From an uncultured Anaeroplasmataceae bacterium (GTDB taxonomy: Bacteria; Bacillota_I; Bacilli_A; Acholeplasmatales; Anaeroplasmataceae), in NCBI GenBank assembly GCA_948701955.1, contig CAPSSR010000002.1, forward strand, positions 1 to 55,890: a stretch of DNA of 55,890 nucleotides, given 5' to 3'. The notes beneath the pieces were generated by a model, which was not told the DNA's origin, made no database searches, and saw only the letters and a program-made list of their open reading frames with translations. Positions within the stretch are counted from its first letter, which is position 1. The number at the start of each line of letters is the position of its first letter. The translations under genes and the position numbers were made by a program. This document shows, piece by piece, positions 1-55,890 of this stretch.

Positions 1-151
1 GGTATATGCTTCTATATAATAAGATATAGTCCGACAAATTGGGAAACTTTTAATACTTCTATTTTCTTTTTTATAATTATTGATTAATTCATATTTTGGA
101 CGAAAATCTAAATTCCGTTCCATAACGTATCCACATTTTCTGCATTCCATA
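1..151 (-). CDS. hypothetical CxxC zinc-finger protein, 5' part only (runs off left edge)
   Basis: ATG at 151-149 on minus strand; translation MECRKCGYVMERNLDFRPKYELINNYKK... remains open to position 1. Confidence 0.3.
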
Positions 152-230
152 AATTTTCTCCGTTAATTTGGCTTGTTATAGTATTTGTGGTAAAATAAAC
201 GTCGGTTATAAAAGGGAAGGAATTGTAAAA

Positions 231-446
231 ATGAAAAAATGTCTACAGTGTAACGTTGAAATGAAAAGAATAAATCGTAAAATTAATTTACTACATGGTG
301 GATTAATTCCAAATATAGAATATGGAATGATGTATGTAAATGATGACAGAGATTTAGAAATCAATTATTTTGTATGCCCTGAATGTGGACTAGTGCAACA
401 ATATTTATTGGAAGATAAAATGAAATATCTGGAAGATTTACACTAA
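231..446 (+). CDS. small zinc-ribbon protein (CLQC...CPEC)
   Basis: ORF 168-446; internal ATG at 231 follows RBS aagggaagg; two CxxC pairs. Confidence 0.4.
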   Translation: MKKCLQCNVEMKRINRKINLLHGGLIPNIEYGMMYVNDDRDLEINYFVCPECGLVQQYLLEDKMKYLEDLH

Positions 447-477
447 TTAGTAAACTACACAATAAATATTATTCTTT

Positions 478-1953
478 TCATACCCTGTTGTCAGGATTAT
501 TACTATCGTTATCACGAGTTTTTTGAGTTATATCACTAATTTCTGTTTCATCTTTCATTGGAGCGCCACTTTCTGATCCACCGTTGGTAGTAGTGTATGA
601 GGTCTTTAATACCTCCCACTTATCATAGATATCTTCCTTAAATATCTGTTCAGTAAATGAATTACCAAGCATCTTTGCAGTATTTACGCCTATAGCACTT
701 AAAAGTTCTTCTTTAATTGGTAATGAAGCCTGTGCTAATTTTAATCTCCTATCAACATAATCATCTACATCAAAAATTGTAGTTGGTAGAATACGATATA
801 CAAACTGATAGTCATTATAGATATGTCCTCGAAGTTTCATTTGTAAATCTACCCATGCTTCAATTTGACGATATATTCTATATATATCAGAAGAATCAAC
901 TTTCATAGAAAGTTTTAATTCGGAGCCACTAGATGCGGAAGATATAAGTGCTTTTGAAACTCCAGCTTCTCCATAGTAATTATCCACTGCCTGTTCAACT
1001 TTATTTTTGTCATCAGATATTGTTGACTTTGATTCTATAAGTTGTAAATCCATAGGAGATGGTATTACCCCGAATCTCTCAGGAAGAATCGCGCAAGCCA
1101 TTTCTACAAATTTACTTATCAATTCATCACCCATAGATATTTGATCATCGTCATTCGTTGGAATCTTAAAATATATCAGTTTGTAAGCATCTGCTTCTGA
1201 TTTTGCTTTTACCAAATCCTTGATATCATCTATATTTAACAGTTCGGAAATTAACGAAAAGAAGCAAGGATACAAATATGTAAAATCATCATTGTATTTA
1301 ATACAGAAAGAATTTTCATATGGTATCATTACTCGATTATCAAGAGATACTTCTTTTGACCGTTCTATAAGCATCTGTAATTCTTCTGGAAGAGTCTTAA
1401 AAACATTTGCATCTATCAATGAGCGATTTACAGAAAATTGATAAATTGATCCGTTGGTCAACTTTTCAATTTTACAAAAATCTGGCTCCAATAGAAAAAT
1501 GGAAGTATCTATATCATTTTCAGTGACAAAACCAAAACAAGCATCATCAATAAATAACCTTTTAAATATATCTGTAACACGATTATCAAGTTTGAATTTA
1601 TTCACCTGCGCCGTGTAATTGATATAGTTTTTCCTAAACGTTTTTGGATTTGTAGTAAACATTTTGTCTTGCTTAATTTCTGTGTCTATTGTCCAGTTAA
1701 GAATGGCACTATTTGCAAAATAGTCTATAAGTCTCTTATAATATCCGCTCTTAAGATACATATATCTTGATAAACGAATTATGTGATTTGGATATCGCTC
1801 TGGATATTGTGTCATACTAATAATTTGATTTCTTGTAAAACCAAAAATGCGGTTGTATTTGAAAGCACCTTTATATGCTAACTCTGATAACGCCAATCGT
1901 TTCAAACTTGCAAAGTTGAAAGTCGGTGATTTCCCATTTAGAAAATTTTCCAC
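478..1953 (-). CDS. probable portal protein
   Basis: 491 aa; immediately downstream of terminase large subunit on same strand; size and acidic C-terminus typical of portals; no motif proof. Confidence 0.5.
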   Translation of the reverse strand: MENFLNGKSPTFNFASLKRLALSELAYKGAFKYNRIFGFTRNQIISMTQYPERYPNHIIRLSRYMYLKSGYYKRLIDYFANSAILNWTIDTEIKQDKMFTTNPKTFRKNYINYTAQVNKFKLDNRVTDIFKRLFIDDACFGFVTENDIDTSIFLLEPDFCKIEKLTNGSIYQFSVNRSLIDANVFKTLPEELQMLIERSKEVSLDNRVMIPYENSFCIKYNDDFTYLYPCFFSLISELLNIDDIKDLVKAKSEADAYKLIYFKIPTNDDDQISMGDELISKFVEMACAILPERFGVIPSPMDLQLIESKSTISDDKNKVEQAVDNYYGEAGVSKALISSASSGSELKLSMKVDSSDIYRIYRQIEAWVDLQMKLRGHIYNDYQFVYRILPTTIFDVDDYVDRRLKLAQASLPIKEELLSAIGVNTAKMLGNSFTEQIFKEDIYDKWEVLKTSYTTTNGGSESGAPMKDETEISDITQKTRDNDSNNPDNRV

Positions 1954-2033
1954 GTTCTTTTTATCTTCTTGAAACTGTTCTTTTATTGCTCCATTGTTAT
2001 TTGTATTTTCTTTGATGTTTAATCACCACCTTT

Positions 2034-3809
2034 CTAATGAGAATATAATTTGGGTTTTCGTGCAAGAGCAGTGAGAGAGGAGACATTAGTTTTCGTCTGC
2101 TTTTTATATATTTTGTTTTTGTTCTCATTCTCCATTTCACAACAGATACTTAGTCCATACATAAGACTCGTTGCTCTATCTCTCTTTGTGGATTTTACTA
2201 TTCTTGTGTATGTCATTTTTTCTGCATTTGTAAAATCCTGTTTAATATTACTTAATTCACTTTGTAAAATATCATGCTGTATATATTGCTCATATTCATC
2301 CAATGTAAGTTGCCCTTGTTTATGTAATGTATCCACTTCTTCTGATTGCTTTAATAGCTCCAAAGTATGATTTTCAAAACATGCTTTCATGTATGGATAA
2401 TACAAATTTACAAAGTTGTTCATACCATGAATAGCACGAATAATAGGTAATGCACCTTCTATAGTCTTAATTCCTATTTCGTCATCGTCTTGTATTAAAG
2501 GAGGATATTCTGTTACTTTTCCAGTACGTTCATCCCTATATTCCCATGACTCATAGAACAAACTCGGTAAACCGGCACCTGCACCTTGAGCATCGACTAA
2601 TATTCGCTCTGTATTAGGAAATTTTAAATGTAATAGTTCTCTTAGCATATCTCTTTGTTTATTGAGTGGCATACCATTAACAACTTTAGTAAATACGATT
2701 TGCTTTAAATATGTTCCATCTGGTCGTGGCTTGAGCTTAATTACATGTGTACATGCGTTATCAGATCCTTTTGCATCAGAAACAGCAACGTCATGAGTAA
2801 TAATATAAATTGAATTAGACTTTTTAGGTTGTTCTAATTCTGGTCTTTCAAGCACACGACATTCATTTGTCAATTCGTAAGGGAAATAGCTTTCTCCGCT
2901 GGAACCAACAAATATTCCTTCATATTCATAAGCAAATTTGTCTTTAGTCATAGATGGCTTTGATAATTCTTGCTCTATATCGTCTTCGCCAAATAATCCA
3001 GCTTGAATACCTACTTGATAAGGAAAACACATAGCAATATAGTTTTTATTACCATCCACCATTTGTTCATAGTGATATTTAAATCTTTTATATAGTGAAC
3101 TCGTTTTTAGATAGGCAGAAGAAATAAAGATAACTTTGCCTTTTTCGTTTTGCTTCCACTTCAAAGCGTTAGGACGCTTTGTTTTTGTCATAGGAATTAA
3201 AATGGTTTCAATAATGTCATCTTTTACAAGCCGCGCTTCATCAATCAGGAGGTAATGGAACCTCCAGCTTCTCGCACTTTCACCACCACGATCCTGTGCC
3301 AAAGTTATTGCCCTAATCTCAGAACCACCTTTAAATTCCGCATAGCAATCATCAGCACCAGTTCTTATAGGAAAATTTATTTCTCTTGCAATAGCTTCAT
3401 TTTTAGAAAGCTCACCTTTTAATTTCTGAATGATTACGTTACGACTCTGCTGTGACATGCCAGATGCGATACCACACTTCAGCCCCGGATAGAGAATAGA
3501 AACACATACATAGAATAGACATACAATCCATGATTTGCCAATACCACGACAAGCAATTAGACAACTAAATTGACCTCTTCCCATAGCACGTAGTATTACT
3601 CTCTGAAATGGAAAAAGATCTACATGGAGTATGTCAATTACAAACTCATCAATATAATATCTGTAATATGAAAAAAAATCAGTCCATGCTTCATAGTCGA
3701 TAGAAGATTCATTAATTGGGTCATTGGAATATGTGGAGTCAAAATCTTCTGCGTGTTTTTTGTCGTATAATTGTTTTTCCTTTTCCTGCTGTTTTTCGTA
3801 TTTATCCAT
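2034..3809 (-). CDS. terL: terminase large subunit
   Basis: 591 aa; Walker A-like CLIACRGIGKSW, Walker B-like HYLLIDEARLV, C-terminal nuclease-like acidic segments (ITHDVAVSD). Confidence 0.8.
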   Translation of the reverse strand: MDKYEKQQEKEKQLYDKKHAEDFDSTYSNDPINESSIDYEAWTDFFSYYRYYIDEFVIDILHVDLFPFQRVILRAMGRGQFSCLIACRGIGKSWIVCLFYVCVSILYPGLKCGIASGMSQQSRNVIIQKLKGELSKNEAIAREINFPIRTGADDCYAEFKGGSEIRAITLAQDRGGESARSWRFHYLLIDEARLVKDDIIETILIPMTKTKRPNALKWKQNEKGKVIFISSAYLKTSSLYKRFKYHYEQMVDGNKNYIAMCFPYQVGIQAGLFGEDDIEQELSKPSMTKDKFAYEYEGIFVGSSGESYFPYELTNECRVLERPELEQPKKSNSIYIITHDVAVSDAKGSDNACTHVIKLKPRPDGTYLKQIVFTKVVNGMPLNKQRDMLRELLHLKFPNTERILVDAQGAGAGLPSLFYESWEYRDERTGKVTEYPPLIQDDDEIGIKTIEGALPIIRAIHGMNNFVNLYYPYMKACFENHTLELLKQSEEVDTLHKQGQLTLDEYEQYIQHDILQSELSNIKQDFTNAEKMTYTRIVKSTKRDRATSLMYGLSICCEMENENKNKIYKKQTKTNVSSLTALARKPKLYSH

Positions 3810-3819
3810 TTACACACCA

Positions 3820-4767
3820 TTACAATGATTTTGTGATAGTGCTTAAATAGTCTATCATTTCATCAATCGTATCTTTCTTTAATGGTTTGTGTTCTGGAAT
3901 CCAGTTATGAGCTTCTACCATAGCAGCAACTTTTGAAAAACTACTTATACCAACATCATTTACACTTCTGGTACTTTCGCTGAATTTTGCAGACTTTGAA
4001 AGAGTATCAAACGCTTCCCTTGCATTTTTATACCTTGCATCAGCACCATCAATCCCGTTTATCATTCCATCAAATGCTTTATCCATTTGAAGACTTGCTT
4101 TAGCGATTTTACGAGCATAATCACGGTGGTTTTCTGTGATTATCTTATAGTCTCGTTCAAGTCCGGTATAATAATTATTTAAGTAATCAATATCTTTTTG
4201 ACTATACTTACCCATCCATTTATCATCATAAATAAGTTCTTCTTGTTCAATGGTGTTATTTGTAACAGATACAGCTGTATTTTGCTTTTTATCTCTTATA
4301 TCAGAATATCTTTGTATTGTTTGCTCTTTCCTATTTTGTGTATTGGTATTCACAGTTTTATGAGAAAAACCATCTTTTTCAGAATCTACAAAACTTTTAT
4401 TTCTATTTTGTCTCAATGTATTGATATTCTTAAAATAGAAACCAATAATTTCATTTCCATATTTAGCGATTTCATCATCAGATAAATAGCCATGTTCCTT
4501 TTTGCATTGTAAAAATGCAGAATCTAATTCATCTGTATAATATGGCTTGTCCAATCTCTGACACATTGTTTTTAATTTATTTTCATTAACAGTGCCATCT
4601 TTATTTATAACTTCCTTTTTCACACATGAAATACATATTGGTACACACCCATCTAATGAAAATAAAGGACTAGATGATTTATAAAAACCAGTGGCAATAG
4701 ACTTATTATCGCCACAAATAGGACATTTTTTCTTTCTTATTTCTTTTTTTGTAGCTATGAATGCCAC
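3820..4767 (-). CDS. candidate terminase small subunit / zinc-ribbon DNA-binding protein
   Basis: 315 aa directly upstream of terL (10-bp gap); N-terminal CPICGD...CISC zinc ribbon; assignment by position only. Confidence 0.35.
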   Translation of the reverse strand: MAFIATKKEIRKKKCPICGDNKSIATGFYKSSSPLFSLDGCVPICISCVKKEVINKDGTVNENKLKTMCQRLDKPYYTDELDSAFLQCKKEHGYLSDDEIAKYGNEIIGFYFKNINTLRQNRNKSFVDSEKDGFSHKTVNTNTQNRKEQTIQRYSDIRDKKQNTAVSVTNNTIEQEELIYDDKWMGKYSQKDIDYLNNYYTGLERDYKIITENHRDYARKIAKASLQMDKAFDGMINGIDGADARYKNAREAFDTLSKSAKFSESTRSVNDVGISSFSKVAAMVEAHNWIPEHKPLKKDTIDEMIDYLSTITKSL

Positions 4768-4868
4768 CGCCTTTCAAATGAATTAGGCACTAACTTCCGA
4801 AGAAGCAGTACTTTTAAAATAATCTTTATAAAATTTCTAAATAAGTTATACTTTATCTTTAAATTCAA

Positions 4869-5168
4869 TTGTTAAGTTCCATTTTTTATAGTACAATAAT
4901 AAAAGCATCCAATAAGGAGAGACCGAAAATGTATAACATAAAGCCAGAAAAAATATTATCAGGAATTATTAAATGTACTAACTGTAACTCTGAAATTAAA
5001 TGGCATTATATAATACGCTCAAAGGAATTTGGAATGTACATTGGTAGTTATCCAAGTGACTCAATATCTGCTTCTAAAATAGATAAAAATAAGGGTGATA
5101 ATAAATACTGTGTTAGATGTCAAAGTTGTGATAAAATTAACTATTTTGAATATGTAGAAGATATCTAA
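4869..5168 (+). CDS. hypothetical zinc-ribbon protein
   Basis: 99 aa with CTNCNSE...CVRCQSCD; RBS aaggagag upstream. Confidence 0.4.
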   Translation: MLSSIFYSTIIKASNKERPKMYNIKPEKILSGIIKCTNCNSEIKWHYIIRSKEFGMYIGSYPSDSISASKIDKNKGDNKYCVRCQSCDKINYFEYVEDI

Positions 5169-5359
5169 TCTTCCCACAATGTTATTTCGGTATAATATCC
5201 TTTTTTGCCGTTAGTTAGTTCTTCATGCTGATTGACTTTAACGTATTTATCCCAATCTTTTAATATCATTTTTCGTACAGAATCAGTAATTAGAGTTCTG
5301 AAATCACTTGATTTTATGTCTATAGGTTTATTGTCATATATACTAAAATGTAAAATCAT
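5165..5359 (-). CDS. hypothetical protein
   Basis: 64-aa ORF, convergent with previous gene. Confidence 0.3.
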   Translation of the reverse strand: MILHFSIYDNKPIDIKSSDFRTLITDSVRKMILKDWDKYVKVNQHEELTNGKKGYYTEITLWED

Positions 5360-5418
5360 ATATACCTCATTTAATTGTCATTTTCAGTTAAAAAGACAGC
5401 CATAATGGCTATTCCAAA

Positions 5419-5491
5419 CTGGCTAGATAGGACTCGAACCTACATCCTTCTGATTAACAGTCAGACGCTTTACCAATTAAGCTACTAGCCA
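5419..5491 (-). tRNA. tRNA-Asn (anticodon GTT)
   Basis: Cloverleaf folded by hand: 7-bp acceptor TGGCTAG/CTAGCCA, D-stem GCTT/AAGC, anticodon stem TCTGA/TCAGA with loop CTGTTAA, T-arm GTAGG-TTCGAGT-CCTAT. Confidence 0.8.
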
Positions 5492-5579
5492 ATACCAAAA
5501 TTATATGTTATAATACCGTAGTACAGATGAGGAGAAACAATTATGCTAGACTCAGAGAATGCTATGAGGAGATGAAATT

Positions 5580-6566
5580 ATGCCAAAAGACTTCTGGATT
5601 AAATGCGCAAAGAGATTCTTATCATTTTCAATTCCGTCTTTGATAGCAGTAATAACTGTATTTTCATATTTTAGCCCACAATTTGAAAGCTCATTAAAAA
5701 ATTTTGGCGTTTTTGGTGCAATAATAATATGTTTGTTATGTTTTTGCCTTACTCTTTTATATGGAATATTTGAAATGGAAAAAATAATTTATTTTGTAGG
5801 GAGCGAATACTCACAAGACCCCAACTTTGATACAAGAATTATTTATAAATCTTTTAGAGTGTATCAAGATAAAGAAAAAAAGCAAGAGAATCATATCAAT
5901 ACTACAGCAAAGAATAGTACATATAACGCTACAATCGTTTCTTTTTCAAATAAGTGTTTAGGAACCAAAGAGATATTCGAAGATGCATTACAAGAAATAT
6001 CTTTTATTGCAATGGCTTCTGCTTATACGAATATGTCAATTTTTTTTCAAACATCAGTAATAGTAGATGTGCCTCAATCATTGACTGATGCAAATATTTT
6101 AGAGGTAAGAAAAAACATAAACAAATTACAAAAGTATAATGTTATGGTCAATTTTTATGGAATAGTAAAAGGAAGCATACTGCTATGTTTTTCTCAAGTA
6201 GTTGAAGATTATTTTAAAAATATAATTGAGAATAAGTATCCAAAGTATATTAGCCAGTTTAGTATGCTTATGGAATCATTTTTGTATGAATTAGGTAGTA
6301 TTTTTACTGGAACATGTTTATCAAGCTTTCACCGTTTGGATGATCAATTACGTCCACTTAGCTGGGATGAAGAAAACTATAAGGTACTGAATATTAACAT
6401 TATAACTAATGTTAATATAAATTACTTAAAAGTACATAATAACACGGAAAATTTATATGTAATTAAAATGAATGGTGATGTGTATGAGGGTAATTTATTT
6501 ACTTCTTATATCATTTTTGGAAAAGAAGATGCTGAAAGATTAGTGGGAAATTGCCAAATACAATAA
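5580..6566 (+). CDS. hypothetical membrane protein
   Basis: 328 aa; two or more hydrophobic helices near N-terminus. Confidence 0.5.
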   Translation: MPKDFWIKCAKRFLSFSIPSLIAVITVFSYFSPQFESSLKNFGVFGAIIICLLCFCLTLLYGIFEMEKIIYFVGSEYSQDPNFDTRIIYKSFRVYQDKEKKQENHINTTAKNSTYNATIVSFSNKCLGTKEIFEDALQEISFIAMASAYTNMSIFFQTSVIVDVPQSLTDANILEVRKNINKLQKYNVMVNFYGIVKGSILLCFSQVVEDYFKNIIENKYPKYISQFSMLMESFLYELGSIFTGTCLSSFHRLDDQLRPLSWDEENYKVLNINIITNVNINYLKVHNNTENLYVIKMNGDVYEGNLFTSYIIFGKEDAERLVGNCQIQ

Positions 6567-6612
6567 CATGGCTTATTATACTAATAAAACAATTCTTCTA
6601 AGTAGTGATAGC

Positions 6613-6645
6613 GGAGCAGTGGTTAAACTGCTCCTTACTATTTTA
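6613..6645 (+). terminator. intrinsic terminator-like hairpin after membrane protein gene
   Basis: GGAGCAG-tggttaaa-CTGCTCC followed by ttactatttt. Confidence 0.45.
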
Positions 6646-6730
6646 CTCAGTACATAATTTATTCTGTTTAGATAACATCTTTCTGATATATTCCAGTCCT
6701 TTCCGTGTAGCATATGTAGCTGGTCTATAA

Positions 6731-7501
6731 TTACACAACTCTACAAGTCTTTTCTAAAATATATTCAATATATCGCTTGTAGCATCCATATTGAATAATA
6801 TCAATAATCTTTTTGGGATTATAGTACATCATCATGTTTACATATTCATTTTCTATAACTAAAGAAGAATGCTTATATTTGCATTTATCCATTATTTGAT
6901 ACATAACAATAAGCCTAAACAGATCATCTGGTACTTCTTCGTTTATATAATTTAGAGGAATGCATCTATTATCTTCTTCTATGTCTAATCTTATTCCATC
7001 AACATTAAATGAATCAATAAAATATGTATTAATTATTTCTTTTTCTGAGATATCAAACCATTCTCCATATTTTCTATACTGTTCATATTTTTTGTGCAAA
7101 GCTGATTCATAATCTTTCATACAAGATGATGTCATATATATTATTCCAATAAATCTCAAGTTATGTTCAATGCCTGTAGCAGTTTTAAGAGTGGAAGATA
7201 TAGAAGATAATCTATCATGTGGGTTAGTTGTCATTCCAATTTTAATTAGTCCAGTCGTATCATTTTTTATGAAGTAAACATATTCAGTATGATTGTTTTT
7301 ATCTTCAAGATACATCCTATAGAATAAATCTTTATCCACAAAATCCATAATATTTTTAAATAAATTATATTGTTTTCTTTTTTCTTCGGTGAATTCTTGA
7401 ATAAGATCATAAAGTTCAGGTTGGTTTAATTTAATCTTTTCAATATTTAATTTGGATAATTCTTTTTTAGGAGTAATTCCTAAGATTTCGTACAGTGTCA
7501 T
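6731..7501 (-). CDS. T5orf172 / GIY-YIG-like domain protein
   Basis: 256 aa; YVYFIKNDTTGLIKIGMTTNPHDRL ... LHKKYEQYRKYGEWF matches the T5orf172 (GIY-YIG-related) pattern. Confidence 0.6.
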   Translation of the reverse strand: MTLYEILGITPKKELSKLNIEKIKLNQPELYDLIQEFTEEKRKQYNLFKNIMDFVDKDLFYRMYLEDKNNHTEYVYFIKNDTTGLIKIGMTTNPHDRLSSISSTLKTATGIEHNLRFIGIIYMTSSCMKDYESALHKKYEQYRKYGEWFDISEKEIINTYFIDSFNVDGIRLDIEEDNRCIPLNYINEEVPDDLFRLIVMYQIMDKCKYKHSSLVIENEYVNMMMYYNPKKIIDIIQYGCYKRYIEYILEKTCRVV

Positions 7502-7806
7502 ATCGTCACGCCTTTCCCACGCATTCGATTTTTAAGAGAGGTCAGTAGAGCGTGGACTACCATTCACAAAGTTTGCAATTCTTTGTTATCCTCTCTGATT
7601 CAGTTACCAACTAATGAAGTTGACGATTCTTTCGTAACTGATAACGTTTATGATCGTTATCTGATGTGGAACAGTTGCGGCAACAACTATTCCTGAAAGA
7701 AAAAATCATATGATAAATGAAAACTTCTTTAGGGATGTAACTATCCCACATCAAACAACGATGTCTAATTACTTATTCTCTTTTTATTTCTTTAGACAAC
7801 ACAAAA

Positions 7807-7838
7807 AGAGTCGTCAAAACTGGCGACTCTATCTTTTC
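7807..7838. terminator. bidirectional intrinsic terminator-like hairpin
   Basis: AGAGTCG-loop-CGACTCT with T-runs on both strands. Confidence 0.4.
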
Positions 7839-7975
7839 TGATTGATTGGTTGTATACCTTCTTTCCTGGAATTGTGCGTCTGATTTTGATTTTCAGGCGT
7901 AACCTTTTGAGTTATACTATTGAATTTATCATGATTCTTTTGTTCCTGAACTTGTTGTTGAGTTTTCTTGTCCAT
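7829..7975 (-). CDS. possible 48-aa Q/N-rich small protein
   Basis: ATG preceded by aggtga RBS; stop codon sits inside a terminator hairpin. Confidence 0.25.
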   Translation of the reverse strand: MDKKTQQQVQEQKNHDKFNSITQKVTPENQNQTHNSRKEGIQPINQKR

Positions 7976-8040
7976 ACTTTCACCTCGAGAATAGTATTGA
8001 CGATTTACGCTAAATTATTCTATATATAGATAATTATGAA

Positions 8041-8113
8041 TATGCCTATTGGGATTCGACCCCAAGACATTACGATTAAAAGTCGTATGCTCTACCAATT
8101 GAGCTATAGGCAT
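8041..8113 (-). tRNA. tRNA-Lys (anticodon TTT)
   Basis: Perfect 7-bp acceptor ATGCCTA/TAGGCAT, D-stem GCTC/GAGC, anticodon stem TACGA/TCGTA with loop CTTTTAA, T-arm TTGGG-GTCGAAT-CCCAA. Confidence 0.85.
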
Positions 8114-8133
8114 ATATGGGGGCCCCATGTTTT

Positions 8134-9156
8134 TTATTCAGCAAACAAAGCATTGATTTCTGCTTCAGTAATGGCCACAAAACCATCACCGACTTTGCCT
8201 TCGATTGCAGTTACCCGAGTGTCCATTGCAGAATCAAGCCCATCAGCATAACTCTTTGCATTAGCTTCAGCTGCAGTAGCAGAACCGGCAGCATCAAATG
8301 CATTCTTTACATCCAAAGCAAGCTTTGCAAGCGTCACATTAGCATCAGCGATTTTTGTTGTAATAACAGCATTATCAGCAAGTTCTGTAGTGCCTACACT
8401 GCCAGCAACGATGGTAGCACTGATTTCCCTGGTAGAAGAGTCGATTGCAAGCTGAATTTGAGTCGCATTCTTCTTTACGGTATAAATATCAACCAGCTTG
8501 CCAACATTGATTAGAAGAGGGGTTTCCTGATTTGCGATTACCAGCTTAATATATGTACCAGGAGACTCTCCCTCTGGATCAGTAACTACAGAACCTTCAG
8601 TGACTACCATATCTTTCGGGATGTCAATCACCCCTAGTGTTGTGCCGCCTTGCTTGATAGTATAAGACTTGAACGCTCCACTGGTAGTAGGCGCAGTCTC
8701 AATAGTAACAGCACTTGCCTCGTTTCCAGCAGAAACAGCATCTTTCACTTCATTGATTGCTTCTACAACGTTCGTCTTTACAGTGGTATCTAATTTGGTT
8801 ACATCACCAACTTTAGTATCAACAGTTTTAACCTCAGCTTTTGTTGCAAAATCAGCAATAGCAATACCAGAGTCTACAACAATGCCACCTTCGCCAATGG
8901 TAACTACATTATCTTTTACGCCACCAGAAAGCTTTTCAAGTAATCCGGAAAGATCTTGTTTTTCTGGGAGAGTAATAGAAAAATCAGCTACATCAACAGA
9001 AGTGGCTGCATCCTTTTTATAAAAATTAATCTTTCGATTCGGTTCATCATAAATCACAGTCTTTAAGGATTTTGCATCTCCATCAGAGATTTTGCCTTCA
9101 ATCAATCCTTTGAATACTTGAAGACCAGCAAGATCTACATATTTTGTTGCGGCCAT
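8134..9156 (-). CDS. tail fibre / appendage protein
   Basis: 340 aa, Ala/Thr/Val-rich; segment GSVGTTELADNAVITTKIADANVTLAKLA typical of phage fibre N-terminal repeats; C-terminus ITEAEINALFAE. Confidence 0.5.
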   Translation of the reverse strand: MAATKYVDLAGLQVFKGLIEGKISDGDAKSLKTVIYDEPNRKINFYKKDAATSVDVADFSITLPEKQDLSGLLEKLSGGVKDNVVTIGEGGIVVDSGIAIADFATKAEVKTVDTKVGDVTKLDTTVKTNVVEAINEVKDAVSAGNEASAVTIETAPTTSGAFKSYTIKQGGTTLGVIDIPKDMVVTEGSVVTDPEGESPGTYIKLVIANQETPLLINVGKLVDIYTVKKNATQIQLAIDSSTREISATIVAGSVGTTELADNAVITTKIADANVTLAKLALDVKNAFDAAGSATAAEANAKSYADGLDSAMDTRVTAIEGKVGDGFVAITEAEINALFAE

Positions 9157-9168
9157 TTATTTACCTCA

Positions 9169-9672
9169 CTATTCATTAAAAAGATTCTCTATTTCTTCAT
9201 TTGTTGCGGCTATGAATTTTTCTTCTATTTTTTGGACTATCAAATTATCAAGTGCTAACGTTTGTACAAATTTTTCATCGCTTTCGCTTTTTGTATAATA
9301 ATTCTCAAGATTTATCTTACTTTCATCGATTGTGATTGTTCCAGCAATCAAGATTTCTCCATTTGATAATGTAAATGAAAGAACGCCTTTATCATCAATC
9401 TTAGCAGATATGACAGAAACACCTTTTTCTCCATTCATGACTTCGAGATATGAATTTTGAGGTGTCCCATCATCAAGAGTATAGGTAAATGTGACTCTAT
9501 TTCCACCGATAATAGGTTCTATCTTTGAAACTTGTACATTCTTTCCATGATTGTTTTTTATATCTGAAAGTTTATTGGATACCCATTTTTTAATATTCTC
9601 ATCATAATATTGCAAAATAGGTAATTTAATCAGTTTATCTTCAGGAGAAGACATCCTATTACCTCCTCGCAA
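9169..9672 (-). CDS. structural protein, fibre-associated
   Basis: 167 aa; C-terminus ATNEEIENLFNE shares a motif with neighbouring fibre proteins. Confidence 0.4.
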   Translation of the reverse strand: MRGGNRMSSPEDKLIKLPILQYYDENIKKWVSNKLSDIKNNHGKNVQVSKIEPIIGGNRVTFTYTLDDGTPQNSYLEVMNGEKGVSVISAKIDDKGVLSFTLSNGEILIAGTITIDESKINLENYYTKSESDEKFVQTLALDNLIVQKIEEKFIAATNEEIENLFNE

Positions 9673-9678
9673 AATTTA

Positions 9679-11403
9679 TTATGTTGATATCGTGGCAGGA
9701 TTTAGCTGGTCTAAGTAATTAACTTTATAATTTCCACCTTCCAAGAATGTAACCTTCAACTCCGTATCAGATATATATTCATATTGGGCTTCTGATTCTT
9801 TGAAGTGTCTCCAAGATCCAACTAAGTCTGCAATTTCCCTAATATTATCCAAAATCGTTTTGCCATTTGGGCCATTTTGGGTGATGCATGCGGCAAACCG
9901 AATGGTCTTAGCCTTATAATTATTCCAATCTTCTAGTGGGATTGTAGCAAACTGAGATAAACTCCATCCATTGTTCATAAACTCCTGCTTGTTATGGATG
10001 TCGATATTGTCCCAACTACCAAAGTTATAAGTTTGCCATGTTTTTCCATTATCTTTGGACATTGCAAATTTTACATCAAGATTTTCTACATTGTGGGTGG
10101 AAGTGATGCTTTTGATGAGAGAAATGTCTGAGATGCTTACATCCTGTATTTGCTCTAAAAGTGCCCCATTGACATGTCCCGATATGCTTATTGTTTCTTT
10201 CGGTTCTTTGGACATGACAAGAAAACATGCATCATCTAAAAGTCCAATCCTATTATTTATAACAACATTGCCATAGTCTTTATAGGTATCTTCATCTGGC
10301 ATGCTTTGTGAACCAATTAATTGCCATTTATTTGTAAATGTAGGTCTTATAGAACCGTCAATACATTCAGAACCGTCAAAATATTTATATCCCTCATTAT
10401 CTTTTGCTAGGATATATTTATTTTCATCTCTACCTAACTCTAATTCAACAAATCCGTATGCAGTCCATGGATTTGTAAGGTTCCTTCCTGAATCAGCCTC
10501 AACAGACGCATATCCTCTTGACACTTCTTCACAAAGACTGGGATTTATATATGAAGTGCCACCTGCACCTCCTTTACTATTGCCCAAAGCATTTCCGCCT
10601 GAATAACCAGCCCCAGCACCTCCACCATCATATGGACATCCGCCGCCGCCCCATCCCCCATAGTGAACGGCATGTTGTGCACCTGTCGGTGAAGAACCAG
10701 ACAGCAGACTATATGATGCACAAGGACCATTTCCTTTTGCTCCATTCCCAGTAAGACCGGCACCTCCAGAACCGCCAGAAGCAGAGCCGCCATTTGTATT
10801 AGTACCATTTGTCACAACAGCGTCTCCACCATAATAAGCAGAGCCAAAAGATGAATCAAAACATCCTCCACCTCCACCTGCAACAAATAGAACATCAACT
10901 TTTCTGTTAAGTGGGGAAAAGGTGTAAGTACCTGATGGATTGTCCTTCAAAACGACAGATGCTCCACCTCCACCAGAACCCCAGTCTCCGCCATTATTAC
11001 ACCAGCCACGCATACCAACAAGAATGTATAAAATATCTCCCTTTTTAAGTTTTGATATTCCGACAATCTTTGCCCCTCGCCCCGGTCTGTTCCCGCTACC
11101 AGAGACTGCCCCGGTGATAGGATTTATTGTATATCCTGATTTGCCAGTTGCCCCTCCAGCAGCGCCTCGTACTATAAATTTGACCTTCCCAGAAGAGGGA
11201 ACTAAATATTTCTGCCATCCGTAACCTATTCCAGTTACTCTTCCGGCCAAATTAACATCATTAGCATAACAACTATTTATATGATTCACTATATTCGCAG
11301 GTGTTTGAACGCTTATGTATCCATAACTGGAAGGAGTTGCTGCACCAAGGCCATTATATTCTCCACCAACAGCGCAGGATTTAAATTGCAAAATCTTTCC
11401 CAT
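9679..11403 (-). CDS. glycine-rich tail fibre protein
   Basis: 574 aa with long G-rich tracts (GGGGASVV, GGGGGCFDSS, GGWGGGGCPYDGGGAGAGYSGG) in central third. Confidence 0.5.
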   Translation of the reverse strand: MGKILQFKSCAVGGEYNGLGAATPSSYGYISVQTPANIVNHINSCYANDVNLAGRVTGIGYGWQKYLVPSSGKVKFIVRGAAGGATGKSGYTINPITGAVSGSGNRPGRGAKIVGISKLKKGDILYILVGMRGWCNNGGDWGSGGGGASVVLKDNPSGTYTFSPLNRKVDVLFVAGGGGGCFDSSFGSAYYGGDAVVTNGTNTNGGSASGGSGGAGLTGNGAKGNGPCASYSLLSGSSPTGAQHAVHYGGWGGGGCPYDGGGAGAGYSGGNALGNSKGGAGGTSYINPSLCEEVSRGYASVEADSGRNLTNPWTAYGFVELELGRDENKYILAKDNEGYKYFDGSECIDGSIRPTFTNKWQLIGSQSMPDEDTYKDYGNVVINNRIGLLDDACFLVMSKEPKETISISGHVNGALLEQIQDVSISDISLIKSITSTHNVENLDVKFAMSKDNGKTWQTYNFGSWDNIDIHNKQEFMNNGWSLSQFATIPLEDWNNYKAKTIRFAACITQNGPNGKTILDNIREIADLVGSWRHFKESEAQYEYISDTELKVTFLEGGNYKVNYLDQLNPATIST

Positions 11404-11414
11404 TTTTCTCCTCC

Positions 11415-14400
11415 CTAACCTATGTTGTCTATATCTTTATAATCATCTAAATTAACATCTACATGAGAATAATAAAAGTTGGATACAGTATCTAAATCAG
11501 TCTCTTTTTCTTTTATTGAAATGGTCAGTTTACTTGATGCAGAAATATCTAGTAAATCTTCATTATAGCTGAACATGGATGGATTGCTTACAGTAATAAT
11601 CTCTTTTTCCTGATCCTTCAATCCCTCAATTTCTCTTAAGATCTCAACAGGCATAAAAGCAAAGTATTGATTTGGCGTAACTGTTATCATATATTTTGAA
11701 CCTTTGACAACAGAAAAATATTCAGATTGTAAGATGCTCATATCTCCAACGACAGGAGCTGCTTCCTGTGTGCCACGTCCCAAAATCTGATATGAACCAT
11801 CCAGCCATACAGAAATAGAAGGGTGGTTCCGAACTCGTGAATCTTCATAAATTACATATAAGGTATTAGATTCGCCAGTGACAGGTAATAGATTTTCATT
11901 TACTAAAAATAACACTTTTACGCCAATCTCTATCCCGTCATAAGTGAAATTTCCTGAAGCAGACTGTCCAATCTTATCTAACACTGTTTTATTTGTATGG
12001 TTATGTGCGACTGTTACGGTATTATCAATGGTAAGTGGGGTAGAAGCGGGCTTCCCTTGTAAATTTCCCCAATTGAATTGTATCGATATTTTATTTGCAT
12101 CTAATAGGTTCCACTTTGATCCATCCCATAAATATTGATCACAAACTACAGGGATAACGCCAGCAGCACTTACTTGGACATAGCCTATATTACCAATTTG
12201 GTTCCCAGTTGATGGCAAATCAGATATATTCGTGACATAATAAGCCTTGTTCATTCCGTCCCATCTATCTTTGTCGTCTTGAGTGACATGAACAACAGTA
12301 TCCGATATATGGTTATCATAAGGCGCTAAACCCGAAACATCCACTTTCGCATTCCATGCATCCTTTTCAGACTGGGTGGTATGCTTTACGCTATCTATGA
12401 TATGAGCATCTAAATCTGTTCGCAGCCCATTTTCAATACCCTTGGATCTAGTGGCTTCAGCATTTACTAAGGAAGTTGCTGCATTTAAGGTATCGGTATC
12501 TTTTGCGTCAATTTCTGTTTTAGAATATGTATCTGTTAATGCATCAGGCAGATTTGCAGTTGGTACTTTACCGTTTGCATCTAATGGAGCATATCCATTA
12601 GCTTGTCCTTTGTTTGATATGTCCTCTGGAGCATATCCAATTGTAGCAAGGATATCGGATGAAGTGATGCCCTTACTATAGAACTCTTTCAAACCACCTA
12701 ATGATGTGATACCATCACCGATAACTAATATTTCCCTATTTGAATCCCATATAAGCTCATTTTTCTTCGGAATAAATGTATTATCAGTTAAATCACTTTT
12801 TTCTTTAACAGTTATTTCAATAAGATTCCCATCTACCGAATCAAATACTTCCCATTGCCCCTCGGAACTACCGATATCCCTTTTCCTAAAATATAATCTG
12901 CCATCCTCATTTGTCTCAGGAAATGTAAAAGTTCCTTGAGGGATTGGATTTATGTCCCAAGTAAATCCGTTGTATAAACCAATACCTGCTTGTCCAGGCG
13001 CAGTAGTAGTACAATTTGTAATAAGTACCCAATTGCCCCTAACAGCGAGAGTTGGCAAATCTTCCGCAGTGTCTGTTTTGACAGATCCTAAGCATTCTGG
13101 TACATCAACATCCTCTCGTGTTAATCTAGCCAGATTCCCGCTGTCCTTATCAAATTGAAATGAGTCTTTTATTGTAGGCAGAGCAGAGTCGGATATGAAA
13201 TCATTTAGTGCCCTTGCCAATATATCATCTAAATATATAAGGTTATCAGTCTCATAACTTTCACCTTGCCTATATTCTTTGATGACAGCGTTCTTTTTGT
13301 TCTGTGGTAATTCAAACCATTGTTTTCCATTGGCAACATGGAATACTGCTTCAGCATCAATAGAAGCTCCAACACCATTTGCATTTGTTATAATCTCAGA
13401 AGTTGCGTTTACTGAAAGAATTTCTCCGCTAGAGCCAACAGATGACACCACAACATTTACATCTGGTAATGATGTTGGAATAATTTCTCCAACACTGAAT
13501 CCTGTCCCTGGCAGAACTATTTTATAACTATAGTTGTTTGGAGCCAGAGGCATAAATTCCATTTCCCTACTATTAACTGTTTTTGCCTTGATTTGATTTA
13601 AATTGATATCGATTTCTTTGATTAATGCCAGTGTGCCAAGAGGCCCATATACTGCCTCATTTATGCACATATTACGAATGTCTTCACCATTTTCAAAGAC
13701 TATATCAGAAGCATTTAAGATATTTATAGCATCAATCTGTTTGTTCATGTCCTTAGAGGTCTTATATAGCTTGAATTTATAGCTTTCAGCCATTTCTCTT
13801 AAATTGCCATTTTTGATATCTATATTGATAGATTCTTCGATAGTGCTTCCAGTGTTGTCAGAAATATAGTCTTGTAATACTCTACCAATACGTCCATCTG
13901 CAAAAACCAACTTGTCTTTTGAAAAAAATGTATTCTGTTTGTATGGTTTGATTCCAGGTTCTGCCTCTTTATTTACAACCAGAAGATTACCAATAGTAAT
14001 ATCCTTTTCAAAAGAATCACTAACTGTGTCTCCGACATCTGAACTTGCTACGAAATCGTTCATTGCCCTTGCTAACAAATCTCCATTATATACCAATGTA
14101 TCCTTTAGATACATGTTGCTTTGGGCATACATATTCATAATATGGACATGATCTGCATTGATTAAATTAATATGGAGATTTTTGATATCGTCTTCAAATG
14201 ATTCTGTAATTGAAAATCCAGATGTATTATCAGAAGTGAAATCTTGTTCTACCCTTGCAATCTTATCTCCAAGATAAACAAGGGAATCTTTTTTATAATT
14301 TGTATCTTGATTATATTCTCGCACTAAGAAATTTCCAGCGCTGCCTTGATTAAATTCTCTCCATTTTCCAAGAGATGAATCTACTGGGTTATTGGAGTTA

Positions 14401-14558
14401 AATTTGTAATATTTATCATCGTTCTTTATATAAACTAAAATCCCATCATATATGATTGATTCTGGCATACTTACCATATCTGATAGAGTATCACATACAA
14501 GACGGGAATCCAGCGGTTTTTTGCCTTTGTAAGTAAAGGAGTCCGCTAATAGAATCAA
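11415..14558 (-). CDS. large tail fibre / receptor-binding protein with internal repeats
   Basis: 1047 aa; four repeats of Y-x-KD-x-LVY-x-GD-x-IARV-x-QDF-x-SD; fibre-type motif GYAPLDANGKVPTANLP and repeated KD-W segments. Confidence 0.6.
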   Translation of the reverse strand: MILLADSFTYKGKKPLDSRLVCDTLSDMVSMPESIIYDGILVYIKNDDKYYKFNSNNPVDSSLGKWREFNQGSAGNFLVREYNQDTNYKKDSLVYLGDKIARVEQDFTSDNTSGFSITESFEDDIKNLHINLINADHVHIMNMYAQSNMYLKDTLVYNGDLLARAMNDFVASSDVGDTVSDSFEKDITIGNLLVVNKEAEPGIKPYKQNTFFSKDKLVFADGRIGRVLQDYISDNTGSTIEESINIDIKNGNLREMAESYKFKLYKTSKDMNKQIDAINILNASDIVFENGEDIRNMCINEAVYGPLGTLALIKEIDINLNQIKAKTVNSREMEFMPLAPNNYSYKIVLPGTGFSVGEIIPTSLPDVNVVVSSVGSSGEILSVNATSEIITNANGVGASIDAEAVFHVANGKQWFELPQNKKNAVIKEYRQGESYETDNLIYLDDILARALNDFISDSALPTIKDSFQFDKDSGNLARLTREDVDVPECLGSVKTDTAEDLPTLAVRGNWVLITNCTTTAPGQAGIGLYNGFTWDINPIPQGTFTFPETNEDGRLYFRKRDIGSSEGQWEVFDSVDGNLIEITVKEKSDLTDNTFIPKKNELIWDSNREILVIGDGITSLGGLKEFYSKGITSSDILATIGYAPEDISNKGQANGYAPLDANGKVPTANLPDALTDTYSKTEIDAKDTDTLNAATSLVNAEATRSKGIENGLRTDLDAHIIDSVKHTTQSEKDAWNAKVDVSGLAPYDNHISDTVVHVTQDDKDRWDGMNKAYYVTNISDLPSTGNQIGNIGYVQVSAAGVIPVVCDQYLWDGSKWNLLDANKISIQFNWGNLQGKPASTPLTIDNTVTVAHNHTNKTVLDKIGQSASGNFTYDGIEIGVKVLFLVNENLLPVTGESNTLYVIYEDSRVRNHPSISVWLDGSYQILGRGTQEAAPVVGDMSILQSEYFSVVKGSKYMITVTPNQYFAFMPVEILREIEGLKDQEKEIITVSNPSMFSYNEDLLDISASSKLTISIKEKETDLDTVSNFYYSHVDVNLDDYKDIDNIG

Positions 14559-14573
14559 AATATCAACTCCTTC

Positions 14574-15389
14574 CTATCCATATATTTGCTTGAAGCCAGA
14601 ACCTGTAACAGAATCGGCCAAAAAATAGACATAATATGGGACAATATCTCCATTTATTGGACTTGTTAAGTTTACAGTTACTTTGGTATATCCCTCTAAT
14701 TGGCTGAACCCATTTCCATCTTTTATGCTTGTTAACAAACCAAATGAAGAAGGATACATATAACAGAATCGTTCATCATCAAGTATAATGTTTTCCCAAG
14801 TTAAGGATTTTGTATTTTTGATAGATTTAATAAATAAAGCAGCAAGAGAAGATGCTTCTACATCAGAGATAGAAGATAGGGTAGTGGCACCATAATATGA
14901 AGCATATACAAAAGTAAAGCTTCCACTCCCAGAAACTTTTTGGTCTGTATTATATACCAATTCTGCTTTTGCTGACGTGTTTTCTGATATTTCATTCGAA
15001 TATATATATTGATAATTTTGTTGTTCTTGAATGAATGTTTGTGAATTAACCAAAGAATTATTTACATAGAACCTAACCTCATTGATTGGAACAGTAACAG
15101 AATTAAGATTTGTGATACATAGATTCATAATAATTCCATTCACTGTAGTACCGACCTCTTTTAATCCGACTCCGCTAAATGAAGTAGAAATTGTTGGGGT
15201 GATATCTTTCCGAAGAAGCTTCTCAGCAAATTCTGTAAATGTCTGTCCTTCTTTAAATAAAGTTCCTGATGGGGCGGCGCCACAAACGACATTAGATATA
15301 ATATCTTTTTCAAGGAAAATATTTCCACCTTTACCAATCAATTTAAGGACATCCTCACCTAACTGTTTCAGACTTATCTTAGTCGCCAT
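14574..15389 (-). CDS. structural protein, tail fibre cluster
   Basis: 271 aa; position in fibre operon. Confidence 0.4.
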   Translation of the reverse strand: MATKISLKQLGEDVLKLIGKGGNIFLEKDIISNVVCGAAPSGTLFKEGQTFTEFAEKLLRKDITPTISTSFSGVGLKEVGTTVNGIIMNLCITNLNSVTVPINEVRFYVNNSLVNSQTFIQEQQNYQYIYSNEISENTSAKAELVYNTDQKVSGSGSFTFVYASYYGATTLSSISDVEASSLAALFIKSIKNTKSLTWENIILDDERFCYMYPSSFGLLTSIKDGNGFSQLEGYTKVTVNLTSPINGDIVPYYVYFLADSVTGSGFKQIYG

Positions 15390-16131
15390 CCGTGCCTCCT
15401 TCTGCGAACATTAAATCTATATCGCTATTTTCGGCATATATTATAGGCCCACATTCACAATTCCCATCTCCAGAAGAGCCTCCGCCAGATGAATTTACTG
15501 CTTCTAAATATGTCAAAGTACAAGATTCATAATTTTCATAAACATCATTGAAAATAATCTGGTTTGGAGAAACGGTGCGACTTATTGAATAATCTTCGCT
15601 TTCTGTGTAATAAATACCATTTACATACACATTATAGGAAATGTCATCTAATGGCAAATCAAATGTATCCGATGTTCCATCAAACTCTATAGAATAAGTT
15701 TTTAGCTTTGCTAGTATTTGTGTAGCATCAGAACTAATTTTTTGATATTTTGTACCATCCCAGTAATATGTGGCCTTTTCATTTTTAGCGATATATAGTG
15801 TATTTTCATCACCTAATGAAGGGAATTGTAAAGATGTATCTTCTTGAACAATACTTCCGCCACTTCCGTCTAGTTCACCACTATCAATCGTACTTCCATC
15901 AGACATTGTAAATATTAGATGCTTTTTGTTATCAGTTATTTTTTTGATTTCTATATTGATAACAGAAACACCATCTTTCCCATCTGCTGGTGTAGGAAAT
16001 GTCATAGGAACTTTTGTGCCATCATTCATTTCAAATGTGATAGTAGTTCCAGAAACAGTTGCTCCACGAACTCCACTTATGAGTCCGCGAACTCTTTTAT
16101 TTAATATCGCATATACTTGTAATGCAGTCAT
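15379..16131 (-). CDS. structural protein, tail fibre cluster
   Basis: 250 aa; Gly/Ser-rich C-terminus with DIDLMFAEG motif. Confidence 0.4.
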   Translation of the reverse strand: MTALQVYAILNKRVRGLISGVRGATVSGTTITFEMNDGTKVPMTFPTPADGKDGVSVINIEIKKITDNKKHLIFTMSDGSTIDSGELDGSGGSIVQEDTSLQFPSLGDENTLYIAKNEKATYYWDGTKYQKISSDATQILAKLKTYSIEFDGTSDTFDLPLDDISYNVYVNGIYYTESEDYSISRTVSPNQIIFNDVYENYESCTLTYLEAVNSSGGGSSGDGNCECGPIIYAENSDIDLMFAEGGTDGD

Positions 16132-16147
16132 TAATCAAACACCTCCA

Positions 16148-16378
16148 TTATACCTCACACCAAATTCCGTCAGAATTCAGCATGAATAATTGGCTTGTAG
16201 AAATAATGAATGCAGAACTGCCAGTAGAGCAGCAATCATTATCCACTGTATTTTTGGGATGTGTCCCTTTTTTTGTTTGTGTTGGGAGCAGAACCACATC
16301 ATCTGGTGTATCTAATGTGTACTCTCGTAGTTGGCTGGAATTCGATTTCCCAGCAATTCCTGTTAATGTAAACATTTT
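16148..16378 (-). CDS. small hypothetical protein
   Basis: Internal ATG of ORF 16148-16525, preceded by strong RBS agtgagga. Confidence 0.3.
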   Translation of the reverse strand, partial: KMFTLTGIAGKSNSSQLREYTLDTPDDVVLLPTQTKKGTHPKNTVDNDCCSTGSSAFIISTSQLFMLNSDGIWCEV

Positions 16379-16624
16379 ATTATCCTCACTTTCTTTTAAT
16401 AAGTCGATTTTTATATGATAAAACCGACTTATTTCAAAAGCCGGCAAATAAATGCTTTGTAAATTTGAACACCGAAATGAGGTGTCGATCCCCATACGAT
16501 TCAACATCGTACACACTGTTTTCAAGACAGGTTCAGAAGCCGTTCTGATTATTTCGGTAAACCTATACCTTATAGATTATTTTTATTATGATAGGAGAAC
16601 AGTATTGTGCTGTCCTCTATTATT

Positions 16625-16921
16625 TTAATGTGAAGTTTCCCAAACCAAATCTACGCCATACTGTAAATTATCAATGAATCTTAATTCACTGAGATTGTAA
16701 GTTCTCAGCAATTCAGTACATTTTTCTTCAAATTTATCTCGGCTTTCTTCTTCATAGATCACATTTTCAAACTGACCAGTTGGAGTGTAAACAATTTTAT
16801 CAATTAAGTTGCCAGAATCATCCTCAACCTTTTCTACAGTTTCATGCATAATCTCTTTCTTTACCTGTAAAAAAGAAAAATGACCATTATTTTTCTTGTC
16901 CTGAATTAATATAGAATACAT
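16625..16921 (-). CDS. hypothetical protein
   Basis: 98-aa ORF, acidic. Confidence 0.45.
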   Translation of the reverse strand: MYSILIQDKKNNGHFSFLQVKKEIMHETVEKVEDDSGNLIDKIVYTPTGQFENVIYEEESRDKFEEKCTELLRTYNLSELRFIDNLQYGVDLVWETSH

Positions 16922-16933
16922 GATAAGTACCTC

Positions 16934-17395
16934 CTACAATGTCTGTTCAATAGTTTCTTCAAAACTGTTGACATGGCTCCTGGCTATTTCCAGAAGTTCC
17001 TTAATTCTTGCAATCACTTTTGTTTCAAAAAGAATTGTTTTGGCCTGAGCAAGTACATGTTTATCTGTAAAGACAGTACCATCAAGTTCTGAGTCAAGAA
17101 TTTTCTTTGCGTCAATAGAAAGAGATACTTCAAAATTCTCGTCTAGCATAAATTCTTTATTATTCAAATCCAAATTAACTTCAACTGCATTTGCCTCAGT
17201 GGAAACAACAGGAAGTCCATCTGACACAATAAATTTATCTTTAAATTCAATGTCTGCATATCTTAGTAACTGCGGAGTGTCTTCTAACATTGCAAGCTCA
17301 TTTTCAGCCGTTACGGAGGCGGTTCCCCACTCGGACGGTTTAATAACTGTTGTATATGTGTCGCTTTCAATACTTCTAATAGGTAAGATTTTCAT
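16934..17395 (-). CDS. hypothetical protein
   Basis: 153-aa ORF, start coupled to upstream gene. Confidence 0.45.
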   Translation of the reverse strand: MKILPIRSIESDTYTTVIKPSEWGTASVTAENELAMLEDTPQLLRYADIEFKDKFIVSDGLPVVSTEANAVEVNLDLNNKEFMLDENFEVSLSIDAKKILDSELDGTVFTDKHVLAQAKTILFETKVIARIKELLEIARSHVNSFEETIEQTL

Positions 17396-17685
17396 TATAC
17401 ATTCTCCTCACTTTCTTCGTCTTCTAATTCATTATATAAATCTCTGAATATGATATAAATATCTCGAATTACCCTTTTAGATAGAGCGCAATTTAAATCT
17501 TGATATTTGAAATCCGTATTATCCATTAATAAATCAACTTTATTTGTTGTTCTATTTACATTAAATTGAGCAATGGTAGCAGAAGAAAATAATAATTCAG
17601 CTTGTTCTAGTTTTCTTCCACCATTACTTCGAATTGTTCTCACTTCTCCTAATTTTAAAGTTCTATCAATATCATAATTTGTCAT
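17395..17685 (-). CDS. hypothetical protein
   Basis: 96-aa ORF. Confidence 0.45.
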   Translation of the reverse strand: MTNYDIDRTLKLGEVRTIRSNGGRKLEQAELLFSSATIAQFNVNRTTNKVDLLMDNTDFKYQDLNCALSKRVIRDIYIIFRDLYNELEDEESEENV

Positions 17686-17724
17686 TTATTCACCAACTTT
17701 CTTTAATATTTTCGGTTCCAATAA

Positions 17725-17805
17725 TGGATGTCTCTGGACTCGAACCAGAAATGCCGAAGCCACAGATTTACAGTCTGCTGCGATTCCAATTCCGCTCACA
17801 CATCC
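17725..17805 (-). tRNA. tRNA-Tyr (anticodon GTA), class II with long variable arm
   Basis: Acceptor GGATGTG/GACATCC (one mismatch), 3-bp D-stem, anticodon loop CTGTAAA, variable arm GGCTTCGGCATT, T-arm TCTGG-TTCGAGT-CCAGA. Confidence 0.75.
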
Positions 17806-18017
17806 ATTAAAATAGGAGAGTATTGATAACTCTCCTGAAATATTCTGTCTTTCCAGAATGTTAAACTGCATAGCAGTTATTCGCTAATTTATAAAAGCCA
17901 TCATTATCAAAAGTGGCTTTCAACCATAATCAATGTTGTTATTTCCAAACAAAAATCATCATTAACGCAGATGAGTACGAACCTCTTAGCTTATAACAAC
18001 TTACTTAATTATGACTT

Positions 18018-18527
18018 TTATTTATGCCCTTTATGTATAAGCTTTTCACCATTCTTTATAGCTTCTTGAATATTTTCATTATTTAATAGTGCAAAATCAA
18101 TTAACATATATGCTTCTCTATATGCCAAAGAGGTTTTATATGGATTTACTATATATGTTATAATAGATGAAAAGAAAGATACGATAGAATAAAAAAGAAT
18201 TTTTCCCTTTCCCGCATCTACCATACTTACATATATAACGATGCTTGTGCTTAAAAAGGTTGAAAGAACAATAAAATAATGAATAGCTAACCATGTTATA
18301 CTGGAACGTAGCCATATTTTCCTTCTATAATAAGCATCTTTTAAAATAGTATCATCTATATTATTTTTAGCATTTATAAAAATTTTTCCGCTAATACAAT
18401 TAACCCATAATGTTGCAGTAAAAAAGAATATAATAGCAAAAATAAATATTCCATCATAAACTTTAATATTTTGTAAAACCTTCATACGTATATCACATCC
18501 TTGTGTATTTATATTATAATTATACAC
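18018..18527 (-). CDS. hypothetical multi-pass membrane protein
   Basis: 169 aa with four hydrophobic helices. Confidence 0.5.
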   Translation of the reverse strand: MYNYNINTQGCDIRMKVLQNIKVYDGIFIFAIIFFFTATLWVNCISGKIFINAKNNIDDTILKDAYYRRKIWLRSSITWLAIHYFIVLSTFLSTSIVIYVSMVDAGKGKILFYSIVSFFSSIITYIVNPYKTSLAYREAYMLIDFALLNNENIQEAIKNGEKLIHKGHK

Positions 18528-18592
18528 TAGACTATGATATAAATAAATACATTTAACATAAAAATATTGCTTTAAAATTGGAGATTTATTGG

Positions 18593-19627
18593 TTAGATGA
18601 ATGCCTCATCAGATTCATCATCTTCATCTTTTTTGATTATGTAATGATTCTTGGTTGTAGAAACATCATTATGCCCTAATAATTTTTGAGCAACCTCTGC
18701 TGATTTATGCTCATACACAACAATATTGGTCGCTCTGCTTTCACGGAATAGGTGAGGATGTACTCTGCGTCCTACAATTTTTGTAAACAATCCTTGGCAC
18801 CACCCGTTAAAAGTATCTTCTCCAACCTGGCGAGTAGTTCCATCTTTCTGCTTAATTACAAACATAAAAGGACAGTCATCATCACCACGAATTTCTAACC
18901 ATTTTTTCAGCCAACACATAGCATCTTCGCCAAATTTTAATTTTCTCTGTTTGCCAACAATAGAAGCACCTTTACACCGGATCGTATGAGTTTGATACGA
19001 TTTAGATACTGCTTCTTGTTCATTTCCATCTTCATCAATTATCTTGATTTTCTTTTCTTTTGGTTCATAGTCTACAACTTCTTTGAGAAGTTGTCTTGCT
19101 TCTGCACGTCTACAGCCAGTGGAATAAGAAAAGACTAAGTAAGCTAATTTTTGCCATTCCTCACGTTTTTCTAATTCTTCACAAAGCATTACATACTCAT
19201 CTGGTGTAAGAGGAACTTTCTCATGCACATATCCTGTCTTAACTACTTTTAATCCAACTGTAAAATTACGAAATGTGGGATATTCGTCTTCATACATCAT
19301 CATTATATAATTACAAAATGAACTGACGCTTGATTTTTTGAATTTAATAGCTGAATCAGATAATCCTCTATTTGTAATCCAGTTTAAATATCTTACATAT
19401 TCTTTCTTCTTTATATCAAGAAAACTTTTATTATTAAGATTCTGCTTAACCCAGTAGAAAAATATCCGCAATCCTGATTTGTAAGCTATTTTTGTTTTTA
19501 TGGATAAATCGGTTTGGTTATCCAAATATTCCTGAACCATGTTTCTATTGAATTCAAGAACTTCAGACCACATTTTATCGGTTATATCATCACTACGTTT
19601 TGCATTCTTGCCATCCACATTTATCAC
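18593..19627 (-). CDS. int: tyrosine recombinase / phage integrase
   Basis: 344 aa; catalytic signature GCRRAEARQL ... HPHLFRESRATNIV ... LLGHNDVSTTKNHYI (R-HxxR-Y); SAM-like N-terminal domain. Confidence 0.85.
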   Translation of the reverse strand: MINVDGKNAKRSDDITDKMWSEVLEFNRNMVQEYLDNQTDLSIKTKIAYKSGLRIFFYWVKQNLNNKSFLDIKKKEYVRYLNWITNRGLSDSAIKFKKSSVSSFCNYIMMMYEDEYPTFRNFTVGLKVVKTGYVHEKVPLTPDEYVMLCEELEKREEWQKLAYLVFSYSTGCRRAEARQLLKEVVDYEPKEKKIKIIDEDGNEQEAVSKSYQTHTIRCKGASIVGKQRKLKFGEDAMCWLKKWLEIRGDDDCPFMFVIKQKDGTTRQVGEDTFNGWCQGLFTKIVGRRVHPHLFRESRATNIVVYEHKSAEVAQKLLGHNDVSTTKNHYIIKKDEDDESDEAFI

Positions 19628-19675
19628 TTCCTTTCATACACGTAAAAAGGAAGTAACTATGGACAAGTTGCTTCC

Positions 19676-20464
19676 TTATTCAAGTTTTTTGATAAATCTA
19701 TCATTTAACATTTGTTCAATCTGCTTATATGTAAAATCCATACTAATTAATCCTGTAACAATAGTTTCAACTTCCTCAACTTTTCTTAGTTCTGACTCAG
19801 AGAAACTATCTCGTAAAGCATCATTAGTTTTGACTTTTCTTTCACTTCTCAATGTTTTTGCGTCACAACCAAATAGTATTTTATAAATCATATTTGTATA
19901 ATTTGGATATGCAAATTTTTTGTGTTTACTTTCTGGTATGTATTTTGAAATGGCAGAGGTCATACGTTTTCTTTCAATGATTCCAACTTCACGTTGAATT
20001 GCCCATGACTTCCTATCAACCTCAGTCTTTTCTTCAATATTAAGAAGATAATTTCTGATTTTTGTGGCCATAAGATTACTGGTCATTAACATTCCAATTC
20101 TTAATAAAGATCTTTTAGTGAGTATGGTTAAAGATCTTGTTTTAGAACTTATTTTGTCAGGTTCATTTGAACCTTGCAAAATTTTTTCTTTAAAATTATC
20201 AAGTTCTGTACCTGTTAAAATAATCATGCCATCAGATTCAAATTCTTCACGATTCCTCTTAATTATGGTTTTGACAGAATCAAGACTACATTCATAATAA
20301 TTTGCAACTTGTTGTGTTGTAACTACCATATCATCAGTTAAATACGGAATAACTTTTAGTTTGTCTAAAAAATCATACGAGATAGCATCTAATGTTTCAT
20401 TTCTAAGAGTTTTACTCTCTGTATAAATTAATTCTTTATCACTTTGATTTTTCATATTTTTCAT
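19676..20464 (-). CDS. phage regulatory protein (Rha/antirepressor-like), tentative
   Basis: 262 aa; N-terminal VTTQQVANYYECSLDSVKTIIKRNREEF resembles phage regulatory DNA-binding domains. Confidence 0.35.
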   Translation of the reverse strand: MKNMKNQSDKELIYTESKTLRNETLDAISYDFLDKLKVIPYLTDDMVVTTQQVANYYECSLDSVKTIIKRNREEFESDGMIILTGTELDNFKEKILQGSNEPDKISSKTRSLTILTKRSLLRIGMLMTSNLMATKIRNYLLNIEEKTEVDRKSWAIQREVGIIERKRMTSAISKYIPESKHKKFAYPNYTNMIYKILFGCDAKTLRSERKVKTNDALRDSFSESELRKVEEVETIVTGLISMDFTYKQIEQMLNDRFIKKLE

Positions 20465-20725
20465 GAAAGAATCCTCCTTGTTTATTGACTAAATGTAATA
20501 GTAGGAGAGTGGGGATTGTCCCACAAATCTCCCATTGTTGGTGTAGTAGGAGCATACCCTACACATGCGTACCACCAATAGTTTCTCCGTCTAAAGATAA
20601 TCAGTCGCTTCACCGATCGGCAGTTACTTTCACTCACTGCAAATCTCTAATATATATTTCTCCAAACAAAAAGACTTGCGCTCAATTTTCAGAACGCAAG
20701 TCTTTCTCGCCACTATCTTACAAAC

Positions 20726-21358
20726 CTATAATTCTATTCCAATCTCTGAAGCAATTTCTCTTAACATATCAACATCATCTGTAAAATGGCTATAACTTGA
20801 ATAACATGTAACGCCATTTTTTGAAACGCTCCAATTTTTAGTGAACCCAACAGGAACACCATCATCATTCTTACTGATATATGTAGACTCTGAATCATAA
20901 ATATCATTCTCTGAAAGTTCTTCATCATCAGAATCTTCCAATTCTTCGTCTTTGCCAACAGTGAACCAATCATGCTCACCTAAGGGCATGAATTCATTCC
21001 GCTGCATATCGATAAGAGCCTTGCTGTTAACATCTTCATGGAACAATACATATCCTTCAGTTGAATAATATATGTCCTTTGATTCATTATAACATTTTTC
21101 TACACTAACATGCCAGTCATCAGAATGTATGTCGTCAGATAACGAAAGAATATATTCTCGGTTATATTCTTCATCAAAATCGATGATGCAGCTATCTAAA
21201 ACAACGTCTTCATAATTTAGCAACTCCGCCATAATTTCCGTAACGATTTCTTTATTTGCTACTACGGATACAAGATGTTCCTCAGTGTCTGTATATTGAA
21301 ATAGCTGAGATGCTAAGTCACCAATATTTTCAAAATTAATCATAATGTCACCCACCAA
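20726..21358 (-). CDS. highly acidic hypothetical protein
   Basis: 210 aa, D/E-rich (EELEDSDDEELSENDIYDSES). Confidence 0.45.
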   Translation of the reverse strand: MVGDIMINFENIGDLASQLFQYTDTEEHLVSVVANKEIVTEIMAELLNYEDVVLDSCIIDFDEEYNREYILSLSDDIHSDDWHVSVEKCYNESKDIYYSTEGYVLFHEDVNSKALIDMQRNEFMPLGEHDWFTVGKDEELEDSDDEELSENDIYDSESTYISKNDDGVPVGFTKNWSVSKNGVTCYSSYSHFTDDVDMLREIASEIGIEL

Positions 21359-21364
21359 CCTGGA

Positions 21365-21652
21365 TTATGCGAAAATAGTCTTCAGAGACTTTACGATTTT
21401 GACAGATGCCTCCTTATGTTCTGGCTTCACATATTTCTCTCCCTTGTTAGGCCCCATCATAATAGTTCCAGTCTTTTCTTTTACGACTTTCTCTTTTACT
21501 TTACAGATTCCAGGAACTGTAACTTCATCACCTGAAGTGACAACGTCCTTAACAACTGCTTCAAGAGCTGCCAACACAGATGCAACCTGTTTCTGATTTA
21601 CTGCTTCGACTGATTTATTTGAAATTTCTTTTAAAAGTTCTACTTTTGTCAT
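21365..21652 (-). CDS. HU/IHF-family DNA-binding protein
   Basis: 95 aa; MTKVELLKEISNKS...VLAALEAVVKDVV...KTGTIMMGPNKGEKYVKPEHKEASVK follows the HU fold. Confidence 0.8.
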   Translation of the reverse strand: MTKVELLKEISNKSVEAVNQKQVASVLAALEAVVKDVVTSGDEVTVPGICKVKEKVVKEKTGTIMMGPNKGEKYVKPEHKEASVKIVKSLKTIFA

Positions 21653-21703
21653 GATTTTTTATTCCTTTCGATTTAAAATGTTTGTCCTATATTTTCGGGA
21701 CAC

Positions 21704-21741
21704 CAAAATAGAAGAGTAGTATTCGCTATTCAGCAAGCTAC
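21704..21741 (-). terminator. intrinsic terminator-like hairpin
   Basis: AGAGTAG-18 nt-CTACTCT; T-rich run on minus strand after the stem. Confidence 0.35.
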
Positions 21742-21805
21742 TCTCCAACACATGTGTTTATGGTTTTGCCATCCAAATATAATAAGCAGGTCATCCATAC
21801 TTACT

Positions 21806-22117
21806 TTATTTTGTCTTACTTTTATTTACAGAATTTGACATCTGTTTTACATTTTTCATAAGCTGAATGTTATCATTAATCATAAGAGCTAATGCCTGAT
21901 CTTCTGTAAATCCAACAGAGACATAAGCATCATACATATTTTTCTTTGTTCTGGCTACAACAGCAGGATATTCAGTGTTGTTGGAATAATCCTTATATAT
22001 TTCAACTACTTCCTGTGCTAAATCATATACAACTGGTTTATATTTGTTAATATATTCTTTTACTACAGGAACTATCAATTCTGGGTTACTACCCAATAAT
22101 TCTAAAATCTTATCCAT
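21806..22117 (-). CDS. hypothetical protein
   Basis: 103-aa ORF. Confidence 0.45.
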   Translation of the reverse strand: MDKILELLGSNPELIVPVVKEYINKYKPVVYDLAQEVVEIYKDYSNNTEYPAVVARTKKNMYDAYVSVGFTEDQALALMINDNIQLMKNVKQMSNSVNKSKTK

Positions 22118-22146
22118 TTTTATATTTTCTCCTTTAAATTAATAAT

Positions 22147-23361
22147 CTATTGTAATTTCACATTATAACAACATTGAACACCTTGTTCATCACATACTAA
22201 AACAGTTTGCGATGCTTTTCCTGACAACCTTTTTGATATTGTATAATCATCTCCAGAAGGAGCAAAACTACCAGACTGATATATCTGTATCCCATTAAAC
22301 TCTTTCATGGCAGGCGTATGCTTGTGTCCGCATACAATATATTCTGGACAGAAGCCAAGCATTGTTACCAGACCACCAATTCCAGTTTTAGAAATAATGT
22401 CAACATCTCCATGTATAAGTAGATAGTTCTTATTTCTGATATGGGCCTCCCCAATAGTTGAATCAAACTTTCTATGTGTCATGTCGTGAAAATTATCTAT
22501 GTGTTTAAGGAGGTTGCATACAGTCCACCCAATCAAATCATCCAACCGCTCATCTTTAATTGCATTATCTTTATTCGGATTCAATCTTGAGTGATTCCCA
22601 CTAATATTATAAAAATACACGTCATCAAAATATTTTGTCAGTTCATAACAAAAAGAAGATATATATTCTATAGCGATTTTCACCTGTTCCACGACATTTT
22701 CTTTATTTGATATCTGAATTGTTTGATGGATAAGACCGCTTATCTGATCGCCAATGCTACATACATGAATCTTTGAAGAGTTATGTCTTTTTGCGATTTC
22801 AATGACATCATTTAAATATTTGTTTAATTCTTGTTTTGCAATATTACTATTATATTCTCCCCAAAATGATTTGAATGTCTGTCCGATATGTAGATCTGCA
22901 ATACAGCAAAGTAAATCAGTGGTTCCATTTATTTGTGGAACATCATGGATTTTAAAATTCGTATTACCGACTGTAGGGATTATCTCTTCAAAAATTTCCA
23001 TGACCTCATCAAAGCGTGTATTTTCATAATTTTGCTTATTCCAGGCTCTTCTTTGGTCACGAAATTTGATTGTATTGCGCTGAAGTTCACGGTTCATTAT
23101 ATCAAGTTTCTTTTGGTGTTCTGTTGATTCCATTTTTGAAAAACAATTATTATAAAATTTTTTAGCTGCTTGATATTTTTTTCTCCATGCCGATTCAGTA
23201 CGATATAATGTTTCATCGTCTCCTAAAAGTTCATGATTTACAATATTATTTACAGAATCCCAGCTCTCTAATTCTCCAGAATCTATGAGTTGCCCAATTT
23301 TCCATAAATATTGTTCTTCTGTTTCTGTAGATATTTTTTTGGTATCTTGAATAGTAGTCAC
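22147..23361 (-). CDS. calcineurin-like metallophosphoesterase (SbcD/Mre11-like or phosphatase)
   Basis: 404 aa; ordered motifs DLHIGQ (DxH), GDQISG (GD), GNHS (GNH), LIHGDVD, GHKHTP (GHxH); helical N-terminal extension. Confidence 0.65.
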   Translation of the reverse strand: MTTIQDTKKISTETEEQYLWKIGQLIDSGELESWDSVNNIVNHELLGDDETLYRTESAWRKKYQAAKKFYNNCFSKMESTEHQKKLDIMNRELQRNTIKFRDQRRAWNKQNYENTRFDEVMEIFEEIIPTVGNTNFKIHDVPQINGTTDLLCCIADLHIGQTFKSFWGEYNSNIAKQELNKYLNDVIEIAKRHNSSKIHVCSIGDQISGLIHQTIQISNKENVVEQVKIAIEYISSFCYELTKYFDDVYFYNISGNHSRLNPNKDNAIKDERLDDLIGWTVCNLLKHIDNFHDMTHRKFDSTIGEAHIRNKNYLLIHGDVDIISKTGIGGLVTMLGFCPEYIVCGHKHTPAMKEFNGIQIYQSGSFAPSGDDYTISKRLSGKASQTVLVCDEQGVQCCYNVKLQ

Positions 23362-23368
23362 CTACTTT

Positions 23369-23614
23369 CTATTCATCAGCTTCTTCTGATGTAACCAAAT
23401 CTAAATCCTCATCTGATTTCAGACTTACACAAAATTCGATTGGCTGATTTATAAATACTTTTAGCAAATCGGTTACTCTTATATCTTGTTCTGCATCATT
23501 TTCATCGGTATAGGTAATAAATGTTGCATCTTCTGACAGAACACCTTTTATTGTTAGTTTGTCGGTGATATTTCTCTTAAAAGATAGTTTGGATTTCAAA
23601 AATTTATCCTCCAT
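23369..23614 (-). CDS. hypothetical protein
   Basis: 81-aa acidic ORF, coupled to downstream gene. Confidence 0.4.
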   Translation of the reverse strand: MEDKFLKSKLSFKRNITDKLTIKGVLSEDATFITYTDENDAEQDIRVTDLLKVFINQPIEFCVSLKSDEDLDLVTSEEADE

Positions 23615-23616
23615 GC

Positions 23617-24747
23617 TTAATAAAAATTATTTTTCAGAATATATTCAATATTATCAAAATCCCAATACCAAATTTCTAATAGTTTAATATTATGATCTTT
23701 TGCATATTGTCTCTTTCTTCTATCATGCTCTTGTTGTTTGTATAACTTCATTTTTGTTTGATGCCTTGCAGTTCCATCGTGAAATTCTCCTTGATATTCT
23801 ATAAGATAGTTGAATTTTGGTATATAAAAGTCAAAAGATAACTTTCCTCCGTTTATTCCAATTAATCCATCAAATTCTTTTTGCCATACATAATTAATAT
23901 TTTTGTTCTTTAATATTTCTTCAATTCTTTTTTCGCCTTTAGATACATTACACTTTGGACATCCACTTTTTTCACCTGTAATTAAATTGCTAGGTTTTGC
24001 TTTCCAGATATATCCGCATTGCAAACATTGAAATTTTATTTTATGATTTACAGTTGAAAATGTTTCTAATGGTTTAATAGATTTATGATTTTTTGATAGT
24101 TCATCTACAAATTCTTCATGTGTTCTTCTTACTTTATTTATACACCTATGGCAATAACCCTTTGAATTAACAAAGGCTGGGATTGTAGTATTCCAACTAT
24201 AGTTACATTTTTTGCATTTGCAAGTAATTTTACTGTCAAGCCCCACATATTCCGCTTTGTTGATTTCTACAATAACATTTGTATTTTTGTTATTTAGCTC
24301 TTCTAAAACTTCATCTAAAGATTTAATACGAGCTTTCTTTTTGCAGCGAGGACAATAATTTCTTTCCACTGTATTTTTGGCGATTTCTTCCCATTCATAT
24401 TCACAAACATTACATCTGCATTTTACTTTATTTAGTATACCATGATACTCGCTTAAAACAGTAAAATTTCTTTTAGACTTTATTTTTTCAAGAAAAGTCT
24501 CATTATTAAGAATTCTTCCTGAACAATAAGGACATGGAATATAAGAATTATTTTTATAGTTTCTTGCAAGTGTATCTGGAGTGATTGAAAAAGTGTTATT
24601 ACAATTTTTGCATTTAAATGTCACATCCGTTTTTGCGTTTTTATACTTATTAAGTAATTCAAGTTGTGGAAATTTGTTATGTATTTCTATTGTATATTCT
24701 TCATTTGTTTTCTTTTTTGGCATTTTATAACAACTCCTTCGTAACAA
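23617..24747 (-). CDS. 4x zinc-ribbon repeat protein with C-terminal DUF559/Vsr-like endonuclease domain
   Basis: 376 aa; four C-x2-C-x-(Y/F)-x-W ... C-x2-C repeats; C-terminal GEKRIEEIL...FDFYIP...LIEYQGEFH resembles PD-(D/E)xK DUF559. Confidence 0.5.
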   Translation of the reverse strand: MLRRSCYKMPKKKTNEEYTIEIHNKFPQLELLNKYKNAKTDVTFKCKNCNNTFSITPDTLARNYKNNSYIPCPYCSGRILNNETFLEKIKSKRNFTVLSEYHGILNKVKCRCNVCEYEWEEIAKNTVERNYCPRCKKKARIKSLDEVLEELNNKNTNVIVEINKAEYVGLDSKITCKCKKCNYSWNTTIPAFVNSKGYCHRCINKVRRTHEEFVDELSKNHKSIKPLETFSTVNHKIKFQCLQCGYIWKAKPSNLITGEKSGCPKCNVSKGEKRIEEILKNKNINYVWQKEFDGLIGINGGKLSFDFYIPKFNYLIEYQGEFHDGTARHQTKMKLYKQQEHDRRKRQYAKDHNIKLLEIWYWDFDNIEYILKNNFY

Positions 24748-24817
24748 TATTAAGAAATAAGATAAGTTGCCTTATCTATATTCCACTTTTCTAAACTTCT
24801 ATTTAATAATTCTGTTT

Positions 24818-24858
24818 TTTCAAACAAAAAGACCAGAAATCCTTTTGACTTCTGGTCT
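24818..24858 (-). terminator. rho-independent terminator
   Basis: 9-bp stem AGACCAGAA/TTCTGGTCT with 11-nt loop; tttttgtttg on minus strand after the stem. Confidence 0.55.
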
Positions 24859-25052
24859 GTATCAATTCTTATAATTGGATTGCTATTTTCAATTAAATAA
24901 TTCGCTAATCGTTTACTTTTACAAACAAACAATGAAATTTTCCTTTCATGAATATATTTTTATATTTTCTAACATTTATATTTTTAAAATTTGTGGGCTG
25001 TTGACGAAGAGCCATACTACGGAGGTTTATTTTACCAAAACAAACAAAGGAA

Positions 25053-25128
25053 TCGGGGATCAGGGACTCGAACCCTGGGCAAACATAGTTTATAAGACTA
25101 CTGCTCTAACCAACTGAGCTAATCCCCA
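25053..25128 (-). tRNA. tRNA-Ile (anticodon TAT), tentative identity
   Basis: Acceptor (T)GGGGAT/ATCCCCG, D-arm GCTC-AGTTGGTTA-GAGC, anticodon stem GTAGT/ACTAT with loop CTTATAA, T-arm CAGGG-TTCGAGT-CCCTG; variable region about 7 nt. Confidence 0.65.
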
Positions 25129-25687
25129 AAAGAAATAAGTGGAGATGCCACCAGAACGGTAGCGCCACCACCTATATAGGAGAAAAATATATGAAGAAAG
25201 AGTGCAATTATCAGATGCTTGAAACAGGACTGAAATGCTGATTTGTGATTTCAACCAATTTGTCATCAGCATTACACTGATGTAATTAACCATATCAATC
25301 ATGATTAATAAAAATCTTTAAAATATTTGCTGTTAATTTTTTCGTATCTTCACAAAAAATTATGTTCAAAAAGATAAGATTGACGCAACGGTTGTCATGA
25401 TTTTAAGTTTTCATTATAGCAAATTACTAGAATTGCAAAATAACATAATTGGCAAATTGCAACGTGCTTAACGAAGATTATATGATATCATATAGGTATA
25501 CTTGATGCTTGGAAATGTTTCCTAACAAATCTGTTATGCACAATGTGTCTTTCGTTTTCATAATTCGATATTTTTTGGACAATATCATACTCGCAGCATT
25601 ATACTTTATCTGCGACTAAAGCGGTTGACCACCACAAAACGCTTATTTCAACCCTGTTGCAAGCATCTGATAGTGGAAGAGGAGTGG

Positions 25688-26305
25688 CTATTGTTTAGCA
25701 GCCACTACATCTTCAAAGGTATCGGAGATATCCCATTTTGGAATAAAATCAAGTTCTGTGTTGATTTCGATAGAATCTAATTTTGCAGAAACGCCATCGC
25801 AAATTTTATTATACTTTTTAATCAAGGCCTTTACATCATTACGATTAAAATCTATCTGGGTAGTCTCAACGATATCATAGAAATACTTGACCTGGTTTCC
25901 CTCAGCATTAAATTTATATCCAGAGCCAGAGACTGTTTTTTCGCCAGATTTAATGTCTGCGATATATTTTAGCGTATTAACAAAGGACTGTCTTTTCTTA
26001 TTCATGGAAATTGCATTATCTATGTTGATTTCAGCACTGGCCTTGGCAACAGCGATAGCATTAACAAGAGATTCCTTTTCGGTAATGACTTTTATGATAA
26101 AATCAATTACATCATTCGGAGTGTAGTCCACATCATAGGATTTTGGCACTTCAATAATTTCGTCAACCGCATCACTATTTGCCTTTTTGCGCAAATGGTT
26201 TTGCTTGGTAGTCGTAGTAAATGCTTTGTCATAAAGATGCCTTTGTGCAGTCTCATATAAATTATCAAGATAGTTTGCGTAACGGTAAGACTCTTTTAGA
26301 TTCAT
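25688..26305 (-). CDS. hypothetical protein
   Basis: 205-aa ORF. Confidence 0.5.
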   Translation of the reverse strand: MNLKESYRYANYLDNLYETAQRHLYDKAFTTTTKQNHLRKKANSDAVDEIIEVPKSYDVDYTPNDVIDFIIKVITEKESLVNAIAVAKASAEINIDNAISMNKKRQSFVNTLKYIADIKSGEKTVSGSGYKFNAEGNQVKYFYDIVETTQIDFNRNDVKALIKKYNKICDGVSAKLDSIEINTELDFIPKWDISDTFEDVVAAKQ

Positions 26306-26395
26306 AATATTTTGCTCCTTTTACAAAATTTTTCATTATATACCATTAAAAGAAAACGATACTTTTTTTAAAAAATGTCTATAACCATAGAAAAA

Positions 26396-27124
26396 TCAAG
26401 GTATTTCAGAAACATGTGCTTCAAACATTTTTGCGTTTCTTATGTGTTTCATGCGCTCTTTGGTATTATTCCTGTTAATGATATTAGCGCAAGACTTACA
26501 ATATTTACGGTTTTTGACAGTATCTCTAATTACTCTTCCACAATTTTTACACTGTTTAAATCCTTTCTTAAAATTTCCTATGTACTGATTCCCAAGATTA
26601 CTAAATTCTTTTATTCTATAAACAATATCACCAGAATTATTCATATCAATTCGGATATTTAGATTATCTACTTTCTTTCCAAACGTAATATATCCATTAA
26701 TATATAGCTCATGTAATAACGCATTTCTTTTATCAGATGAAAGAGTAACATTCGCAAGCTTAAATACTTCTGAGATATCTTTTGATTCCTTCTTGTTAAT
26801 CCATCCATCACTATTCATATATCTTGCAATTGCGAAAAGTGTAAACATTAATTTCTTTTGCTTATCATTTGGCAATGAGGCAATAAAATTAATTTCTGAT
26901 TCATATATTGGAATATATTCCCTTTCTTTAAAAGTACGTTCTATATTTCCGTTAAATAACCCATCGCATACAGTGATGATTTTGTTATGATACCTATACT
27001 CTTGATAGTTTTCTAAATCAAATTCCAATATTTTTCTCTTTATTATGTTAGATAACTGTTCAATACTCTTATCATCAGAGTAGTAATATTTGGCGATTAG
27101 GGTAATAAAGTACCCCATAGACAA
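26396..27124 (-). CDS. hypothetical protein with C-terminal zinc ribbon
   Basis: 242 aa; CKNCGRV...CKSCANI at C-terminus. Confidence 0.45.
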   Translation of the reverse strand: MSMGYFITLIAKYYYSDDKSIEQLSNIIKRKILEFDLENYQEYRYHNKIITVCDGLFNGNIERTFKEREYIPIYESEINFIASLPNDKQKKLMFTLFAIARYMNSDGWINKKESKDISEVFKLANVTLSSDKRNALLHELYINGYITFGKKVDNLNIRIDMNNSGDIVYRIKEFSNLGNQYIGNFKKGFKQCKNCGRVIRDTVKNRKYCKSCANIINRNNTKERMKHIRNAKMFEAHVSEIP

Positions 27125-27173
27125 GTCATCTGGCTTCTTTTTTGAAGCCAGAATATTTCTTATATATTCTTTT

Positions 27174-29684
27174 TCATTCAGTATATACAGTGTTTAGTTC
27201 CTCCAATCTTTTTATAAGTTCTTCTCCAATACAATCCCAACAGAACTGCTTGTTCCCCTTATATCCGTAGGTAATGTCTAAAATAATATTCAAACGTTCC
27301 TCATCGTTGGGACATATATCTTTTGCTTCCTGATTAAATTTTGCATATAGGAAACGTCTATTTTTATTAGAATCGCCTTTGTCATGATGCTTTTGTTTTT
27401 TGTATTCTCTTACACATTCACAATAATATTGTTCTAATTCCTTAAGGGCCAATCTATGTTCTTCTGTACAACGTTTTTTTGTTTTTAATACATTGTAATC
27501 AAATGAGGAATTACTGTGTAACCGAGACTTATATCCATCCAACTGGCTTTCCACATATCTACATATTTTATTCATAGAGCAGTTTCCCATGCCAACAGGC
27601 AATTTAAATTCATACCAAAACAAAAATTTTTTCTGATCGTCAGATAAATTGCTAGTGTTTGCATATAAATCCTGAAGAGAACAATTATACAATGCATTGC
27701 ATTTGTTATTACTTTCTTTTATATATTTTTTATAATCACGTTTAGCTTCTTCGTAAATGTAAATCATAAAATATGGTTTTCGATATGCACATATAGACTG
27801 CAAATATCTGTCATCACCACAAGCCCTCATATTATACCATCTGCTGGGCATAGGGTCAGAGATTATTCCTTTAATCCGATCAATCTCATTTTGCTGGTAG
27901 AGCTGTCCACATCCTATCCTATACTCCAATTCCTTATATGCATCAGAATTTTTCTCAAAATGTGATTGTACCTCCATCATTGATGTGACATAATTAGTAA
28001 TAATACCAACTTTATTGCCCATTCCATTTTTATTAGTCTTTTTTACTTCATTTTCTGTAATGATAATTTTGGATGTATTACGCTGAACACATTCAATAGC
28101 GGGAAGTTTCCTATATCTCCTCTTAAGCACGGCGTTATTAGTGGAAAAGAGTATATCACTATCCCAATCACACCCATTTTCTGCCATACAGAATGAGTCC
28201 CAGGCATTAATAATCATAATAGTATCCATATATTGATACCATCGCTTGCACTCATTAGAATTATTTACTCTACACATACGAATATTATTATGGCTTGTCA
28301 TAGGACTTCTAAAAACAACAACGTCCTCTTCATCTTTATTAATCCAAAACTTAGAATAACATTCATCAGCCTCAAGTAATCCTGTAACTTCTAATCCACA
28401 AATAGATTGCATAAGTGCGAATGGATCTCCACTAGCAATTTGATAATTACCTTGTACAAGCAATTTCCCAATCTTGGCATCATTCATTTTCTTTTTAATA
28501 AACCTGTGAACTGAATCAATCACATATGGGTCACCAAGCATATATTCATTTGTATATAATGCCCGCTGCCATGAATTGACCTCTGTATTTTCGGTAATTC
28601 CTAAAAACTTAATAGTAGAAGAGTAGTCTCCACACATAGCATCTTTCAAATAGTTTATAGTTGGTGTACAGAGTTCTTCTATATCATCATTGGTAAATTC
28701 ATATGATTGCAAATATTGATAATTTAGTTCCCGTTGTTCCTCCAACACATGCGGAGAAATTTTTGTGACAGAAAATTCATATCCACATTCTTTATAGGCA
28801 TTCTCATAACTTTCAATATTGTCATATGCCATCCATAATTTGAGAGATGATTCAGTCAAGATTATTTCACATTTACGAATGTCTTGTACATTCCCCCATA
28901 TATCTTCTATAAAATAGTTGCCATTATTAAATTCTTCAACGAATTCTACTATTGGAAATGGATATAACATTCCTTTTAGCCAGGCATTCCTTAAACAGAC
29001 TCCACTTGGAATATAATCTAATCCTAGAGATTGGGCTACTCGTTCCATATAGCCTATAGTACATAGGTTAAAACCATCAGAAACAGTATTTTCTAATTGC
29101 TTATGCAATATTGTTTCCATAACAGGCTCATCAGAATCTTTTCCGTCATCCAAAGATATTACATCTGCAAAGTATTGAGTAACACAGTCTTTAACAACCA
29201 AAATCCCAATTGGGTTACATATTGGTTGAGAGGATGAGCATGTCAATGCTTTATATGCCTCATATTTTGCAGGTACAAGTGGTATATTTTTATTTCTTTT
29301 ACATTCACAAAGTTCATTTAGCTTATCTATATATTTTGAATTGCAAAATAGAAGAGTGTTATTTTTCAAACCGCCAGTAGTCCCAACAAATCTTCGATAA
29401 TTTATGCCATTTACTGTCACGCCTTTATTACAGGTAGCTCTACCAAAATCTGACTTTTTATTTATAACGATTTGTATAAAAATTTTAGAAAAATCAATTT
29501 CTTCAATGCTCTTTTGTAAAACCCTATTTGCCATAATACGGAATTCTTGTGCTTCAAATAGTGCCACAAGTTCCTGAAATTTGAATGCTTCCTTTTTGGT
29601 TATTTTCAGATCCCAATTATAATATTTGAGTTTGTTTGTTCCTATTTTGAAAATCTCATATTGAGGTACGCTAATCCCAGCCAT
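27174..29684 (-). CDS. large hypothetical protein; candidate nucleotidyl-transferase (YonO-like single-subunit RNA polymerase?)
   Basis: 836 aa; VVFRSPMTSHNNIRMC followed about 45 aa later by AENGCDWDSDILFS, reminiscent of the beta-prime R-x-P-x-x-H ... NADFDGD catalytic segment. Confidence 0.5.
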   Translation of the reverse strand: MAGISVPQYEIFKIGTNKLKYYNWDLKITKKEAFKFQELVALFEAQEFRIMANRVLQKSIEEIDFSKIFIQIVINKKSDFGRATCNKGVTVNGINYRRFVGTTGGLKNNTLLFCNSKYIDKLNELCECKRNKNIPLVPAKYEAYKALTCSSSQPICNPIGILVVKDCVTQYFADVISLDDGKDSDEPVMETILHKQLENTVSDGFNLCTIGYMERVAQSLGLDYIPSGVCLRNAWLKGMLYPFPIVEFVEEFNNGNYFIEDIWGNVQDIRKCEIILTESSLKLWMAYDNIESYENAYKECGYEFSVTKISPHVLEEQRELNYQYLQSYEFTNDDIEELCTPTINYLKDAMCGDYSSTIKFLGITENTEVNSWQRALYTNEYMLGDPYVIDSVHRFIKKKMNDAKIGKLLVQGNYQIASGDPFALMQSICGLEVTGLLEADECYSKFWINKDEEDVVVFRSPMTSHNNIRMCRVNNSNECKRWYQYMDTIMIINAWDSFCMAENGCDWDSDILFSTNNAVLKRRYRKLPAIECVQRNTSKIIITENEVKKTNKNGMGNKVGIITNYVTSMMEVQSHFEKNSDAYKELEYRIGCGQLYQQNEIDRIKGIISDPMPSRWYNMRACGDDRYLQSICAYRKPYFMIYIYEEAKRDYKKYIKESNNKCNALYNCSLQDLYANTSNLSDDQKKFLFWYEFKLPVGMGNCSMNKICRYVESQLDGYKSRLHSNSSFDYNVLKTKKRCTEEHRLALKELEQYYCECVREYKKQKHHDKGDSNKNRRFLYAKFNQEAKDICPNDEERLNIILDITYGYKGNKQFCWDCIGEELIKRLEELNTVYTE

Positions 29685-29851
29685 TTATTCTCCCTTTGTT
29701 TTAACAAAAAATATTTGTTCGTTTGAAATTCTAACACATATCATATTTTCTTAATTAACCACTCATAGCCCATGTAATTAACATAAATTACTTGTGGGAG
29801 ATTATATATATGTGATACCATGTTCCACAAATACTTTCTTGATTCTTTTTA

Positions 29852-30091
29852 TTAACACTCTTCCTCCAACGCAATAACTTCAAATCCTAGCCACTCAATT
29901 AAATCCCGTAACCCATAAATACAATCAAAATGCCTACATTCACCATTAAAATTTTCGATGTATTCCTCGCCAGGATAAACTCCTTCACCACATGCAGCAC
30001 AATAAATCCTTGCCTTTGGCAACACATATTTTGGGCATCTTGTACTATGCCCATCAATATACCCACAAACCTCACATTTCAAATCAAGCAA
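29852..30091 (-). CDS. small Cys-rich zinc-finger protein
   Basis: 79 aa; CEVCGY...CPKY...CAACGEG; 8-bp overlap with downstream gene. Confidence 0.4.
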   Translation of the reverse strand: MLDLKCEVCGYIDGHSTRCPKYVLPKARIYCAACGEGVYPGEEYIENFNGECRHFDCIYGLRDLIEWLGFEVIALEEEC

Positions 30092-30515
30092 TCCTCCTCA
30101 AATCATATTTCTCTATTCTTTCTTGAACATATCCATCATTTGTTGTGTAATATATATCTCTGATGCCCAAATCCTTGATGGCAGCCATGCATGATGGACA
30201 TGGCCTGGACAATCCGAACGGCTGATCCTTCCGGATGCGGTATATGTATAATTTGACTTTAGAGAAATTGATATTGAGATGCCTGATTGAATTCAGACAG
30301 TTTATCTCTGCATGTAACTTTGGGAGCAGCTTTTCGTTCTGCTTTCTGTATCTGTTATAGAAATTCTGAGTCGGATGCGTCTTATTGCAATTGCATCCTA
30401 TCCCTATAATTCCTCCTTGGTGGACCGCGACACATCCTATATGGGTCTTATGAAAATCTGATACCATCGCGGCCTGTCTTGCCTTATCGAAATACTTCAT
30501 GTCATGTCTATTCAT
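30084..30515 (-). CDS. dCMP/cytidine deaminase
   Basis: HAEINCL and PCPSCMAAI zinc-binding motifs with VAVHQGGIIGIGCN; first ATG at 30515 chosen; track ORF to 30611 would need TTG. Confidence 0.7.
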   Translation of the reverse strand: MNRHDMKYFDKARQAAMVSDFHKTHIGCVAVHQGGIIGIGCNCNKTHPTQNFYNRYRKQNEKLLPKLHAEINCLNSIRHLNINFSKVKLYIYRIRKDQPFGLSRPCPSCMAAIKDLGIRDIYYTTNDGYVQERIEKYDLRRIA

Positions 30516-30879
30516 CTCGGTATGTAATAAAATTATTCTCCTTCTCATATAATTCATTTCCACGATTAAAGCATCTGATTTCATATTCATATCTTTGGAT
30601 ATAGTGTTCAAAGAAATCCATCAAACTGGCGTGTTCAACTATCTTACAGATATCCTTTGTTATAGTCTCCCTAGTGCTAGTGATATATTGGGTGTCAACT
30701 TCTTGAGGTGCTAGATTGAATCCATTTTGTATGTCTTTTCTTCTGAGCCACATTGATAGAAGGTATTTGTCTTTTTTCTTGTCGTATCTATATGTGCAAT
30801 CGACATAGTATCCTTTATGTCCGCATTCCTCTGGTAGTTCAATTTCAATCGTGGTTCCTTTATACATTGGATTAAGCAT
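30508..30879 (-). CDS. hypothetical protein
   Basis: 123 aa; ATG preceded by RBS aaggagg. Confidence 0.5.
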   Translation of the reverse strand: MLNPMYKGTTIEIELPEECGHKGYYVDCTYRYDKKKDKYLLSMWLRRKDIQNGFNLAPQEVDTQYITSTRETITKDICKIVEHASLMDFFEHYIQRYEYEIRCFNRGNELYEKENNFITYRDE

Positions 30880-31099
30880 TCTTAGACCTCCTTCGATTTT
30901 TGCTTATATTATTACTTTCTCTATTTTCTCTGCATTTCTTATCAAATTTCCAATCTGCAACAATTCGGCTAGCAATGAAAGAGCCACCTATATTTTCTTT
31001 TCCTCTATAGTTTGTATTAAAATCCGAAAAGCAAATGACGCCTCCGAATGTCGAATGGTCGATTTTATGCGTTCCTGTTCTGTAAAATGTTTCTGTCAT
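30872..31099 (-). CDS. hypothetical protein
   Basis: 75-aa ORF, 8-bp overlap with next gene. Confidence 0.3.
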   Translation of the reverse strand: MTETFYRTGTHKIDHSTFGGVICFSDFNTNYRGKENIGGSFIASRIVADWKFDKKCRENRESNNISKNRRRSKNA

Positions 31100-31206
31100 T
31101 AGTTCCTGTAGTTTCTCCTTTTCTATTCATTTTGTTTTTTTCTTCATTCACAATAATCATATTTTTTATTCTCCTTTAAATGGTGGAATAATTTTACCTC
31201 ATTAAA

Positions 31207-31749
31207 TTAAATCAATAATCCAATATCTCCTGTAATCTTTTGGCATAGTCTATGGCAACACGAAGGTTTATCTGGATTGCGATTCATATTTACACAAAGG
31301 TAGGAGAGGAGTAATAGGATATAAGCTGAAGATATCCTGATTAAATCAATCTCTTCGTCATTAACTTTTACAGCCTTTAATTCTTCTTTAAAGTTTAGAA
31401 TTTTCTCTAGTTCATCAAAGTAAATAATTCCAAAGTTATCTGGTACATCAAATTTTTCTGTGTTGATTTTGATGTTGTAATAATCTGTGGAGTTTTCCTT
31501 TTCCTTTGCCAATTTCTTATAATCCGGATAACGCTCAAAATATCCATAGTGAGAGAGTAATTCTAATACTTCAAAATATTTATGATTTATCTTTCCGTCA
31601 TTATAATTTGGTTTTAGATGTGACCAGTGACACAGTTCTGAAATACTGAATGCCACTGTATCATCCAAGGCTCTGCGAGAACACAGGTAAGAAAATATAA
31701 CTACATGCTTGTCTCCAATGTCTTTGTTGTAGGTTATTTCTCGTGGCAT
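31207..31749 (-). CDS. hypothetical protein
   Basis: 180-aa ORF. Confidence 0.45.
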   Translation of the reverse strand: MPREITYNKDIGDKHVVIFSYLCSRRALDDTVAFSISELCHWSHLKPNYNDGKINHKYFEVLELLSHYGYFERYPDYKKLAKEKENSTDYYNIKINTEKFDVPDNFGIIYFDELEKILNFKEELKAVKVNDEEIDLIRISSAYILLLLSYLCVNMNRNPDKPSCCHRLCQKITGDIGLLI

Positions 31750-31779
31750 CTTTACATAGCTAGGTAAGTAATTACCTGC

Positions 31780-32289
31780 CTAATTTCGATAACCCAGTTT
31801 CTTTGCTTCTAATCTGGCTTTTGCATATGCATCAGCTTTTGCTCTCAACTCGGCACATCCACAACTAGGTATCCATGCTTCTATGTAATCAATACATCTT
31901 TGATAATCGCCTTTACGAGTTCTCGCAATTTTTGAACCAAGACCAGCACTTTGTCTTGTATCCTTATATAATCGTTGAATAAATATTTTAAAATACTTCT
32001 CACGTTCCAGTGGATTATCTCCAATAATTTCAACAACTCTTTTTTGAGCTGACTCAACAATTATTTCTTGTTGTGTAGTGGTCACTTCCTCATTTAACTT
32101 TAATTGATTAATATCATCAGATAATCCTGTCATAGTTTCTGAAATGCCAGAAACTATATTTGACAATCCATTTATTAATGTTTCTTGTGCATTTAATTTT
32201 GCCAATACGATTGCCGTATTTTCACTATTAGCTCTAGTTAATTCTGCTGTTTTTCCCAATGCATCCATAATGTTTTCGTAAGTATTCAT
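31780..32289 (-). CDS. hypothetical protein
   Basis: 169-aa helical ORF. Confidence 0.45.
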   Translation of the reverse strand: MNTYENIMDALGKTAELTRANSENTAIVLAKLNAQETLINGLSNIVSGISETMTGLSDDINQLKLNEEVTTTQQEIIVESAQKRVVEIIGDNPLEREKYFKIFIQRLYKDTRQSAGLGSKIARTRKGDYQRCIDYIEAWIPSCGCAELRAKADAYAKARLEAKKLGYRN

Positions 32290-32290
32290 G

Positions 32291-33343
32291 CTAGTTGATC
32301 TCCTTTACTTTGTTATTAATGTTATATTCCATAGTATCTGCCCATGATTTAATAGCATGAACCGATCTAATATATCCTTCTCTTTCTAATTCTGGAATTT
32401 CATTAATCTTGTCTGTCAACCAAATATATCCCCCAACTTGTTCAATAAAAGTTGCAATTTTTGAACAGAATAATAGAGTAGAATCTTTTAATTTTTTCTC
32501 ATATTGCGTAACTTGTGAATTATCATTCATTATTTCTATTTGTTTTCGTAAATCTTGAAGTTCTTTTACTTTTTCATCAAACTGAGTCTTTAACTGCTTA
32601 TAATCAAATTTGTAATCTTGAAGTTCTTTTTTTGTTGAATCATAATCTTCTGGTTTTGGAGGGTTACTTTTTAATTCTTTAATTTCATCAATATATTTCT
32701 GCATTTCTCTTTTTGTGATTTTCTTTGTTGTGTCAAGTGATGAAATTAGTTCTAGTTGTTCATTATCTGTAAGTTGTCTTATCATAGCAAGAGCAGTAGT
32801 AGGCATTACAATACCAGTCTGCACTAAGTCATCGAGCTCAGGTATCATGTCTGACAACATCTTATAATTCTGTAAATTTTGAACAGTCATTCCCATATCT
32901 TTAGCAAGTTGTTCCTGAGTTTTTGAGGGTTTAAAATTATTTGTAACCCTATTATGTTGGTTGTTTCCATTCTCAATTCCATATAATCGTTCTAATTCCT
33001 TAATTCTCTTTCCAACTTTTTTTGCCGATCCACCAATTTCGCCACGCCTACGAATATTTGACTCCAATAAATCCAAAAGAATCTCATCATCAGAATTATA
33101 AATTCTTATTTCAGATTCAATGACTGGAATATCAAGTTCTTTAAATGCCCGTACTCGTTGATGTCCAGAAACAATTACCTTATCTTGTGTAATTATTATT
33201 GGTTCAATGTTTCCACGCTTGTTTTCTTTAACTCGTTTTCTGATAGATTCCAAAAGTTCTTCCCACTTATCACCTGTAATATCATCAAAAAACTCATTGT
33301 TACGTGAGTGCGCCTTTAATTCATTAATATTAATCTGTTGCAT
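32291..33343 (-). CDS. ParB-like nuclease/partition domain protein
   Basis: 350 aa; PIIITQDKVIVSGHQRVRAFKELDIPVIESEI matches ParB/Srx N-terminal domain; HTH TQEQLAKDMGMTVQNLQNY. Confidence 0.65.
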   Translation of the reverse strand: MQQININELKAHSRNNEFFDDITGDKWEELLESIRKRVKENKRGNIEPIIITQDKVIVSGHQRVRAFKELDIPVIESEIRIYNSDDEILLDLLESNIRRRGEIGGSAKKVGKRIKELERLYGIENGNNQHNRVTNNFKPSKTQEQLAKDMGMTVQNLQNYKMLSDMIPELDDLVQTGIVMPTTALAMIRQLTDNEQLELISSLDTTKKITKREMQKYIDEIKELKSNPPKPEDYDSTKKELQDYKFDYKQLKTQFDEKVKELQDLRKQIEIMNDNSQVTQYEKKLKDSTLLFCSKIATFIEQVGGYIWLTDKINEIPELEREGYIRSVHAIKSWADTMEYNINNKVKEIN

Positions 33344-33415
33344 TTGTAAAAATTCCTTTCTTTAAAAAATTTGTTTATAGTTACATAAAACAAAATTTGC
33401 TCTAACTTGTATTTT

Positions 33416-33991
33416 CTACATTTCAAACCGATAATTTCCACTCTTAAATGGATAAAATTCATCTACTTTATATAAATCCAACATTTTATTCAAAGCCCAT
33501 TCAATTTCTTGTTTACATCCCTCCTTATTCAATACATAAATATTTGGTACATTTTGTGGTGGCTTAGATTTATCTGGTTGTACGCTACCTACTTCTCTTT
33601 TTATAAGTAGAGCAGGGATATCATCTGATGATTTAGTTAAATACTCTATACATTGATTAATCGTATCTTTCGACATAGACAATTCTTCAGCCATATGCTT
33701 AATGCTTCTATAAAATGCTTCTGGGTTATCTTTGGCGTTTTCATATTCAGATCCATCATTTTGTTTTGGACGGCATCCTATATATGAGTTTATATATAGA
33801 AAAGCTACAAGTATATTTTCTCTATTCAAAGAGCTGTCAGCCATCATAATTGTGTCGAACTGAGAAGATGTAAGTTTCGCAAATTTTTCTGTTGAGTCAA
33901 AGTTTTGTGGAATAATTTTAATTTCAATACCAGTATCGTAGGAAAGCGAATCCAAATCTTGTTTTACTTCAATCATCCGATTATTTATCAT
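33416..33991 (-). CDS. hypothetical protein
   Basis: 191-aa ORF. Confidence 0.45.
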   Translation of the reverse strand: MINNRMIEVKQDLDSLSYDTGIEIKIIPQNFDSTEKFAKLTSSQFDTIMMADSSLNRENILVAFLYINSYIGCRPKQNDGSEYENAKDNPEAFYRSIKHMAEELSMSKDTINQCIEYLTKSSDDIPALLIKREVGSVQPDKSKPPQNVPNIYVLNKEGCKQEIEWALNKMLDLYKVDEFYPFKSGNYRFEM

Positions 33992-34447
33992 GTATTCAAG
34001 TACATCTAATATTTCTTTGAATGCTTTTGGCTTTCGGCTTGTGGTTTTATATCCATAGAATTCCAGTACTTTTCGTATAGTTATCCAACTGTAATCTTCA
34101 TAGGATCGATATTTGTCAATAAGAATATATGTGATATAAAATTTCCTGCTTACACCAAATTTTGTTTTAATATTTCCTTGTATGTATTCGTTTGGAAATC
34201 TTGTAAAATATTCTTTGCTTTGTTTTTTGATAGTTCTTTTTCTCCTTTCGATATACGAGAGTTCAGCAAACGCTCTTTTTAAAGCCTGAAAAATGATGAG
34301 ATTGGGTAAATGACGCTCTTTTTAGAGCCTTTGCTGAACAGAATAAAGATATAACCTATTTAATAAAGACAGACATATTCCGTGCCATATTCCGCTACGC
34401 TACATATGTCACTCCATAAATAACTTTTTGATTGTTGATGGTTATCG

Positions 34448-34852
34448 TCATTCAATCCCATAGCCTATCTTTAATAACTTCTCCATTTCATCATGATCAA
34501 TCTTATATCTTGGAATCACAAATGAGGAGCTGCAGTTTGCGCATGTGGCAATGTTCATCCTCTGCCCATTGAATCTCTTGATACATTTATTCCAGAATCC
34601 TCTTGCCTCATAAAGGGTCTGTCCAATAATACAATTCACCTTATAATGGGAGAGTATGTAGTCTATAACTTGATACCCATAATGATTTCCTCTGTGATAT
34701 TCTAATATCTTGAAATAACCTATAATGAATATATTCTTCTTTTTTGTAAAGCTTATCTCACCAATCTTTTGCCTCCTGTCATAGATATTGTACTTCCCAT
34801 AAAGTTTAATGCCATATATATCCATTCTGTGAAAACTTATTTTACATCCCAA
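34448..34852 (-). CDS. hypothetical protein, possibly small GNAT-like
   Basis: 134 aa; HRGNHYGYQVIDYI loosely matches GNAT motif A. Confidence 0.35.
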   Translation of the reverse strand: MGCKISFHRMDIYGIKLYGKYNIYDRRQKIGEISFTKKKNIFIIGYFKILEYHRGNHYGYQVIDYILSHYKVNCIIGQTLYEARGFWNKCIKRFNGQRMNIATCANCSSSFVIPRYKIDHDEMEKLLKIGYGIE

Positions 34853-34855
34853 TCA

Positions 34856-35761
34856 TTATTTCTCCTTTTTTGAAAGCATCTTAGCAGCCAATTCATCAAA
34901 TATATTTCTTGGTTCATTGGAACTAATATTTTCAGCTATATGTAACTTCTCCATAATAGAATCCAATGTTAGTGTAAACATATCACGTATATCCTTGTAG
35001 TGATTGACTACATCTATCACATATGGATTAGTATCTAGGGCAAACTCCGATTTATAAGCATCTACATAATCATTTAATTCAATACTGTAAATGTCTTCTG
35101 TTTCTTCGATTACAAGATGTATAATCTCTGATAATTGTAGCTTTTCTTCACGATGCGTATTCACATAGGAGAGGAGAGTGTTGAGTTTCTTAAATGTATT
35201 GGTTTTCCAACGAGAATACTTCTTTTCTGGTAATTTCTTCTTGTTAGATTGTTCTTCTAATTTGGAGAGGCGGTTGTCCATCGATGTCAATAACTCTATC
35301 AATTTCTTATTTGTATTGTTATCAGAAATGGATTGTAATTTCTGTGCTGCAACTCTTAACCCTTGCTCACAGGCTATAAAGTATTTACGAGCTTCTTGGC
35401 CACGTTCATTTTTGACAGTCATGGAAATATGTTTTGCAAAATCTGATGTAAGTTTATAATCATATGTTGGCCTACCACCAATTTTAGGGTTTTCGCTTTT
35501 AAGGCGAAAAGGTAAATAATCAATTCCTTCAGTAGCAAATGGATTATTTAATATATTTCTTTTGCACCATGAAGAATAGTGACTAAGATTCAAACCTAAA
35601 AATTCATATAAATTTCGCAGTGTTGTCATTCCATTCTCATCAATCTTCAATGCAATCTCAATTGGAGTCTGAGATGAAGAAGCTAAATTTGAATTCGATT
35701 TTAGTGAATTGGTTTCTGGCTTTGTGATAGTTTTTGGTTTCGTTGTTTTAGTTGTTCTCAT
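34856..35761 (-). CDS. AntA/AntB-like antirepressor domain protein
   Basis: 301 aa; LYEFLGLNLSHYSSWCKRNILNNPFATEGIDY resembles the AntA/AntB antirepressor N-terminal domain. Confidence 0.45.
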   Translation of the reverse strand: MRTTKTTKPKTITKPETNSLKSNSNLASSSQTPIEIALKIDENGMTTLRNLYEFLGLNLSHYSSWCKRNILNNPFATEGIDYLPFRLKSENPKIGGRPTYDYKLTSDFAKHISMTVKNERGQEARKYFIACEQGLRVAAQKLQSISDNNTNKKLIELLTSMDNRLSKLEEQSNKKKLPEKKYSRWKTNTFKKLNTLLSYVNTHREEKLQLSEIIHLVIEETEDIYSIELNDYVDAYKSEFALDTNPYVIDVVNHYKDIRDMFTLTLDSIMEKLHIAENISSNEPRNIFDELAAKMLSKKEK

Positions 35762-36025
35762 GATTTTGTTATCTCCTTTGGACTTGTACTAATTTTTTAG
35801 GTCATGATTATTACTTCTACATTTTCATCCAAGAAAGTTAAAAAAGTATTAGTATGTATTTTTAGGTAGGAAAGTGGTTTGTGGGAATAATGTAAAATAT
35901 ATCTCCCTTATGAATGGATTATCATATTCATTTTATATCTCTACTTTTGTCTTGTTTCTTATATAAGTTTTGTAATAAAAAAATAAGACAGATGAAAATC
36001 ACCTGCCTTAAATATTCTTTCTAAA

Positions 36026-37060
36026 TTATTCCGTTATATTTTCTGCCATAAGCCAATTTGATTCTGGCTTTGCTATAAGACGAGCATCCATGTATGCCAT
36101 CTCCATTGATAAGCATGTAGTTGCCTGATAATATCCATTTTTCATTAAGTCTAACACTAAAGCAACATCAGGACTATCATCTTTACCAAAACAAAGCGGT
36201 ACAAGTAACTGAATTTTATTTTGATAATAATGTGGAACAGCTAATTTATAATTTGCTGTTACTTTTTGAATGGCGGTATCAATAACGCCTTTTAGGGTTT
36301 CTAATGGTCTGGCGCTATTTTTAATAGAGTCTGGTAATCTTTGTGACGTGTTTAAGTCATCAAGTATATGTTTGTAATTCTTATTTACATTAAGATGCCA
36401 ATTAAATACTAATCTTGATGGATCAGAAAAGTAATCTGCTCTTTCTGGAAATCTTTCAATATCAAGGCTACCCAACTCATAAGTGTCCTTAAATCCTTTA
36501 AAATACCATTTTGCGGTATTTTCAGATACATTTTTATTAATTTCGCCATAGGCATATATTGGCTCATAGTATTTTGAAAATAATCCAGTATCAAAAGCAC
36601 AATATGTATCAGTTTCTATTACTTTGCCTTCCTCTTGCAATTTCATAAATGTATATTTTAGATAGTTCTTCAGAATGTAGTTATCGTCTTTATCTTCAAA
36701 ACTCCATTTTTCTTGAAGTGCTTTATCTGCTAATTTTTGGATTTGCAGATTATAATCTCCCCAGTACATATAGTTATAAATATCAATGGTTTCCATATAG
36801 TCACCCTCCGTTGATGAAGATAATGCTTGTCTGATTATATCATGTTTTCTGGAAATACAAAAGAAAGACTTGGGAAATTTTATCTCACCTATAAAGAAAT
36901 CATATGGAGCATCATGATAATCCATTATGGTGATAGGAGCCATCCCTTTCTCAATCCTTGCCTTAAAATATGCATCACTTTCATTATCTGCATAGATTAC
37001 CATGATGTCAGAAAAAATAGAATGATATTCTTTTGTTACGGGTATCAAATAAGTATTCAT
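36026..37060 (-). CDS. hypothetical protein
   Basis: 344-aa ORF. Confidence 0.45.
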   Translation of the reverse strand: MNTYLIPVTKEYHSIFSDIMVIYADNESDAYFKARIEKGMAPITIMDYHDAPYDFFIGEIKFPKSFFCISRKHDIIRQALSSSTEGDYMETIDIYNYMYWGDYNLQIQKLADKALQEKWSFEDKDDNYILKNYLKYTFMKLQEEGKVIETDTYCAFDTGLFSKYYEPIYAYGEINKNVSENTAKWYFKGFKDTYELGSLDIERFPERADYFSDPSRLVFNWHLNVNKNYKHILDDLNTSQRLPDSIKNSARPLETLKGVIDTAIQKVTANYKLAVPHYYQNKIQLLVPLCFGKDDSPDVALVLDLMKNGYYQATTCLSMEMAYMDARLIAKPESNWLMAENITE

Positions 37061-38109
37061 GAAAGTTATCTCCTTTGCATCTTTGGATATATTATTGCTC
37101 TGATTATTGTATCTGTGTTCAGCTATACGAAATCAATCTATTCTTTCTCTATCTAGCAGAAGAGCAGATAAGAAAAAACGAAACATAAATGATAGGCTTC
37201 TCTGCAGTATTTTTTCTTATAGATGTATATGGTATGCCAAATCATAAGACTACGTAATGATTTTTTGCCCAAATTCGCTTATAGAAGAAGCATAGGTATA
37301 TTTTATAAGATATGATACTATTTTACGAAAATGGGCCTCAAATCATTTGTGTACGTTATAATGCCAGCAAATTGCTTTCTGCTTTATGTTCAATCTGTAT
37401 TTGGTACTTATTCATTAAAAAAATCTCCGTATTATTTTTTGCATTAGAGCCATAAAATATTATTCTCTTTTTTGTCAGGATATTTAATGAGTTCGGTGAT
37501 GGATGGTATTTGTCCTATTTTTGGATTACGAAAGATATTGATTCTACTGGATGAACTGCATTTTTGCATATATGATTCGTTAGCTTCTTCTAATGAATAT
37601 ACTTAGCAAATATGAAATTCTGAGAAGGGTTCGAGAATATGCTGATTTTATAAGGGATTTTAATATTTTTAGAGGTAATTTTTTCGATTTTGAATGCTGG
37701 AATAATTGTCTGAAAATTTATTTGTGGTTGATTTCGATGGATTTTAGAGGATTGGCTTCGAAGTGCTAACCGAACTGTTTTTTGAATTGTGTAGAAGTTT
37801 GATGCAATTTGGGGATGATAGGTGGAGTCAAAATTTTAAGCTGATGTGAGAATGGAACTGATAAGCGCTTTTGAGGCTTTGACAATCCATTTTAAAATGT
37901 AAATATACCCCCCATATGTCAATATTTTGAGGTATGAGCACCCATAAACAAAACCGCATATTTACTTGTTTTCAAGTTACAAAAATGTTGTATTCATAAC
38001 TTTATATATAGGTCTGATATGTCAACAAATAATCAATTTTGTAATCAGCTATAAGTGGTCATCTATCCATCGCACTTGATTAAAATATATCAATAAAAAA
38101 TTTAAATAT

Positions 38110-38176
38110 ATAAACCTATCGTGCTGGTATGTTAATGAATATAAACTTATTAACATACTAACATAGTAGGTTTATA
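38110..38176. repeat. nested inverted repeats (cruciform-capable palindrome)
   Basis: Outer ATAAACCTAT / TAGGTTTAT (38110-38119 / 38167-38175); inner GTATGTTAAT / ATTAACATAC (38127-38136 / 38149-38158). Confidence 0.6.
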
Positions 38177-38711
38177 GGTGGTTCGGCAACTGTATTAGTC
38201 GGCTAATACGGTTTTGATAAAACAACAAATATACTATTTCCAAAACAACATATCTACTAAAAACCTATTAAAATCTATTGATAATCATCTTAAAAAACAG
38301 GCCTACATTAAACTATGCAACAAATATACAAAATAGTAACATGATAAACACTCTAATAAACACAATAGCACATCAACCATCGCTCCATCATATCATACCC
38401 TACATGTCATCTTTACATCAATAGCACATGCACACAATAACCATGCGCACATGTGCTATACCAGTGCTATATCATTTATTTGCCCTATATACCGCATTTA
38501 TCCCCTAAACCCAACAACTATACCGTCACTACATTTCAGCCCCTATTTGCCCTAAATAGGCCTATACAGTGCCATAATAATCGCTGACTCTAATCAGTCA
38601 CTACTCCATCATATGAACCAATTTCCATCAACCTTCCATCATGAATCCCTTACTATCCAGATTATCCAGATCTGCTTCAATCAGTCCCTTGATATAAGCA
38701 GCGGCGTTATA

Positions 38712-38954
38712 TTATTCAAACACTTTTTTAGTGTCCCTTGTTATAACCTGTATATCACAATCTAGTAAATCCATCATTTTCTTGAAGTCTGAAAAAGAAT
38801 AGTTCCCACGGCTGATTTTGTTTCTTAAAGATTGCGGCAATATATCCATTTTTGCGGCCATTTCAGCAATGTTTGTATGTCTTTCTAATAGTAATTGATT
38901 TATCACTTTCTTTTCGTCCATATCATTTACCCTGATCCTTTGGTTGAATATCAA
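38712..38954 (-). CDS. XRE-family HTH transcriptional regulator
   Basis: 80 aa; HTNIAEMAAKMDILPQSLRNKIS helix-turn-helix. Confidence 0.6.
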   Translation of the reverse strand: MIFNQRIRVNDMDEKKVINQLLLERHTNIAEMAAKMDILPQSLRNKISRGNYSFSDFKKMMDLLDCDIQVITRDTKKVFE

Positions 38955-39213
38955 TAATCAAATCGCAATCCATCGCATTACATAATTCTAGCAATATCTT
39001 TAAACTAGGGTTTTCTGTACGATTGTTTAACAAATTACTGATAGTTGCTTTTGTCCATCCTGTAGCATTGCATAAATCTTTTTGTTTTACATCTAAGTCA
39101 AGCATTAAATGTTTAATCATTAGAGTGACATCTGAAATATTCCCATTGTATTTTACCATTTCTGACCTCCCATAATATACTATATCATATCTTGATAAAT
39201 ATTGTAAATACAA
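38923..39213 (-). CDS. XRE-family HTH transcriptional regulator
   Basis: 96 aa; KQKDLCNATGWTKATISNLLNN helix-turn-helix; overlaps downstream HTH gene by 32 bp. Confidence 0.6.
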   Translation of the reverse strand: MYLQYLSRYDIVYYGRSEMVKYNGNISDVTLMIKHLMLDLDVKQKDLCNATGWTKATISNLLNNRTENPSLKILLELCNAMDCDLIIDIQPKDQGK

Positions 39214-39376
39214 TACTTATTATCTGTTTTTCTATATCATATCATGAAATAACAAAACATTTTAACAGATAAGTATTGACATAGCAATAATAGTATTGTA
39301 ATATAGACTTACCGAAAGGAAAAACAAAAACAGAACATTTGTTCTGAAATAAGAAAACGAAAGGTAGGCATATAAT

Positions 39377-39691
39377 ATGAAAGAATACAGAAAAATAACA
39401 AGAATTGATAAAACAGATAGCTATTCCCCAATAGACATGTACTACACTGCTGAGTATACCGAATACAGAGAAGATGGAATCATAAAATGCAAAGGCACTG
39501 AGGATTTTTCTGGCGAAAGAAAAAATACTTTGCATAGTTGGGATATATGTGTCCCAACTAATAAAACAAATAAAGGTGGACATACAATATGGGATAAAGT
39601 CGATAATATAACTACCACTGATGCAAAAAACGCTAAAAAGATAGCAACTTTTAAGTATGGTAACAAAGTCCAGCTAAGAAAAATAAGATAA
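39377..39691 (+). CDS. hypothetical protein
   Basis: 104-aa ORF divergent from HTH pair. Confidence 0.4.
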   Translation: MKEYRKITRIDKTDSYSPIDMYYTAEYTEYREDGIIKCKGTEDFSGERKNTLHSWDICVPTNKTNKGGHTIWDKVDNITTTDAKNAKKIATFKYGNKVQLRKIR

Positions 39692-39888
39692 TAAATCCCC
39701 TGAAGAGTCTTTGAGAATTAAGACGAAACTACCCACACAAAGGGTAGTCGGGATAGTAACACAAGTAACAATCAATATCCCTAACCGTACCTTGATAATT
39801 GAATAGGCTTTACACCTTCCAGACAATCCGTTATAATAAGATTGTAACAGTATATACTACCATGACAATCAAAAAGGCGGTGAAAGGA

Positions 39889-40068
39889 TGGTACAAGAAA
39901 TGTCTGATAAAGAATTGATTACGGTAACTATTGACAGATACACAGATTTACAAAGGATCAAGAAAGCAAATGGCAACAATGAAAATGCAGAACTTGACTA
40001 TCAAATTAAAGTAGTGACTGCAAAGTTATCTTCTTTAGGCGTAAATGTTGAAGATATAACGCTTTAAT
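39889..40068 (+). CDS. small hypothetical protein (59 aa)
   Basis: ATG after RBS aaaggatgg; followed by strong terminator. Confidence 0.3.
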
Positions 40069-40096
40069 CACAACTGAATAGCAAACAATAAACCAA

Positions 40097-40145
40097 AAGG
40101 TGTAAAGTCTATTGAGTTATCAAGGCTTTACACCTTTTTAATTTA
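40097..40145 (+). terminator. rho-independent terminator
   Basis: 11-bp stem AAGGTGTAAAG / CTTTACACCTT followed by TTTTAATTT. Confidence 0.6.
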
Positions 40146-40154
40146 GGAATAATC

Positions 40155-40163
40155 TGGTATAAT
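40155..40163 (+). promoter_or_regulatory. extended -10 promoter (TGgTATAAT), copy 1
   Basis: tggtataat 36 bp upstream of the 40199 ATG; same leader ATTGGgaaggtgagaa-ATGGCGATA as copy 2. Confidence 0.45.
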
Positions 40164-40198
40164 AAATTATCTATATTGGATTATGGGAAGGTGAGAAC

Positions 40199-40423
40199 AT
40201 GGCGATACATACAAATAAAGAATTGTCCCAGGCTGTACAGGACGCAATAAAAGAATCTGGTATCAAGAAAGTATTTATTGCTGAAAAGTTAGGAATTAAG
40301 CGTGAAGTATTTGCAAGAATGCTAAACAAAAAGCAATTTTCACTTGACGATGCTAATAAAATATTAGATATTATTGGATTCCAGACCGAAACAAAGGTGA
40401 TAAAAAAAGACACGAAAACGTGA
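40199..40423 (+). CDS. small HTH DNA-binding protein (paralog 1)
   Basis: 74 aa; MAIHTNKELSQAVQDAIKESGIKKVFIAEKLGIKREVFARMLNKKQFSLDDANKIL. Confidence 0.55.
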   Translation: MAIHTNKELSQAVQDAIKESGIKKVFIAEKLGIKREVFARMLNKKQFSLDDANKILDIIGFQTETKVIKKDTKT

Positions 40424-40432
40424 TGAAAAATG

Positions 40433-40461
40433 TTGACAAGTAAAAGCACATATGCTATTAT
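40433..40461 (+). promoter_or_regulatory. sigma-70-like promoter
   Basis: TTGACA - 17 bp - TATTAT. Confidence 0.45.
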
Positions 40462-40500
40462 ATACTTGTAAGGAATACAGGGATTAAAAATTGGTATCAC

Positions 40501-40551
40501 GGCAGAGTCAATAAGACCATGATACATCCTCAACATGGCAGCGTCAATAAG
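40501..40551. repeat. direct repeats GGCAG(A/C)GTCAATAAG x2 (candidate operator sites)
   Basis: 15-bp repeats at 40501-40515 and 40537-40551 between the two HTH paralogs. Confidence 0.5.
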
Positions 40552-40744
40552 TCCAGGAGCAAAAAGAAAAATCCCCATTCCTTGACAGAAACAGGGAAAT
40601 TTCAAGAAAAGTGCATAAACACTTTTCCCCAAGCAAGGAAAGTATAACACAATTCTTGATGATCTGTCAATCGGCAGAATTTCCCTAAAGTTTTTGGCAC
40701 CTTGAAAAGTGAATAGTGAAGTGCTAGAAAAAATCCTCAATGCA

Positions 40745-40753
40745 TGGTATAAT
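40745..40753 (+). promoter_or_regulatory. extended -10 promoter (TGgTATAAT), copy 2
   Basis: tggtataat 30 bp upstream of the 40784 ATG. Confidence 0.45.
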
Positions 40754-40783
40754 TTCCTTATCTTATATTGGGAAGGTGAGAAT

Positions 40784-41050
40784 ATGGCGATAAAAACAAA
40801 TCAGGAGCTGGCGGATTTTGTCAAAAAAGCTATAAAAGCATCTGGAATTAAAAAAAATAGTATTGCGGAAAATATAGGATTGTCAAGACAAGGATTGGAT
40901 AACTTATTAAATAAAAAATCATTCTCACTTGACGATGCAAACAAAATATTAAATGAAATTTCATTATCTGCTAGTGTGGAAATACAAAGCGAAATTTTAA
41001 AAATTTTCCAAACAGACAAGCTAAATAAATTGCTGGAAGAAAAGCAATAA
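40784..41050 (+). CDS. small HTH DNA-binding protein (paralog 2)
   Basis: 88 aa from ATG at 40784; MAIKTNQELADFVKKAIKASGIKKNSIAENIGLSRQGLDNLLNKKSFSLDDANKIL, clear paralog of the 40199 product. Confidence 0.55.
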   Translation: MAIKTNQELADFVKKAIKASGIKKNSIAENIGLSRQGLDNLLNKKSFSLDDANKILNEISLSASVEIQSEILKIFQTDKLNKLLEEKQ

Positions 41051-41078
41051 AATATATTGCAAAAAAGCAATAAAATAG

Positions 41079-41107
41079 TTGACATTGATTCTAAAGTGTG
41101 GTAATAT
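41079..41107 (+). promoter_or_regulatory. sigma-70-like promoter facing the GC-rich ORF-free region
   Basis: TTGACA - 17 bp - TAATAT. Confidence 0.4.
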
Positions 41108-41119
41108 AAATACAGTTAA

Positions 41120-42790
41120 GGAAATAGAAAAGCCGCTCCTCAGCTACCAACTAACGAAGCGACTTTTCCCGAAACCACTTAAAAGTGATTGCTCTTATTC
41201 TAACATTTCATTATTCACTTTTCAAGTGTTTTCGCACAAGTTTCCAAAACAAAAATCATAAAGCTGTAAAAATGTTCAGATTCCATGGCAAGCCGAAAAT
41301 CAATTTTTACAGTCCAGACCGTCCAAGAAGTAGGCAGTCAGGGAGTAGCCCCTTTTGAGTACTGACACTGGAGGGTATCTGAAAGTGTAGACCTCAATTG
41401 CATGAAAAGGCTACATGCCGTATCCTTACAAGATTGTATAAGGTAGGATGCACAGGCGGGGAAGGCGTTATACGGCGTAACAGTCACTAATAATAAACCG
41501 TTTAGCGTGATACCACAAAACTTGATTAGTGTCATAGTGTGGGAAATATCCACATACTAAACAGTAATAAAATAAGGATATGTCGAAACTGTCAAAAGCA
41601 GATGGAGAAAATTGTCAGAAACGGCTATAGGCAAGATACCTTGTTTGTAGATACAAAGTAAGATGATTATTATCTGGTGGGAACCGTTAAAACGGCATAG
41701 GGGCAACGGCTATTAAAGCGTTGATGAATGCAAAGAATAAAATAAAAACTGTTTAGGATTTTAAATAGGGTAGCGATTGAAATTTGTATGTTAATAGGCC
41801 CATGTGGGGCGGCATATGAAAAGTAGTCGTTGTGTGGGCTGCCCAAGACAAAAGCCCATTGGAGCCTATACCAGACGCTGAGAAGCTTGAGAGAGATGGA
41901 GCGCAAAAGGCAGGTGAGAATACACCTGAAGGCTGAGATTGCCTTATTCCACCGCTAATTTTACAGACTGACAGACTGTGATTGAGAAAAAGCGGTATAC
42001 AAGCACATATAGGGAAAGAACCATCAAGGGCTTGTCAAGTGGCAAGCCCATTTTACATATAAAACGGACAAACAGAAAGAGAAATATCAATCATAAAGCG
42101 GTCAACTGCTTTTCAAAAAGGAACGTGATGTAAGCGCGGATTCCCCTCCGGTCATGTGGGGAATTCAAAACCATAGCAACGACAATAAGCCTATGGCATA
42201 GAATACAGATCGGGGACTACTACCTGACAGTAAATGGCTTTCCTGGTTTCAGATAGAAATAGCAAATCGGGGAATCGCTCAAGACTGGCAATGCGATTAA
42301 CAAGTTGTGCCGGCATTCCGGGAGCCTGTATATCTCCCGCAAGAAAACAGATTATACACGCATGGGAAGAGCGTTAGACTTAAATGCTGGAATAGTCAGA
42401 CGGTGCGGAAATCTAAGGAAAGTACGGTAAAAACTATCAGGATAAAAATAAATACCGTGAGCGTGTCCGTATAGCGCATTTGCATAAAAGGGTTGATGGC
42501 AAATAGAAACGGCGTCACAGGTTAGGGCGAAAGCTACTATGGCGGAGATAATAAGTTTTATTATTTACCATGCTTACAAAAACAGAATCAAACGTGCGGC
42601 GATGTAGAAAGCCGGTGAACCACCGTTACCAACGGGACATAGCCATATAGGCCGGAAGCATTTAGCCTTTATCCCTTGAAAAGTCTCTTTTGTGGGCATG
42701 GATAAGTAATAAAAGCCTTGAAAAAGTTTTGCGGTTTGACATGAAAAAAGAAGTAGTAAAGTAGTAACTAATAATATAGCTTAGGAGGTG
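41120..42790 (+). ncRNA. candidate large structured non-coding RNA (class unknown)
   Basis: About 1.5 kb with no credible ORF (stops in all frames); GC clearly above the roughly 30 percent background; purine-rich on plus strand; many GC-rich hairpins (GGGCTTG/CAAGCCC, CGGGAG/CTCCCG, CCGTT/AACGG, ATTCCCC/GGGGAAT). Confidence 0.3.
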
Positions 42791-42795
42791 TCTAA

Positions 42796-43971
42796 ATGCA
42801 ATTTAAAATTTATGAGGAAAATATGGAACGGTTAGAGAAAAAGATTGCCAGGATTAGCAAGAAGTGTGAAAAGTATGGCAATTATTTTCGCTATGAAGTA
42901 GTTGGCGAGGAATTTGTAGAGAAATATGATGAAGAATTGAGAAAAGATGTAGTTTTAAGGTATGTTATTGTAGAAGCAGAGGGTACAGCCATAATTAATA
43001 ACTGGCGTTTCATCGCATTGGTAGAGCATACAGGCACGACATATGGAAATGTAATCAAAAGTTGCTGTGACATAGAAGTTCCTGAAAGATATTATACAAG
43101 TCGGCCGATTTGTGAACATTGCAAAAGCAATCGGCCTAGGAAAGATACGTATATTGTACAAAATATTATAACTGGTGAATTTAAGCAAGTCGGCAAATCA
43201 TGTCTGATGGATTTTACTTATGGAATGAGTGCGGAAGGCGTGGCAAGATATATCAGTTTATTTGATGAATTGATTCAAGGAGAGGCGATAGAGCCAGGAT
43301 GCCATAAAATCCATTATATTGATACCAAAACAGCATTATGTTATATAGCGGAAACCATTCGACATTTTGGATATGTCAAGGCTGATGGAGTCAGATCGAC
43401 AAAACATAGAGCTATGGATTATTATAGTGTAAGAAATGGATTTTCTACATTTGTGCCAAAATGTGATTTGAAAGAAGAGATGGAAAGTGTAGAATTTGAT
43501 CCTTTTTCTGATTACGCTAATGAAATGGTTTCCAAAGTTCTTGAATGGATTCCCAAACAAGAAGAGTCAAGCAATTACTATCACAATTTGAAAACTGTAT
43601 GTACAATGAGGTATATAGGTTTTGACAAGTTTGGAATCCTTGCAAGCTTGTTCCCAGCATACGATAAAGCGATGGAAAGGGAGAGGCAGATTATAAGCGA
43701 AAAAGAAAATGAAAAAAATTCTGAATATGTAGGCAATGTCGGAGATAGAGTGACCATTGAAATTGCAGACCATAAAGTCATAACAAGCTGGGAAACGGAA
43801 TGGGGCATGACAATGATCCATAAAATAACCGATACAAATGGGAATATCTATACCTGGAAGACGAGTAAAGGAATTGATGATAAGATTAAAAAGATTGTTG
43901 GAACGATTAAAGACCATATCGAATATTATGGAGCCAAACAGACAGTAATTACAAGATGCAGAACATCATAA
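42796..43971 (+). CDS. hypothetical protein
   Basis: 391 aa; RBS aggaggtg; Cys cluster CEHCKSN...GKSC; no family recognised. Confidence 0.5.
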   Translation: MQFKIYEENMERLEKKIARISKKCEKYGNYFRYEVVGEEFVEKYDEELRKDVVLRYVIVEAEGTAIINNWRFIALVEHTGTTYGNVIKSCCDIEVPERYYTSRPICEHCKSNRPRKDTYIVQNIITGEFKQVGKSCLMDFTYGMSAEGVARYISLFDELIQGEAIEPGCHKIHYIDTKTALCYIAETIRHFGYVKADGVRSTKHRAMDYYSVRNGFSTFVPKCDLKEEMESVEFDPFSDYANEMVSKVLEWIPKQEESSNYYHNLKTVCTMRYIGFDKFGILASLFPAYDKAMERERQIISEKENEKNSEYVGNVGDRVTIEIADHKVITSWETEWGMTMIHKITDTNGNIYTWKTSKGIDDKIKKIVGTIKDHIEYYGAKQTVITRCRTS

Positions 43972-44011
43972 GATATTTAAGGACATGCAGAATAAGGCAT
44001 GTCCTTAAATA

Positions 44012-44290
44012 ATGATAAAAATAAGGAGGAACGCAAGAATGAACATGCGAAAATTCATGGTCTATCTTGATTGCGGAGATGTTTTTAAGTGCGCGATTCC
44101 AGCACAGAGTGAGGAAGCAGCGCGGGAATATGTGCAAGGAAATGGAGAAGTGGTCGCGATAAAAGATGTAACAGAAGAATATCCTATATCCGTAGATAAA
44201 GTGAAAGATGCCTTGGAGAATGCACATTTCGGAAAAATAGAAATAAATTTTGTCATAAGATCCTTGCAAGAAATCGGAATCTGTGAATAA
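44012..44290 (+). CDS. hypothetical protein
   Basis: 92-aa ORF with RBS aaggagga. Confidence 0.45.
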   Translation: MIKIRRNARMNMRKFMVYLDCGDVFKCAIPAQSEEAAREYVQGNGEVVAIKDVTEEYPISVDKVKDALENAHFGKIEINFVIRSLQEIGICE

Positions 44291-44303
44291 GGAGAAATAA
44301 TTT

Positions 44304-44540
44304 ATGGCAAAAAATCTGATGGATTATATTAGTAAAAAGTACCGAGATAGAATCGAATCAGTGGTGCAGTTACCAGACTACTGGGACGAAGAAGAGGAAC
44401 GCTATCGCCATCAATACAAAATCACTTGCAATGAAGGCTGGGCATTTGATACAGGTGGTAGTATTGATAGCGATGGATATGTGGATACAGTAAGTTGGCT
44501 AAATAAATGGATAAAAGAATTTACCATAAAGGTAGGATGA
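44304..44540 (+). CDS. hypothetical protein
   Basis: 78-aa ORF with RBS aaggaga. Confidence 0.45.
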   Translation: MAKNLMDYISKKYRDRIESVVQLPDYWDEEEERYRHQYKITCNEGWAFDTGGSIDSDGYVDTVSWLNKWIKEFTIKVG

Positions 44541-44564
44541 TTAAAAAGGCAATCCAGTAGTATC

Positions 44565-44921
44565 ATGGCTGTAGCGTCAATGCAGATTGCCTATTTAGAT
44601 TTAGCAGATTATATTATGCATAATTATAAAAAGGAGATAGATAAAATGATAAATGCTAAAAGCTGGAAAGAATTAAAAAGACAGCTTAGGCCATTACAGG
44701 GGAAAGCTGTATTTGAACTAGAACGCCATAACAGTATGAATGACGGCACATTTTTGAGGGTATTACACCAGGTTAAACCACGCGAATTAGTTTTTTACGA
44801 TGGGAAACAAAAGGTATATTTATCTGTTACAGAAGAAACGGAACAGGAAATGAATTTTTTTGAAAATGGATTTTCCACAACAAACTGTAAATATACATTA
44901 GTGCAGATTATGGAAGGCTGA
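44565..44921 (+). CDS. hypothetical protein
   Basis: 118-aa ORF. Confidence 0.45.
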   Translation: MAVASMQIAYLDLADYIMHNYKKEIDKMINAKSWKELKRQLRPLQGKAVFELERHNSMNDGTFLRVLHQVKPRELVFYDGKQKVYLSVTEETEQEMNFFENGFSTTNCKYTLVQIMEG

Positions 44922-44923
44922 TA

Positions 44924-45394
44924 ATGGTAAATGTGAATCAGAAACAAAAGGAAGCGCACAAAGAAATAATTGCGGATATCTGCGGGGTAATTAATAATTG
45001 TGCTAATTGCTATGATGATGGAGCCATGAAAATAAATTGTAATCCATTGTCATGTGTCCATTTGTATGATGTATCGGTGGATTCTTTTTCTATGGATCCC
45101 TATGAGGATGAAATCAATAAGAGGTTGATTGGTATTGCGGGGCGGCATGGTTATAGTGCAGGTATTGTCATAGAGGATAAGGAAGTAATAGGGATAAGAT
45201 TCTGGAGAGAATCAGACCAATTATATGAAAGGAGAATAAACATGATAGAGGAAATCAATAAGATTTTAGAGGACAAAGGGAGTAAATTCAGAACGAAAGA
45301 CGGATTTACAATTTGTATGTATATTGGCCATCTTACATTTTTAAAACGTACTTTTGAAACACAGGAGGAATGCTTGCAGTTTGTAAGTCAATAA
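44924..45394 (+). CDS. hypothetical protein
   Basis: 156-aa ORF, start abuts stop of upstream gene. Confidence 0.45.
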   Translation: MVNVNQKQKEAHKEIIADICGVINNCANCYDDGAMKINCNPLSCVHLYDVSVDSFSMDPYEDEINKRLIGIAGRHGYSAGIVIEDKEVIGIRFWRESDQLYERRINMIEEINKILEDKGSKFRTKDGFTICMYIGHLTFLKRTFETQEECLQFVSQ

Positions 45395-45463
45395 AAGGGA
45401 TAGTTGATTTATTCAAGAAAACCTGTATAATAGTAATTAAAATGGAGAAATGGAGGAATCAAA

Positions 45464-45682
45464 ATGTTTGAAGGAAATTTTGAAGAGACTAAGAAATATC
45501 TTGTGGAGAATTTTAAGAACAGCAGATGGAATTGTCCTACGGGGGCAGAGGATTTAGAAGGAATCATTGGTGTACTATATGCAGGGACATTTGATGGAGA
45601 TAAAATCATAGAGGTTGATTTTGTAGGAAATATCAAGTGCCAGGGAGATAAGGATATTTTTGCAAATATCATTCAGGAGTGA
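45464..45682 (+). CDS. hypothetical protein
   Basis: 72-aa ORF with RBS ggagga. Confidence 0.45.
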   Translation: MFEGNFEETKKYLVENFKNSRWNCPTGAEDLEGIIGVLYAGTFDGDKIIEVDFVGNIKCQGDKDIFANIIQE

Positions 45683-45810
45683 TTTAGTCTGCCTATACAC
45701 TATGTTTTGGTAAAAAATTTCAATTTAGTACATAGAGTATATGGAGTTATAAAGTCCATGTACTTTTTATAGTGGATTGAAACCGATTGAAATCAGATGA
45801 AATAAACGGC

Positions 45811-45839
45811 TTGAAAATACCGTTGAATCTGATATAATA
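45811..45839 (+). promoter_or_regulatory. promoter TTGAAA-17-TATAAT inside repeated element (copy A)
   Basis: ataaacGGCTTGAAAAtaccgtTGAATCTGATATAAT upstream of Uma2 gene; near-identical element before hicA. Confidence 0.5.
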
Positions 45840-45858
45840 TAGTTACTGAACAAGGAGC

Positions 45859-46422
45859 GTGATAGAGATGGATGTAGCGGTAGCGAGGCAGCTGGAATAT
45901 TACACGATAGACGATATCAAGAATTTGCCAGATGGACAGAGAGCGGAGCTGATTGATGGCGAGCTTTATATGATGGCTACTCCCAGTAGGATTCATCAAT
46001 GGATTGTGATGGAACTTTCGTTTAGGATAAGGGATTATATTGGAAGGAAGAATGGAGATTGCGAAGTTTATCCTGCCCCATTTGCTGTATTTTTAAATGC
46101 CGATGATAAGCTTTACCTTGAACCTGATATATCTGTAATTTGCGATAAGAATAAACTTACGGAGGAAGGATGCAAGGGCGCACCAGATTGGATAATTGAG
46201 ATTGTATCGCCTTCAAGCCGTCCGATGGATTATAATAAGAAGTTATTCAAATATCGCACAGCAGGAGTTAGGGAATATTGGATTGTTGATCCAATGAAGC
46301 AACAGATTATGGTTTATAATTTTGAACATGATACATTTGAAGAGTATTCGTTTACGGATAAAGTAAAGGCTGGAATATATGATGATTTTGAGATTGACTT
46401 TGCGGGGACAAAGATGGAATAA
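45859..46422 (+). CDS. Uma2-family (DUF820) restriction-endonuclease-like protein
   Basis: 187 aa; ELIDGELYMMATPSRIHQ ... EVYPAPFAVFL ... EPDISVIC ... APDWIIEIVSPSS ... GVREYWIVDP. Confidence 0.8.
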   Translation: MIEMDVAVARQLEYYTIDDIKNLPDGQRAELIDGELYMMATPSRIHQWIVMELSFRIRDYIGRKNGDCEVYPAPFAVFLNADDKLYLEPDISVICDKNKLTEEGCKGAPDWIIEIVSPSSRPMDYNKKLFKYRTAGVREYWIVDPMKQQIMVYNFEHDTFEEYSFTDKVKAGIYDDFEIDFAGTKME

Positions 46423-46568
46423 GGGTTAGGATGTGGACAGTAAAAAGGATTGGTTTCCAGTCCTTTTTGTTTTGGAGATGCTTAGGGAATTTTTAAAAAA
46501 TTGTGGAAATAAATCCTTTTATGAGATATAATGAATGTAAAATAAAATATCTTATAGGGAATGGTATT

Positions 46569-47330
46569 ATGGCTTTAGTGAAATGTCCTGAATGTGGAAG
46601 AGAAATTTCGGATAAGGCAGACGAATGCATAAAATGTGGATATCCGTTAAAAGAAATGAAGCATAAAAAAAGGTTACATAAGTATGGAAAGATTATGCTT
46701 ATGATTTTTGCTGCAGTAATTATTATATTTTTATTGTTTGTCATATCGGATAAAATAGGATTGTTTCACAAACATAAATTTGAAAATGCAACATGCATAA
46801 AACCAAAGACATGTATTGAATGTGGAAAAATAGAAGGAGATGTAACTGAACATATTCCAAGCATAGCAACATGTACAGAATCATCGACTTGTAAAATATG
46901 TGGTCATGTAGTATCTTCCGCATTAGGACATACAGCATCTTTTGGAAGATGTGATAGATGTAATGCTATACAAGGACAGGAATGGATAGACAAAATAGAA
47001 GGGTATTTATTGGATGCAAATTATTATATAGATTCTGCAACAAAATTATTAGAATCAGAAAAAGATATTCATTCCATATTAGATAATATATTGAGTTTTT
47101 ATGAATTAGCAAACAAGTATTACCAAGATGCGTATTTTATGTGTATGGATTATGAAATATTATCAGAATTAAAAAAGAATTTAAAGAAATTACTTGCTAT
47201 CGAGTTAGATAAAAATGATTCTTCTGGACAAATCAATTCAGAGATGTTTCTTGATAATATAAAGGAATACATTGCATTAAAGGAAATATGTGAACTTGAT
47301 ATACAGGATATAAAAAGAGACTTTTTTTAA
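46569..47330 (+). CDS. zinc-ribbon membrane protein (paralog 1 of 3)
   Basis: MALVKCPECGREISDKADECIKCGYPL zinc ribbon, then TM helix and C-terminal domain; ATG 46569 chosen over ORF start 46503, which lies inside the promoter. Confidence 0.55.
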   Translation: MALVKCPECGREISDKADECIKCGYPLKEMKHKKRLHKYGKIMLMIFAAVIIIFLLFVISDKIGLFHKHKFENATCIKPKTCIECGKIEGDVTEHIPSIATCTESSTCKICGHVVSSALGHTASFGRCDRCNAIQGQEWIDKIEGYLLDANYYIDSATKLLESEKDIHSILDNILSFYELANKYYQDAYFMCMDYEILSELKKNLKKLLAIELDKNDSSGQINSEMFLDNIKEYIALKEICELDIQDIKRDFF

Positions 47331-47454
47331 AATGATAATTTTGAATTTGGCGTTAATTTTCTTTTTGAAGGGTTTCTTTTTGAATTAAAAATAGTTGAAA
47401 TAAGTCTTTTAACAAGATATAATGAATGAAAATATCTTATGGGAGGTCAGAGTC

Positions 47455-47967
47455 GTGGGATTGATTAAATGTCCAGAATGCGGAAGAGAAATTAATGAAA
47501 TTGAAAAAAGATGTCCTGAATGTGGATATCCTATGAATACAGAACATAAAAAAGTAAGCTTTAAAAGGGAGCATTCTCTGATGCTTTCATCACAACAAAC
47601 TAATGCTGAACAAAGTGAGTCTCAATCTGATGTCTCACAGCTAGATATGGAAAGTGCCATTAATAAATCACCATTTAAAACACTTAATACATTAAAAAAT
47701 ATACTTTTTGTAATTTCATTAGTTTTCTTTGCTATATCTATAATATTTTTTTATAAAAGTTATAATGTAAAGAATGAATATTTTAATTCGGAAGATTACC
47801 CAATATTGAATAAAAATGCATATGTTGGTGGAGATGCTTATAATTATATAATTAACGGAACATATTTTACTGGGTATTCGGTTATTGCATCATCAACTTT
47901 ATTAAGTGGAGTAATTTTGTTTATAGGCTCAACATTGATATTGGTAAAAACTAAAGAATGTGAATGA
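47455..47967 (+). CDS. zinc-ribbon membrane protein (paralog 2 of 3)
   Basis: GTG start after RBS gggaggt; (V)GLIKCPECGREINEIEKRCPECGYPM, then TM helices. Confidence 0.5.
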   Translation: MGLIKCPECGREINEIEKRCPECGYPMNTEHKKVSFKREHSLMLSSQQTNAEQSESQSDVSQLDMESAINKSPFKTLNTLKNILFVISLVFFAISIIFFYKSYNVKNEYFNSEDYPILNKNAYVGGDAYNYIINGTYFTGYSVIASSTLLSGVILFIGSTLILVKTKECE

Positions 47968-47978
47968 GGTACAAAGGT

Positions 47979-48821
47979 ATGGCACTTATAAAATGTCCTG
48001 AATGCGATAAAGAGATATCAGATAAAGCAAAAAAATGCATTCATTGTGGGAAAATTTTTGTTGAGGAAAAGCCAATTAATGAAAAAAATAAATGCCCTGA
48101 ATGTGGCATGGTTTTGGAAGAAACGGATGAAATATGCCCTAATTGTGGATGCCCAGTTGAAAAGAAAGTAAAGGAAAAAGAAACAAAACCCCAACAAGTA
48201 GAAGTTGCAAGTATTAAAATGGCGGCAAAGACTAAAAAAATCATAATTGGCATTATTATCACTATTATAATATGTATAGGAAGTGGAATTGGATACAGAG
48301 TCTATTCAAATAATAAGGAAAAACAAATTTATAGAGAATCCTACAATGAATATATTGATAATTTAGTACAGATACAAATTTTAATGTTGTCTGGAGGTAG
48401 TGACGCAGAATCATTATGTAATTTGACTTTAAAAGTATGGGGAAATGCGATATCTGAAGATTCTGATAGCGAAACGGATAAATATACACAAAATAAGTTT
48501 GGATTATGGAATGATTTTAATACAGCACTTGCAAATTTATATGCGGATTCTTCTACAACAAAGAAGGTTTCAAATATTGAATCAAATCAGTCATCTGTGA
48601 AAGATTTGATTAAAAAAATGCAGAATCCTCCGAATGGGTTAGACAAATGCTATAATACTGTTTCTGATTTGTATGAGGCATATAAAATATTAACAGATTT
48701 GGCAATAAATCCATCTGGAAGTTTTAGGGATTTTGGAGAAAAGAAAAATGAGGCTGTTTCCGATTTTATGTCAGCATATGAGAAATTGGATAATCAGATG
48801 CCAGAAAAATTAAAAGAATAA
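47979..48821 (+). CDS. zinc-ribbon membrane protein (paralog 3 of 3)
   Basis: MALIKCPECDKEISDKAKKCIHCG plus a second CPECG...CPNCGCP ribbon, TM helix, long C-terminal domain; alternative start 47964. Confidence 0.55.
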   Translation: MALIKCPECDKEISDKAKKCIHCGKIFVEEKPINEKNKCPECGMVLEETDEICPNCGCPVEKKVKEKETKPQQVEVASIKMAAKTKKIIIGIIITIIICIGSGIGYRVYSNNKEKQIYRESYNEYIDNLVQIQILMLSGGSDAESLCNLTLKVWGNAISEDSDSETDKYTQNKFGLWNDFNTALANLYADSSTTKKVSNIESNQSSVKDLIKKMQNPPNGLDKCYNTVSDLYEAYKILTDLAINPSGSFRDFGEKKNEAVSDFMSAYEKLDNQMPEKLKE

Positions 48822-48923
48822 AATTGGACTGTATTAATAATATAAGGCATTGTATAGAAATATACAGTGTCCTTTCTATTTTAAGTAGATATTTAAAAAG
48901 TATTAAAAATATAAAAATAATAC

Positions 48924-48952
48924 TTGACTGTATACTGTTAATGCATTATAAT
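48924..48952 (+). promoter_or_regulatory. sigma-70-like promoter
   Basis: TTGACT - 17 bp - TATAAT upstream of RHH gene. Confidence 0.5.
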
Positions 48953-48975
48953 GGATAATGTAAGGAGGAAAGCGG

Positions 48976-49128
48976 ATGGCAAAACCAAAACAGAATACAG
49001 AGAAAATTGTTGTTTATGTCACTCCTGAGCTGCTTGAGTATTATAAAGAAGAAGCAGAGAAAAAAGGTTTAAATGTCTCTAATCTAGTAAGAATGATTCT
49101 AACGGAGCGAATGAATGACAAAAAATAA
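48976..49128 (+). CDS. ribbon-helix-helix (CopG/Arc-like) DNA-binding protein, 50 aa
   Basis: Strong RBS taaggagga; KIVVYVTPELLEYYKEEAEKKGLNVSNLVRMIL has beta-strand plus two helices typical of RHH. Confidence 0.55.
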   Translation: MAKPKQNTEKIVVYVTPELLEYYKEEAEKKGLNVSNLVRMILTERMNDKK

Positions 49129-49561
49129 GAATGACAGCTACACCGTCCAAAGTAGAAGCTGCCATTCTGCACTCGCCAAACGCTGCAAACGTAGGTTTTA
49201 GACCTACTCACGCTTGAACAGTCTTATAGTAACATATTTTCTTAGATTGTTCAATCAAAAAATCCACTTTACGACTGAACATTGACAACTTTACAGGTTA
49301 TGCGTAAAGCATCAAGACCACTTGCCGAAAAGAAGCGGTTAAGGTAGTTGCATACTTTCCGAAGTAACCGGAGAAGCAACAGAGCATTAACAGGCTGCTA
49401 AGACTCCCTATAATGAAAAGAAGTGGGAATAACTGTTAAAGTCTCTGCATGAAAATGAGACTGAATAAACACATACGGATTTTAGGGCTTGCATCCGTCA
49501 AAAGATGTAGGCCTATTTCTAAAATTAAAAAGAGAAAAATATAATATCAAAAAGCTAAAGG

Positions 49562-50197
49562 ATGGAGAGCATGAAAGCATACATAAAATATGTTGAATGT
49601 GCTGATTGTGGTAGAAAGATTCCTGCCTGTAATGCACGTTACATCAATGGAAAGCCTTATGGATACAGCTGTTACAAAAAACAGCTTGCATTGCTCTATA
49701 AGCAGTGGGAAGACGAAAAGAACGCCGAATATTCTGCAAAGTGTTTTGCGGCGATGCAGATTTTTGAGAGAAAGAAAAGCAATTCTTTTCATGATTCCAT
49801 TTGTAAACAGTGGAATGATTGTAGGAAACTTACTGCGAAACAGCTTGAATGTATCATAAAAGGATTCACGGAGCAGGAAAAAATAAATTTTTGGTTGATA
49901 TGGTTCCAGCTTACAAATGATGAATGTTTGAAATGGAGCATTCCATCATGGGTAGAAAATACCATTAAAAAAAATAAAAATGGATTTGCTGATTATATGG
50001 AAGATGAAGCGATAATAAATTGTTTGCTTTATGATCGTAAATACGGCAAACAGGGGTTCCATTTTTATAGAGATATAGAAATTGATTCTGAAAGAATCCA
50101 TATGATAGAAAATGGAAGAAATAAAAGTTATCTAAATGAAAATGTAGAAGATGAATACATAGAAGTATTGAAAGTGGTTGAGGGCATACAGAAATAG
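49562..50197 (+). CDS. hypothetical Cys-rich protein
   Basis: 211 aa; CADCGRK...CNARY; start may be second ATG at 49571. Confidence 0.5.
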   Translation: MESMKAYIKYVECADCGRKIPACNARYINGKPYGYSCYKKQLALLYKQWEDEKNAEYSAKCFAAMQIFERKKSNSFHDSICKQWNDCRKLTAKQLECIIKGFTEQEKINFWLIWFQLTNDECLKWSIPSWVENTIKKNKNGFADYMEDEAIINCLLYDRKYGKQGFHFYRDIEIDSERIHMIENGRNKSYLNENVEDEYIEVLKVVEGIQK

Positions 50198-50230
50198 TTT
50201 ATGCCCTCTTTACACATATAAGGAGAAGAT

Positions 50231-50419
50231 ATGACAGTAAAAAAGATTTTTGAATTGGGGTTGATTAATGACAGTACAAAAATATATATCCGTAATCCGG
50301 ATATGTATACTCTTGCATATGGGAATTGGTTTCATGATAATGTGTTGAAATATTTGGATTCTGTAGCAGAATGTTTCACTTGGCAGGATGACAATAAATT
50401 TTATATTGATCTGAAATAA
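50231..50419 (+). CDS. hypothetical protein
   Basis: 62-aa ORF, RBS aaggaga. Confidence 0.4.
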   Translation: MTVKKIFELGLINDSTKIYIRNPDMYTLAYGNWFHDNVLKYLDSVAECFTWQDDNKFYIDLK

Positions 50420-50437
50420 CCAGAGGAGAATAGAACA

Positions 50438-50653
50438 ATGAAAAACAATGAAGCTTTAACCTATGAAGAATTTATTGCTTTAGGGAAAGCGAACTACACA
50501 AATGGCGGCGATGTTGTGTATGAATGCTGGGAACGCTATGAATTTGAAGATTATGTGAAAATGTTTGGGGCGATGACAGAAGAAAAAGCAATGAGACTTT
50601 TTCGGTTGTATAAGTCTCAGGAAGATGAAGCGGAAGCCATGTCAGAGTGGTAA
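50438..50653 (+). CDS. hypothetical protein
   Basis: 71-aa ORF, RBS ggagaa. Confidence 0.4.
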   Translation: MKNNEALTYEEFIALGKANYTNGGDVVYECWERYEFEDYVKMFGAMTEEKAMRLFRLYKSQEDEAEAMSEW

Positions 50654-50681
50654 ATTGAACAATTACCTGATGGAGGCAATT

Positions 50682-50828
50682 ATGGATAAAAGAGAGATGA
50701 TTAAAGAGATATTAAGAAACCAAAACAGGACAAACGACCATATTTTTACCGAAAAGAAACTTGAAGGTATGAATTGTGGAATGTTGGTTATCATTTGCGA
50801 AGCTAGTAAGCACATGATTACAAAATAA
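50682..50828 (+). CDS. hypothetical protein
   Basis: Internal ATG of ORF 50625-50828, preceded by RBS ggagg. Confidence 0.35.
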   Translation: MDKREMIKEILRNQNRTNDHIFTEKKLEGMNCGMLVIICEASKHMITK

Positions 50829-50905
50829 GCCAATGAAAGGATAGTTTATCCATAGTAAAAGGGTATCATCAAAGTGTGGTATCATTTATAGTTTGGATAA
50901 ATGGC

Positions 50906-50933
50906 TTGAAAAAGTTATGGAATCTGATATAAT
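50906..50933 (+). promoter_or_regulatory. promoter TTGAAA-16-TATAAT inside repeated element (copy B)
   Basis: ataaatGGCTTGAAAAagttatGGAATCTGATATAAT upstream of hicA. Confidence 0.5.
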
Positions 50934-50960
50934 GAATATATACAAAGGAAGTGAATCAGA

Positions 50961-51200
50961 ATGAACCAAAAAACATATAATGATGTAATAAGCGGAAAAT
51001 CTGACAACAACATAAATTTTGGCGATTTCTGCAATCTTATTGTTGATTTGGGTTTTTCTTTCAAGGGGGAAAAAGGTTCCCATAAGTCATATTATCATAA
51101 TGGAATAAATGAACGTATGACAATACAGAATGCCAATTCAAAGGCTAAAGGCTATCAGGTTAGACAATTAAGGGATATTATTATTAAGCATGGTTTATAA
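50961..51200 (+). CDS. hicA: HicA-family toxin (mRNA interferase)
   Basis: 79 aa; DLGFSFKGEKGSHKSYYHNGINERMTIQNANSKAKGYQVRQLRDIIIKHGL fits HicA/YcfA consensus. Confidence 0.8.
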   Translation: MNQKTYNDVISGKSDNNINFGDFCNLIVDLGFSFKGEKGSHKSYYHNGINERMTIQNANSKAKGYQVRQLRDIIIKHGL

Positions 51201-51212
51201 GGAGGTATTATA

Positions 51213-51425
51213 ATGGCAGAATATTCTATTTTCATGCAATATGATCCACAAGATAATATATTTGTTGCGAGCATCCCTGAATTGCCTGGATGTATGGCGC
51301 ATGGGGAGACAAAGGAAGACGCATTAAAAGAAATTGAAATAGCTAAAGAATTATGGATTGAAACCGCTTTAGAAGATGATTTACCAATCCCAGAACCGGC
51401 ATTGTTTACCGATGTAGCGGTTTAG
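51213..51425 (+). CDS. hicB: HicB-family antitoxin
   Basis: 70 aa; YDPQDNIFVASIPELPGCMAHGETKEDALKEIEIAKELWIE fits HicB consensus; directly downstream of hicA. Confidence 0.75.
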   Translation: MAEYSIFMQYDPQDNIFVASIPELPGCMAHGETKEDALKEIEIAKELWIETALEDDLPIPEPALFTDVAV

Positions 51426-51465
51426 ATAGGGGGCGATAAAGATTACTATACAACAGAAAATTGAT

Positions 51466-51654
51466 ATGGCTTGTGCCCATGCTGGAATCAGCAAAGCGGA
51501 ATTGTCACGGCGATTAGGATATAAAAAACCGCAATCATTCCAAACTAGATATGACACGGGAAAATTTACACAAGAAGAATTGCAAGATATCGCACAAGCA
51601 ACTGGGGGAAAATACATTTCAGTATTTCAATATCCAGACGGTACAGAGATTTAA
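51466..51654 (+). CDS. small HTH domain protein (possibly detached HicB C-terminal HTH)
   Basis: 62 aa; ISKAELSRRLGYKKPQSFQTRYDTGKFTQEELQDIAQATG. Confidence 0.45.
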   Translation: MACAHAGISKAELSRRLGYKKPQSFQTRYDTGKFTQEELQDIAQATGGKYISVFQYPDGTEI

Positions 51655-52061
51655 AGCATTTACTATTAAAAGTAAGTGCTTTTTTATTGTCTATGATATA
51701 AGTAAAATAATTTATAAAAGCAGTAAAAATACTGTTGACAATATAAGCAAAATCACTTATAATAGAGATAGTTAAAGGAAAGCAACACAAAATCCAATAA
51801 CAAGAGATGGCCACTCACCAACACGGAGCGGAGACGGAACCGCTAACAAATACCGTGCTCTATGGTTGAAGGGGTAGTCAAGTCCCCAAAGTGCAGTATT
51901 GCGAAAAAGGGCATAGGGCAAAACCAAGGCAGATTTGTTATAATGCAGCCTGAAAGCCTGATCAACTTTCAGTCAGTCCACAGCCTGTAAAATGCAGATG
52001 GTAACAGGAAAGCAATGAAGAAGTAGTTACTGTACATAGACAGGCCAAAAAGAAAGGTTAA

Positions 52062-52565
52062 ATGGTGGAAAATATGAATACAAATATTTTAGCGGTAGAC
52101 ATTAAGCATTGTAGCACATATGATTTTCTTCAAAATGGAGAAACAACAGAACAGCTTCTGCAACGTGCCAACGATTCAAAAGAAAAAGACATTGCAAGTT
52201 GGATAAGAAATGTTAAAAATTATCCTGATGTAGAAGATTTTAGAAATTATCTGAAATCAGCACAGGAAAAAGAATACAGAGTCATGACATGGGAAGAATT
52301 TGAGCAATTTCAGAAAAGATTTTTGCTTGACGGCAAATTAACAGAGATAACGGCAGAAGATTTCGATGATATGCTTAATGTTTTGCCGCCTTTATACTGG
52401 ATGGAGCATGATGGCGTTGAAATGTTCTGCATGTCTGAAATGTATACTGGAACATATACTAATCAATATGCACATGACAAGCGTACAGATAAGTATTATA
52501 CAAAGATGGTTGATAGTGCAGATAAGAACACCTGGATTTGTGAATTGTTGAAGGAGATAGCATAA
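52062..52565 (+). CDS. hypothetical protein
   Basis: 167-aa ORF. Confidence 0.45.
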   Translation: MVENMNTNILAVDIKHCSTYDFLQNGETTEQLLQRANDSKEKDIASWIRNVKNYPDVEDFRNYLKSAQEKEYRVMTWEEFEQFQKRFLLDGKLTEITAEDFDDMLNVLPPLYWMEHDGVEMFCMSEMYTGTYTNQYAHDKRTDKYYTKMVDSADKNTWICELLKEIA

Positions 52566-52566
52566 T

Positions 52567-52761
52567 ATGATAGACAATTCAAAATATAAGAAGGAACATG
52601 ATGCTATTATTGAGTATGTAAAGAAGCAAATCGGAACAGATTTAAACGTATACAGAGATGGAGACGGCACTAGTCCATATACTACTACATATTGGGATTT
52701 AAATGGGCCTAAAGTATGCATAAATTGGTGTGAGAGTAAAGGGGCATGCCTAGAGATATAA
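52567..52761 (+). CDS. hypothetical protein
   Basis: 64-aa ORF overlapping previous stop. Confidence 0.4.
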   Translation: MIDNSKYKKEHDAIIEYVKKQIGTDLNVYRDGDGTSPYTTTYWDLNGPKVCINWCESKGACLEI

Positions 52762-52866
52762 AACAAAAAATTGAATATCTTGTCAGTAAGTCAAACGAAA
52801 AATTGGCTCTGGAATGGGGAGGAGCATGGTTTAAATATATTTATTTTAGATAGAAAGGTGCTTTTC

Positions 52867-53061
52867 GAAATGATTAATATTGATATGTGGTATGGAGACG
52901 ATTACAAACAGGCGGATAAGATAGATATTTCTTTTTATCCGAATGATGGAGAATACAGAGGAAACATATATATAGATGGGAAAATCGTTGGTGATTATAC
53001 TTGCAATGATTCGTTGGAATTAGAAAAAAGTTTTTCACAATTAACTTTTCATTGGGAGTAA
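52867..53061 (+). CDS. hypothetical protein
   Basis: Internal ATG of ORF 52771-53061 (MINIDMWYGDDYKQ...). Confidence 0.35.
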   Translation, partial: EMINIDMWYGDDYKQADKIDISFYPNDGEYRGNIYIDGKIVGDYTCNDSLELEKSFSQLTFHWE

Positions 53062-53096
53062 AACATAATTTTTGTAATTTAAATGGAGGAGGAAAC

Positions 53097-53219
53097 ATGA
53101 AAGAAACCAAGGACTATGAGAACAGAAGCTTGTGGTATGCACTGTACATATGCATCATCAAGAAATTAAGCGCAGATGACGCACTGCAGCTAATGGGCGA
53201 GAAGGCATACGGTTTGTGA
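53097..53219 (+). CDS. possible 40-aa small protein
   Basis: RBS ggaggagg 7 nt before ATG; followed by hairpin terminator. Confidence 0.3.
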   Translation: MKETKDYENRSLWYALYICIIKKLSADDALQLMGEKAYGL

Positions 53220-53229
53220 GTAGTTAGAG

Positions 53230-53264
53230 CGGTCATGACAACATGATGTTATGACCGTTTTATA
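53230..53264 (+). terminator. intrinsic terminator-like hairpin
   Basis: CGGTCAT-loop-ATGACCG followed by TTTTAT. Confidence 0.45.
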
Positions 53265-53314
53265 GTACTCATAAATTGATAGAATATAAATATGGGGTAC
53301 GGAAAGGAAATGCT

Positions 53315-53743
53315 ATGCAGATAAAAGAATATAAGATTTTTAGAAGTCCAGCAAAAACGGCAAAGGAAAATGGTCTGATTCTTGCAGATGGGATTGGAAA
53401 CAATCATAAAAGATTGTTTGATTTTACGCTTTTGGATGAAGCAAAGATATCAGAGGAAGAAAAGAAAGTGATAAAGGATTGGGCATTAAAAGATATAAGT
53501 GCGTCATATTTGGTATCTTATTATGCAAAAAAATTCAATAATTTTTATGCATGTGAAGGAAATGCAAGATATATGATGCAGAGGGTATTTGCCAGAGATG
53601 GAAAGCGGTTATACAACATTTTTTGCTTGGATTTTATTAATCATAATATGATAAGCAGGAAATCTATATATGTCGATTTTGTAATAGATAATTATCAGCA
53701 TAGAAGCGAAAATTTAATATCTGAATATATAGAAATAGCATAG
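53315..53743 (+). CDS. hypothetical protein
   Basis: ATG after RBS aaaggaaa (internal to ORF 53276-53743). Confidence 0.45.
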   Translation: MQIKEYKIFRSPAKTAKENGLILADGIGNNHKRLFDFTLLDEAKISEEEKKVIKDWALKDISASYLVSYYAKKFNNFYACEGNARYMMQRVFARDGKRLYNIFCLDFINHNMISRKSIYVDFVIDNYQHRSENLISEYIEIA

Positions 53744-53759
53744 AGAGAGGGGATAAATT

Positions 53760-53996
53760 ATGCCAGCATATAGTTATACCGAATATATAAGCCCATCAGG
53801 GAACACGCAGATATATATTGTAAGACGTAAGAAGAATATCATAAAAATATCTGCTAAAGAGAAAGAGGTAGCTAATCAGAAACGTCTGGGCGCTGGAATG
53901 ATTATTGTGGGCCTGATGGGATGCGTGATTTTCCCAGAGGACTGCGGAGGCGCATTATTGGCCTGTGCCATGGGAATTTTAAGGATGATTTTTTGA
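53760..53996 (+). CDS. small hypothetical membrane protein
   Basis: 78 aa; hydrophobic C-terminus GAGMIIVGLMGCVIF...ALLACAMGIL. Confidence 0.4.
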   Translation: MPAYSYTEYISPSGNTQIYIVRRKKNIIKISAKEKEVANQKRLGAGMIIVGLMGCVIFPEDCGGALLACAMGILRMIF

Positions 53997-54009
53997 GGAG
54001 GCTCTGTAC

Positions 54010-54141
54010 ATGCAGAATTTTACAGAATTTTTGAAAGAAAATTATGAAATATCAGAAGAGGAATTTGAAGAATTAAGTATCTATGAGAAGAAGATTATAG
54101 ATAGTGAATATGATTGTTATATTGATTCTATCATAAAGTGA
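54010..54141 (+). CDS. possible 43-aa acidic small protein
   Basis: RBS gaggagg; MQNFTEFLKENYEISEEEFEELS... Confidence 0.3.
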   Translation: MQNFTEFLKENYEISEEEFEELSIYEKKIIDSEYDCYIDSIIK

Positions 54142-54153
54142 CAGAGGTGGAAA

Positions 54154-54288
54154 ATGAAGAAGTATAAAATGTATGATGCAAATTGGGTTTTTATACGTAA
54201 TGTGGAAGCGTTTAGCGAATTTGCTGCAATTGATATCGCCGAATCAGAGGATATTGGCCATTACTATTTAGTGCCAGTGATGGAATGA
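54154..54288 (+). CDS. possible 44-aa small protein
   Basis: RBS agaggtgg; MKKYKMYDANWVFIRNVEAF... Confidence 0.3.
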   Translation: MKKYKMYDANWVFIRNVEAFSEFAAIDIAESEDIGHYYLVPVME

Positions 54289-54325
54289 TGGATATTAATG
54301 AATAGTTTTATAGGGAGGGTGAAAG

Positions 54326-54550
54326 ATGTCGGAAATATTGGATGCTGTAAAATATGTTACAGATAATAAACTTGAAAAGGAAGCGAATATTTTAGCTTGT
54401 AAAGTTGGAAATATTTATGTTGCATGTTATATGATTTGCAAAAATATTCCCCTTACACAAGAAAATATTGATATATGCAGAAAAGTTGTCGAAAAGGGAA
54501 AAGAAGAAGAGAGGAAGAGTGGCATAACCGTGTTTTTAATACATAAGTAG
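54326..54550 (+). CDS. hypothetical protein
   Basis: 74-aa ORF, RBS agggagggtg. Confidence 0.45.
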   Translation: MSEILDAVKYVTDNKLEKEANILACKVGNIYVACYMICKNIPLTQENIDICRKVVEKGKEEERKSGITVFLIHK

Positions 54551-54592
54551 AATATTTATAAACCGTGTATTTTATGGATGGAGGATAAACAT

Positions 54593-54832
54593 ATGATTTT
54601 AGATAATAACTATGAAATGAAGGTTGTTATTGTTGAAGATAGAAACGGAGTTTCTGGAGATGTGTATGATGATTTTAGAAAATTTAAAAGTGAACATCCG
54701 TATAGTGGTTATAAGTTTGGATTTTGTGTTGTTTCAAAAGTAGGGAATTATGTTCCAGAGGGGTGCAACAATTGGAACGATAGTCCAGAGGAAGCGTTGC
54801 ATGATTATTTTGACAACGCATGGAGGCAATGA
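54593..54832 (+). CDS. hypothetical protein
   Basis: ATG after RBS ggagga (internal to ORF 54578-54832). Confidence 0.45.
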   Translation: MILDNNYEMKVVIVEDRNGVSGDVYDDFRKFKSEHPYSGYKFGFCVVSKVGNYVPEGCNNWNDSPEEALHDYFDNAWRQ

Positions 54833-55062
54833 AACTACTGTTTTGTGGTGCTGTGCAATAACAAGAATATAATAATGGCTCCTGATTGGTGGATGGTTAG
54901 CCAGTTATAGGAAGGAAGATGGAAAGGTTACAGTAAACGGAGTTTGACGAACGGCCACAAACCTTATTTAAAGCCTTAAATCAGCGCATATGCAAATATG
55001 TATGTGCGTTGCATTAAGTCCTTAAATAAGGTAAAATAAAAGCGTCAGGAGGGTATGTAGCC

Positions 55063-55311
55063 ATGAAAAGAATATCGTTTATAATGAGTATAGACGCAGA
55101 AGGGAAGATTACAGTAAAGGAAATTTTAAATTATATTATTCAGAATTTGCCAGAAGTAAAAGTTCCTGATACTGATATAATGCAGATACCACTTGCGTCA
55201 TTGGCATTATCAGATGATAGTACAAAACATTGTATAGACGGTGAAATGTGTGGTAAAAAGTGGCAAGATGGAAAATACATGGAGTATGAAATAACTTTAA
55301 CTTTTGGATAA
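55063..55311 (+). CDS. hypothetical protein
   Basis: 82-aa ORF, RBS aggagggt. Confidence 0.45.
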   Translation: MKRISFIMSIDAEGKITVKEILNYIIQNLPEVKVPDTDIMQIPLASLALSDDSTKHCIDGEMCGKKWQDGKYMEYEITLTFG

Positions 55312-55398
55312 ATAAGCGGCATAGAAATAGAAGTAATAAGCAAGTGACAAATAGAAAATGTTACTTGCTTTTATTATTGAAAAACGGAGGAAAATGAG

Positions 55399-55890
55399 AT
55401 GCAGAATACAAAAATATTAGAGATGCTCAATAATGGGCAGATTGAAGAGCTGAAGGCGTTGATTCAAGAGGAGATATTTACAAATGAACTGAAAAGTAAA
55501 CCAGGAGCAAAGCAGCGCTACTTAGCTATGAAGAAATACTTTTCATATATAAAGAATTCAAATCCAGTTCTTGCAAAGCCTTGTATGATTGAGTTTGAAG
55601 GGGAAAAGTATACTTCTTTTGTTAACGGATATTCGATAGCCCTAACAAAAGAGTCAAGTGGAGAAATGCAACTTTTTGAAGAACCAGAAAAGTATTTGAA
55701 TGTAGGGAAAATGATAAGATATGATGGAAATGTAAAGAAAATCGATTTTAACTTAATATTGGCTGAGGCAAAAAGTAAGGGGTATAAATTGAAAAGTTCA
55801 GAAGTGGATCTGAATGGAGATTTTAGATATGTGATTCATTATAATGATGCATATTTTAAAATTGGTTTGCTAGATTCTACATATAGTATC
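55399..55890 (+). CDS. hypothetical protein, 5' part (runs off right edge)
   Basis: ATG after RBS ggagg; open for 164 codons to end of window. Confidence 0.45.
   Translation, partial: MQNTKILEMLNNGQIEELKALIQEEIFTNELKSKPGAKQRYLAMKKYFSYIKNSNPVLAKPCMIEFEGEKYTSFVNGYSIALTKESSGEMQLFEEPEKYLNVGKMIRYDGNVKKIDFNLILAEAKSKGYKLKSSEVDLNGDFRYVIHYNDAYFKIGLLDSTYSI

What the first reader, a model, noticed from the sequence alone, without database searches (positions are those of the whole stretch)
25053..25128. tRNA with a genomically encoded UAU anticodon (Ile, AUA decoder), and four tRNAs dispersed through the element
The tRNA after the multi-zinc-ribbon nuclease gene folds with anticodon loop CUUAUAA, that is anticodon UAU. 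That is rare in bacteria, which normally read AUA with a lysidine-modified CAU tRNA. It is advantageous for an AT-rich phage rich in ATA codons. Together with Asn-GTT (5419-5491), Lys-TTT (8041-8113) and Tyr-GTA (17725-17805) the element supplies tRNAs for A/T-ending codons (AAT/AAC, AAA, TAT/TAC, ATA), consistent with codon-usage compensation against a higher-GC host. The variable region of the Ile tRNA is about 7 nt, which is unusual.
Basis: seen in the sequence. Interest (0 to 1): 0.5.

Follow-up and report, generated by a model that had tools for sequence, protein, structure and literature searches.

The report
Phage tRNA-Ile with UAU anticodon
A mouse-gut phage of Lachnospiraceae carries a genuine isoleucine tRNA with a gene-encoded UAU anticodon, plus Asn, Lys and Tyr tRNAs; this anticodon is rare in bacteria but common in phages, so the finding is real but ordinary.

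Summary
ARAGORN and Rfam both call four tRNAs, all on the minus strand: Asn-GUU, Lys-UUU, Tyr-GUA and Ile-UAU (25053-25128, 59.6 bits, E 2e-10). The Ile tRNA has a 7-nt variable loop.

The window is a 33% GC temperate phage with portal, terminase, integrase and a YonO-like RNA polymerase. It comes from mouse gut. Relatives lie in Lachnospiraceae genomes, one in Roseburia sp. 1XD42-69 (42.5% GC).

A UAU anticodon is rare in bacteria but not in phages. A capped IMG/VR scan gave 105 tRNA-Ile(UAU) genes in 120 loci, and cultured cyanophage S-SM2 has one.

The tRNA sits in a conserved slot about 2 kb downstream of the polymerase gene. Three divergent tRNA-Ile(UAU) types occupy that slot in relatives. 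Other relatives hold Lys, Ala, Met+Pro or Met+Asn there.

ATA is frequent in this window (32.6 per 1000 codons, 36% of Ile). However, relatives with only 13-15 ATA per 1000 keep the tRNA. Codon compensation is therefore plausible but unproven.

Two side findings:
- Relatives carry a GOLLD RNA directly upstream of the slot tRNA. The window instead has an unclassified, strongly folding region of about 460-560 nt.
- The adjacent nuclease gene is a strain-variable mobile cassette.

Verdict: new member of a known kind, low interest.

The parts
25053..25128 (-). tRNA-Ile gene with encoded anticodon UAU (anticodon at 25094-25092). It has U1.G72, discriminator A73, U12-A23, A37, A38, a 7-nt variable loop and no encoded CCA (U74 follows).
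   Evidence: ARAGORN (cloverleaf); Rfam RF00005 at 59.6 bits, E 2e-10; sequence read.
5419..5491 (-). tRNA-Asn (GUU)
   Evidence: 76.1 bits.
8041..8113 (-). tRNA-Lys (UUU). It lies 20 nt downstream of gene 8134-9156. A homing-endonuclease-like gene (6731-7501) lies further downstream.
   Evidence: 70.9 bits; phrog_18411.
17725..17805 (-). tRNA-Tyr (GUA), class II with a long variable arm. It lies about 0.8 kb downstream of an integrase gene (18593-19627).
   Evidence: 41.9 bits; (phrog_1 integrase).
25135..25175 (-). Stem-loop followed by a U-rich tract, ending 7 nt before the tRNA 5' end. An equivalent hairpin precedes the tRNA in relative L016.
   Evidence: Folds; terminator-like hit 25152-25138; alignment.
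25413..25421 (-). Extended -10 promoter-like motif TGcTATAAT about 285 nt upstream of the tRNA. It is conserved (TGtTATAAT) in the diverged allele L161.
   Evidence: Sequence read; alignments. Promoter function is inferred, not shown.
25209..25672 (-). Unclassified structured non-coding element closed by a 28-nt long-range helix (arms 25672-25645 and 25236-25209, 408 nt apart). It occupies the place that GOLLD RNA holds in relatives.
   Evidence: Inverted repeat. The 562-nt stretch 25129-25690 that holds the element folds with z = -5.9 on the minus strand and -2.9 on the plus strand. Against allele L161 the helix keeps pairing through 2 two-sided and 5 one-sided changes, with none broken. No Rfam family at E<=10.
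24830..24858 (-). Intrinsic-terminator-like hairpin (12-bp stem plus T run) about 195 nt downstream of the tRNA. It lies inside the strain-variable nuclease cassette.
23592..24971 (-). Mobile cassette carrying the HNH / multi-zinc-ribbon nuclease gene (ORF 23617-24747; likely ATG start at 24723). It is inserted 81 nt 3' of the tRNA. It is absent from strain variants L161 and L162 and from all relatives.
   Evidence: PHROG HNH and homing-endonuclease families and Pfam DUF4379; no tblastn match in 25 related loci; presence/absence in 98-100% identical contigs.
27174..29684 (-). YonO-like single-subunit RNA polymerase gene, used as the synteny anchor for the tRNA slot about 2 kb downstream.
   Evidence: tblastn to SPbeta yonO and to Enterocloster and Clostridium phages; related loci.

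Best explanation
The locus is a functional phage-encoded elongator tRNA that reads the isoleucine codon AUA through a gene-encoded UAU anticodon.

Proposed steps, all inferred:
- It is transcribed on the minus strand with its neighbours, probably from the conserved extended -10 motif at 25421-25413 and by read-through from upstream.
- RNase P cuts it out at U1, and RNase Z cuts after A73, because no CCA is encoded and U74 follows. The host CCA-adding enzyme then completes it.
- A37 is made t6A and host IleRS charges the tRNA with isoleucine.
- It then adds AUA-decoding capacity without needing host lysidine synthetase (TilS), which the usual bacterial tRNA-Ile2(CAU) requires.

Together with the Asn, Lys and Tyr tRNAs it raises supply for amino acids that make up about 30% of this AT-rich phage's codons, in a Lachnospiraceae host of higher GC.

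Shown: the gene, its cloverleaf and anticodon, its conservation in a syntenic slot, and the phage's codon counts. Inferred: expression, processing, charging, and the selective benefit.
For: The tRNA is called by two methods.

Three divergent tRNA-Ile(UAU) types (window, L016/L145, L005 group) sit at the same place about 2 kb downstream of the polymerase gene. By direct reading of their sequences, compensatory changes occur in every stem. The loop stays CUUAUA(A/U) and base 73 stays A.

Its features match the viral tRNA-Ile(UAU) population: A73 in 78 of 79, and a wobble 1-72 pair in 37 of 79.

Sequence elements associated with IleRS recognition are present: A35, U36, A37, A38, A73 and U12-A23 (the element list is from my own knowledge of Nureki et al. 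1994).

ATA is 36% of Ile codons and 32.6 per 1000. Ile, Lys, Asn and Tyr together are about 30% of codons.

Host assignment: the identical polymerase protein occurs in mouse-gut metagenomes. Relatives with 77-88% identity lie in Roseburia sp. 1XD42-69 and in Lachnospiraceae MAGs. The Roseburia genome is 42.5% GC (PMC13348305), against 33.1% for the window.

The low-GC relatives in IMG/VR and the Roseburia prophage (28-36% GC) all carry a tRNA in the slot; the short contig L146 (32% GC) does not, and none of the five 44-47% GC relatives does.

Arg at the wobble-contact site of IleRS allows charging of UAU tRNA, and some Firmicutes have Arg there (PMC3575796).
Against: No expression, processing or charging data exist.

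Host codon usage, the host tRNA set and the host IleRS residue were not obtainable.

The L005-type relatives keep tRNA-Ile(UAU) with only 13-15 ATA per 1000 codons. This is below the 15-22 per 1000 in high-GC relatives that lack it. In their polymerase gene ATA is only 8% of Ile codons.

The slot holds unrelated tRNAs (Lys, Ala, Met+Pro, Met+Asn) in close relatives. This looks like accessory cargo rather than a fixed need.

Glu, Asp and Phe codons are as frequent as the supplied ones, yet no tRNA for them lies in this window.

An unmodified UAU anticodon can misread AUG, and Trp-type IleRS charges it poorly (PMC3575796).

U1.G72 and the 7-nt variable loop are atypical.
Confidence: 0.6

Rival explanations
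1. Counter-defence or host-shutoff replacement. The dispersed tRNAs (Lys-UUU, Tyr-GUA, Asn-GUU, Ile-UAU) replace host tRNAs that are cleaved or depleted during infection by anticodon nucleases or general tRNA decay. The UAU version also frees AUA decoding from TilS and from host tRNA-Ile2.
For: tRNA content of the slot changes between close relatives, as expected for arms-race cargo.

tRNA-Ile(UAU) is kept in relatives that use few ATA codons.

Lys-UUU, Tyr and the GUN-anticodon tRNAs are documented targets of PrrC, retron-associated nucleases and colicin E5 (PMC10264068, plus my own knowledge).

Mobile nuclease genes lie next to the tRNAs.
Against: No tRNA-targeting defence is known for this host.

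No tRNA repair genes (RNA ligase, Pnkp) were found in the window.

I know of no anticodon nuclease that targets tRNA-Ile2.

The anticodon loops are canonical rather than visibly mutated.
Confidence: 0.2
2. Hitch-hiking cargo. The tRNA is carried along with mobile DNA, either a large structured RNA module or a homing-endonuclease cassette, and persists by linkage and gene conversion with little benefit of its own.
For: The nuclease cassette 23592-24971 is present or absent among 98-100% identical strains and absent in all relatives.

The element upstream of the tRNA is the only strongly diverged patch (80% identity) in otherwise identical DNA.

GOLLD plus tRNA modules fill the same slot in relatives. 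GOLLD and ROOL are known to lie near phage tRNA islands (PMC12286853).
Against: The tRNA sequence is 100% conserved between strains while its upstream neighbour diverged.

Three different tRNA lineages in this slot all keep the UAU anticodon and intact stems. That argues for selection on the tRNA itself.
Confidence: 0.12
3. Not an isoleucine decoder. The RNA is charged by another synthetase, misreads AUG, or serves a non-translational role such as a processing signal, a primer or a recombination site.
For: It has U1.G72, a 7-nt variable loop, and G4-C69 and A29-U41 instead of the E. coli Ile pairs.

E. coli IleRS charges UAU tRNA poorly, and UAU binds AUG on E. coli ribosomes (PMC3575796).

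An integrase is encoded in the window.
Against: The tRNA is complete and canonical, with U33, A37, A38, A73, G18G19 and a TUC loop.

The same anticodon and A73 are kept in about 100 distinct viral tRNAs.

The integrase gene is 5.4 kb away, and the tRNA is whole rather than a 3' fragment as in att sites.
Confidence: 0.05

Closest known systems
Phage-encoded tRNA-Ile(UAU), for example in Synechococcus phage S-SM2 (NC_015279) and about 100 distinct IMG/VR examples
   Same: Gene-encoded UAU anticodon, loop CUUAUAA, A73, location in a tailed-phage genome, and frequent company of Lys-UUU, Asn-GUU, Leu-UAA, Arg-UCU and Met-CAU tRNAs.
   Different: In the window it is solitary rather than part of a tRNA array. 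It has a 7-nt variable loop (3 of 106 have 7 nt or more) and U1.G72 (3 of 79). The host lineage is Lachnospiraceae rather than cyanobacteria.
Bacterial tRNA-Ile2(UAU) of tilS-less bacteria (Mycoplasma mobile type; PMC3575796)
   Same: It reads AUA with an encoded UAU anticodon instead of lysidine-modified CAU. It depends on an IleRS that accepts U34.
   Different: It is a viral accessory gene acting beside the host's own AUA decoder, not the cell's only one. Co-adaptation of IleRS and ribosome, shown for M. mobile, is untested here.
T4-type phage tRNA-Ile (CAU, lysidine-dependent; PMC1524935)
   Same: A phage tRNA that supplies AUA decoding to an AT-rich phage.
   Different: The T4 type encodes CAT and needs host TilS. 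This gene encodes TAT.
GOLLD RNA with adjacent tRNA modules in phages (Rfam RF02032; PMC12286853)
   Same: Relatives L002, L005 and L010 have GOLLD ending 28-48 nt before the tRNA of the same slot. In the same place the window has a large non-coding region with strong predicted structure.
   Different: The window's region gives no GOLLD, ROOL or other Rfam match at E<=10. It shares no sequence with the relatives' GOLLD.

Membership tests
tRNA (Rfam RF00005) | Covariance-model score above the curated gathering score (29 bits), with full-length cloverleaf | tested here: met
   59.6 bits, model positions 1-71 of 71, E 2e-10. ARAGORN gives the same cloverleaf.
tRNA (Rfam RF00005) | Conserved tertiary-interaction bases: U8, G18G19, U33, and T-loop U54 U55 C56 with A58 | tested here: met
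   Read directly from UGGGGAU-UA-GCUC-AGUUGGUUA-GAGC...CUUAUAA...CAGGG-UUCGAGU-CCCUG.
tRNA-Ile decoding AUA through an encoded UAU anticodon | Anticodon TAT in the gene | tested here: met
   Anticodon at 25094-25092 on the minus strand.
tRNA-Ile decoding AUA through an encoded UAU anticodon | Isoleucine identity elements: A35, U36, A37 (the t6A site), A38, discriminator A73, U12-A23 | tested here: met
   All are present in the sequence. C4-G69 and C29-G41 of E. coli tRNA-Ile are G-C and A-U here. The element list is from my own knowledge (Nureki et al. 1994).
tRNA-Ile decoding AUA through an encoded UAU anticodon | Charged by an IleRS that accepts U34 (Arg rather than Trp at the wobble-contact residue) | not testable with these tools
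   No host IleRS sequence could be retrieved. The rule is from PMC3575796.
tRNA-Ile decoding AUA through an encoded UAU anticodon | Reads AUA but not AUG on the host ribosome | not testable with these tools
   Needs ribosome binding or proteomics.
Lysidine-dependent tRNA-Ile2 (CAU) | Gene encodes the CAT anticodon | tested here: not met
   The gene reads TAT. A metagenome scan with N at position 34 found only TAT copies of this tRNA.
Phage accessory tRNA acting by codon compensation | Encoded in a phage genome | tested here: met
   Portal, large terminase, tail fibre, integrase and YonO-like polymerase genes are present.
Phage accessory tRNA acting by codon compensation | Cognate codons over-represented in the phage relative to its host | tested here: inconclusive
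   Phage side: ATA 32.6, AAA 61.6, Asn 68 and Tyr 54 per 1000 codons. Host side: only the genome GC of a relative's host is known (42.5%, PMC13348305). Relatives with low ATA use still carry the tRNA.
GOLLD RNA (RF02032) plus tRNA module | GOLLD covariance-model match next to the tRNA | tested here: not met
   No match in window 24600-25900 at E<=10 or in L016 at E<=1. The feature is met in relatives L002, L005 and L010 (159-199 bits).
Suppressor or recoding tRNA | Anticodon complementary to a stop codon, with ORFs lengthening when that stop is read through | tested here: not met
   All four anticodons are sense. Ignoring TAG or TGA raised coverage by long open frames only modestly (73% to 81-82%); ignoring TAA raised it most (to 95%), as expected in AT-rich DNA.

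The most novel reading that the evidence does not exclude
The strongly folding non-coding element of about 460-560 nt directly upstream of tRNA-Ile(UAU) (25129-25690, minus strand) may be an undescribed class of large structured phage RNA. It occupies the exact slot where relatives carry GOLLD RNA and would be functionally analogous to GOLLD and ROOL, that is, a tRNA-linked ornate RNA. The tRNA would then be part of an exchangeable 'large RNA plus tRNA' module rather than a stand-alone gene.
Probability: 0.2. Interest if true: 0.55.

Novelty: new member of a known kind. Interest (0 to 1): 0.25.

Why it matters
In itself it matters little. It adds one more phage tRNA-Ile(UAU), this time from a Lachnospiraceae phage of the mouse gut.

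The broader point concerns AUA decoding. Phages widely use an anticodon that their bacterial hosts almost never encode. Three questions therefore remain under-studied in real hosts: how these tRNAs get charged, how they avoid reading AUG, and why TilS-independence is favoured.

This clade offers a natural comparison. One slot holds Ile, Lys, Ala or Met tRNAs, with or without GOLLD RNA, across phages that range from 28% to 47% GC.

The slot also links tRNAs to GOLLD-type RNAs, whose function is still unknown.

Tried and rejected
- Stop-codon reassignment: coverage by long open frames changed only modestly when TAG or TGA was ignored, so the standard code was assumed.
- Close relatives in cultured phages: there is no megablast match. 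The nearest cultured relatives by protein are Enterocloster bolteae phages at 48% identity. PMBT24 has no tRNA annotated in its first 50 kb.
- Variants of this exact tRNA, including CAU forms. The IMG/VR scan with the anticodon arm gave 6 chance hits without a tRNA. The metagenome scan with N at position 34 gave only identical copies from the same phage plus chance hits. The origin of the tRNA therefore stays unresolved.
- Thermodynamic folding of the tRNA alone gives a non-cloverleaf minimum-energy structure. I did not count this against it, because covariance models and ARAGORN are the proper test.
- Rfam at permissive thresholds found nothing credible besides the tRNA around the tRNA, in L016, or in the 37-43 kb ORF-poor region.
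- The inverted-repeat motif and two conserved blocks of the upstream element were scanned in IMG/VR. The results were 79 unrelated single hits, 0 hits and 0 hits.
- No shared 9-mer order exists between the window's element, L016's gap and the relatives' GOLLD.
- Protein p205 and L016's ORF212, which occupy the same place, are unrelated.
- A recent preprint on phage tRNAs and codon usage has nothing on Ile or ATA.

Full report
**1. Observation**

ARAGORN finds four tRNA genes in the window, all on the minus strand: Asn-GTT, Lys-TTT, Tyr-GTA and Ile-TAT. Rfam's tRNA model finds the same four and nothing else at gathering threshold. The coordinates are 5419-5491 (76.1 bits), 8041-8113 (70.9), 25053-25128 (59.6, E 2e-10) and 17725-17805 (41.9).

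The Ile tRNA reads UGGGGAU-UA-GCUC-AGUUGGUUA-GAGC-A-GUAGU-CUUAUAA-ACUAU-GUUUGCC-CAGGG-UUCGAGU-CCCUG-AUCCCCG-A. This gives anticodon UAU, A37, A38, A73, U1.G72 and a 7-nt variable loop.

ARAGORN's coordinates are one base wider at each end. In all four genes U(-1) can pair with base 73, so it draws an 8-bp acceptor stem. None of the four encodes CCA, and each has U at position 74. From my own knowledge, this is the pattern of RNase Z substrates in Bacillus subtilis.

The only correction is that, on the coding strand, the tRNA lies upstream of the nuclease gene.

**2. What the element is**

The window is 33% GC. It encodes the following:
- a portal protein, large terminase, tail-fibre proteins and an exonuclease;
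- an integrase and a second homing-endonuclease-like protein;
- antirepressor-type proteins, a dCMP deaminase and a Uma2 nuclease;
- an 836-aa homologue of the SPbeta YonO single-subunit RNA polymerase.

No close relative exists among cultured phages. The nearest by protein are Enterocloster bolteae phages at 48% identity and Clostridium phage c-st.

The identical polymerase protein occurs in mouse-gut metagenomes. Relatives with 77-88% identity lie in the isolate genome of Roseburia sp. 1XD42-69 and in mouse-gut Lachnospiraceae MAGs. The Roseburia copy equals IMG/VR provirus L016, which starts about 27.6 kb into the NCBI scaffold. The host family is therefore Lachnospiraceae. Roseburia sp. 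1XD42-69 is 42.5% GC (PMC13348305).

The standard genetic code applies.

**3. Is a UAU anticodon unusual?**

In bacteria it is. Most use lysidine-modified CAU, and only a handful of lineages encode TAT (PMC3575796, PMC8007984). T4-like phages also use the CAU form (PMC1524935).

In phages it is not. ARAGORN then called tRNA-Ile(tat) in 105 of those loci, 99 of them distinct sequences. Their commonest neighbours are Leu-UAA, Met-CAU, Arg-UCU, Asn-GUU and Lys-UUU. The cultured cyanophage S-SM2 has an annotated tRNA-Ile that ARAGORN reads as tat, followed directly by Met-cat.

The window's tRNA fits this population in most respects. A73 occurs in 78 of 79, and a wobble 1-72 pair in 37 of 79. Its 7-nt variable loop is in the tail of the distribution, with only 3 of 106 at 7 nt or more.

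**4. A conserved slot**

Eighteen IMG/VR loci were fetched through the polymerase protein. In thirteen of them a tRNA-Ile(tat) lies at the same spot, about 2 kb downstream of the polymerase gene. L002 has Lys-ttt there, L001 has Ala, L003 has Met+Pro and L004 has Met+Asn. The Roseburia prophage has Ile-tat.

The Ile tRNAs fall into three types: window, L016 and the L005 group. Read directly from the sequences, they differ at pairs 1-72, 2-71, 5-68, 6-67, 7-66, 10-25, 27-43, 29-41, 30-40, 31-39, 49-65, 50-64 and 51-63, and all of these stay paired. The loop remains CUUAUA(A/U) and base 73 remains A. The L005 type has a C3.C70 mismatch.

This is good comparative evidence that the anticodon and fold are under selection.

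**5. Codon usage**

In 61 to 77 long ORFs of the window, ATA is 36% of Ile codons and 32-33 per 1000. AAA is 61, Asn codons 67-68 and Tyr codons 54 per 1000. Ile, Lys, Asn and Tyr together are about 30% of codons.

Relatives split into a low-GC group (28-36%) and a high-GC group (44-47%; L147-L151). In the low-GC group every IMG/VR relative and the Roseburia prophage carries a tRNA in the slot; only the short contig L146 does not. The high-GC group carries none there. Fisher's exact test on presence of the Ile-UAU tRNA (14 of 19 low-GC loci against 0 of 5 high-GC) gives p = 0.006, but the loci are not independent.

Against a simple compensation model, the L005-type loci keep tRNA-Ile(UAU) with only 13-15 ATA per 1000 codons. 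In their polymerase gene ATA is 8% of Ile codons. The high-GC relatives use 15-22 per 1000.

Host codon usage and the host tRNA set could not be obtained. Compensation therefore remains plausible for this phage but is not shown.

**6. Mechanism**

E. coli-type IleRS, with Trp at the wobble contact, charges UAU tRNA poorly. Arg at that site allows charging and occurs in Bacillus subtilis and lactobacilli. Unmodified UAU can also bind AUG on E. coli ribosomes (PMC3575796). Whether the Lachnospiraceae enzyme has Arg is the key untested step.

A UAU gene removes the need for TilS. That is the one clear functional difference from a CAU gene.

No tRNA repair, modification or synthetase genes were found in the window.

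**7. Surroundings of the tRNA**

Downstream of the tRNA, the HNH / multi-zinc-ribbon nuclease gene has no counterpart in any of 25 related loci. Contigs L161 and L162 are 98-100% identical to the window elsewhere but lack 23592-24971. The nuclease is therefore a strain-variable mobile cassette inserted 81 nt 3' of the tRNA. It brings a strong terminator-like hairpin at 24858-24830.

Upstream of the tRNA, relatives L002, L005 and L010 carry a GOLLD RNA (RF02032, 159-199 bits) that ends 28-48 nt before the slot tRNA. This association of GOLLD with phage tRNAs is already described (PMC12286853).

The window and L016 have no GOLLD, even at permissive thresholds. Instead each has an unrelated ORF of about 205-212 aa followed by a non-coding gap of about 500-560 nt.
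- These gaps fold far better than shuffles: z = -5.9 for the window and -5.7 for L016.
- For the window the signal is strand-specific, with z = -2.9 on the plus strand.
- The window's element is closed by a 28-nt inverted repeat at 25672-25645 and 25236-25209.
- It is the only diverged patch (80% identity) between the window and L161.
- Across that divergence the long-range helices, about 39 bp in all, show seven changed pairs. Two changed on both sides, five changed to or from G.U, and none is broken.
- A conserved extended -10 motif (25421-25413) lies inside the element. A hairpin with a U tract (25175-25135) ends 7 nt before the tRNA.
- No further homologues were found, so proper covariation testing was not possible.

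**8. Verdict**

UAU is rare in bacteria but commonplace in phages. The AT-rich phage and more GC-rich host picture holds. Codon compensation is unproven, however, and relatives that keep the tRNA with few ATA codons contradict it in part.

The finding is a new member of a known kind and of low interest. The more unusual item is the unclassified structured element that sits in the GOLLD slot upstream of the tRNA.

Noticed in passing
L010:14037-14482, L005:14037-14495, L002:14292-14766: GOLLD RNA (RF02032, 159-199 bits) lies directly upstream of the syntenic slot tRNA in relatives. The slot tRNA is Ile-UAU in L005 and L010 and Lys-UUU in L002.
   Followed up: yes
window 25129-25690 (minus strand): A non-coding region upstream of tRNA-Ile folds with z = -5.9 (plus strand -2.9). 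A 28-nt long-range helix (25672-25645 with 25236-25209) keeps pairing in an 80%-identical allele (L161). No Rfam family matches. It is a possible new large RNA or an RNase III-type processing stem.
   Followed up: partly
window 23592-24971: The HNH / multi-zinc-ribbon nuclease gene with its own terminator-like hairpin is absent from otherwise 98-100% identical contigs L161 and L162 and from all relatives. It is a free-standing homing-endonuclease-type cassette next to the tRNA.
   Followed up: yes
window 5418-5492, 8040-8114, 17724-17806, 25052-25129: All four tRNAs lack an encoded CCA. Each has U at -1, able to pair with base 73, and U at position 74. This suggests one shared processing route through RNase P, RNase Z and the CCA-adding enzyme.
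   Followed up: partly
window 27174-29684; hits H66-H71: The window encodes a YonO-like single-subunit RNA polymerase. In five of six Enterocloster bolteae phages the homologous match is split into 2-3 pieces spread over 3.4-3.6 kb. This suggests intervening sequences in their genes.
   Followed up: no
window 6731-7501 and 18593-19627: A second homing-endonuclease-like gene lies downstream of tRNA-Lys. A tyrosine integrase gene lies about 0.8 kb upstream of tRNA-Tyr. The dispersed tRNAs therefore sit beside mobile-DNA genes.
   Followed up: partly
L010:583-671, L011:426-514, L015:295-383, L017:543-631 (minus strand): ARAGORN calls an 89-nt 'tRNA-Stop (tta)' in four relatives. Rfam did not confirm it in L010 at gathering threshold. 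The ARAGORN Met-cat at L010:13580-13650, inside the GOLLD 5' region, was not confirmed either.
   Followed up: partly
window 8134-9156 and 8000-14000: Gene 8134-9156 has no ATA among 27 Ile codons. The surrounding tail-fibre block is 37-40% GC against 29-34% in the neighbouring segments. It looks like a mosaic module from a more GC-rich phage.
   Followed up: no
window 39667-39754 (plus strand): There is a sub-threshold match to the RAGATH-1 hammerhead ribozyme (31.8 bits against a gathering score of 56.3, E 0.022), and a weaker match to Hammerhead_1.
   Followed up: no
window 37061-38711: A 1.65-kb stretch has no ORF longer than 58 aa on either strand. The 37061-38000 part is not unusually structured (z = -0.45), and no Rfam match was found.
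   Followed up: partly
L162:1-150: The 5' end of this metagenome contig reads like a mouse B1-type SINE followed by an A-rich tail, then joins phage DNA. It is probably a chimeric assembly, consistent with a mouse sample. The SINE identification is from my own knowledge.
   Followed up: no
L147-L151 compared with L001-L017: The same phage clade (polymerase 74-88% identical to the window's) spans 28-36% GC and 44-47% GC genomes. The high-GC members carry Val-GAC (L148) and Leu-AAG (L149) tRNAs upstream of the polymerase gene instead of a tRNA in the downstream slot.
   Followed up: partly

What the first reader, a model, noticed from the sequence alone, without database searches (positions are those of the whole stretch)
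27174..29684. 836-aa protein with an RxPxxxH ... DxDxD segment resembling the beta-prime catalytic core of multisubunit RNA polymerases (YonO-like?)
The largest protein of the early block carries FRSPMTSHNN followed about 45 residues later by GCDWDSDILF. This has the same order and similar spacing as the universally conserved NRAPTLHRLGIQAF ... NADFDGD double-psi beta-barrel catalytic segment. Its size is in the same range as I recall for the SPbeta single-subunit RNAP YonO (no figure checked). If correct, the element encodes its own transcription enzyme, which would explain the recurring non-canonical promoter-like elements. The fourth residue is S rather than the near-invariant G, so this is uncertain. 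A family-B-polymerase-like DTDS reading is the alternative.
Basis: inference. Interest (0 to 1): 0.65.

Follow-up and report, generated by a model that had tools for sequence, protein, structure and literature searches.

The report
YonO-type single-chain phage RNA polymerase
The 836-residue gene encodes a phage RNA polymerase of the known YonO family, a miniature one-chain relative of cellular RNA polymerases; it is a new member rather than a new kind, but it comes with a conserved neighbouring zinc-ribbon protein that may be its missing start-site factor.

Summary

Corrections: the His of 'RxPxxxH' is not conserved (38/111). Ser at position 509 is a tolerated family variant (G77/S12/Y7/F7/L3). 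I found no recurring non-canonical promoter motif; the repeated elements found are canonical sigma-A type.

Context: a distant SPbeta-like phage with yonJ, yonN, yomM, yonG and yonF homologs co-oriented downstream. It most likely transcribes late genes (inferred).

Extra: the ORF directly downstream (26396-27124) is a conserved partner carrying the zinc ribbon that YonO has fused to its own C-terminus. In relatives, group-I-like introns split the gene exactly at the catalytic codons.

Verdict: new member of a known kind.

The parts
27174..29684 (-). Gene for the 836-aa YonO-family single-subunit two-barrel RNA polymerase
29690..29696 (-). Ribosome-binding site AAGGGAG, 5 nt upstream of the ATG
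   Evidence: Read directly from the sequence.
28971..29078 (-). Beta-like barrel active-site block, aa 203-238: D203-G204 ... R232 ... K237-G238
   Evidence: D203, G204, K237 and G238 are invariant and R232 is at least 90% conserved. The block aligns to QDE-1 MNDGVG...QGRFGSAKG (D709, R738, K743) and to RDR2 SDGIGKIS...IRYGGYKG. Spacing of 29 and 5 residues is identical to QDE-1.
28284..28313 (-). FRSPMTSHNN, aa 458-467: invariant R459 and P461 of the beta-prime-like barrel
   Evidence: R and P are 111/111; H465 is only 38/111. Aligns with YonO ILRSPHLF and QDE-1 ARSPAHF, R962/P964.
28146..28175 (-). GCDWDSDILF, aa 504-513: metal-binding Asp triad D506/D508/D510 (codons 28155-28169)
   Evidence: All three Asp are 111/111; position 509 is G77/S12/Y7/F7/L3. 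Aligns with YonO FDNDGD, whose 3D>3N mutant is inactive, and with QDE-1 GGDYDGD. It is an intron insertion hot-spot in relatives.
27867..28007 (-). Post-triad invariant residues G560, N564, R589, D602 and K605, on helices 559-573 and 581-605 (a probable bridge-helix-like region; this assignment is inferred)
   Evidence: Invariant columns. A long helix at 581-605 in the model. The second intron hot-spot in relatives falls at D602.
26396..27124 (-). Conserved partner gene (242 aa; probably 240 aa from the ATG at 27118): helical N-domain, winged-helix-like middle, C-terminal Cys4 zinc ribbon (C192, C195, C209, C212 = 26489-26551) and a basic helix
   Evidence: Lies directly downstream of the polymerase gene in 8/8 phage records that have it, in L008 and in 3/3 distant metagenomic members. 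The ribbon resembles YonO aa 794-838. The four Cys are at least 90% conserved. AF2 pLDDT 84.5. Only weak winged-helix fold hits.
22147..23361 (-). yonJ-like exonuclease, co-oriented downstream (candidate target gene; inferred)
   Evidence: blastp vs SPbeta YonJ E 3e-11. PHROG exonuclease E 4e-51.
21365..21652 (-). HU-family DNA-binding protein, yonN-like, co-oriented downstream
   Evidence: PF00216 E 7e-11. blastp vs YonN E 4e-6. An HU gene follows the polymerase in SPbeta, Perkons, BUCT082, PMBT24 and TR-TP1.
478..4767 (-). yonG-like gene (3820-4767), large terminase yonF-like (2034-3809) and portal (478-1953): the start of the packaging/structural late module, co-oriented with the polymerase gene
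   Evidence: blastp vs YonG E 5e-8 and vs YonF E 1.5e-46. PHROG terminase and portal hits.

Best explanation
The gene encodes a catalytically competent single-chain RNA polymerase of the YonO family. This family belongs to the 'two-barrel' (double-psi beta-barrel) superfamily, along with cellular multisubunit RNA polymerases and eukaryotic RNAi polymerases. One polypeptide supplies both barrels. The beta-like barrel contributes D203, R232 and K237. The beta-prime-like barrel contributes R459, P461 and the Mg-binding triad D506/D508/D510. Shown here: homology, residue conservation and fold. Inferred by analogy with SPbeta YonO, which has been shown to be a strict DNA-dependent RNA polymerase that transcribes the SPbeta late operon: the host polymerase makes this enzyme early from the leftward block that starts at the immunity region near 39.8 kb; the enzyme then transcribes the co-oriented downstream genes (yonJ-, yonN-, yonG-like genes, terminase, portal and tail genes) independently of the host polymerase. 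More speculative: the conserved 242-aa zinc-ribbon protein encoded directly downstream works with it, perhaps in promoter recognition or initiation.
Against: Identity to YonO is only about 24%, and pairwise BLAST covers just the N-terminal 480 residues; the rest aligns only through profiles. Template preference (DNA vs RNA) cannot be read from sequence, and the closest solved structures are RNA-dependent or dual-activity enzymes. No promoter for the enzyme was identified. Extended -10 host-type sites also occur downstream of the gene, so a clean split between host-transcribed and phage-transcribed genes is not visible. Pfam, NCBIfam and PHROGs give no functional label for the query, although YonO itself is equally unlabelled.
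Confidence: 0.85

Rival explanations
1. It is an RNA-dependent RNA polymerase, as several GenBank relatives are labelled. It would copy phage or host RNA, for example to make double-stranded or antisense RNA, rather than transcribe DNA.
For: The closest solved structures are the eukaryotic RNAi polymerases QDE-1 and RDR2. Family members hit Pfam PF05183 'RdRP'. PMBT24, TR-TP1 and Perkons homologs are annotated 'RNA-dependent RNA polymerase'. QDE-1 has both DNA- and RNA-templated activity (abstract of PMC9508822).
Against: YonO, the only biochemically tested member of this phage family, strongly prefers DNA templates, more strictly than E. coli RNAP, and is needed for late-gene mRNA. The gene sits in a dsDNA tailed phage at the head of an SPbeta-like late module. 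The GenBank labels appear to derive from fold or profile similarity, not from experiment (the TR-TP1 record's other annotation notes cite structure alignments; the PMBT24 paper does not discuss the gene).
Confidence: 0.07
2. It is a two-barrel polymerase used mainly for DNA replication, for example as a primase or R-loop-forming enzyme at a phage origin, rather than as the late-gene transcriptase.
For: Its immediate neighbours are DNA-metabolism genes: dCMP deaminase, a ParB-like gene, an exonuclease and HU. Two-barrel cores have been recruited for DNA synthesis in archaeal PolD (abstract of PMC7708050).
Against: The same neighbourhood (HU, exonuclease) surrounds yonO in SPbeta, where the demonstrated phenotype is loss of late transcription. 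No evidence for primase activity exists in this family.
Confidence: 0.05
3. It is a family-B-type DNA polymerase whose DWDSD is a variant of the DTDS motif.
For: Only the superficial resemblance of D-x-D-S to DTDS.
Confidence: 0.005
4. It is a decayed, catalytically inactive relic of a polymerase.
For: Gly-to-Ser substitution in DxDGD. No curated family hit.
Against: All eight superfamily-invariant residues are intact. Ser, Tyr, Phe and Leu occur at that position in many otherwise conserved members. There are hundreds of close homologs at 80-89% identity with an identical length of 836 aa. The model is very confident.
Confidence: 0.02

Closest known systems
YonO of Bacillus subtilis prophage SPbeta (single-subunit DNA-dependent RNA polymerase; Forrest et al. 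2017, PMC5467207)
   Same: Direct sequence homolog (E 2e-20). Almost the same length (836 vs 839 aa). Same RSP...DxDxD arrangement with similar spacing (47 vs about 43 residues). Same genomic setting: upstream of and co-oriented with HU (yonN), exonuclease (yonJ), yonG and terminase (yonF) homologs in a large temperate-type siphophage that carries a yomM-like integrase.
   Different: Only about 24% identity. The triad reads DWDSD rather than DNDGD. It lacks YonO's C-terminal Cys4 zinc ribbon, which here sits on a separate 242-aa protein encoded directly downstream. It lacks about 50 N-terminal residues of YonO. The host is a gut Clostridia/Lachnospiraceae-type bacterium (names given to close homologs), not Bacillus.
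Clostridium phage c-st CST179/178/177 and Enterocloster phages PMBT24 / CB457P1 / CB473P3
   Same: Same clade: 34-49% identity over the full length. Same polymerase-then-partner gene pair. The c-st record already notes 'YonO-homolog (N-ter only)' and '(C-ter only)'.
   Different: In c-st and most of the CB phages the polymerase gene is interrupted by 320-465-nt group-I-like inserts at the Asp-triad codons, and in CB473P3 also at D602. The window's gene is uninterrupted. PMBT24's is also uninterrupted, but is labelled 'RNA-dependent RNA polymerase'.
Eukaryotic RNAi polymerases QDE-1 and RDR2 (Pfam PF05183)
   Different: 12-15% identity. The query itself does not reach the Pfam model. Those enzymes are about 1000-1400 aa, QDE-1 is dimeric, and they are RNA-templated or dual. 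This protein lives in a dsDNA phage, and its tested relative is strictly DNA-templated.
Other phage single-subunit two-barrel RNAPs: Thermus phage P23-45 gp64 / P74-26 gp62, crAss-like phi14:2 gp66, P23-45 gp96
   Different: No detectable sequence similarity. gp66 and gp96 are virion-packaged or tape-measure-fused and act pre-early. Nothing suggests virion packaging here.
Multisubunit RNA polymerase beta-prime/beta
   Same: The R-x-P and D-x-D-x-D residues correspond to beta-prime NRAPTLH and NADFDGD. D203/R232/K237 correspond to Rpb2 D837/K979/K987 (the Arg sits where Rpb2 has K979).
   Different: One chain instead of two or more. Foldseek gives only E about 1e-2 and TM about 0.1 to beta-prime. 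The flanking N, A, F and G of NADFDGD and the His of NRAPTLH are not conserved. Most msRNAP domains are absent.

Membership tests
Two-barrel (DPBB) RNA polymerase superfamily | Eight invariant active-site residues (QDE-1 D709, R738, K743, R962, P964, D1007, D1009, D1011; PMC2919709) | tested here: met
   The query has D203, R232, K237, R459, P461, D506, D508 and D510. Seven are invariant and R232 is at least 90% conserved in 95-111 homologs. Residue-level profile alignment to QDE-1.
Two-barrel (DPBB) RNA polymerase superfamily | Overall fold containing the two barrels | tested here: met
YonO-like single-subunit phage RNAP | Significant sequence homology to YonO, with the Asp triad aligned to the experimentally essential DNDGD | tested here: met
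   BLASTP E 2e-20. Triad columns shared in alignments that include YonO. YonO 3D>3N is inactive.
YonO-like single-subunit phage RNAP | Both barrels in one chain of about 800-950 aa | tested here: met
   836 aa. D203...K237 and R459...D510 lie in the same ORF.
YonO-like single-subunit phage RNAP | SPbeta-type genomic context (HU, yonJ, yonG, yonF downstream, same strand) | tested here: met
   blastp of window ORFs against SPbeta proteins. HU Pfam hit.
YonO-like single-subunit phage RNAP | C-terminal Cys4 zinc ribbon on the polymerase chain (present in YonO and Perkons) | tested here: not met
   The query ends ...FCWDCIGEELIKRLEELNTVYTE with no CxxC pair. The ribbon is on the adjacent 242-aa ORF. 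This is a clade difference, not a universal family trait.
YonO-like single-subunit phage RNAP | DNA-templated, NTP-dependent RNA synthesis; requirement for late-gene expression | not testable with these tools
   Known only for YonO. Inferred here.
Multisubunit RNAP beta-prime subunit | NADFDGD and NRAPTLH motifs in full, with a separate beta subunit supplying the second barrel | tested here: not met
   The motifs read CDWDSD and FRSPMTSH. Gly, His and the flanking residues vary in the family. Both barrels are in one chain. Beta-prime chains reach only Foldseek E about 1e-2 and TM <= 0.10.
Eukaryotic-type RdRP (Pfam PF05183) | Match to the Pfam model above its gathering score | tested here: not met
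   The query has no Pfam hit even at E <= 10. However, family members TR-TP1 (E 4.5e-19), P0194 and P0229 do match, so the family as a whole borders on PF05183.
Eukaryotic-type RdRP (Pfam PF05183) | RNA-templated RNA synthesis | not testable with these tools
YonO disfavours RNA templates.
Family B DNA polymerase | PolB fold and motifs (exonuclease domain, palm with DTDS) | tested here: not met
   No PolB hit in any profile or fold search.
Virion-packaged phage RNAP (crAss gp66 / P23-45 gp96 type) | Part of a giant virion or tape-measure protein | tested here: not met

The most novel reading that the evidence does not exclude
In this clade the YonO-type polymerase is not self-sufficient. It would work as a two-protein holoenzyme with the conserved downstream protein of about 240 aa (helical domain, winged-helix-like domain, Cys4 zinc ribbon, basic helix), and that partner would supply promoter recognition or initiation. 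The evidence is a Rosetta-stone pattern: YonO and Perkons carry the same zinc ribbon fused to the polymerase C-terminus and have no partner gene. Every ribbon-less polymerase examined has the partner gene directly downstream: 8/8 deposited phage records that carry it, L008, BUCT082, and 3/3 metagenomic members down to 28% polymerase identity. If true, this would answer the question left open in 2017 of whether YonO-type enzymes need a factor to find promoters. It would also describe a minimal polymerase-plus-factor system built on a winged helix and a zinc ribbon, a domain pairing that recalls archaeal and eukaryotic initiation factors (an analogy from general knowledge, not tested here).
Probability: 0.25. 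Interest if true: 0.7.

Novelty: new member of a known kind. Interest (0 to 1): 0.4.

Why it matters
YonO-type enzymes are the smallest known relatives of cellular RNA polymerases. They have been discussed as models for the single-chain ancestor of those polymerases, yet only YonO itself has been studied, no member has a solved structure, and its promoter and any cofactors are unknown. This window shows three things. First, the family is large and common in gut Clostridia phages (1393 clusters at 50% identity) while remaining unlabelled in Pfam, NCBIfam and PHROGs and mislabelled 'RNA-dependent' in GenBank. Second, a very confident model is available for it. Third, it points to a specific, testable candidate cofactor. 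For annotating this element, the practical result is that the phage most likely runs its late genes on its own rifampicin-insensitive polymerase.

Tried and rejected
1. Pfam, NCBIfam and single-sequence PDB searches of the query gave nothing. PHROGs gave only 'unknown function' families. YonO itself is equally blank, so these misses carry no weight.
2. Megablast of 20 kb of the window against deposited phages found no match.
3. Rfam, at gathering and at E <= 0.1, found no intron family in the inserts that split the c-st and CB473P3 homologs. The group I assignment therefore rests only on R-like and S-like core elements and the boundary nucleotides.
4. Promoter search for the enzyme. Exact 9-11-mers shared by at least 3 minus-strand intergenic regions gave only a start-codon-overlapping AAAATCATGAC. 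The consensus sigma-70 scan was not enriched over shuffles (79 found vs 94.7 expected). TGNTATAAT is about 2-fold enriched (16 vs 8.2) but occurs on both sides of the gene. No degenerate-motif (MEME-type) search was run.
5. The Foldseek search of the partner model gave no significant hit (best E 0.05). 'Winged helix' is only a tendency among weak hits.
6. The local Pfam copy did not reproduce YonJ_N or YonG_N hits for window ORFs. Synteny was established by direct blastp instead.
7. No sigma factor was found among the roughly 50 window ORFs scanned, so that route to phage-specific transcription was not supported within the window.
8. Model coordinates are not exposed, so I could not measure distances between active-site residues.
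Full report
OBSERVATION. The ORF is real. It runs from 27174 to 29684 on the minus strand, starts with ATG and encodes 836 aa. An AAGGGAG ribosome-binding site lies 5 nt upstream of the ATG. FRSPMTSHNN is aa 458-467 and GCDWDSDILF is aa 504-513. Each motif pattern occurs once. In 20,000 shuffles of the protein, the ordered pair 30-60 residues apart arises in 0.005%. The bare motifs would be weak evidence by themselves; what follows is what gives them weight.

WHAT IT IS: SEQUENCE EVIDENCE. Curated libraries are silent. Pfam and NCBIfam give nothing, PHROGs give only 'unknown function' families, and a single-sequence PDB search gives nothing. This carries no weight, because YonO itself has no Pfam or NCBIfam hit either.

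tblastn against deposited phages finds 41 records:
- Enterocloster phages: 48-49% identity over the full length.
- Clostridium phage c-st: 34%.
- Bacillus phage BUCT082: 27%, full length.
- SPbeta-type phages, where the hit falls on yonO: E down to 1e-18.

Pairwise BLASTP against YonO (839 aa) gives E 2e-20 over query residues 26-483 and places query VVVFRSP against YonO IDILRSP. YonO continues with FDNDGD about 43 residues after RSP. That is the triad whose Asp-to-Asn mutant is catalytically dead.

An exhaustive search of 1.8 billion cluster representatives finds 1393 family members at the 50% identity level, 391 of them with E <= 1e-30. I aligned 105 full-length representatives, five phage proteins including YonO, and the query. 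R459, P461, D506, D508 and D510 are identical in 111/111. The tool alignments A1 and A2 give the same invariant set, plus K140, Y144, D203, G204, K237, G238, K282, Y322, G560, N564, D602 and K605. H465 is present in only 38/111. Position 509 is G77/S12/Y7/F7/L3.

MEMBERSHIP IN THE TWO-BARREL SUPERFAMILY. Ruprich-Robert and Thuriaux (PMC2919709) define the superfamily by eight invariant residues. In QDE-1 they are D709, R738, K743, R962, P964, D1007, D1009 and D1011. These correspond to Rpb2 D837/K979/K987 and Rpb1 R446/P448/D479/D481/D483.

The query has D203, R232, K237, R459, P461, D506, D508 and D510. Its spacings are 29, 5, 2 and 45 residues, against 29, 5, 2 and 43 in QDE-1. A family profile searched against all PDB sequences returns only RDR2 and QDE-1 chains (E 5e-6 to 5e-3). 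It aligns sDGqG...iiRnaFlKG with QDE-1 MNDGVG...QGRFGSAKG, and fRsPmt...ngaDfDgD with ARSPAHF...GGDYDGD. Three family members (TR-TP1, P0194, P0229) match Pfam PF05183 outright.

STRUCTURE. AlphaFold2 on a 95-sequence alignment gives mean pLDDT 93.8 and pTM 0.89.
- Foldseek vs PDB: ranks 1-21 are RDR2 and QDE-1 (E 5e-17 to 1.5e-13, TM up to 0.57). Ranks 22-24 are the Thermus phage P32 gp64 and P74 gp62 polymerases (E about 5e-6). Bacterial beta-prime chains follow at E about 1e-2.

No family-B polymerase appears in either list. No solved structure of a YonO-family protein turned up, even with a profile that contained YonO.

GENOMIC SETTING. The window is part of a tailed phage or prophage:
- portal: 478-1953
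- large terminase: 2034-3809
- tail-related proteins: 9679-14558
- integrase: 18593-19627
- HU: 21365-21652
- exonuclease: 22147-23361
- free-standing HNH endonuclease: 23617-24747
- dCMP deaminase, ParB-like protein, anti-repressors: 30-36 kb
- four tRNA genes

Direct blastp of window ORFs against SPbeta proteins finds homologs of yonO, yonJ, yonN, yomM (E 2e-58), yonG and yonF (E 1.5e-46), plus a weak yomR hit. All are on the polymerase's strand and downstream of it. A close relative (85% identical polymerase, 262-kb contig) has YonJ_N and YonG_N genes downstream. Close homologs are named as coming from Clostridium sp. and Acetatifactor sp. assemblies. The element is therefore a distant SPbeta-type phage of gut Clostridia.

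HOW IT MOST LIKELY WORKS.
- Shown here: homology, invariant catalytic residues and fold.
- Established for YonO: strict DNA-templated RNA synthesis, dependence on the Asp triad, and a requirement for transcription of 37 late genes from a start site upstream of yonK. The promoter and any cofactor requirement were left unresolved.
- Inferred for this protein: the host polymerase makes it as part of the leftward block that begins at the divergent promoter and operator region near 39.8 kb. It then transcribes the co-oriented late module.

I could not find its promoter. No non-canonical k-mer recurs in minus-strand intergenic regions. The repeated promoter-like elements in the window are canonical CTTGAAA-N17-TGATATAAT sites on the plus-strand block. 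Extended -10 sites occur on both sides of the gene.

RIVALS. An RNA-dependent role is suggested by the nearest structures and by GenBank labels. It is disfavoured by YonO's biochemistry and by the dsDNA late-operon context (about 0.07). A replication or primase role is possible but has no evidence behind it (about 0.05). The PolB reading and the dead-relic reading are rejected.

A CONSERVED PARTNER. The 242-aa ORF directly downstream (26396-27124) is 34% identical (E 2e-37) to the ORF at the same position in PMBT24. Its C-terminal CKNCG...KYCKSC resembles YonO's own C-terminal CCICG...KYCQSC (E 1e-4).

The pattern is consistent across the family. YonO and Perkons carry the ribbon on the polymerase and have no partner gene. 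The window, L008, PMBT24, CB473P3, c-st and BUCT082 have ribbon-less polymerases and a mutually homologous partner that carries the ribbon. The c-st record already labels CST177 'YonO-homolog (C-ter only)'.

The partner lies directly after the polymerase gene in all eight deposited phages that have it. It also does so in three arbitrarily chosen metagenomic members at 38%, 30% and 28% polymerase identity; these match the partner profile at E 1.5e-54 to 1.2e-22 and all have the ribbon. The four Cys are at least 90% conserved.

The partner model (pLDDT 84.5) has an N-terminal helical bundle, a helix-helix-helix-strand-strand unit, the ribbon and a long basic helix. Foldseek gives no significant match, but the weak hits are mostly winged-helix DNA-binding domains. 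A role as a polymerase-associated factor, possibly in initiation, is a reasonable hypothesis but is not shown.

INTRONS AT THE ACTIVE SITE IN RELATIVES. In CB473P3 the gene is split after ...GCDFD by a 433-nt insert, resuming with GDAIYSTNN. It is split again at D602 by a 465-nt insert. In c-st a 320-nt insert splits ...GMDMD from DAVISTNN. Each insert starts after an exon-terminal T with an immediate stop codon. Each contains AACGACTA followed by GATATAGTC, which resemble the group I R and S core elements (from general knowledge). The two inserts whose boundaries are resolvable end in G. Rfam does not detect them.

Among the 150 listed representatives, at least 14 end inside the triad, some after the first Asp and some after the second. 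At least 9 more break at QQxxID. Mobile introns favour highly constrained catalytic codons, so this is independent, if indirect, support that these are the functional core. The window's own gene is uninterrupted.

NOVELTY AND SCORE. YonO-like proteins in Firmicutes phages have been known since 2003-2010, and YonO was characterised in 2017. The c-st homolog was noted in its 2005-era annotation. This is a new member of a known kind. Some points add moderate interest. The clade is large, unlabelled in curated libraries and mislabelled 'RNA-dependent' in GenBank. It is undiscussed in the two papers checked, the PMBT24 genome paper and the SPbeta-relatives paper. The split-off zinc-ribbon partner gives a concrete handle on the open question of how YonO-type enzymes find promoters. 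Interest 0.4.

Noticed in passing
window 26396-27124 (-): A 242-aa ORF directly after the polymerase gene is conserved at that position across the family, down to 28% polymerase identity. It carries a Cys4 zinc ribbon that SPbeta YonO has fused to its own C-terminus. The model suggests a winged-helix-like middle domain. It is a candidate polymerase cofactor.
   Followed up: yes
L007 2286-2718 and 3001-3465; L004 4151-4470 (relatives, not the window): Group-I-intron-like inserts (R-like AACGACTA, S-like GATATAGTC; exon ends in T; the two inserts with resolvable boundaries end in G) split the homologous polymerase genes exactly within the DxDxD codons and at the D602 motif. At least 23 of the 150 listed family representatives are truncated at these two spots. 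Rfam does not detect the inserts.
   Followed up: partly
window 42700-55200 (+): A repeated canonical promoter, CTTGAAA-N17-TGATATAATGAAT (-35 plus extended -10), precedes several plus-strand genes (for example at 45802, 46496, 47387, 50897 and 55158). These are probably host-polymerase early promoters, not non-canonical elements.
   Followed up: partly
window 46503-48821 (+): Three consecutive genes (46503-47330, 47422-47967, 47964-48821) begin with a paralogous zinc-ribbon module of about 24 aa (KCPECGREI...C..CG), seen as 65-74% identical 72-nt DNA repeats. Function unknown (PHROGs 6586, 4852 and 9700).
   Followed up: no
window 38712-40423: A probable immunity or lysis-lysogeny switch. Small XRE-type HTH genes lie on both strands (38712-38954 and 38923-39213 minus; 39888-40067 and 40199-40423 plus). 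The strongest divergent sigma-70-like promoters are at 39809-39868. An operator-like repeat, AGGCTTTACACCTT (39805, 40123, inverted at 40095), overlaps the -35 of the strongest promoter.
   Followed up: partly
window 37061-38711: About 1.65 kb with no ORF longer than 58 aa on either strand, between a DUF3825 gene and the HTH genes. It contains a 28-nt inverted repeat (38109-38176) and short direct repeats. It could be an origin, a non-coding RNA or decayed genes. SPbeta also has a 1.7-kb gap with an unannotated RNA near its YonO start site.
   Followed up: no
window 5418-5492, 8040-8114, 17724-17806, 25052-25129 (all -): Four phage-borne tRNA genes: Asn-GTT, Lys-TTT, Tyr-GTA and Ile-TAT. tRNA-Ile lies 560 nt downstream of the 205-aa ORF that follows the partner gene (about 1.3 kb downstream of the partner gene itself) and is followed by a strong terminator-like hairpin (24858-24830).
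   Followed up: no
window 23617-24747 (-): A free-standing HNH homing-endonuclease gene (PHROG 559, E 7e-88) sits between the polymerase/partner pair and the yonJ-like exonuclease. Related contigs have a GIY-YIG/NUMOD gene in the same neighbourhood (L008), so this region is a hot-spot for mobile nucleases.
   Followed up: no
window 18593-19627 (-) and 11415-14558 (-): A yomM-like tyrosine integrase (34% identical to SPbeta YomM, E 2e-58) and a 1047-aa tail-fibre-like protein lie between the yonJ/HU genes and the yonG/terminase genes. So the gene order is rearranged relative to SPbeta.
   Followed up: partly
GenBank records OQ326496.2, PQ571309.1, MT325768.1 (relatives): Homologs of this polymerase are annotated 'RNA-dependent RNA polymerase', although the only tested family member, YonO, is strictly DNA-dependent. 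The label is likely an annotation artefact from fold or profile similarity to QDE-1/RDR.
   Followed up: partly

What the first reader, a model, noticed from the sequence alone, without database searches (positions are those of the whole stretch)
37061..38711. 1.65-kb ORF-free region with nested palindromes and a strand-skewed A+C tract: candidate replication origin or control hub
No ORF of 60 aa or longer is present. It contains a nested pair of 10-bp inverted repeats (38110-38176) capable of cruciform formation. There is an AT-rich stretch at 37990-38300. The roughly 370-bp tract 38330-38700 has almost no G on the plus strand and holds at least five CCATCA-type repeats, a TATCCAGAttATCCAGA direct repeat, and the perfect palindrome GCACATGTGC at 38447-38456. 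The region separates the leftward early block from the divergent HTH regulator cluster, where an origin, iterons or a packaging site would be expected.
Basis: seen in the sequence. Interest (0 to 1): 0.6.

Follow-up and report, generated by a model that had tools for sequence, protein, structure and literature searches.

The report
Phage DNA packaging and genome-end region
This gene-free stretch is most likely where the phage genome is cut and fed into new capsids, because it carries the same conserved cut-site motif and layout as the mapped packaging site of Bacillus phage SPbeta; nothing marks it as a replication origin.

Summary
37157-38711 is the longest ORF-free stretch in the window. The hairpin is significant (z -5.9), and 38221-38700 has the most negative GC skew in the window.

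This motif has fixed spacing and occurs in about 40 distinct uncultivated 50-200 kb phages. It also occurs in Bacillus phage SPbeta, between yonP and yonR. That is where restriction mapping and read coverage place the genome opening point, or pac site.

The published 251-bp SPbeta "pac fragment" starts inside the motif, at GGAAGT|GCTATGG. Two GenBank records break at its two edges.

Across 42 elements, GC skew is neutral over a roughly 250-bp core. It is strongly opposite over about 450 bp on either side, starting at the cut. Clostridium phage c-st (TerL 59.5% identical) shows the same arm/repeat/arm layout around its 404-bp terminal repeat.

I read the region as the packaging and terminus module of an SPbeta/c-st-like phage. 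The predicted cut is 37859|37860 and the core is about 37860-38216. Two margins are gene remnants. There is no evidence for an origin. What the skewed arms do is unresolved.

The parts
37061..37415 (-). Gene-replacement scar. It contains a duplicated RBS/start context (37409-37439, matching 37054-37084) and a dead N-terminal remnant, MNKYQIQIEHK...stop, read from the minus-strand ATG at 37415.
   Evidence: Direct repeat D4 is 71% identical over 31 nt. The remnant matches the L009-type N-terminus MNKYEIQI. The DUF3825 gene is a 1,284-bp cassette (35781-37064) absent from otherwise 94-99% identical strains.
37459..37468 (.). Conserved box, TATTATTCTC here and TATATTCTCT in relatives. In relatives it lies about 40 nt upstream of the first gene's RBS. 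It may be a promoter or operator element; its role was not tested.
   Evidence: TATTCTC and ATTCTCT are present in 10 of 10 relatives' arms. Nearly invariant columns in alignment A3.
37440..37859 (.). Left arm. It is G+T-rich and C-poor on the plus strand (A .28, C .09, G .23, T .40) and ends exactly at the predicted cut. It carries TTCGR-type CpG motifs: GAGTTCGGTG at 37480-37489 and TTCGAAG...CCGAAC at 37757-37776.
   Evidence: GC skew is +0.36 to +0.51. The same arm occurs in every relative. TTCGR motifs peak at 0 to +450 from the cut.
37846..37913 (-). Conserved bipartite motif. On the minus strand it reads GGGGGG-TATA-TTTACATT-N37-AGTTCCATTCTCAC. Block A is 37894-37913 and block B is 37846-37863. 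The predicted terminase cut or genome opening point lies between 37859 and 37860 (plus strand GTGAGAATGGAACT|GATAAGCG).
   Evidence: It is the only match in the window, with 0 expected by chance. A profile built from 44 other phages hits 37825-37915 at E = 1.3e-17 and hits SPbeta and BUCT082 at E = 4.6e-6 and 7.5e-7. The spacing is fixed, with no coding frame and no RNA consensus structure. The SPbeta 251-bp pac fragment starts at the homologous position, and the BUCT083 record breaks there.
37860..38216 (.). Skew-neutral, AT-rich core. This is the predicted terminal-repeat or pac block. The left edge is set by homology. The right edge is only estimated (38192-38216), from where G depletion starts and from the boundary-type motif GGTGGTTCGGCAACT at 38177-38191.
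   Evidence: The meta-profile shows a neutral core of about 250-300 bp, with a median estimate of 250 bp and 340 bp for this phage. The SPbeta block is 251-252 bp. The c-st TDR is 404 bp with the same flanking skews. A secondary TTCGR peak lies at -300 to -200 from the cut.
38109..38212 (.). Two hairpins inside the core: 28-nt imperfect arms at 38109-38136 and 38149-38176, and an 11-bp stem at 38188-38212. On the minus strand the first is followed by a T-rich run, so it resembles a terminator. Relatives carry an AT-rich palindrome in the same zone with a different sequence.
   Evidence: Palindromes in relatives such as CCATAATAGTATAGTATTATGG are shown. Kohm et al. show inverted repeats in the SPbeta pac fragment.
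38217..38663 (.). Right arm. It is A+C-rich and G-poor on the plus strand, making it the mirror image of the left arm.
   Evidence: GC skew is -0.48 to -0.56, the most extreme in the window. The equivalent arm is present upstream of the motif in the relatives and in SPbeta.
38664..38711 (-). Remnant of the 3' end of a ribbon-helix-helix gene (..NAAAYIKGLIEADLDNLD..). It lies in frame just after the stop of the 69-aa HTH gene. The TATCCAGAttATCCAGA repeat is inside it.
   Evidence: The translation is. It matches the C-termini of intact 66-72-aa proteins in L009-type loci.

Best explanation
The region is the DNA-packaging and genome-terminus module of an SPbeta/c-st-like tailed phage.

Proposed mechanism: the terminase recognises a bipartite DNA signal. 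The terminase is the YonF-like large subunit at 2034-3809, probably working with the YonG-like zinc-ribbon protein at 3820-4767. The signal consists of block B (AGTTCCATTCTCAC) and block A (GGGGGGTATATTTACATT), 37 nt apart. It is flanked by short TTCGR-type CpG motifs that probably act as accessory binding sites.

The terminase would cut between 37859 and 37860. The AT-rich, hairpin-bearing, skew-neutral core of about 360 bp to the right (to roughly 38216) corresponds to the 251-bp high-coverage block of SPbeta-like phages and to the 404-bp terminal direct repeat of c-st. It is probably a short terminal repeat present at both ends of virion DNA.

By analogy with SPbeta, packaging would run leftward, into the DUF3825/Ant/ParB/YonO/terminase operon.

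Shown here: sequence homology of the motif, its position and the composition layout. Inferred: the cut position, the terminal-repeat status, the packaging direction and which proteins bind.

The two strand-skewed arms of about 450 bp begin exactly at the edges of the core. Their role is unknown.
For: 1. The lineage is SPbeta/c-st-like.
- TerL is 59.5% identical to c-st and 26% identical to SPbeta YonF (E = 7e-48).
- There is a YonO-like protein (E = 2e-20) and a YonG-like protein (E = 1e-9).
- Gene order matches both phages.

2. The motif at 37846-37903 is unique in the window. It recurs with an invariant 37-nt spacer in about 40-45 distinct phage contigs of 50-200 kb.

3. A profile built from those contigs, without the window, finds the window at E = 1.3e-17. 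It finds SPbeta at L138 14498-14585 at E = 4.6e-6, which is in the yonP-yonR intergenic region.

4. Fink and Zahler 1982 and Kohm et al. place the SPbeta genome opening point, or pac site, between yonR and yonP. Their 251-252-bp 'pac fragment' begins GCTATGGGTAC..., immediately after GGAAGT of block B. It contains block A.

5. The BUCT083 GenBank record breaks at that same base. The BUCT082 record breaks 251 bp further on, at the other edge.

6. The meta-profile of 42 non-redundant elements, with the cut at 0, gives:
- GC skew -0.40 to -0.64 from 0 to +450;
- a neutral core from -300 to 0;
- GC skew +0.32 to +0.46 from -750 to -350;
- a median core length of 250 bp;
- TTCGR motifs peaking at both core edges.
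SPbeta shows the same skews.

7. In c-st, the experimentally defined 404-bp TDR has a G-rich arm before it and a C-rich arm after it.

8. The module 37065-38924 travels as a unit at 97% identity or more between strains whose flanks differ.
Against: - No virion-end or read-coverage data exist for this phage or its gut relatives. None of the metagenome contigs examined ends at 37859/37860.
- The match to SPbeta is short (about 88 nt, 24 bits).
- c-st gives no significant profile hit and only a loose resemblance at its terminus.
- Kohm et al. interpret the SPbeta data as pac/headful packaging rather than fixed terminal repeats, so the terminal-repeat reading is my inference.
- The right edge of the core in the window is only estimated.
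- An sRNA (ncr1052) has been reported in the SPbeta yonR-yonP gap on the yonP strand. The element may therefore also, or instead, have a transcriptional role.
Confidence: 0.72

Rival explanations
1. Early-transcription control hub. The core would hold outward-facing promoters and a terminator for the inward regulator operon. The G-poor arms would be long untranslated leaders, for example Rho-loading or attenuation tracts, or an sRNA. The conserved motif would be a promoter or operator rather than a terminase site. This could coexist with packaging.
For: - The region lies at the divergence of the leftward and rightward gene blocks.
- On the minus strand the hairpin is followed by a T-rich run, and relatives have a palindrome followed by T6.
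- Block A contains TTTACA.
- The box TATATTCTCT is conserved about 40 nt upstream of the first RBS.
- Outward transcripts would be C-rich and G-poor over about 450 nt.
- Irnov et al. list a 183-nt RNA (ncr1052) between yonR and yonP on the yonP strand. By my coordinate bracketing it overlaps or abuts the motif.
Against: - No conserved -10 element lies 16-18 nt from TTTACA in any relative.
- The promoter scan finds no more sites than shuffled sequence does, and none that is strong in this region.
- In the window and in L009/L040, the right arm faces inward-pointing genes, so it is not a leader there.
- This reading does not explain why two GenBank records and the coverage block have their edges exactly at the motif.
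Confidence: 0.12
2. Replication origin. The AT-rich core would act as a DNA-unwinding element with hairpins, and the TTCGR motifs or right-arm words would act as initiator binding sites. G-rich transcripts converging on the core might prime synthesis through R-loops.
For: - The core is AT-rich (GC 0.26-0.28).
- The hairpins are significant.
- Short repeated motifs sit at both edges.
- The cumulative GC skew minimum lies nearby, at about 39 kb.
- The origin of SPbeta-like phages is unknown.
Against: - There is no DnaA-box enrichment.
- There is no regular iteron array.
- No initiator, helicase or primase gene is adjacent. In c-st and SPbeta these genes lie tens of kb away.
- The local skew has the polarity of a terminus, not an origin.
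- The global skew minimum is confounded by the switch in gene strand.
Confidence: 0.08
3. The region is mainly decayed coding sequence or recombination debris with no function of its own.
For: - Two margins are demonstrable gene remnants: 37061-37415 and 38664-38711.
- All differences among close strains in 36000-38711 fall between 37529 and 38632 (the four others lie in the 69-aa gene), with none in the adjacent DUF3825 gene.
- The flanks are mosaic.
Against: - No protein from 44 related loci matches the interior beyond chance.
- A motif of about 90 bp with fixed spacing, together with the arm/core/arm composition, is conserved from gut Clostridia-type phages to Bacillus SPbeta. Debris would not be conserved in this way.
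Confidence: 0.04
4. A structured non-coding RNA gene such as a ribozyme, a riboswitch or a large ncRNA.
For: The region is a long gene-free stretch with a conserved island. A real hammerhead ribozyme lies 1.8 kb away.
Against: - There is no Rfam match even at E = 5.
- RNAalifold finds no consensus pairs on either strand for 10 homologues.
- The GGGGG...CCCC pairing idea is not supported by covariation.
- The arms lack G on one strand or C on the other, so they cannot form stable structure.
Confidence: 0.03

Closest known systems
pac / genome-opening region of Bacillus phage SPbeta and relatives (phi3T, Goe11-14), between yonP and yonR (Fink and Zahler 1982; Kohm et al., bioRxiv 10.1101/2021.11.22.469490; review PMC8270828)
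   Same: - The position is the same, at the divergence point upstream of the yonP/yonO-to-terminase operon.
- The bipartite motif is the same, with the same 37-nt spacer.
- The published 251-bp fragment starts at the homologous base and contains block A.
- The G-rich arm / neutral core / C-rich arm layout is the same.
   Different: - Outside the motif the sequences do not align.
- The accessory CpG motif is ATCGTAA/ATCGAAG in SPbeta and TTCGR here.
- The core is estimated at about 340-360 bp here, against 251 bp.
- The neighbouring genes differ: DUF3825/HTH here, yonP/yonR in SPbeta.
- The ends have not been mapped for this phage.
- The published work did not describe the motif's conservation beyond Bacillus, nor the skewed arms.
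404-bp terminal direct repeats of Clostridium botulinum phage c-st (NC_007581 annotation)
   Same: - It is the closest cultured relative by TerL (59.5%) and has the same gene order.
- On the plus strand the TDR is preceded by a G-rich arm carrying CG-containing repeats (CGATACAC/TATCGT) and followed by a C-rich arm.
- A TACCCCC word lies just inside the repeat.
   Different: - There is no significant match to the motif profile.
- The terminus lies about 6 kb from the gene-orientation switch rather than at it.
Headful pac sites of SPP1 and P1, with small-terminase binding boxes flanking the cut (textbook knowledge)
   Same: Short repeated words lie on both sides of a cleavage zone, and the region is non-coding or AT-rich and hairpin-prone.
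   Different: - There is no sequence similarity. Kohm et al. also report none between SPbeta and SPP1.
- Neither site is known, to my knowledge, to have 450-bp strand-skewed arms.
- Two sharp edges about 250 bp apart look more like a short direct terminal repeat than a headful series.
Iteron or DnaA-box replication origins (lambda ori, theta plasmids)
   Same: An AT-rich segment lies next to repeated short motifs and palindromes, in a divergent intergenic position.
   Different: There are no regular 17-22-bp iterons, no DnaA-box cluster and no adjacent initiator gene, and the local skew has the opposite polarity.

Membership tests
SPbeta-type pac / genome-opening region | Lies in the intergenic gap at the head of the operon that runs through yonO to the terminase and portal genes, in an SPbeta/c-st-like genome | tested here: met
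   YonO-like, YonG-like, YonF-like and portal genes lie on the minus strand downstream of the region, and rightward genes lie on the other side. The arrangement matches SPbeta and c-st.
SPbeta-type pac / genome-opening region | Sequence homology to the left edge of the mapped 251-bp SPbeta pac fragment (block B, cut, block A) | tested here: met
   A profile from 44 other phages hits the window at E = 1.3e-17, SPbeta at E = 4.6e-6 and BUCT082 at E = 7.5e-7, each at the syntenic site.
SPbeta-type pac / genome-opening region | Physical DNA ends, or a sharp read-coverage step, at the site in virion DNA | not testable with these tools
   No virion reads are available. The metagenome contigs examined do not end at 37859/37860. 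A 14-mer scan for contigs starting at the cut returned only chance hits.
Short direct terminal repeat (c-st / T7 type) | The same block is present at both ends of the packaged molecule, with two fixed edges | tested here: inconclusive
   - In SPbeta-like phages two record breakpoints lie 251 bp apart, and a precise high-coverage block of equal size occurs in all isolates.
- c-st has an annotated 404-bp TDR.
- The neutral core has a median of 250 bp across 39 elements.
- There are no direct data for the window phage, and Kohm et al. favour headful packaging.
Iteron/DnaA-type replication origin | An array of at least 3 regularly spaced direct repeats, or a cluster of DnaA boxes | tested here: not met
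   Only 2-3-copy imperfect short repeats were found. DnaA boxes occur at chance level, with one 1-mismatch hit in the region.
Iteron/DnaA-type replication origin | AT-rich unwinding element | tested here: met
   GC is 0.26-0.28 over 37900-38300. This feature is not specific to origins.
Iteron/DnaA-type replication origin | Adjacent initiator or replication genes, and origin-type skew polarity | tested here: not met
   The neighbours are DUF3825, AntA, ParB-like and HTH proteins. The local skew runs from + to - on the plus strand, which is the polarity of a terminus.
Known structured RNA families (Rfam 15) | Covariance-model match or conserved base-paired structure | tested here: not met
   No hit in the region at the gathering threshold and only noise at E up to 5. 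RNAalifold finds 0 consensus pairs on either strand.

The most novel reading that the evidence does not exclude
The two arms of about 450 bp start exactly at the edges of the terminal block. In both, the strand whose 3' end points to the genome end is G-rich and C-poor. They may be a conserved and so far undescribed part of SPbeta-type genome ends, for one of two reasons.

(a) They are a mutational footprint. The 3'-ended strand would be repeatedly single-stranded next to the terminal repeat, through end resection for circularisation or strand displacement when the repeat is duplicated. C-to-T and A-to-G deamination would follow, as on the mitochondrial heavy strand. The repeat itself would stay neutral because it is exposed on opposite strands at the two ends.

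(b) They are a selected, telomere-like polarity needed for end processing, terminase loading or insulation of the ends.
Probability: 0.35. Interest if true: 0.65.

Novelty: new member of a known kind. Interest (0 to 1): 0.45.

Why it matters
It assigns a function to the largest gene-free stretch of an uncultivated mouse-gut phage. It also gives a simple sequence signature, GGGGG-N4-TTTACATT-N37-RTTCCAYTCACAC flanked by opposite GC skews. That signature locates the packaging start and probable genome ends in a whole lineage of large SPbeta/c-st-like phages and phage-plasmids, from Bacillus to gut Firmicutes.

This helps to orient and complete metagenomic phage genomes. It also predicts transduction start points and gives SPbeta workers a concrete terminase target to mutate. 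The sharply bounded skewed arms are a separate puzzle that can be tested.

Tried and rejected
- Alternative genetic codes (TGA, TAG or TAA recoded) open no gene.
- DNA search of 50,697 phage records with the region and with 24 kb of the window found no match.
- An exact 33-mer of the hairpin was not found in IMG/VR.
- Pseudogene search: all ORFs of 40 aa or more from 44 related loci, by tblastn against the region, gave only the two marginal remnants.
- Rfam at gathering and permissive thresholds found nothing in the region.
- RNAalifold on 10 homologues, both strands, gave no pairs.
- The GGGGG/CCCC stem idea is not supported by covariation.
- Canonical sigma-A, sigma-54 and sigma-H readings of the motif by eye found no conserved -10 at the proper spacing. 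The scan found no excess of promoters.
- A-tract phasing: an apparent period of about 11 bp did not survive a shuffle test.
- Tandem repeats in the arms: none.
- The YonO promoter idea was dropped. The SPbeta YonO start maps upstream of yonK, not here, and the motif occurs once per window.
- Chi-site shield idea: there are no B. subtilis Chi sites (AGCGG) in either SPbeta arm.
- No polar k-mer is shared by both arms across 37 loci beyond what composition predicts.
- DnaA boxes are at chance level.
- Looking for contigs that start at the cut with a 14-mer scan was swamped by chance hits.
- Contig ends of close strains fall at 38257-38651, which is variable and not informative.
- c-st gives no profile hit.
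Full report
WHAT IS THERE

The window is a low-GC (about 32%) tailed-phage genome segment. It is identical to a contig of a mouse-gut MAG, GCA_948631185.1.

Everything left of 37060 is on the minus strand. In transcription order the genes are:
- DUF3825, 36026-37060
- AntA-type anti-repressor
- ParB-like protein
- dCMP deaminase
- an 836-aa YonO-like protein
- exonuclease
- tail genes
- YonG-like protein
- large terminase, 2034-3809
- portal

Three small minus-strand ORFs, two of them HTH-type regulators, sit at 38712-39583. Plus-strand genes follow from about 42.8 kb. The finding therefore lies at the head of the long leftward operon.

- 37157-38711 is the longest stretch of the window without an ORF of 60 aa or more.
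- No alternative genetic code opens a gene, and independent gene callers leave the region empty.
- The hairpin at 38109-38176 and a second one at 38188-38212 together fold far better than shuffled sequence (z = -5.9).
- The tract 38330-38700 has 8.9% G against 29.6% C, and 38221-38700 has the most negative skew in the window.
There are four exact CCATCA copies, not five. The TATCCAGA repeat lies in a gene remnant.
The two flank an AT-rich centre.

TWO MARGINS ARE SCARS

Left margin, 37061-37415:
- 37409-37439 repeats the RBS/start context of the DUF3825 gene.
- The minus-strand ATG at 37415 opens MNKYQIQIEHK... and then stops. This matches the N-terminus of another DUF3825 allele, MNKYEIQI.
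- The present DUF3825 gene is a 1,284-bp cassette that is missing from otherwise 94-99% identical strains.

Right margin, 38664-38711:
- It encodes, in frame after the stop of the 69-aa HTH gene, the C-terminal motif (AYIKGLIEADLDN) of a ribbon-helix-helix protein that is intact in relatives.

THE CONSERVED ELEMENT

Forty-four IMG/VR loci encoding DUF3825 relatives were fetched. Their non-coding DNA hardly aligns with the window, apart from an island at 37819-37912.

On the minus strand the island reads GGGGG-TATR-TTTACATT-N37-RTTCCAYTCACAC.
- It is not coding, because the reading frames differ between relatives.
- It has no consensus RNA fold on either strand.
- Its spacer never varies in length.

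After removing short-spacer chance hits and near-duplicates, 39-45 distinct elements remain, depending on the identity cut-off. All are in contigs of 50-200 kb. The motif occurs once in the window, with none expected by chance.

THE COMPOSITION LAYOUT IS UNIVERSAL

The following figures come from 42 non-redundant elements read in motif orientation, with position 0 placed after ...TATC:
- from 0 to +450, GC skew is -0.40 to -0.64;
- from -300 to 0, it is neutral;
- from -750 to -350, it is +0.32 to +0.46.

The median length of the neutral core is 250 bp, and the estimate for this phage is 340 bp.

The few Cs on the C-poor strand sit largely in TTCGR-type CpG motifs. These motifs are almost absent elsewhere. 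They peak just outside position 0 and again at -300 to -200, which is at both edges of the core.

THE LINK TO MAPPED GENOME ENDS

The large terminase is 59.5% identical to that of Clostridium phage c-st and 26% identical to SPbeta YonF. YonO and YonG homologues are also present.

SPbeta carries the same motif at L138 14517-14574 (three mismatches to the pattern). A profile built without the window or SPbeta scores it at E = 4.6e-6. The site lies in the yonP-yonR gap and has the same skews: +0.5 to +0.66 on one side and -0.25 to -0.39 on the other.

That gap is where restriction mapping (Fink and Zahler 1982) and read-coverage analysis of four isolates place the genome opening point, or pac site. 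A precise high-coverage block of about 250 bp, equal in all isolates, lies there.
- The supplementary sequence of that block begins GCTATGGGTACATCTG..., immediately after GGAAGT of block B. It contains block A and ends ...GGGAATCGAAG.
- The GenBank record of BUCT083 is broken at exactly the first edge. The BUCT082 record is broken 251 bp away, at the second edge.
- In c-st, the annotated 404-bp terminal direct repeat is preceded by a G-rich arm with CG-containing repeats and followed by a C-rich arm. The motif profile itself does not hit c-st.

INTERPRETATION

The region is the packaging and terminus module of this phage.
- Transferring the SPbeta edge by alignment puts the cut between 37859 and 37860 (GTGAGAATGGAACT|GATAAGCG).
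- The core runs to about 38192-38216. There G depletion begins and a boundary-type motif, GGTGGTTCGGCAACT, sits.

I regard the core as a probable short terminal repeat, for three reasons: two sharp edges, the c-st precedent and neutral skew. This is inference, and Kohm et al. favour headful packaging.

ALTERNATIVES

Replication origin:
- DnaA boxes are at chance level.
- There are no regular iterons and no neighbouring replication genes.
- The local skew has terminus-type polarity.
- The global skew minimum coincides with the switch in gene strand.

Transcriptional role, which cannot be excluded and may coexist:
- Terminator-like hairpins lie on the minus strand.
- A conserved TATATTCTCT box lies upstream of the first RBS.
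- A 183-nt RNA (ncr1052) has been reported on the yonP strand in the SPbeta gap. By bracketing coordinates from the same table, I place it over or next to the motif.
- Against this, no conserved -10 accompanies TTTACA.

THE ARMS REMAIN UNEXPLAINED

- They are not phased A-tracts.
- They are not Chi arrays, since neither SPbeta arm contains AGCGG.
- They are not built from a shared polar word.

Their polarity suggests two possibilities. The G-rich strand is the one whose 3' end points to the genome end, the skew decays with distance, and the repeat between them is neutral. One possibility is a single-strand-exposure mutational footprint. The other is a selected telomere-like polarity. G is enriched as well as C depleted, and T excess is not universal, so simple cytosine deamination alone is not enough.

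VERDICT

This is a real feature, and it was correctly flagged as special. It is best explained as a new member of the SPbeta-type pac/terminus region rather than an origin. Interest is moderate. The main added value is the cross-lineage signature and the sharply bounded skewed arms.

Noticed in passing
window 39667-39754 (+); also L040 6390-6449: A probable hammerhead ribozyme. All core nucleotides are intact (AUCCC-CUGAAGAG-stem II-CGAAAC-stem III-GUC-GGGAU). It matches RAGATH-1-hammerhead RF03152 at 31.8 bits, below the gathering score of 56.3, and Hammerhead_1 at 20.1 bits. The same element is present in the closest IMG/VR relative.
   Followed up: partly
window 41051-42795: A second stretch of 1.75 kb in which gene callers call no gene. 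GC is raised (0.39-0.48) and there is a terminator-like hairpin at 42028-42049. Parts are conserved in relatives L091, L040, L060 and L057. There is no Rfam hit and no similarity to the unannotated ncRNA region between yonN and yonK of SPbeta.
   Followed up: partly
window 35781-37064: The DUF3825 gene with its RBS is a presence/absence cassette. Five otherwise 94-99% identical metagenome contigs join 35780 directly to 37065, so that AntA abuts the non-coding region.
   Followed up: yes
window 38924 / 39787: A mosaic breakpoint. Strains share 36000-38924 at more than 99% identity, carry a different regulator module between 38925 and 39786, and then realign from 39787. Short islands at 39787-39817 and 40095-40144 are 90-93% identical even in distant relatives.
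   Followed up: no
window 27174-29684 (-): An 836-aa protein with no Pfam hit is a distant homologue of SPbeta YonO, the single-chain RNA polymerase that transcribes late genes (24% identity over 476 aa, E = 2e-20). The upstream gap at about 29721-30140 has the second most negative GC skew of the window.
   Followed up: partly
window 23617-25129 (-): An HNH/homing-endonuclease-like gene (376 aa) lies next to tRNA-Ile(TAT), between the YonO-like gene and the YonJ-like exonuclease. That is the position where SPbeta has its YonO promoter and long leader. The window carries four tRNA genes (Asn, Lys, Tyr, Ile).
   Followed up: no
L137+L138 (SPbeta 1-90000): The B. subtilis Chi word AGCGG occurs 31 times on the plus strand and 4 times on the minus strand of the first 90 kb of the SPbeta record. 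It is absent from both arms around the pac block.
   Followed up: no

What the first reader, a model, noticed from the sequence alone, without database searches (positions are those of the whole stretch)
38712..41111. Divergent regulatory cluster: two overlapping XRE HTH genes facing a tandemly duplicated promoter-plus-HTH-gene unit, with paired direct repeats between the copies
On the minus strand, two XRE-type HTH genes overlap by 32 bp. On the plus strand, two paralogous small HTH proteins (40199-40423 and 40784-41050; MAIHTNKELSQAVQDAIKESGIKK... versus MAIKTNQELADFVKKAIKASGIKK...) are each preceded by the same TGgTATAAT extended -10 and the same leader ATTGGgaaggtgagaa-ATGGCGATA. The duplication therefore included the promoter. 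Between them lie a TTGACA-17-TATTAT promoter and two 15-bp direct repeats GGCAG(A/C)GTCAATAAG, 36 bp apart, plausible operators. This looks like a lysis-lysogeny or immunity switch with a duplicated arm, possibly a repressor plus anti-repressor or two immunity specificities.
Basis: seen in the sequence. Interest (0 to 1): 0.5.

Follow-up and report, generated by a model that had tools for sequence, protein, structure and literature searches.

The report
Phage switch region with antisense sRNAs
This is the early-gene control region of an uncultivated gut (Lachnospiraceae) phage: the two small DNA-binding genes are old, separately conserved members of one family, not a fresh duplication, and the supposed operator repeats are the loops of an RNA hairpin pair that sits beside two uncatalogued antisense small RNAs and a hammerhead ribozyme.

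Summary
Most of the raw observation holds. There are two plus-strand paralogous HTH genes (54% identity) with the same TGGTATAAT promoter and a similar leader, a TTGACA-17-TATTAT promoter between them, and two exact 15-nt repeats 36 nt apart. The 32-bp overlap of the minus-strand genes comes from choosing a TTG start. With ATG starts the two genes are 1 nt apart.

The interpretation needs revision in two places.
- The paralogs lie in the two deepest clades of a phage-specific XRE-fold family, and the promoter and leader are family-wide. This is not a recent duplication that carried its promoter along.
- The 15-nt repeats recur as a pair in 13 related phages, always in the loops of two hairpins whose stems covary, just downstream of a promoter. 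They are more likely RNA than operators.

Better operator candidates are a palindrome and half-sites at 39200-39304.

Each paralog is followed by a rightward consensus promoter that faces a leftward promoter. The leftward promoter drives a conserved, terminated ~70-nt sRNA with strong covariation that matches no Rfam family. A hammerhead ribozyme sits at 39695-39754.

The best reading is an early-control region that combines HTH regulators with cis-antisense RNA control. It is a new variant of a known kind, of moderate interest.

The parts
38712..38921 (-). Small gene (69 aa, MDEKK...). It is weakly HTH-like and translationally coupled to the upstream gene.
   Evidence: DUF6471 E 2e-4 (below cut-off), HTH_26 E 0.006, and a weak CII-like PHROG hit. 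Called as 69 aa in L124 and L125.
38923..39159 (-). XRE-type HTH gene (78 aa). It is the candidate CI-like repressor.
   Evidence: HTH_26 4.9e-12, HTH_3 1.3e-7 and phrog_3 repressor 1.2e-8. Homologues lie upstream of par genes in L129, L135, L138, L141 and L150.
39179..39304 (.). Divergent promoter and operator region. It holds the leftward promoter (39208-39179), the rightward promoter (39276-39304), the palindrome TATTGTAAATACAATA (39200-39215), and GTATTG half-sites at 39273 and 39293 that overlap the -35 and -10.
   Evidence: The same kind of palindrome lies at the early promoter in L129 and L138.
39377..39691 (+). First rightward ORF (104 aa), with no family match.
39695..39754 (+). Type I hammerhead ribozyme. 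Predicted cleavage is after C39749.
   Evidence: The complete catalytic core is present and the MFE fold is a three-way junction, z -3.3. Homologues in L319, L332 and L348 have covarying stems II and III, and 200 shuffles gave 0 hits. Rfam scores are 28.5-31.8 bits, E 0.022, below the gathering threshold.
39790..39837 (+). Half-hairpin motif CCTTGATAATTGAATAGGCTTTACACC, complementary to 40097-40125. It overlaps the promoter TTTACA-17-TATAAT (39809-39837).
   Evidence: Inverted repeat I2: 29 nt, 90%. Promoter. The same arrangement occurs in 8 of 23 distinct hairpin loci, and in L123 it encloses a different ORF.
39888..40067 (+). Small ORF (59 aa) enclosed by the inverted motif pair.
   Evidence: There is an 83% homologue upstream of a par gene in L133.
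40095..40138 (+). Conserved terminator-like hairpin (type-1 upstream module), followed by a T-run.
   Evidence: Inverted repeat I23: 16 nt, 94%. Present in 23 distinct related loci.
40155..40423 (+). parA cassette: the extended -10 TGGTATAAT (40155-40163), the leader, and the 74-aa XRE-fold gene (40199-40423).
40433..40461 (+). Rightward consensus promoter TTGACA-17-TATTAT, directly after the parA stop codon.
   Evidence: Conserved at the same position in all M1 examples.
40494..40559 (+).
   Evidence: 13 distinct homologues. 84% of cells are paired against 29-46% when slid, with 7 pairs changed on both sides.
40563..40670 (-). sRNA-1 unit: leftward promoter TTGACA-18-TATACT (40670-40641), RNA of about 72 nt (40634 to 40563), terminator at 40597-40572.
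   Evidence: 14 homologues. 20 consensus pairs, 9 of them compensatory, with U.G pairs on this strand. 79% conserved in L122.
40700..41050 (+). parB cassette: the type-2 element CCTTGAAAAGTGAATAGTGAAGTGCTAGA (40700-40732), the extended -10 (40745-40753), the leader, and the 88-aa gene (40784-41050).
   Evidence: The 113-aa public gene call from a GTG start is an over-extension, judged against the family N-terminus.
41079..41107 (+). Rightward promoter TTGACA-17-TAATAT (with TG), directly after the parB stop codon.
   Evidence: Conserved in all M2 examples.
41121..41226 (-). sRNA-2 unit: an inverted copy of the type-2 element acts as the promoter TTGAAA-17-TAGAAT (41225-41197). The RNA is about 70 nt (41190 to 41121), with two hairpins and a terminator capped by an invariant GUUGGUAGC.
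   Evidence: (I1). The covariance model found 36 hits. 91% of cells are paired and 22 of 24 pairs change on both sides.

Best explanation
Window 38712-41230 is the early-control region of a probably temperate Lachnospiraceae phage.

LEFTWARD
A translationally coupled pair of small genes runs leftward. One is a clear XRE-type repressor candidate. It faces the early rightward operon across divergent promoters that carry a 16-bp palindrome and two half-sites. These are the likeliest operators.

RIGHTWARD
The operon is a chain of short, individually conserved cassettes:
- orf104
- a hammerhead ribozyme
- orf59, enclosed by an inverted motif pair and a terminator hairpin
- the parA cassette
- the parB cassette

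parA and parB are deep-branching members of one phage-specific XRE-fold family of about 70 aa. Each brings the family's own TGnTATAAT promoter and Shine-Dalgarno leader. They were either brought together by modular recombination or kept from an ancient duplication. They were not duplicated recently.

Directly after each par stop codon there is a consensus rightward promoter. It faces a leftward promoter that makes a terminated ~70-nt sRNA (sRNA-1 and sRNA-2). Each sRNA is fully complementary to the start of the rightward transcript.

SHOWN
- The genes and their protein fold.
- Conservation and covariation of the RNAs, and their strand.
- The hammerhead core.
- The recurring architecture in related phages.

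INFERRED
- The HTH proteins set promoter activity. Candidate sites are the palindrome and the heptad-repeat type-2 element that flanks parB in inverted orientation.
- The antisense sRNAs throttle or time rightward (delayed-early) transcription, by transcriptional interference or by RNA duplex formation.
- The two-hairpin leader binds a protein or RNA partner.
For: PARALOGS AND FAMILY
- Paralogy and shared promoter and leader.
- The promoter and leader are shared family-wide.
- The two genes sit in the deepest split of the family tree.
- XRE fold: pLDDT 89, with matches to HipB, C-proteins and the 434 repressor.
- Family size: 138 clusters and 373 representatives. There is no homologue in isolate phages.
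- Hosts are Lachnospiraceae, including chromosomal scaffolds.
- The window encodes a tyrosine recombinase, an Ant-like protein and a ParB-like protein.

CASSETTE ARCHITECTURE
- The type-2 element occurs only twice in the window, inverted on either side of parB, with 0 expected by chance. The same inverted pair occurs in L139, L142, L144, L150 and L151.
- Loci found by DNA pattern alone still have a par gene between the M1 hairpin pair and the M2 module (the rightward promoter plus the sRNA-2 unit). These are L011, L031 and L171.

sRNA-2
- 19 distinct homologues.
- All fold into the same two hairpins, z -3 to -5.9.
- The MFE is far lower than for the opposite strand.
- The covariance model found 36 hits. 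All but one weak hit lie on the strand opposite par.
- 91% of cells are paired against 35-59% when slid, and 22 of 24 pairs change on both sides.

sRNA-1
-.

TWO-HAIRPIN LEADER
-.

HAMMERHEAD
-.

OPERATORS
-.

FREQUENCY
- About half of the par copies are followed within 0.4 kb by one of the two antisense modules.
Against: - There are no expression data. Every promoter and transcript end is predicted, and promoter-like sites in the region are not more frequent than in shuffles.
- The strand of the two-hairpin element is ambiguous on energy grounds, because the opposite strand often folds better. A promoter upstream and G.U pairs in L171 and L026 favour the plus strand. C.A mismatches in the window and in L327 favour the minus strand.
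- The alignment behind one search was fitted to the model, so it leans towards the proposed structure.
- Modules are not tightly tied to par subfamilies. This weakens the idea that each HTH protein controls its own cassette.
- The repressor candidate is only 78 aa with no oligomerisation or cleavage domain, and the first rightward gene is not an HTH gene. The layout is therefore not a textbook CI/Cro pair.
- A temperate lifestyle is inferred, not shown.
Confidence: 0.6

Rival explanations
1. A recent tandem duplication copied the promoter and HTH gene together. The two 15-bp direct repeats are DNA operators bound by the HTH proteins. Together these form a duplicated arm of the lysis-lysogeny switch.
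For: - The paralogs share the -10 box and the leader.
- The repeats are exact and unique in the window.
- Tandem pairs exist in two other lineages, L134/L320 and L139/L184.
- Fused two-domain family members hint that two copies can act together.
Against: - The two copies are only 54% identical in protein and 70% in DNA, and they sit in the deepest split of the family.
- Copy A is 88% identical to a gene in L136, and copy B is 93% and 77% identical to P0002 and P0003.
- The promoter and leader are family-wide.
- The sequences flanking the repeats form hairpins whose stems covary across 13 phages. A double-stranded operator does not need this.
- The repeats occur next to par genes of different subfamilies.
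Confidence: 0.1
2. The repeated elements are mainly shuffling and insulating cassettes. Promoter-plus-terminator modules serve as recombination points, in the way PeSLs do in T4-type phages. The leftward units act as terminators or insulators between cassettes. Their short transcripts are by-products with no regulatory target.
For: - The same flanking motifs enclose different ORFs in different phages: window orf59 against a 97-aa ORF in L123.
- Homology blocks begin and end at these elements.
- Modules combine freely with par subfamilies.
- The window and L124 differ by swapped segments between conserved blocks.
Against: - A pure insulator does not need a conserved promoter with a good -10 on the leftward copy only. 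The leftward copy is TAGAAT in all cases, while the rightward copy is TAGAAA, TAGACT or TAGACA.
- It also does not need an invariant apical GUUGGUAGC or a conserved 5' AAUCAC in the RNA.
- The sRNA body is conserved beyond what a terminator requires.
Confidence: 0.2
3. The two-hairpin leader is a cis-acting antitermination or protein-recruiting RNA, comparable to lambda nut or HK022 put. It would let transcription from the promoter at 40433 read through downstream terminators. This can coexist with the antisense model.
For: - The two stem-loops lie immediately downstream of a strong early promoter in every example.
- The loops are conserved while the stems covary.
- The region is dense in terminator-like hairpins. 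In several relatives a par gene follows the conserved hairpin with no promoter in between, which implies read-through.
Against: - There is no sequence or structure match to put, nut or any Rfam family.
- No N-like or Q-like protein was identified.
- The loops are large (about 14 nt) and the hairpins are weak, with an MFE of only -9 to -20 kcal/mol for the pair.
Confidence: 0.2
4. The 36-nt-spaced repeats are a short type III antitoxin-like or other processed repeat RNA.
For: The period of 34-36 nt and the position after a promoter resemble ToxI-type arrays (established knowledge).
Against: - There are only two units, alike over 25 of 36 nt at 84%.
- No ToxN/AbiQ-like gene follows. The next gene is an 88-aa HTH gene.
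- The same pair is followed by different genes in relatives.
Confidence: 0.03

Closest known systems
Lambdoid CI/Cro immunity region (lambda, 434, P22)
   Same: - A small XRE-fold HTH repressor gene is transcribed divergently from an early operon.
- Palindromic sites overlap both promoters.
- The par proteins have the same fold class as the 434 and lambda repressors and Cro-type domains.
   Different: - The repressor candidate is only 78 aa with no C-terminal domain.
- The first rightward gene is not an HTH gene.
- The Cro-like genes lie 0.8-1.4 kb downstream, each with its own promoter, and there are two of them.
- There is no sequence relationship to the classical proteins beyond the shared fold.
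Phage and plasmid cis-antisense RNA controls: P22 sar/ant, lambda OOP/cII, P1/P7 c4, and plasmid countertranscripts such as pIP501 RNAIII (established knowledge)
   Same: - Face-to-face promoters.
- A 65-80 nt terminated sRNA with two hairpins, fully complementary to the 5' part of the opposing transcript.
- A location inside the immunity or early region.
   Different: - The sRNAs overlap an untranslated 5' leader, not a ribosome binding site.
- There are two different sRNA families in series.
- They do not resemble any catalogued family.
- The apical GUUGGUAGC is invariant across phages, which a purely cis-acting antisense RNA does not require.
Coliphage 186 pR/pL convergent-promoter switch (PMC5001618, PMC7498355)
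   Same: Convergent promoters 75-170 bp apart in a lysis-lysogeny region, so transcriptional interference is a plausible mode of action.
   Different: In phage 186 both transcripts are long mRNAs for regulators. Here the leftward product is a short terminated RNA, and the arrangement occurs twice.
T4-type PeSL mobile regulatory cassettes (established knowledge)
   Same: Repeated promoter-plus-stem-loop elements flank small ORFs in a plastic early region. The same elements enclose different ORFs in different phages.
   Different: The sequences and the phage group are unrelated. Here the elements occur as inverted pairs, and one copy drives a conserved sRNA.
Type I hammerhead ribozymes of phages and prophages, including the RAGATH-1 variant (Rfam RF00163, RF03152)
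   Same: - The full catalytic core: CUGANGA, GAAA and the cleavage triplet GUC.
- Three stems with stem I open.
- An intergenic position in a phage operon.
- Relatives carry twister ribozymes at equivalent places.
   Different: It scores below both Rfam gathering thresholds. The upstream hairpin of RAGATH-1 is not convincingly present.

Membership tests
XRE / Cro-C1 HTH family (Pfam HTH_3, HTH_26; lambda-repressor-like fold), for parA and parB | Score above the curated Pfam threshold | tested here: not met
   parA scores 19.8 bits on HTH_26 and parB scores 20.1, against a cut-off of 22. parB scores 19 on HTH_3 against 23. Several family members do carry precomputed PF13443 or PF01381 hits.
XRE / Cro-C1 HTH family, for parA and parB | Compact helical bundle with a helix-turn-helix, superimposable on solved XRE proteins | tested here: met
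   The AlphaFold model has pLDDT 89.3, with helices at 6-20, 24-30, 35-42 and 49-59. Foldseek against the PDB gives HipB, C.Esp1396I, C.AhdI, 434 and lambda repressors and SinR, with probability 0.9-1.0 and TM up to 0.78, although E is at best 0.025.
XRE / Cro-C1 HTH family, for parA and parB | Sequence-specific DNA binding | not testable with these tools
   This needs EMSA or footprinting.
CI/Cro-type bistable switch | Repressor and early promoters are divergent and share repeated palindromic operators | tested here: met
   The promoters lie at 39208-39179 (leftward) and 39276-39304 (rightward). The palindrome is at 39200-39215, with half-sites on the -35 and -10 of the rightward promoter. 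A similar palindrome occurs in L129 and L138. The promoters and the assignment of operators are predictions.
CI/Cro-type bistable switch | A Cro-like HTH gene is the first gene of the rightward operon, next to the operators | tested here: not met
   The first rightward ORF (39377-39691) has no HTH match. The par genes start 0.8 and 1.4 kb downstream and have their own promoters.
CI/Cro-type bistable switch | The repressor has a dimerisation or autocleavage domain | tested here: not met
   The protein is 78 aa and contains the HTH domain only.
Cis-antisense sRNA control module | Convergent promoters that give overlapping transcripts | tested here: inconclusive
   The promoter pairs 40433/40670 and 41079/41225 are predicted and conserved in relatives. 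No transcript data are available.
Cis-antisense sRNA control module | A discrete structured sRNA with its own terminator | tested here: met
   sRNA-2. sRNA-1. G.U pairs and U-runs assign both to the leftward strand.
Cis-antisense sRNA control module | A regulatory effect on the opposing transcript | not testable with these tools
   This needs reporter or knockout experiments.
Hammerhead ribozyme, type I | Conserved core nucleotides and a three-stem junction | tested here: met
   The core elements are C39700-A39706 (CUGAAGA), G39725-A39727 (GAA) and U39748-C39749. The MFE fold is the three-way junction, z -3.3. Three homologues have covarying stems II and III, and position N7 is A, U or C.
Hammerhead ribozyme, type I | Rfam gathering score | tested here: not met
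   RF03152 scores 28.5-31.8 bits against 56.3. RF00163 scores 20.1 against 34.
Hammerhead ribozyme, type I | Self-cleavage | not testable with these tools
   This needs in vitro transcription and a cleavage assay.
Type III toxin-antitoxin (ToxIN, CptIN), for the 36-nt-spaced repeats | A tandem array of near-identical repeats followed by a terminator and a ToxN/AbiQ-family gene | tested here: not met
   There are two units alike over 25 of 36 nt. The downstream gene is an 88-aa HTH gene.

The most novel reading that the evidence does not exclude
The par cassette would be a previously undescribed RNA-based immunity or timing module that is widespread in Lachnospiraceae phages and prophages. It consists of a small XRE-fold gene, a 5' leader that displays two conserved loops, and a convergent sRNA with an invariant GUUGGUAGC cap. 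In this phage, two different cassettes in series would gate successive rightward transcription units with two different antisense RNAs. The conserved loops would mediate a specific RNA-RNA or RNA-protein contact that goes beyond simple cis-complementarity.
Probability: 0.3. Interest if true: 0.6.

Novelty: new variant of a known kind. Interest (0 to 1): 0.45.

Why it matters
Lachnospiraceae are major human and animal gut bacteria, and their phages are almost entirely uncultivated. How these phages choose between lysis and lysogeny is unknown.

This region gives a concrete and testable parts list:
- a small HTH family with no homologue in isolate phages;
- two conserved antisense sRNA families, a two-hairpin leader and a ~190-nt structured RNA, none of which match any Rfam family;
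- self-cleaving ribozymes embedded in the early operon.

If the sRNAs do gate early transcription, this would be an RNA-heavy variant of the classical phage switch. It would also supply candidate motifs for RNA family databases and for prophage annotation in gut genomes. If they do not, the finding is an ordinary mosaic early region.

Tried and rejected
- **Stop-codon reassignment for the ORF-free stretches.** No long ORFs appear under the TAG, TGA or TAA recodings.
- **Isolate-phage matches.** There is no near-identical or distant DNA match in isolate phages and no protein homologue of parB there.
- **Using the neighbouring 391-aa gene to fetch relatives.** This returned one 5-kb contig with a different upstream region, which was not informative.
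- **Exact-pattern scans.** The leader pattern gave 0 hits. The 15-mer alone and the loose double-repeat pattern gave mostly chance hits. Only L011, L026, L031 and L171 were real. About half of the hits to the M2 pattern (the rightward promoter plus sRNA-2 module downstream of parB) were chance hits.
- **RNAalifold on a plain MAFFT alignment of sRNA-2.** It failed because the stems were misaligned. I replaced it with per-sequence folds and a covariance-model alignment.
- **A trans target for the GUUGGUAGC loop.** Matches to GCTACCAAC in the window are at chance level, and the one at 42625 lies in a variable hairpin.
- **Strict co-evolution of par subfamily with flanking module.** Not found.
- **A small toxic peptide in the leader or sRNAs (type I TA).** The 42-aa ORF at 40519 has no Shine-Dalgarno sequence, and its ATG is absent in L137. 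Neither sRNA has an ORF (read directly from the sequences).
- **Type III antitoxin reading.** Rejected because there is no toxin gene.
- **A 'hairpin 0' at 40465-40481.** Dropped because the predicted start site falls inside it.
- **One mis-specified pattern.** It had the wrong spacer length and returned nothing.

Full report
**Context.** The window is an AT-rich (33% GC) phage genome segment. It carries a portal protein, a terminase, tail genes, an HNH endonuclease, four tRNAs, a tyrosine recombinase (18593-19627; PF00589 E 1e-17), a ParB-like protein and an Ant-like anti-repressor. It has no close relative among isolate phages. Near-identical metagenome contigs exist (L124-L128, 98-99.9% identity).

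**Checking the observation: the leftward genes.** The two minus-strand genes are real, but the 32-bp overlap is not. It appears only if the downstream gene starts at the TTG at 38954. The ATG at 38921 (MDEKK...) lies 1 nt after the TGA of the upstream gene (38925-38923). Public gene calls on L124 and L125 give 69 aa and 78 aa with exactly that 1-nt spacing. The 78-aa protein is a clear XRE-type HTH (HTH_26 E 4.9e-12). The 69-aa protein gives only sub-threshold HTH, DUF6471 and CII-like matches.

**Checking the observation: the rightward paralogs.** The plus-strand paralogs are confirmed at 54% identity over 67 aa, E 3e-22. Both have TGGTATAAT and a related leader. The alignment from the -10 to the ATG scores 20.5 against -1.7 +/- 3.1 for shuffles, and copy A has a 5-6 nt insertion. 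The 60 nt upstream of the -10 are unrelated. The TTGACA-17-TATTAT promoter and the two exact 15-nt repeats 36 nt apart are present.

**The HTH family.** I call the two paralogs parA and parB for convenience. parB has 138 relatives among the 90%-identity clusters. A profile search finds 373 representatives at 50% identity with E <= 1e-3. No source gives these proteins a name, and no homologue exists in 50,697 isolate-phage records. The consensus is MAIKTNQELAQAVNxAIKESGIKKTxLAEKIGLSRQGLDxLLxKQSFSLDDANKILNxI. An AlphaFold model (pLDDT 89) is a four-helix HTH bundle plus a C-terminal helix. It matches HipB, restriction-modification controller proteins, the 434 and lambda repressors and SinR. Pfam scores for the two window proteins are just below threshold. 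Genomic hits are in Lachnospiraceae. Some lie inside large chromosomal scaffolds, such as Konateibacter massiliensis and Lachnospiraceae bacterium A4 and COE1, which implies prophages.

**Not a recent duplication.** In a neighbour-joining tree of 122 family members, the common ancestor of parA and parB spans the whole tree. Of 120 other members, 116 are closer to parB than parA is. parA has an 88%-identical counterpart in L136, and parB has 93% and 77% counterparts. The TGnTATAAT box and the aGGAAGGTGA leader precede family members in many unrelated phages. The shared promoter is therefore a family trait and not evidence that a duplication carried the promoter along. Homology of the window to L122 and L123 starts exactly at the -10 (40745), so this is a module boundary.

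Among 64 distinct loci of at least 5 kb, 10 have two or more copies. Three of these, including the window, have same-strand neighbours. Some family members are natural fusions of two such domains: P0123, P0145 and P0161. This is a hint that two copies can work together.

**The repeats are RNA loops.** The pair GGCAGNGTCAATAAG recurs about 35 nt apart, in the same orientation as par and 25-40 nt downstream of a promoter, in 13 distinct related sequences. In each case a repeat sits between short inverted flanks, and these flanks differ between phages:
- Hairpin 1: GUAUCA/UGAUAC, AUCA/UGAU, CACAAGG/CCUUGUG and GUCAUGUGG/CCGUAAGAC.
- Hairpin 2: CUC/GAG, CCGU/ACGG and CCC/GGG.

On a plain MAFFT alignment, the two-hairpin structure has 84% of cells paired against 29-46% with slid partners. 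Seven pairs change on both sides, and the covariation score is above all 500 shuffles. A double-stranded operator would not need covarying flanks.

The strand remains uncertain on energy grounds. The invariable upstream promoter and the G.U pairs in L171 and L026 favour the plus strand. Loci found purely by DNA pattern (L011, L031, L171) still place a par gene between this element and the downstream module, so the element belongs to the cassette.

**Two antisense sRNA units.** After each par stop codon there is a consensus rightward promoter (40433-40461 and 41079-41107). A leftward promoter faces it: 40670-40641, TTGACA-18-TATACT, and 41225-41197, TTGAAA-17-TAGAAT. Each leftward promoter is followed by a leftward terminator, at 40597-40572 and 41145-41131.

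The leftward promoter after parB is the inverted copy of a 32-nt element. Its other copy lies just upstream of the parB promoter (inverted repeat I1, 88%). The element occurs only twice in the window, with 0 expected by chance. The same inverted pair flanks the par gene in L139, L142, L144, L150 and L151. The leftward copies always have TAGAAT. The rightward copies have TAGAAA, TAGACT or TAGACA, followed 17 nt later by the extended -10.

*sRNA-2 (about 41190 to 41121).* It has 19 distinct homologues. All fold into a small 5' hairpin plus a long terminator hairpin capped by an invariant GUUGGUAGC, with z-scores of -3 to -5.9. The energies are far better than for the opposite strand. A covariance model found 36 hits in 100 loci, and all but one weak hit lie on the strand opposite par, just downstream of it. 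On that alignment 91% of cells pair against 35-59% when slid. Twenty-two of 24 pairs change on both sides, and many pairs are U.G on this strand. The alignment is fitted to the model, so it leans towards the structure.

*sRNA-1 (about 40634 to 40563).* It has 14 homologues with a very conserved promoter. The consensus structure has 20 pairs, 9 of them compensatory, again with U.G pairs on the leftward strand. Its element is 79% conserved in L122, downstream of that phage's parB-like gene.

Neither sRNA, nor the hairpin pair, matches any Rfam 15 family even at E <= 10. About half of all par copies in the collected loci are followed within 0.4 kb by one of these two modules, but the modules are not tied to a particular par subfamily.

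**Other parts inside the coordinates.**
- *Hammerhead.* A type I hammerhead lies at 39695-39754, 4 nt after the orf104 stop codon. It has a complete core, and its MFE fold is the three-way junction (z -3.3). Homologues in L319, L332 and L348 have covarying stems II and III and a variable N7, and 200 shuffled windows gave no hits. Rfam scores are below gathering. Relatives carry twister ribozymes and skipping-rope RNA in the equivalent regions.
- *orf59 and its flanking motif.* orf59 is enclosed by a 29-nt motif (39790-39818) that is complementary to the 5' arm and loop of the conserved terminator hairpin (40095-40138). The same arrangement occurs in 8 of 23 distinct hairpin loci, and in L123 it encloses a different ORF.
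- *Operator candidates.* The divergent intergenic region has a perfect 16-bp palindrome (39200-39215) on the leftward -35, and GTATTG half-sites on the -35 and -10 of the rightward promoter. Similar palindromes occur at the early promoter in L129 and L138, which encode homologues of the 78-aa protein. These are better operator candidates than the 15-nt repeats.

**Mechanism.**
- *Shown:* gene content, protein fold, conservation, RNA covariation and strand, the hammerhead core, and the recurring architecture.
- *Inferred:* the XRE protein and the par proteins regulate the promoters, and the two sRNAs restrain or time the rightward units they overlap. The mechanism would be transcriptional interference or duplex formation, by analogy with P22 sar, lambda OOP, phage 186 pR/pL and plasmid countertranscripts (established knowledge; PMC5001618 for phage 186). 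The two-hairpin leader presents conserved loops to an unknown partner.

No expression data exist. Promoter-like sites are not enriched over shuffles.

**Verdict.** This is a switch-like early region. The 'duplicated arm with operators' is better described as two ancient family members in separate conserved cassettes, with RNA elements between them. The kind of system is known. The particular combination and the RNA families appear to be undescribed.

Noticed in passing
window 41230-42796: A 1.6-kb stretch has no ORF under any genetic code, and its GC content is 41% against 33% elsewhere. It is transcribed, if at all, from the promoter at 41079. It is a mosaic of noncoding blocks shared with many related phages: 42095-42136, 42273-42317 and 42554-42715, at 82-100% identity in more than 15 loci. 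No Rfam family matches.
   Followed up: partly
window 42556-42747 (+): A conserved structured RNA of about 190 nt lies just upstream of the 391-aa gene. It has a long closing stem and an internal multi-branch. RNAalifold on 13 sequences gives 50 pairs, 10 of them with compensatory changes, and an inner hairpin that is completely swapped between phages. It matches no Rfam family.
   Followed up: partly
window 35780-37065 and 42316-42554, compared with L124 and L126: The 99.4%-identical 77-kb contig L124 lacks the DUF3825 gene segment. It also has a different sequence between two conserved noncoding blocks, and contig L126 breaks at 42316. These are strain-level cassette swaps.
   Followed up: partly
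window 37060-38712: A second ORF-free stretch of 1.65 kb lies left of the HTH genes. Its GC skew reverses strongly, from G-rich at 37500-37900 to C-rich at 38200-38700. It has a 28-nt-arm hairpin at 38109-38176. Blocks at 37608-37913 are shared at 70-80% identity with several relatives.
   Followed up: no
L122 5739-5798 and 9225-9293; L138 6969-7038 and 8095-8164; L142 6934-7014; L144 7310-7390: Related phages carry RNA elements in the same early regions. L122 has type-P1 twister candidates (E 3e-6 and 8e-9, below gathering). L138 has type-P5 twisters and L142 and L144 have skipping-rope RNA, all above gathering.
   Followed up: partly
window 39790-39818 and 40097-40125: A promoter-like motif, CCTTGAyAAyTnAATAGrCTTTACACC, occurs as an inverted pair around a small ORF. 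The downstream copy is embedded in the terminator hairpin. The motif begins like the type-2 element (CCTTGAnAAnTGAATAG). It could act as a long-range antiterminator or an RNase III stem, or it could be a recombination scar.
   Followed up: partly
proteins P0123, P0145, P0161: Some family members are single polypeptides that contain two par-like HTH domains in tandem. Larger proteins contain 4-6 such stretches.
   Followed up: no
window 40709-41050: Public gene calls extend parB to 113 aa from a GTG start (P0001). The family alignment and the Shine-Dalgarno sequence place the real start at the ATG at 40784, giving 88 aa.
   Followed up: yes
window 39180-39191 and 39232-39243: A 12-nt direct repeat, CTATATCATATC, occurs twice, 52 bp apart. 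Each copy overlaps a leftward -10-like box, which suggests two tandem leftward promoters for the repressor operon.
   Followed up: no
window 18593-19627, 32291-33343, 34856-35761, 25052-25129: The window encodes a tyrosine recombinase with a SAM-like N-terminal domain, a ParB-like protein, an Ant-like anti-repressor and a tRNA-Ile(UAU). These are compatible with either an integrating prophage or a plasmid-like prophage.
   Followed up: no
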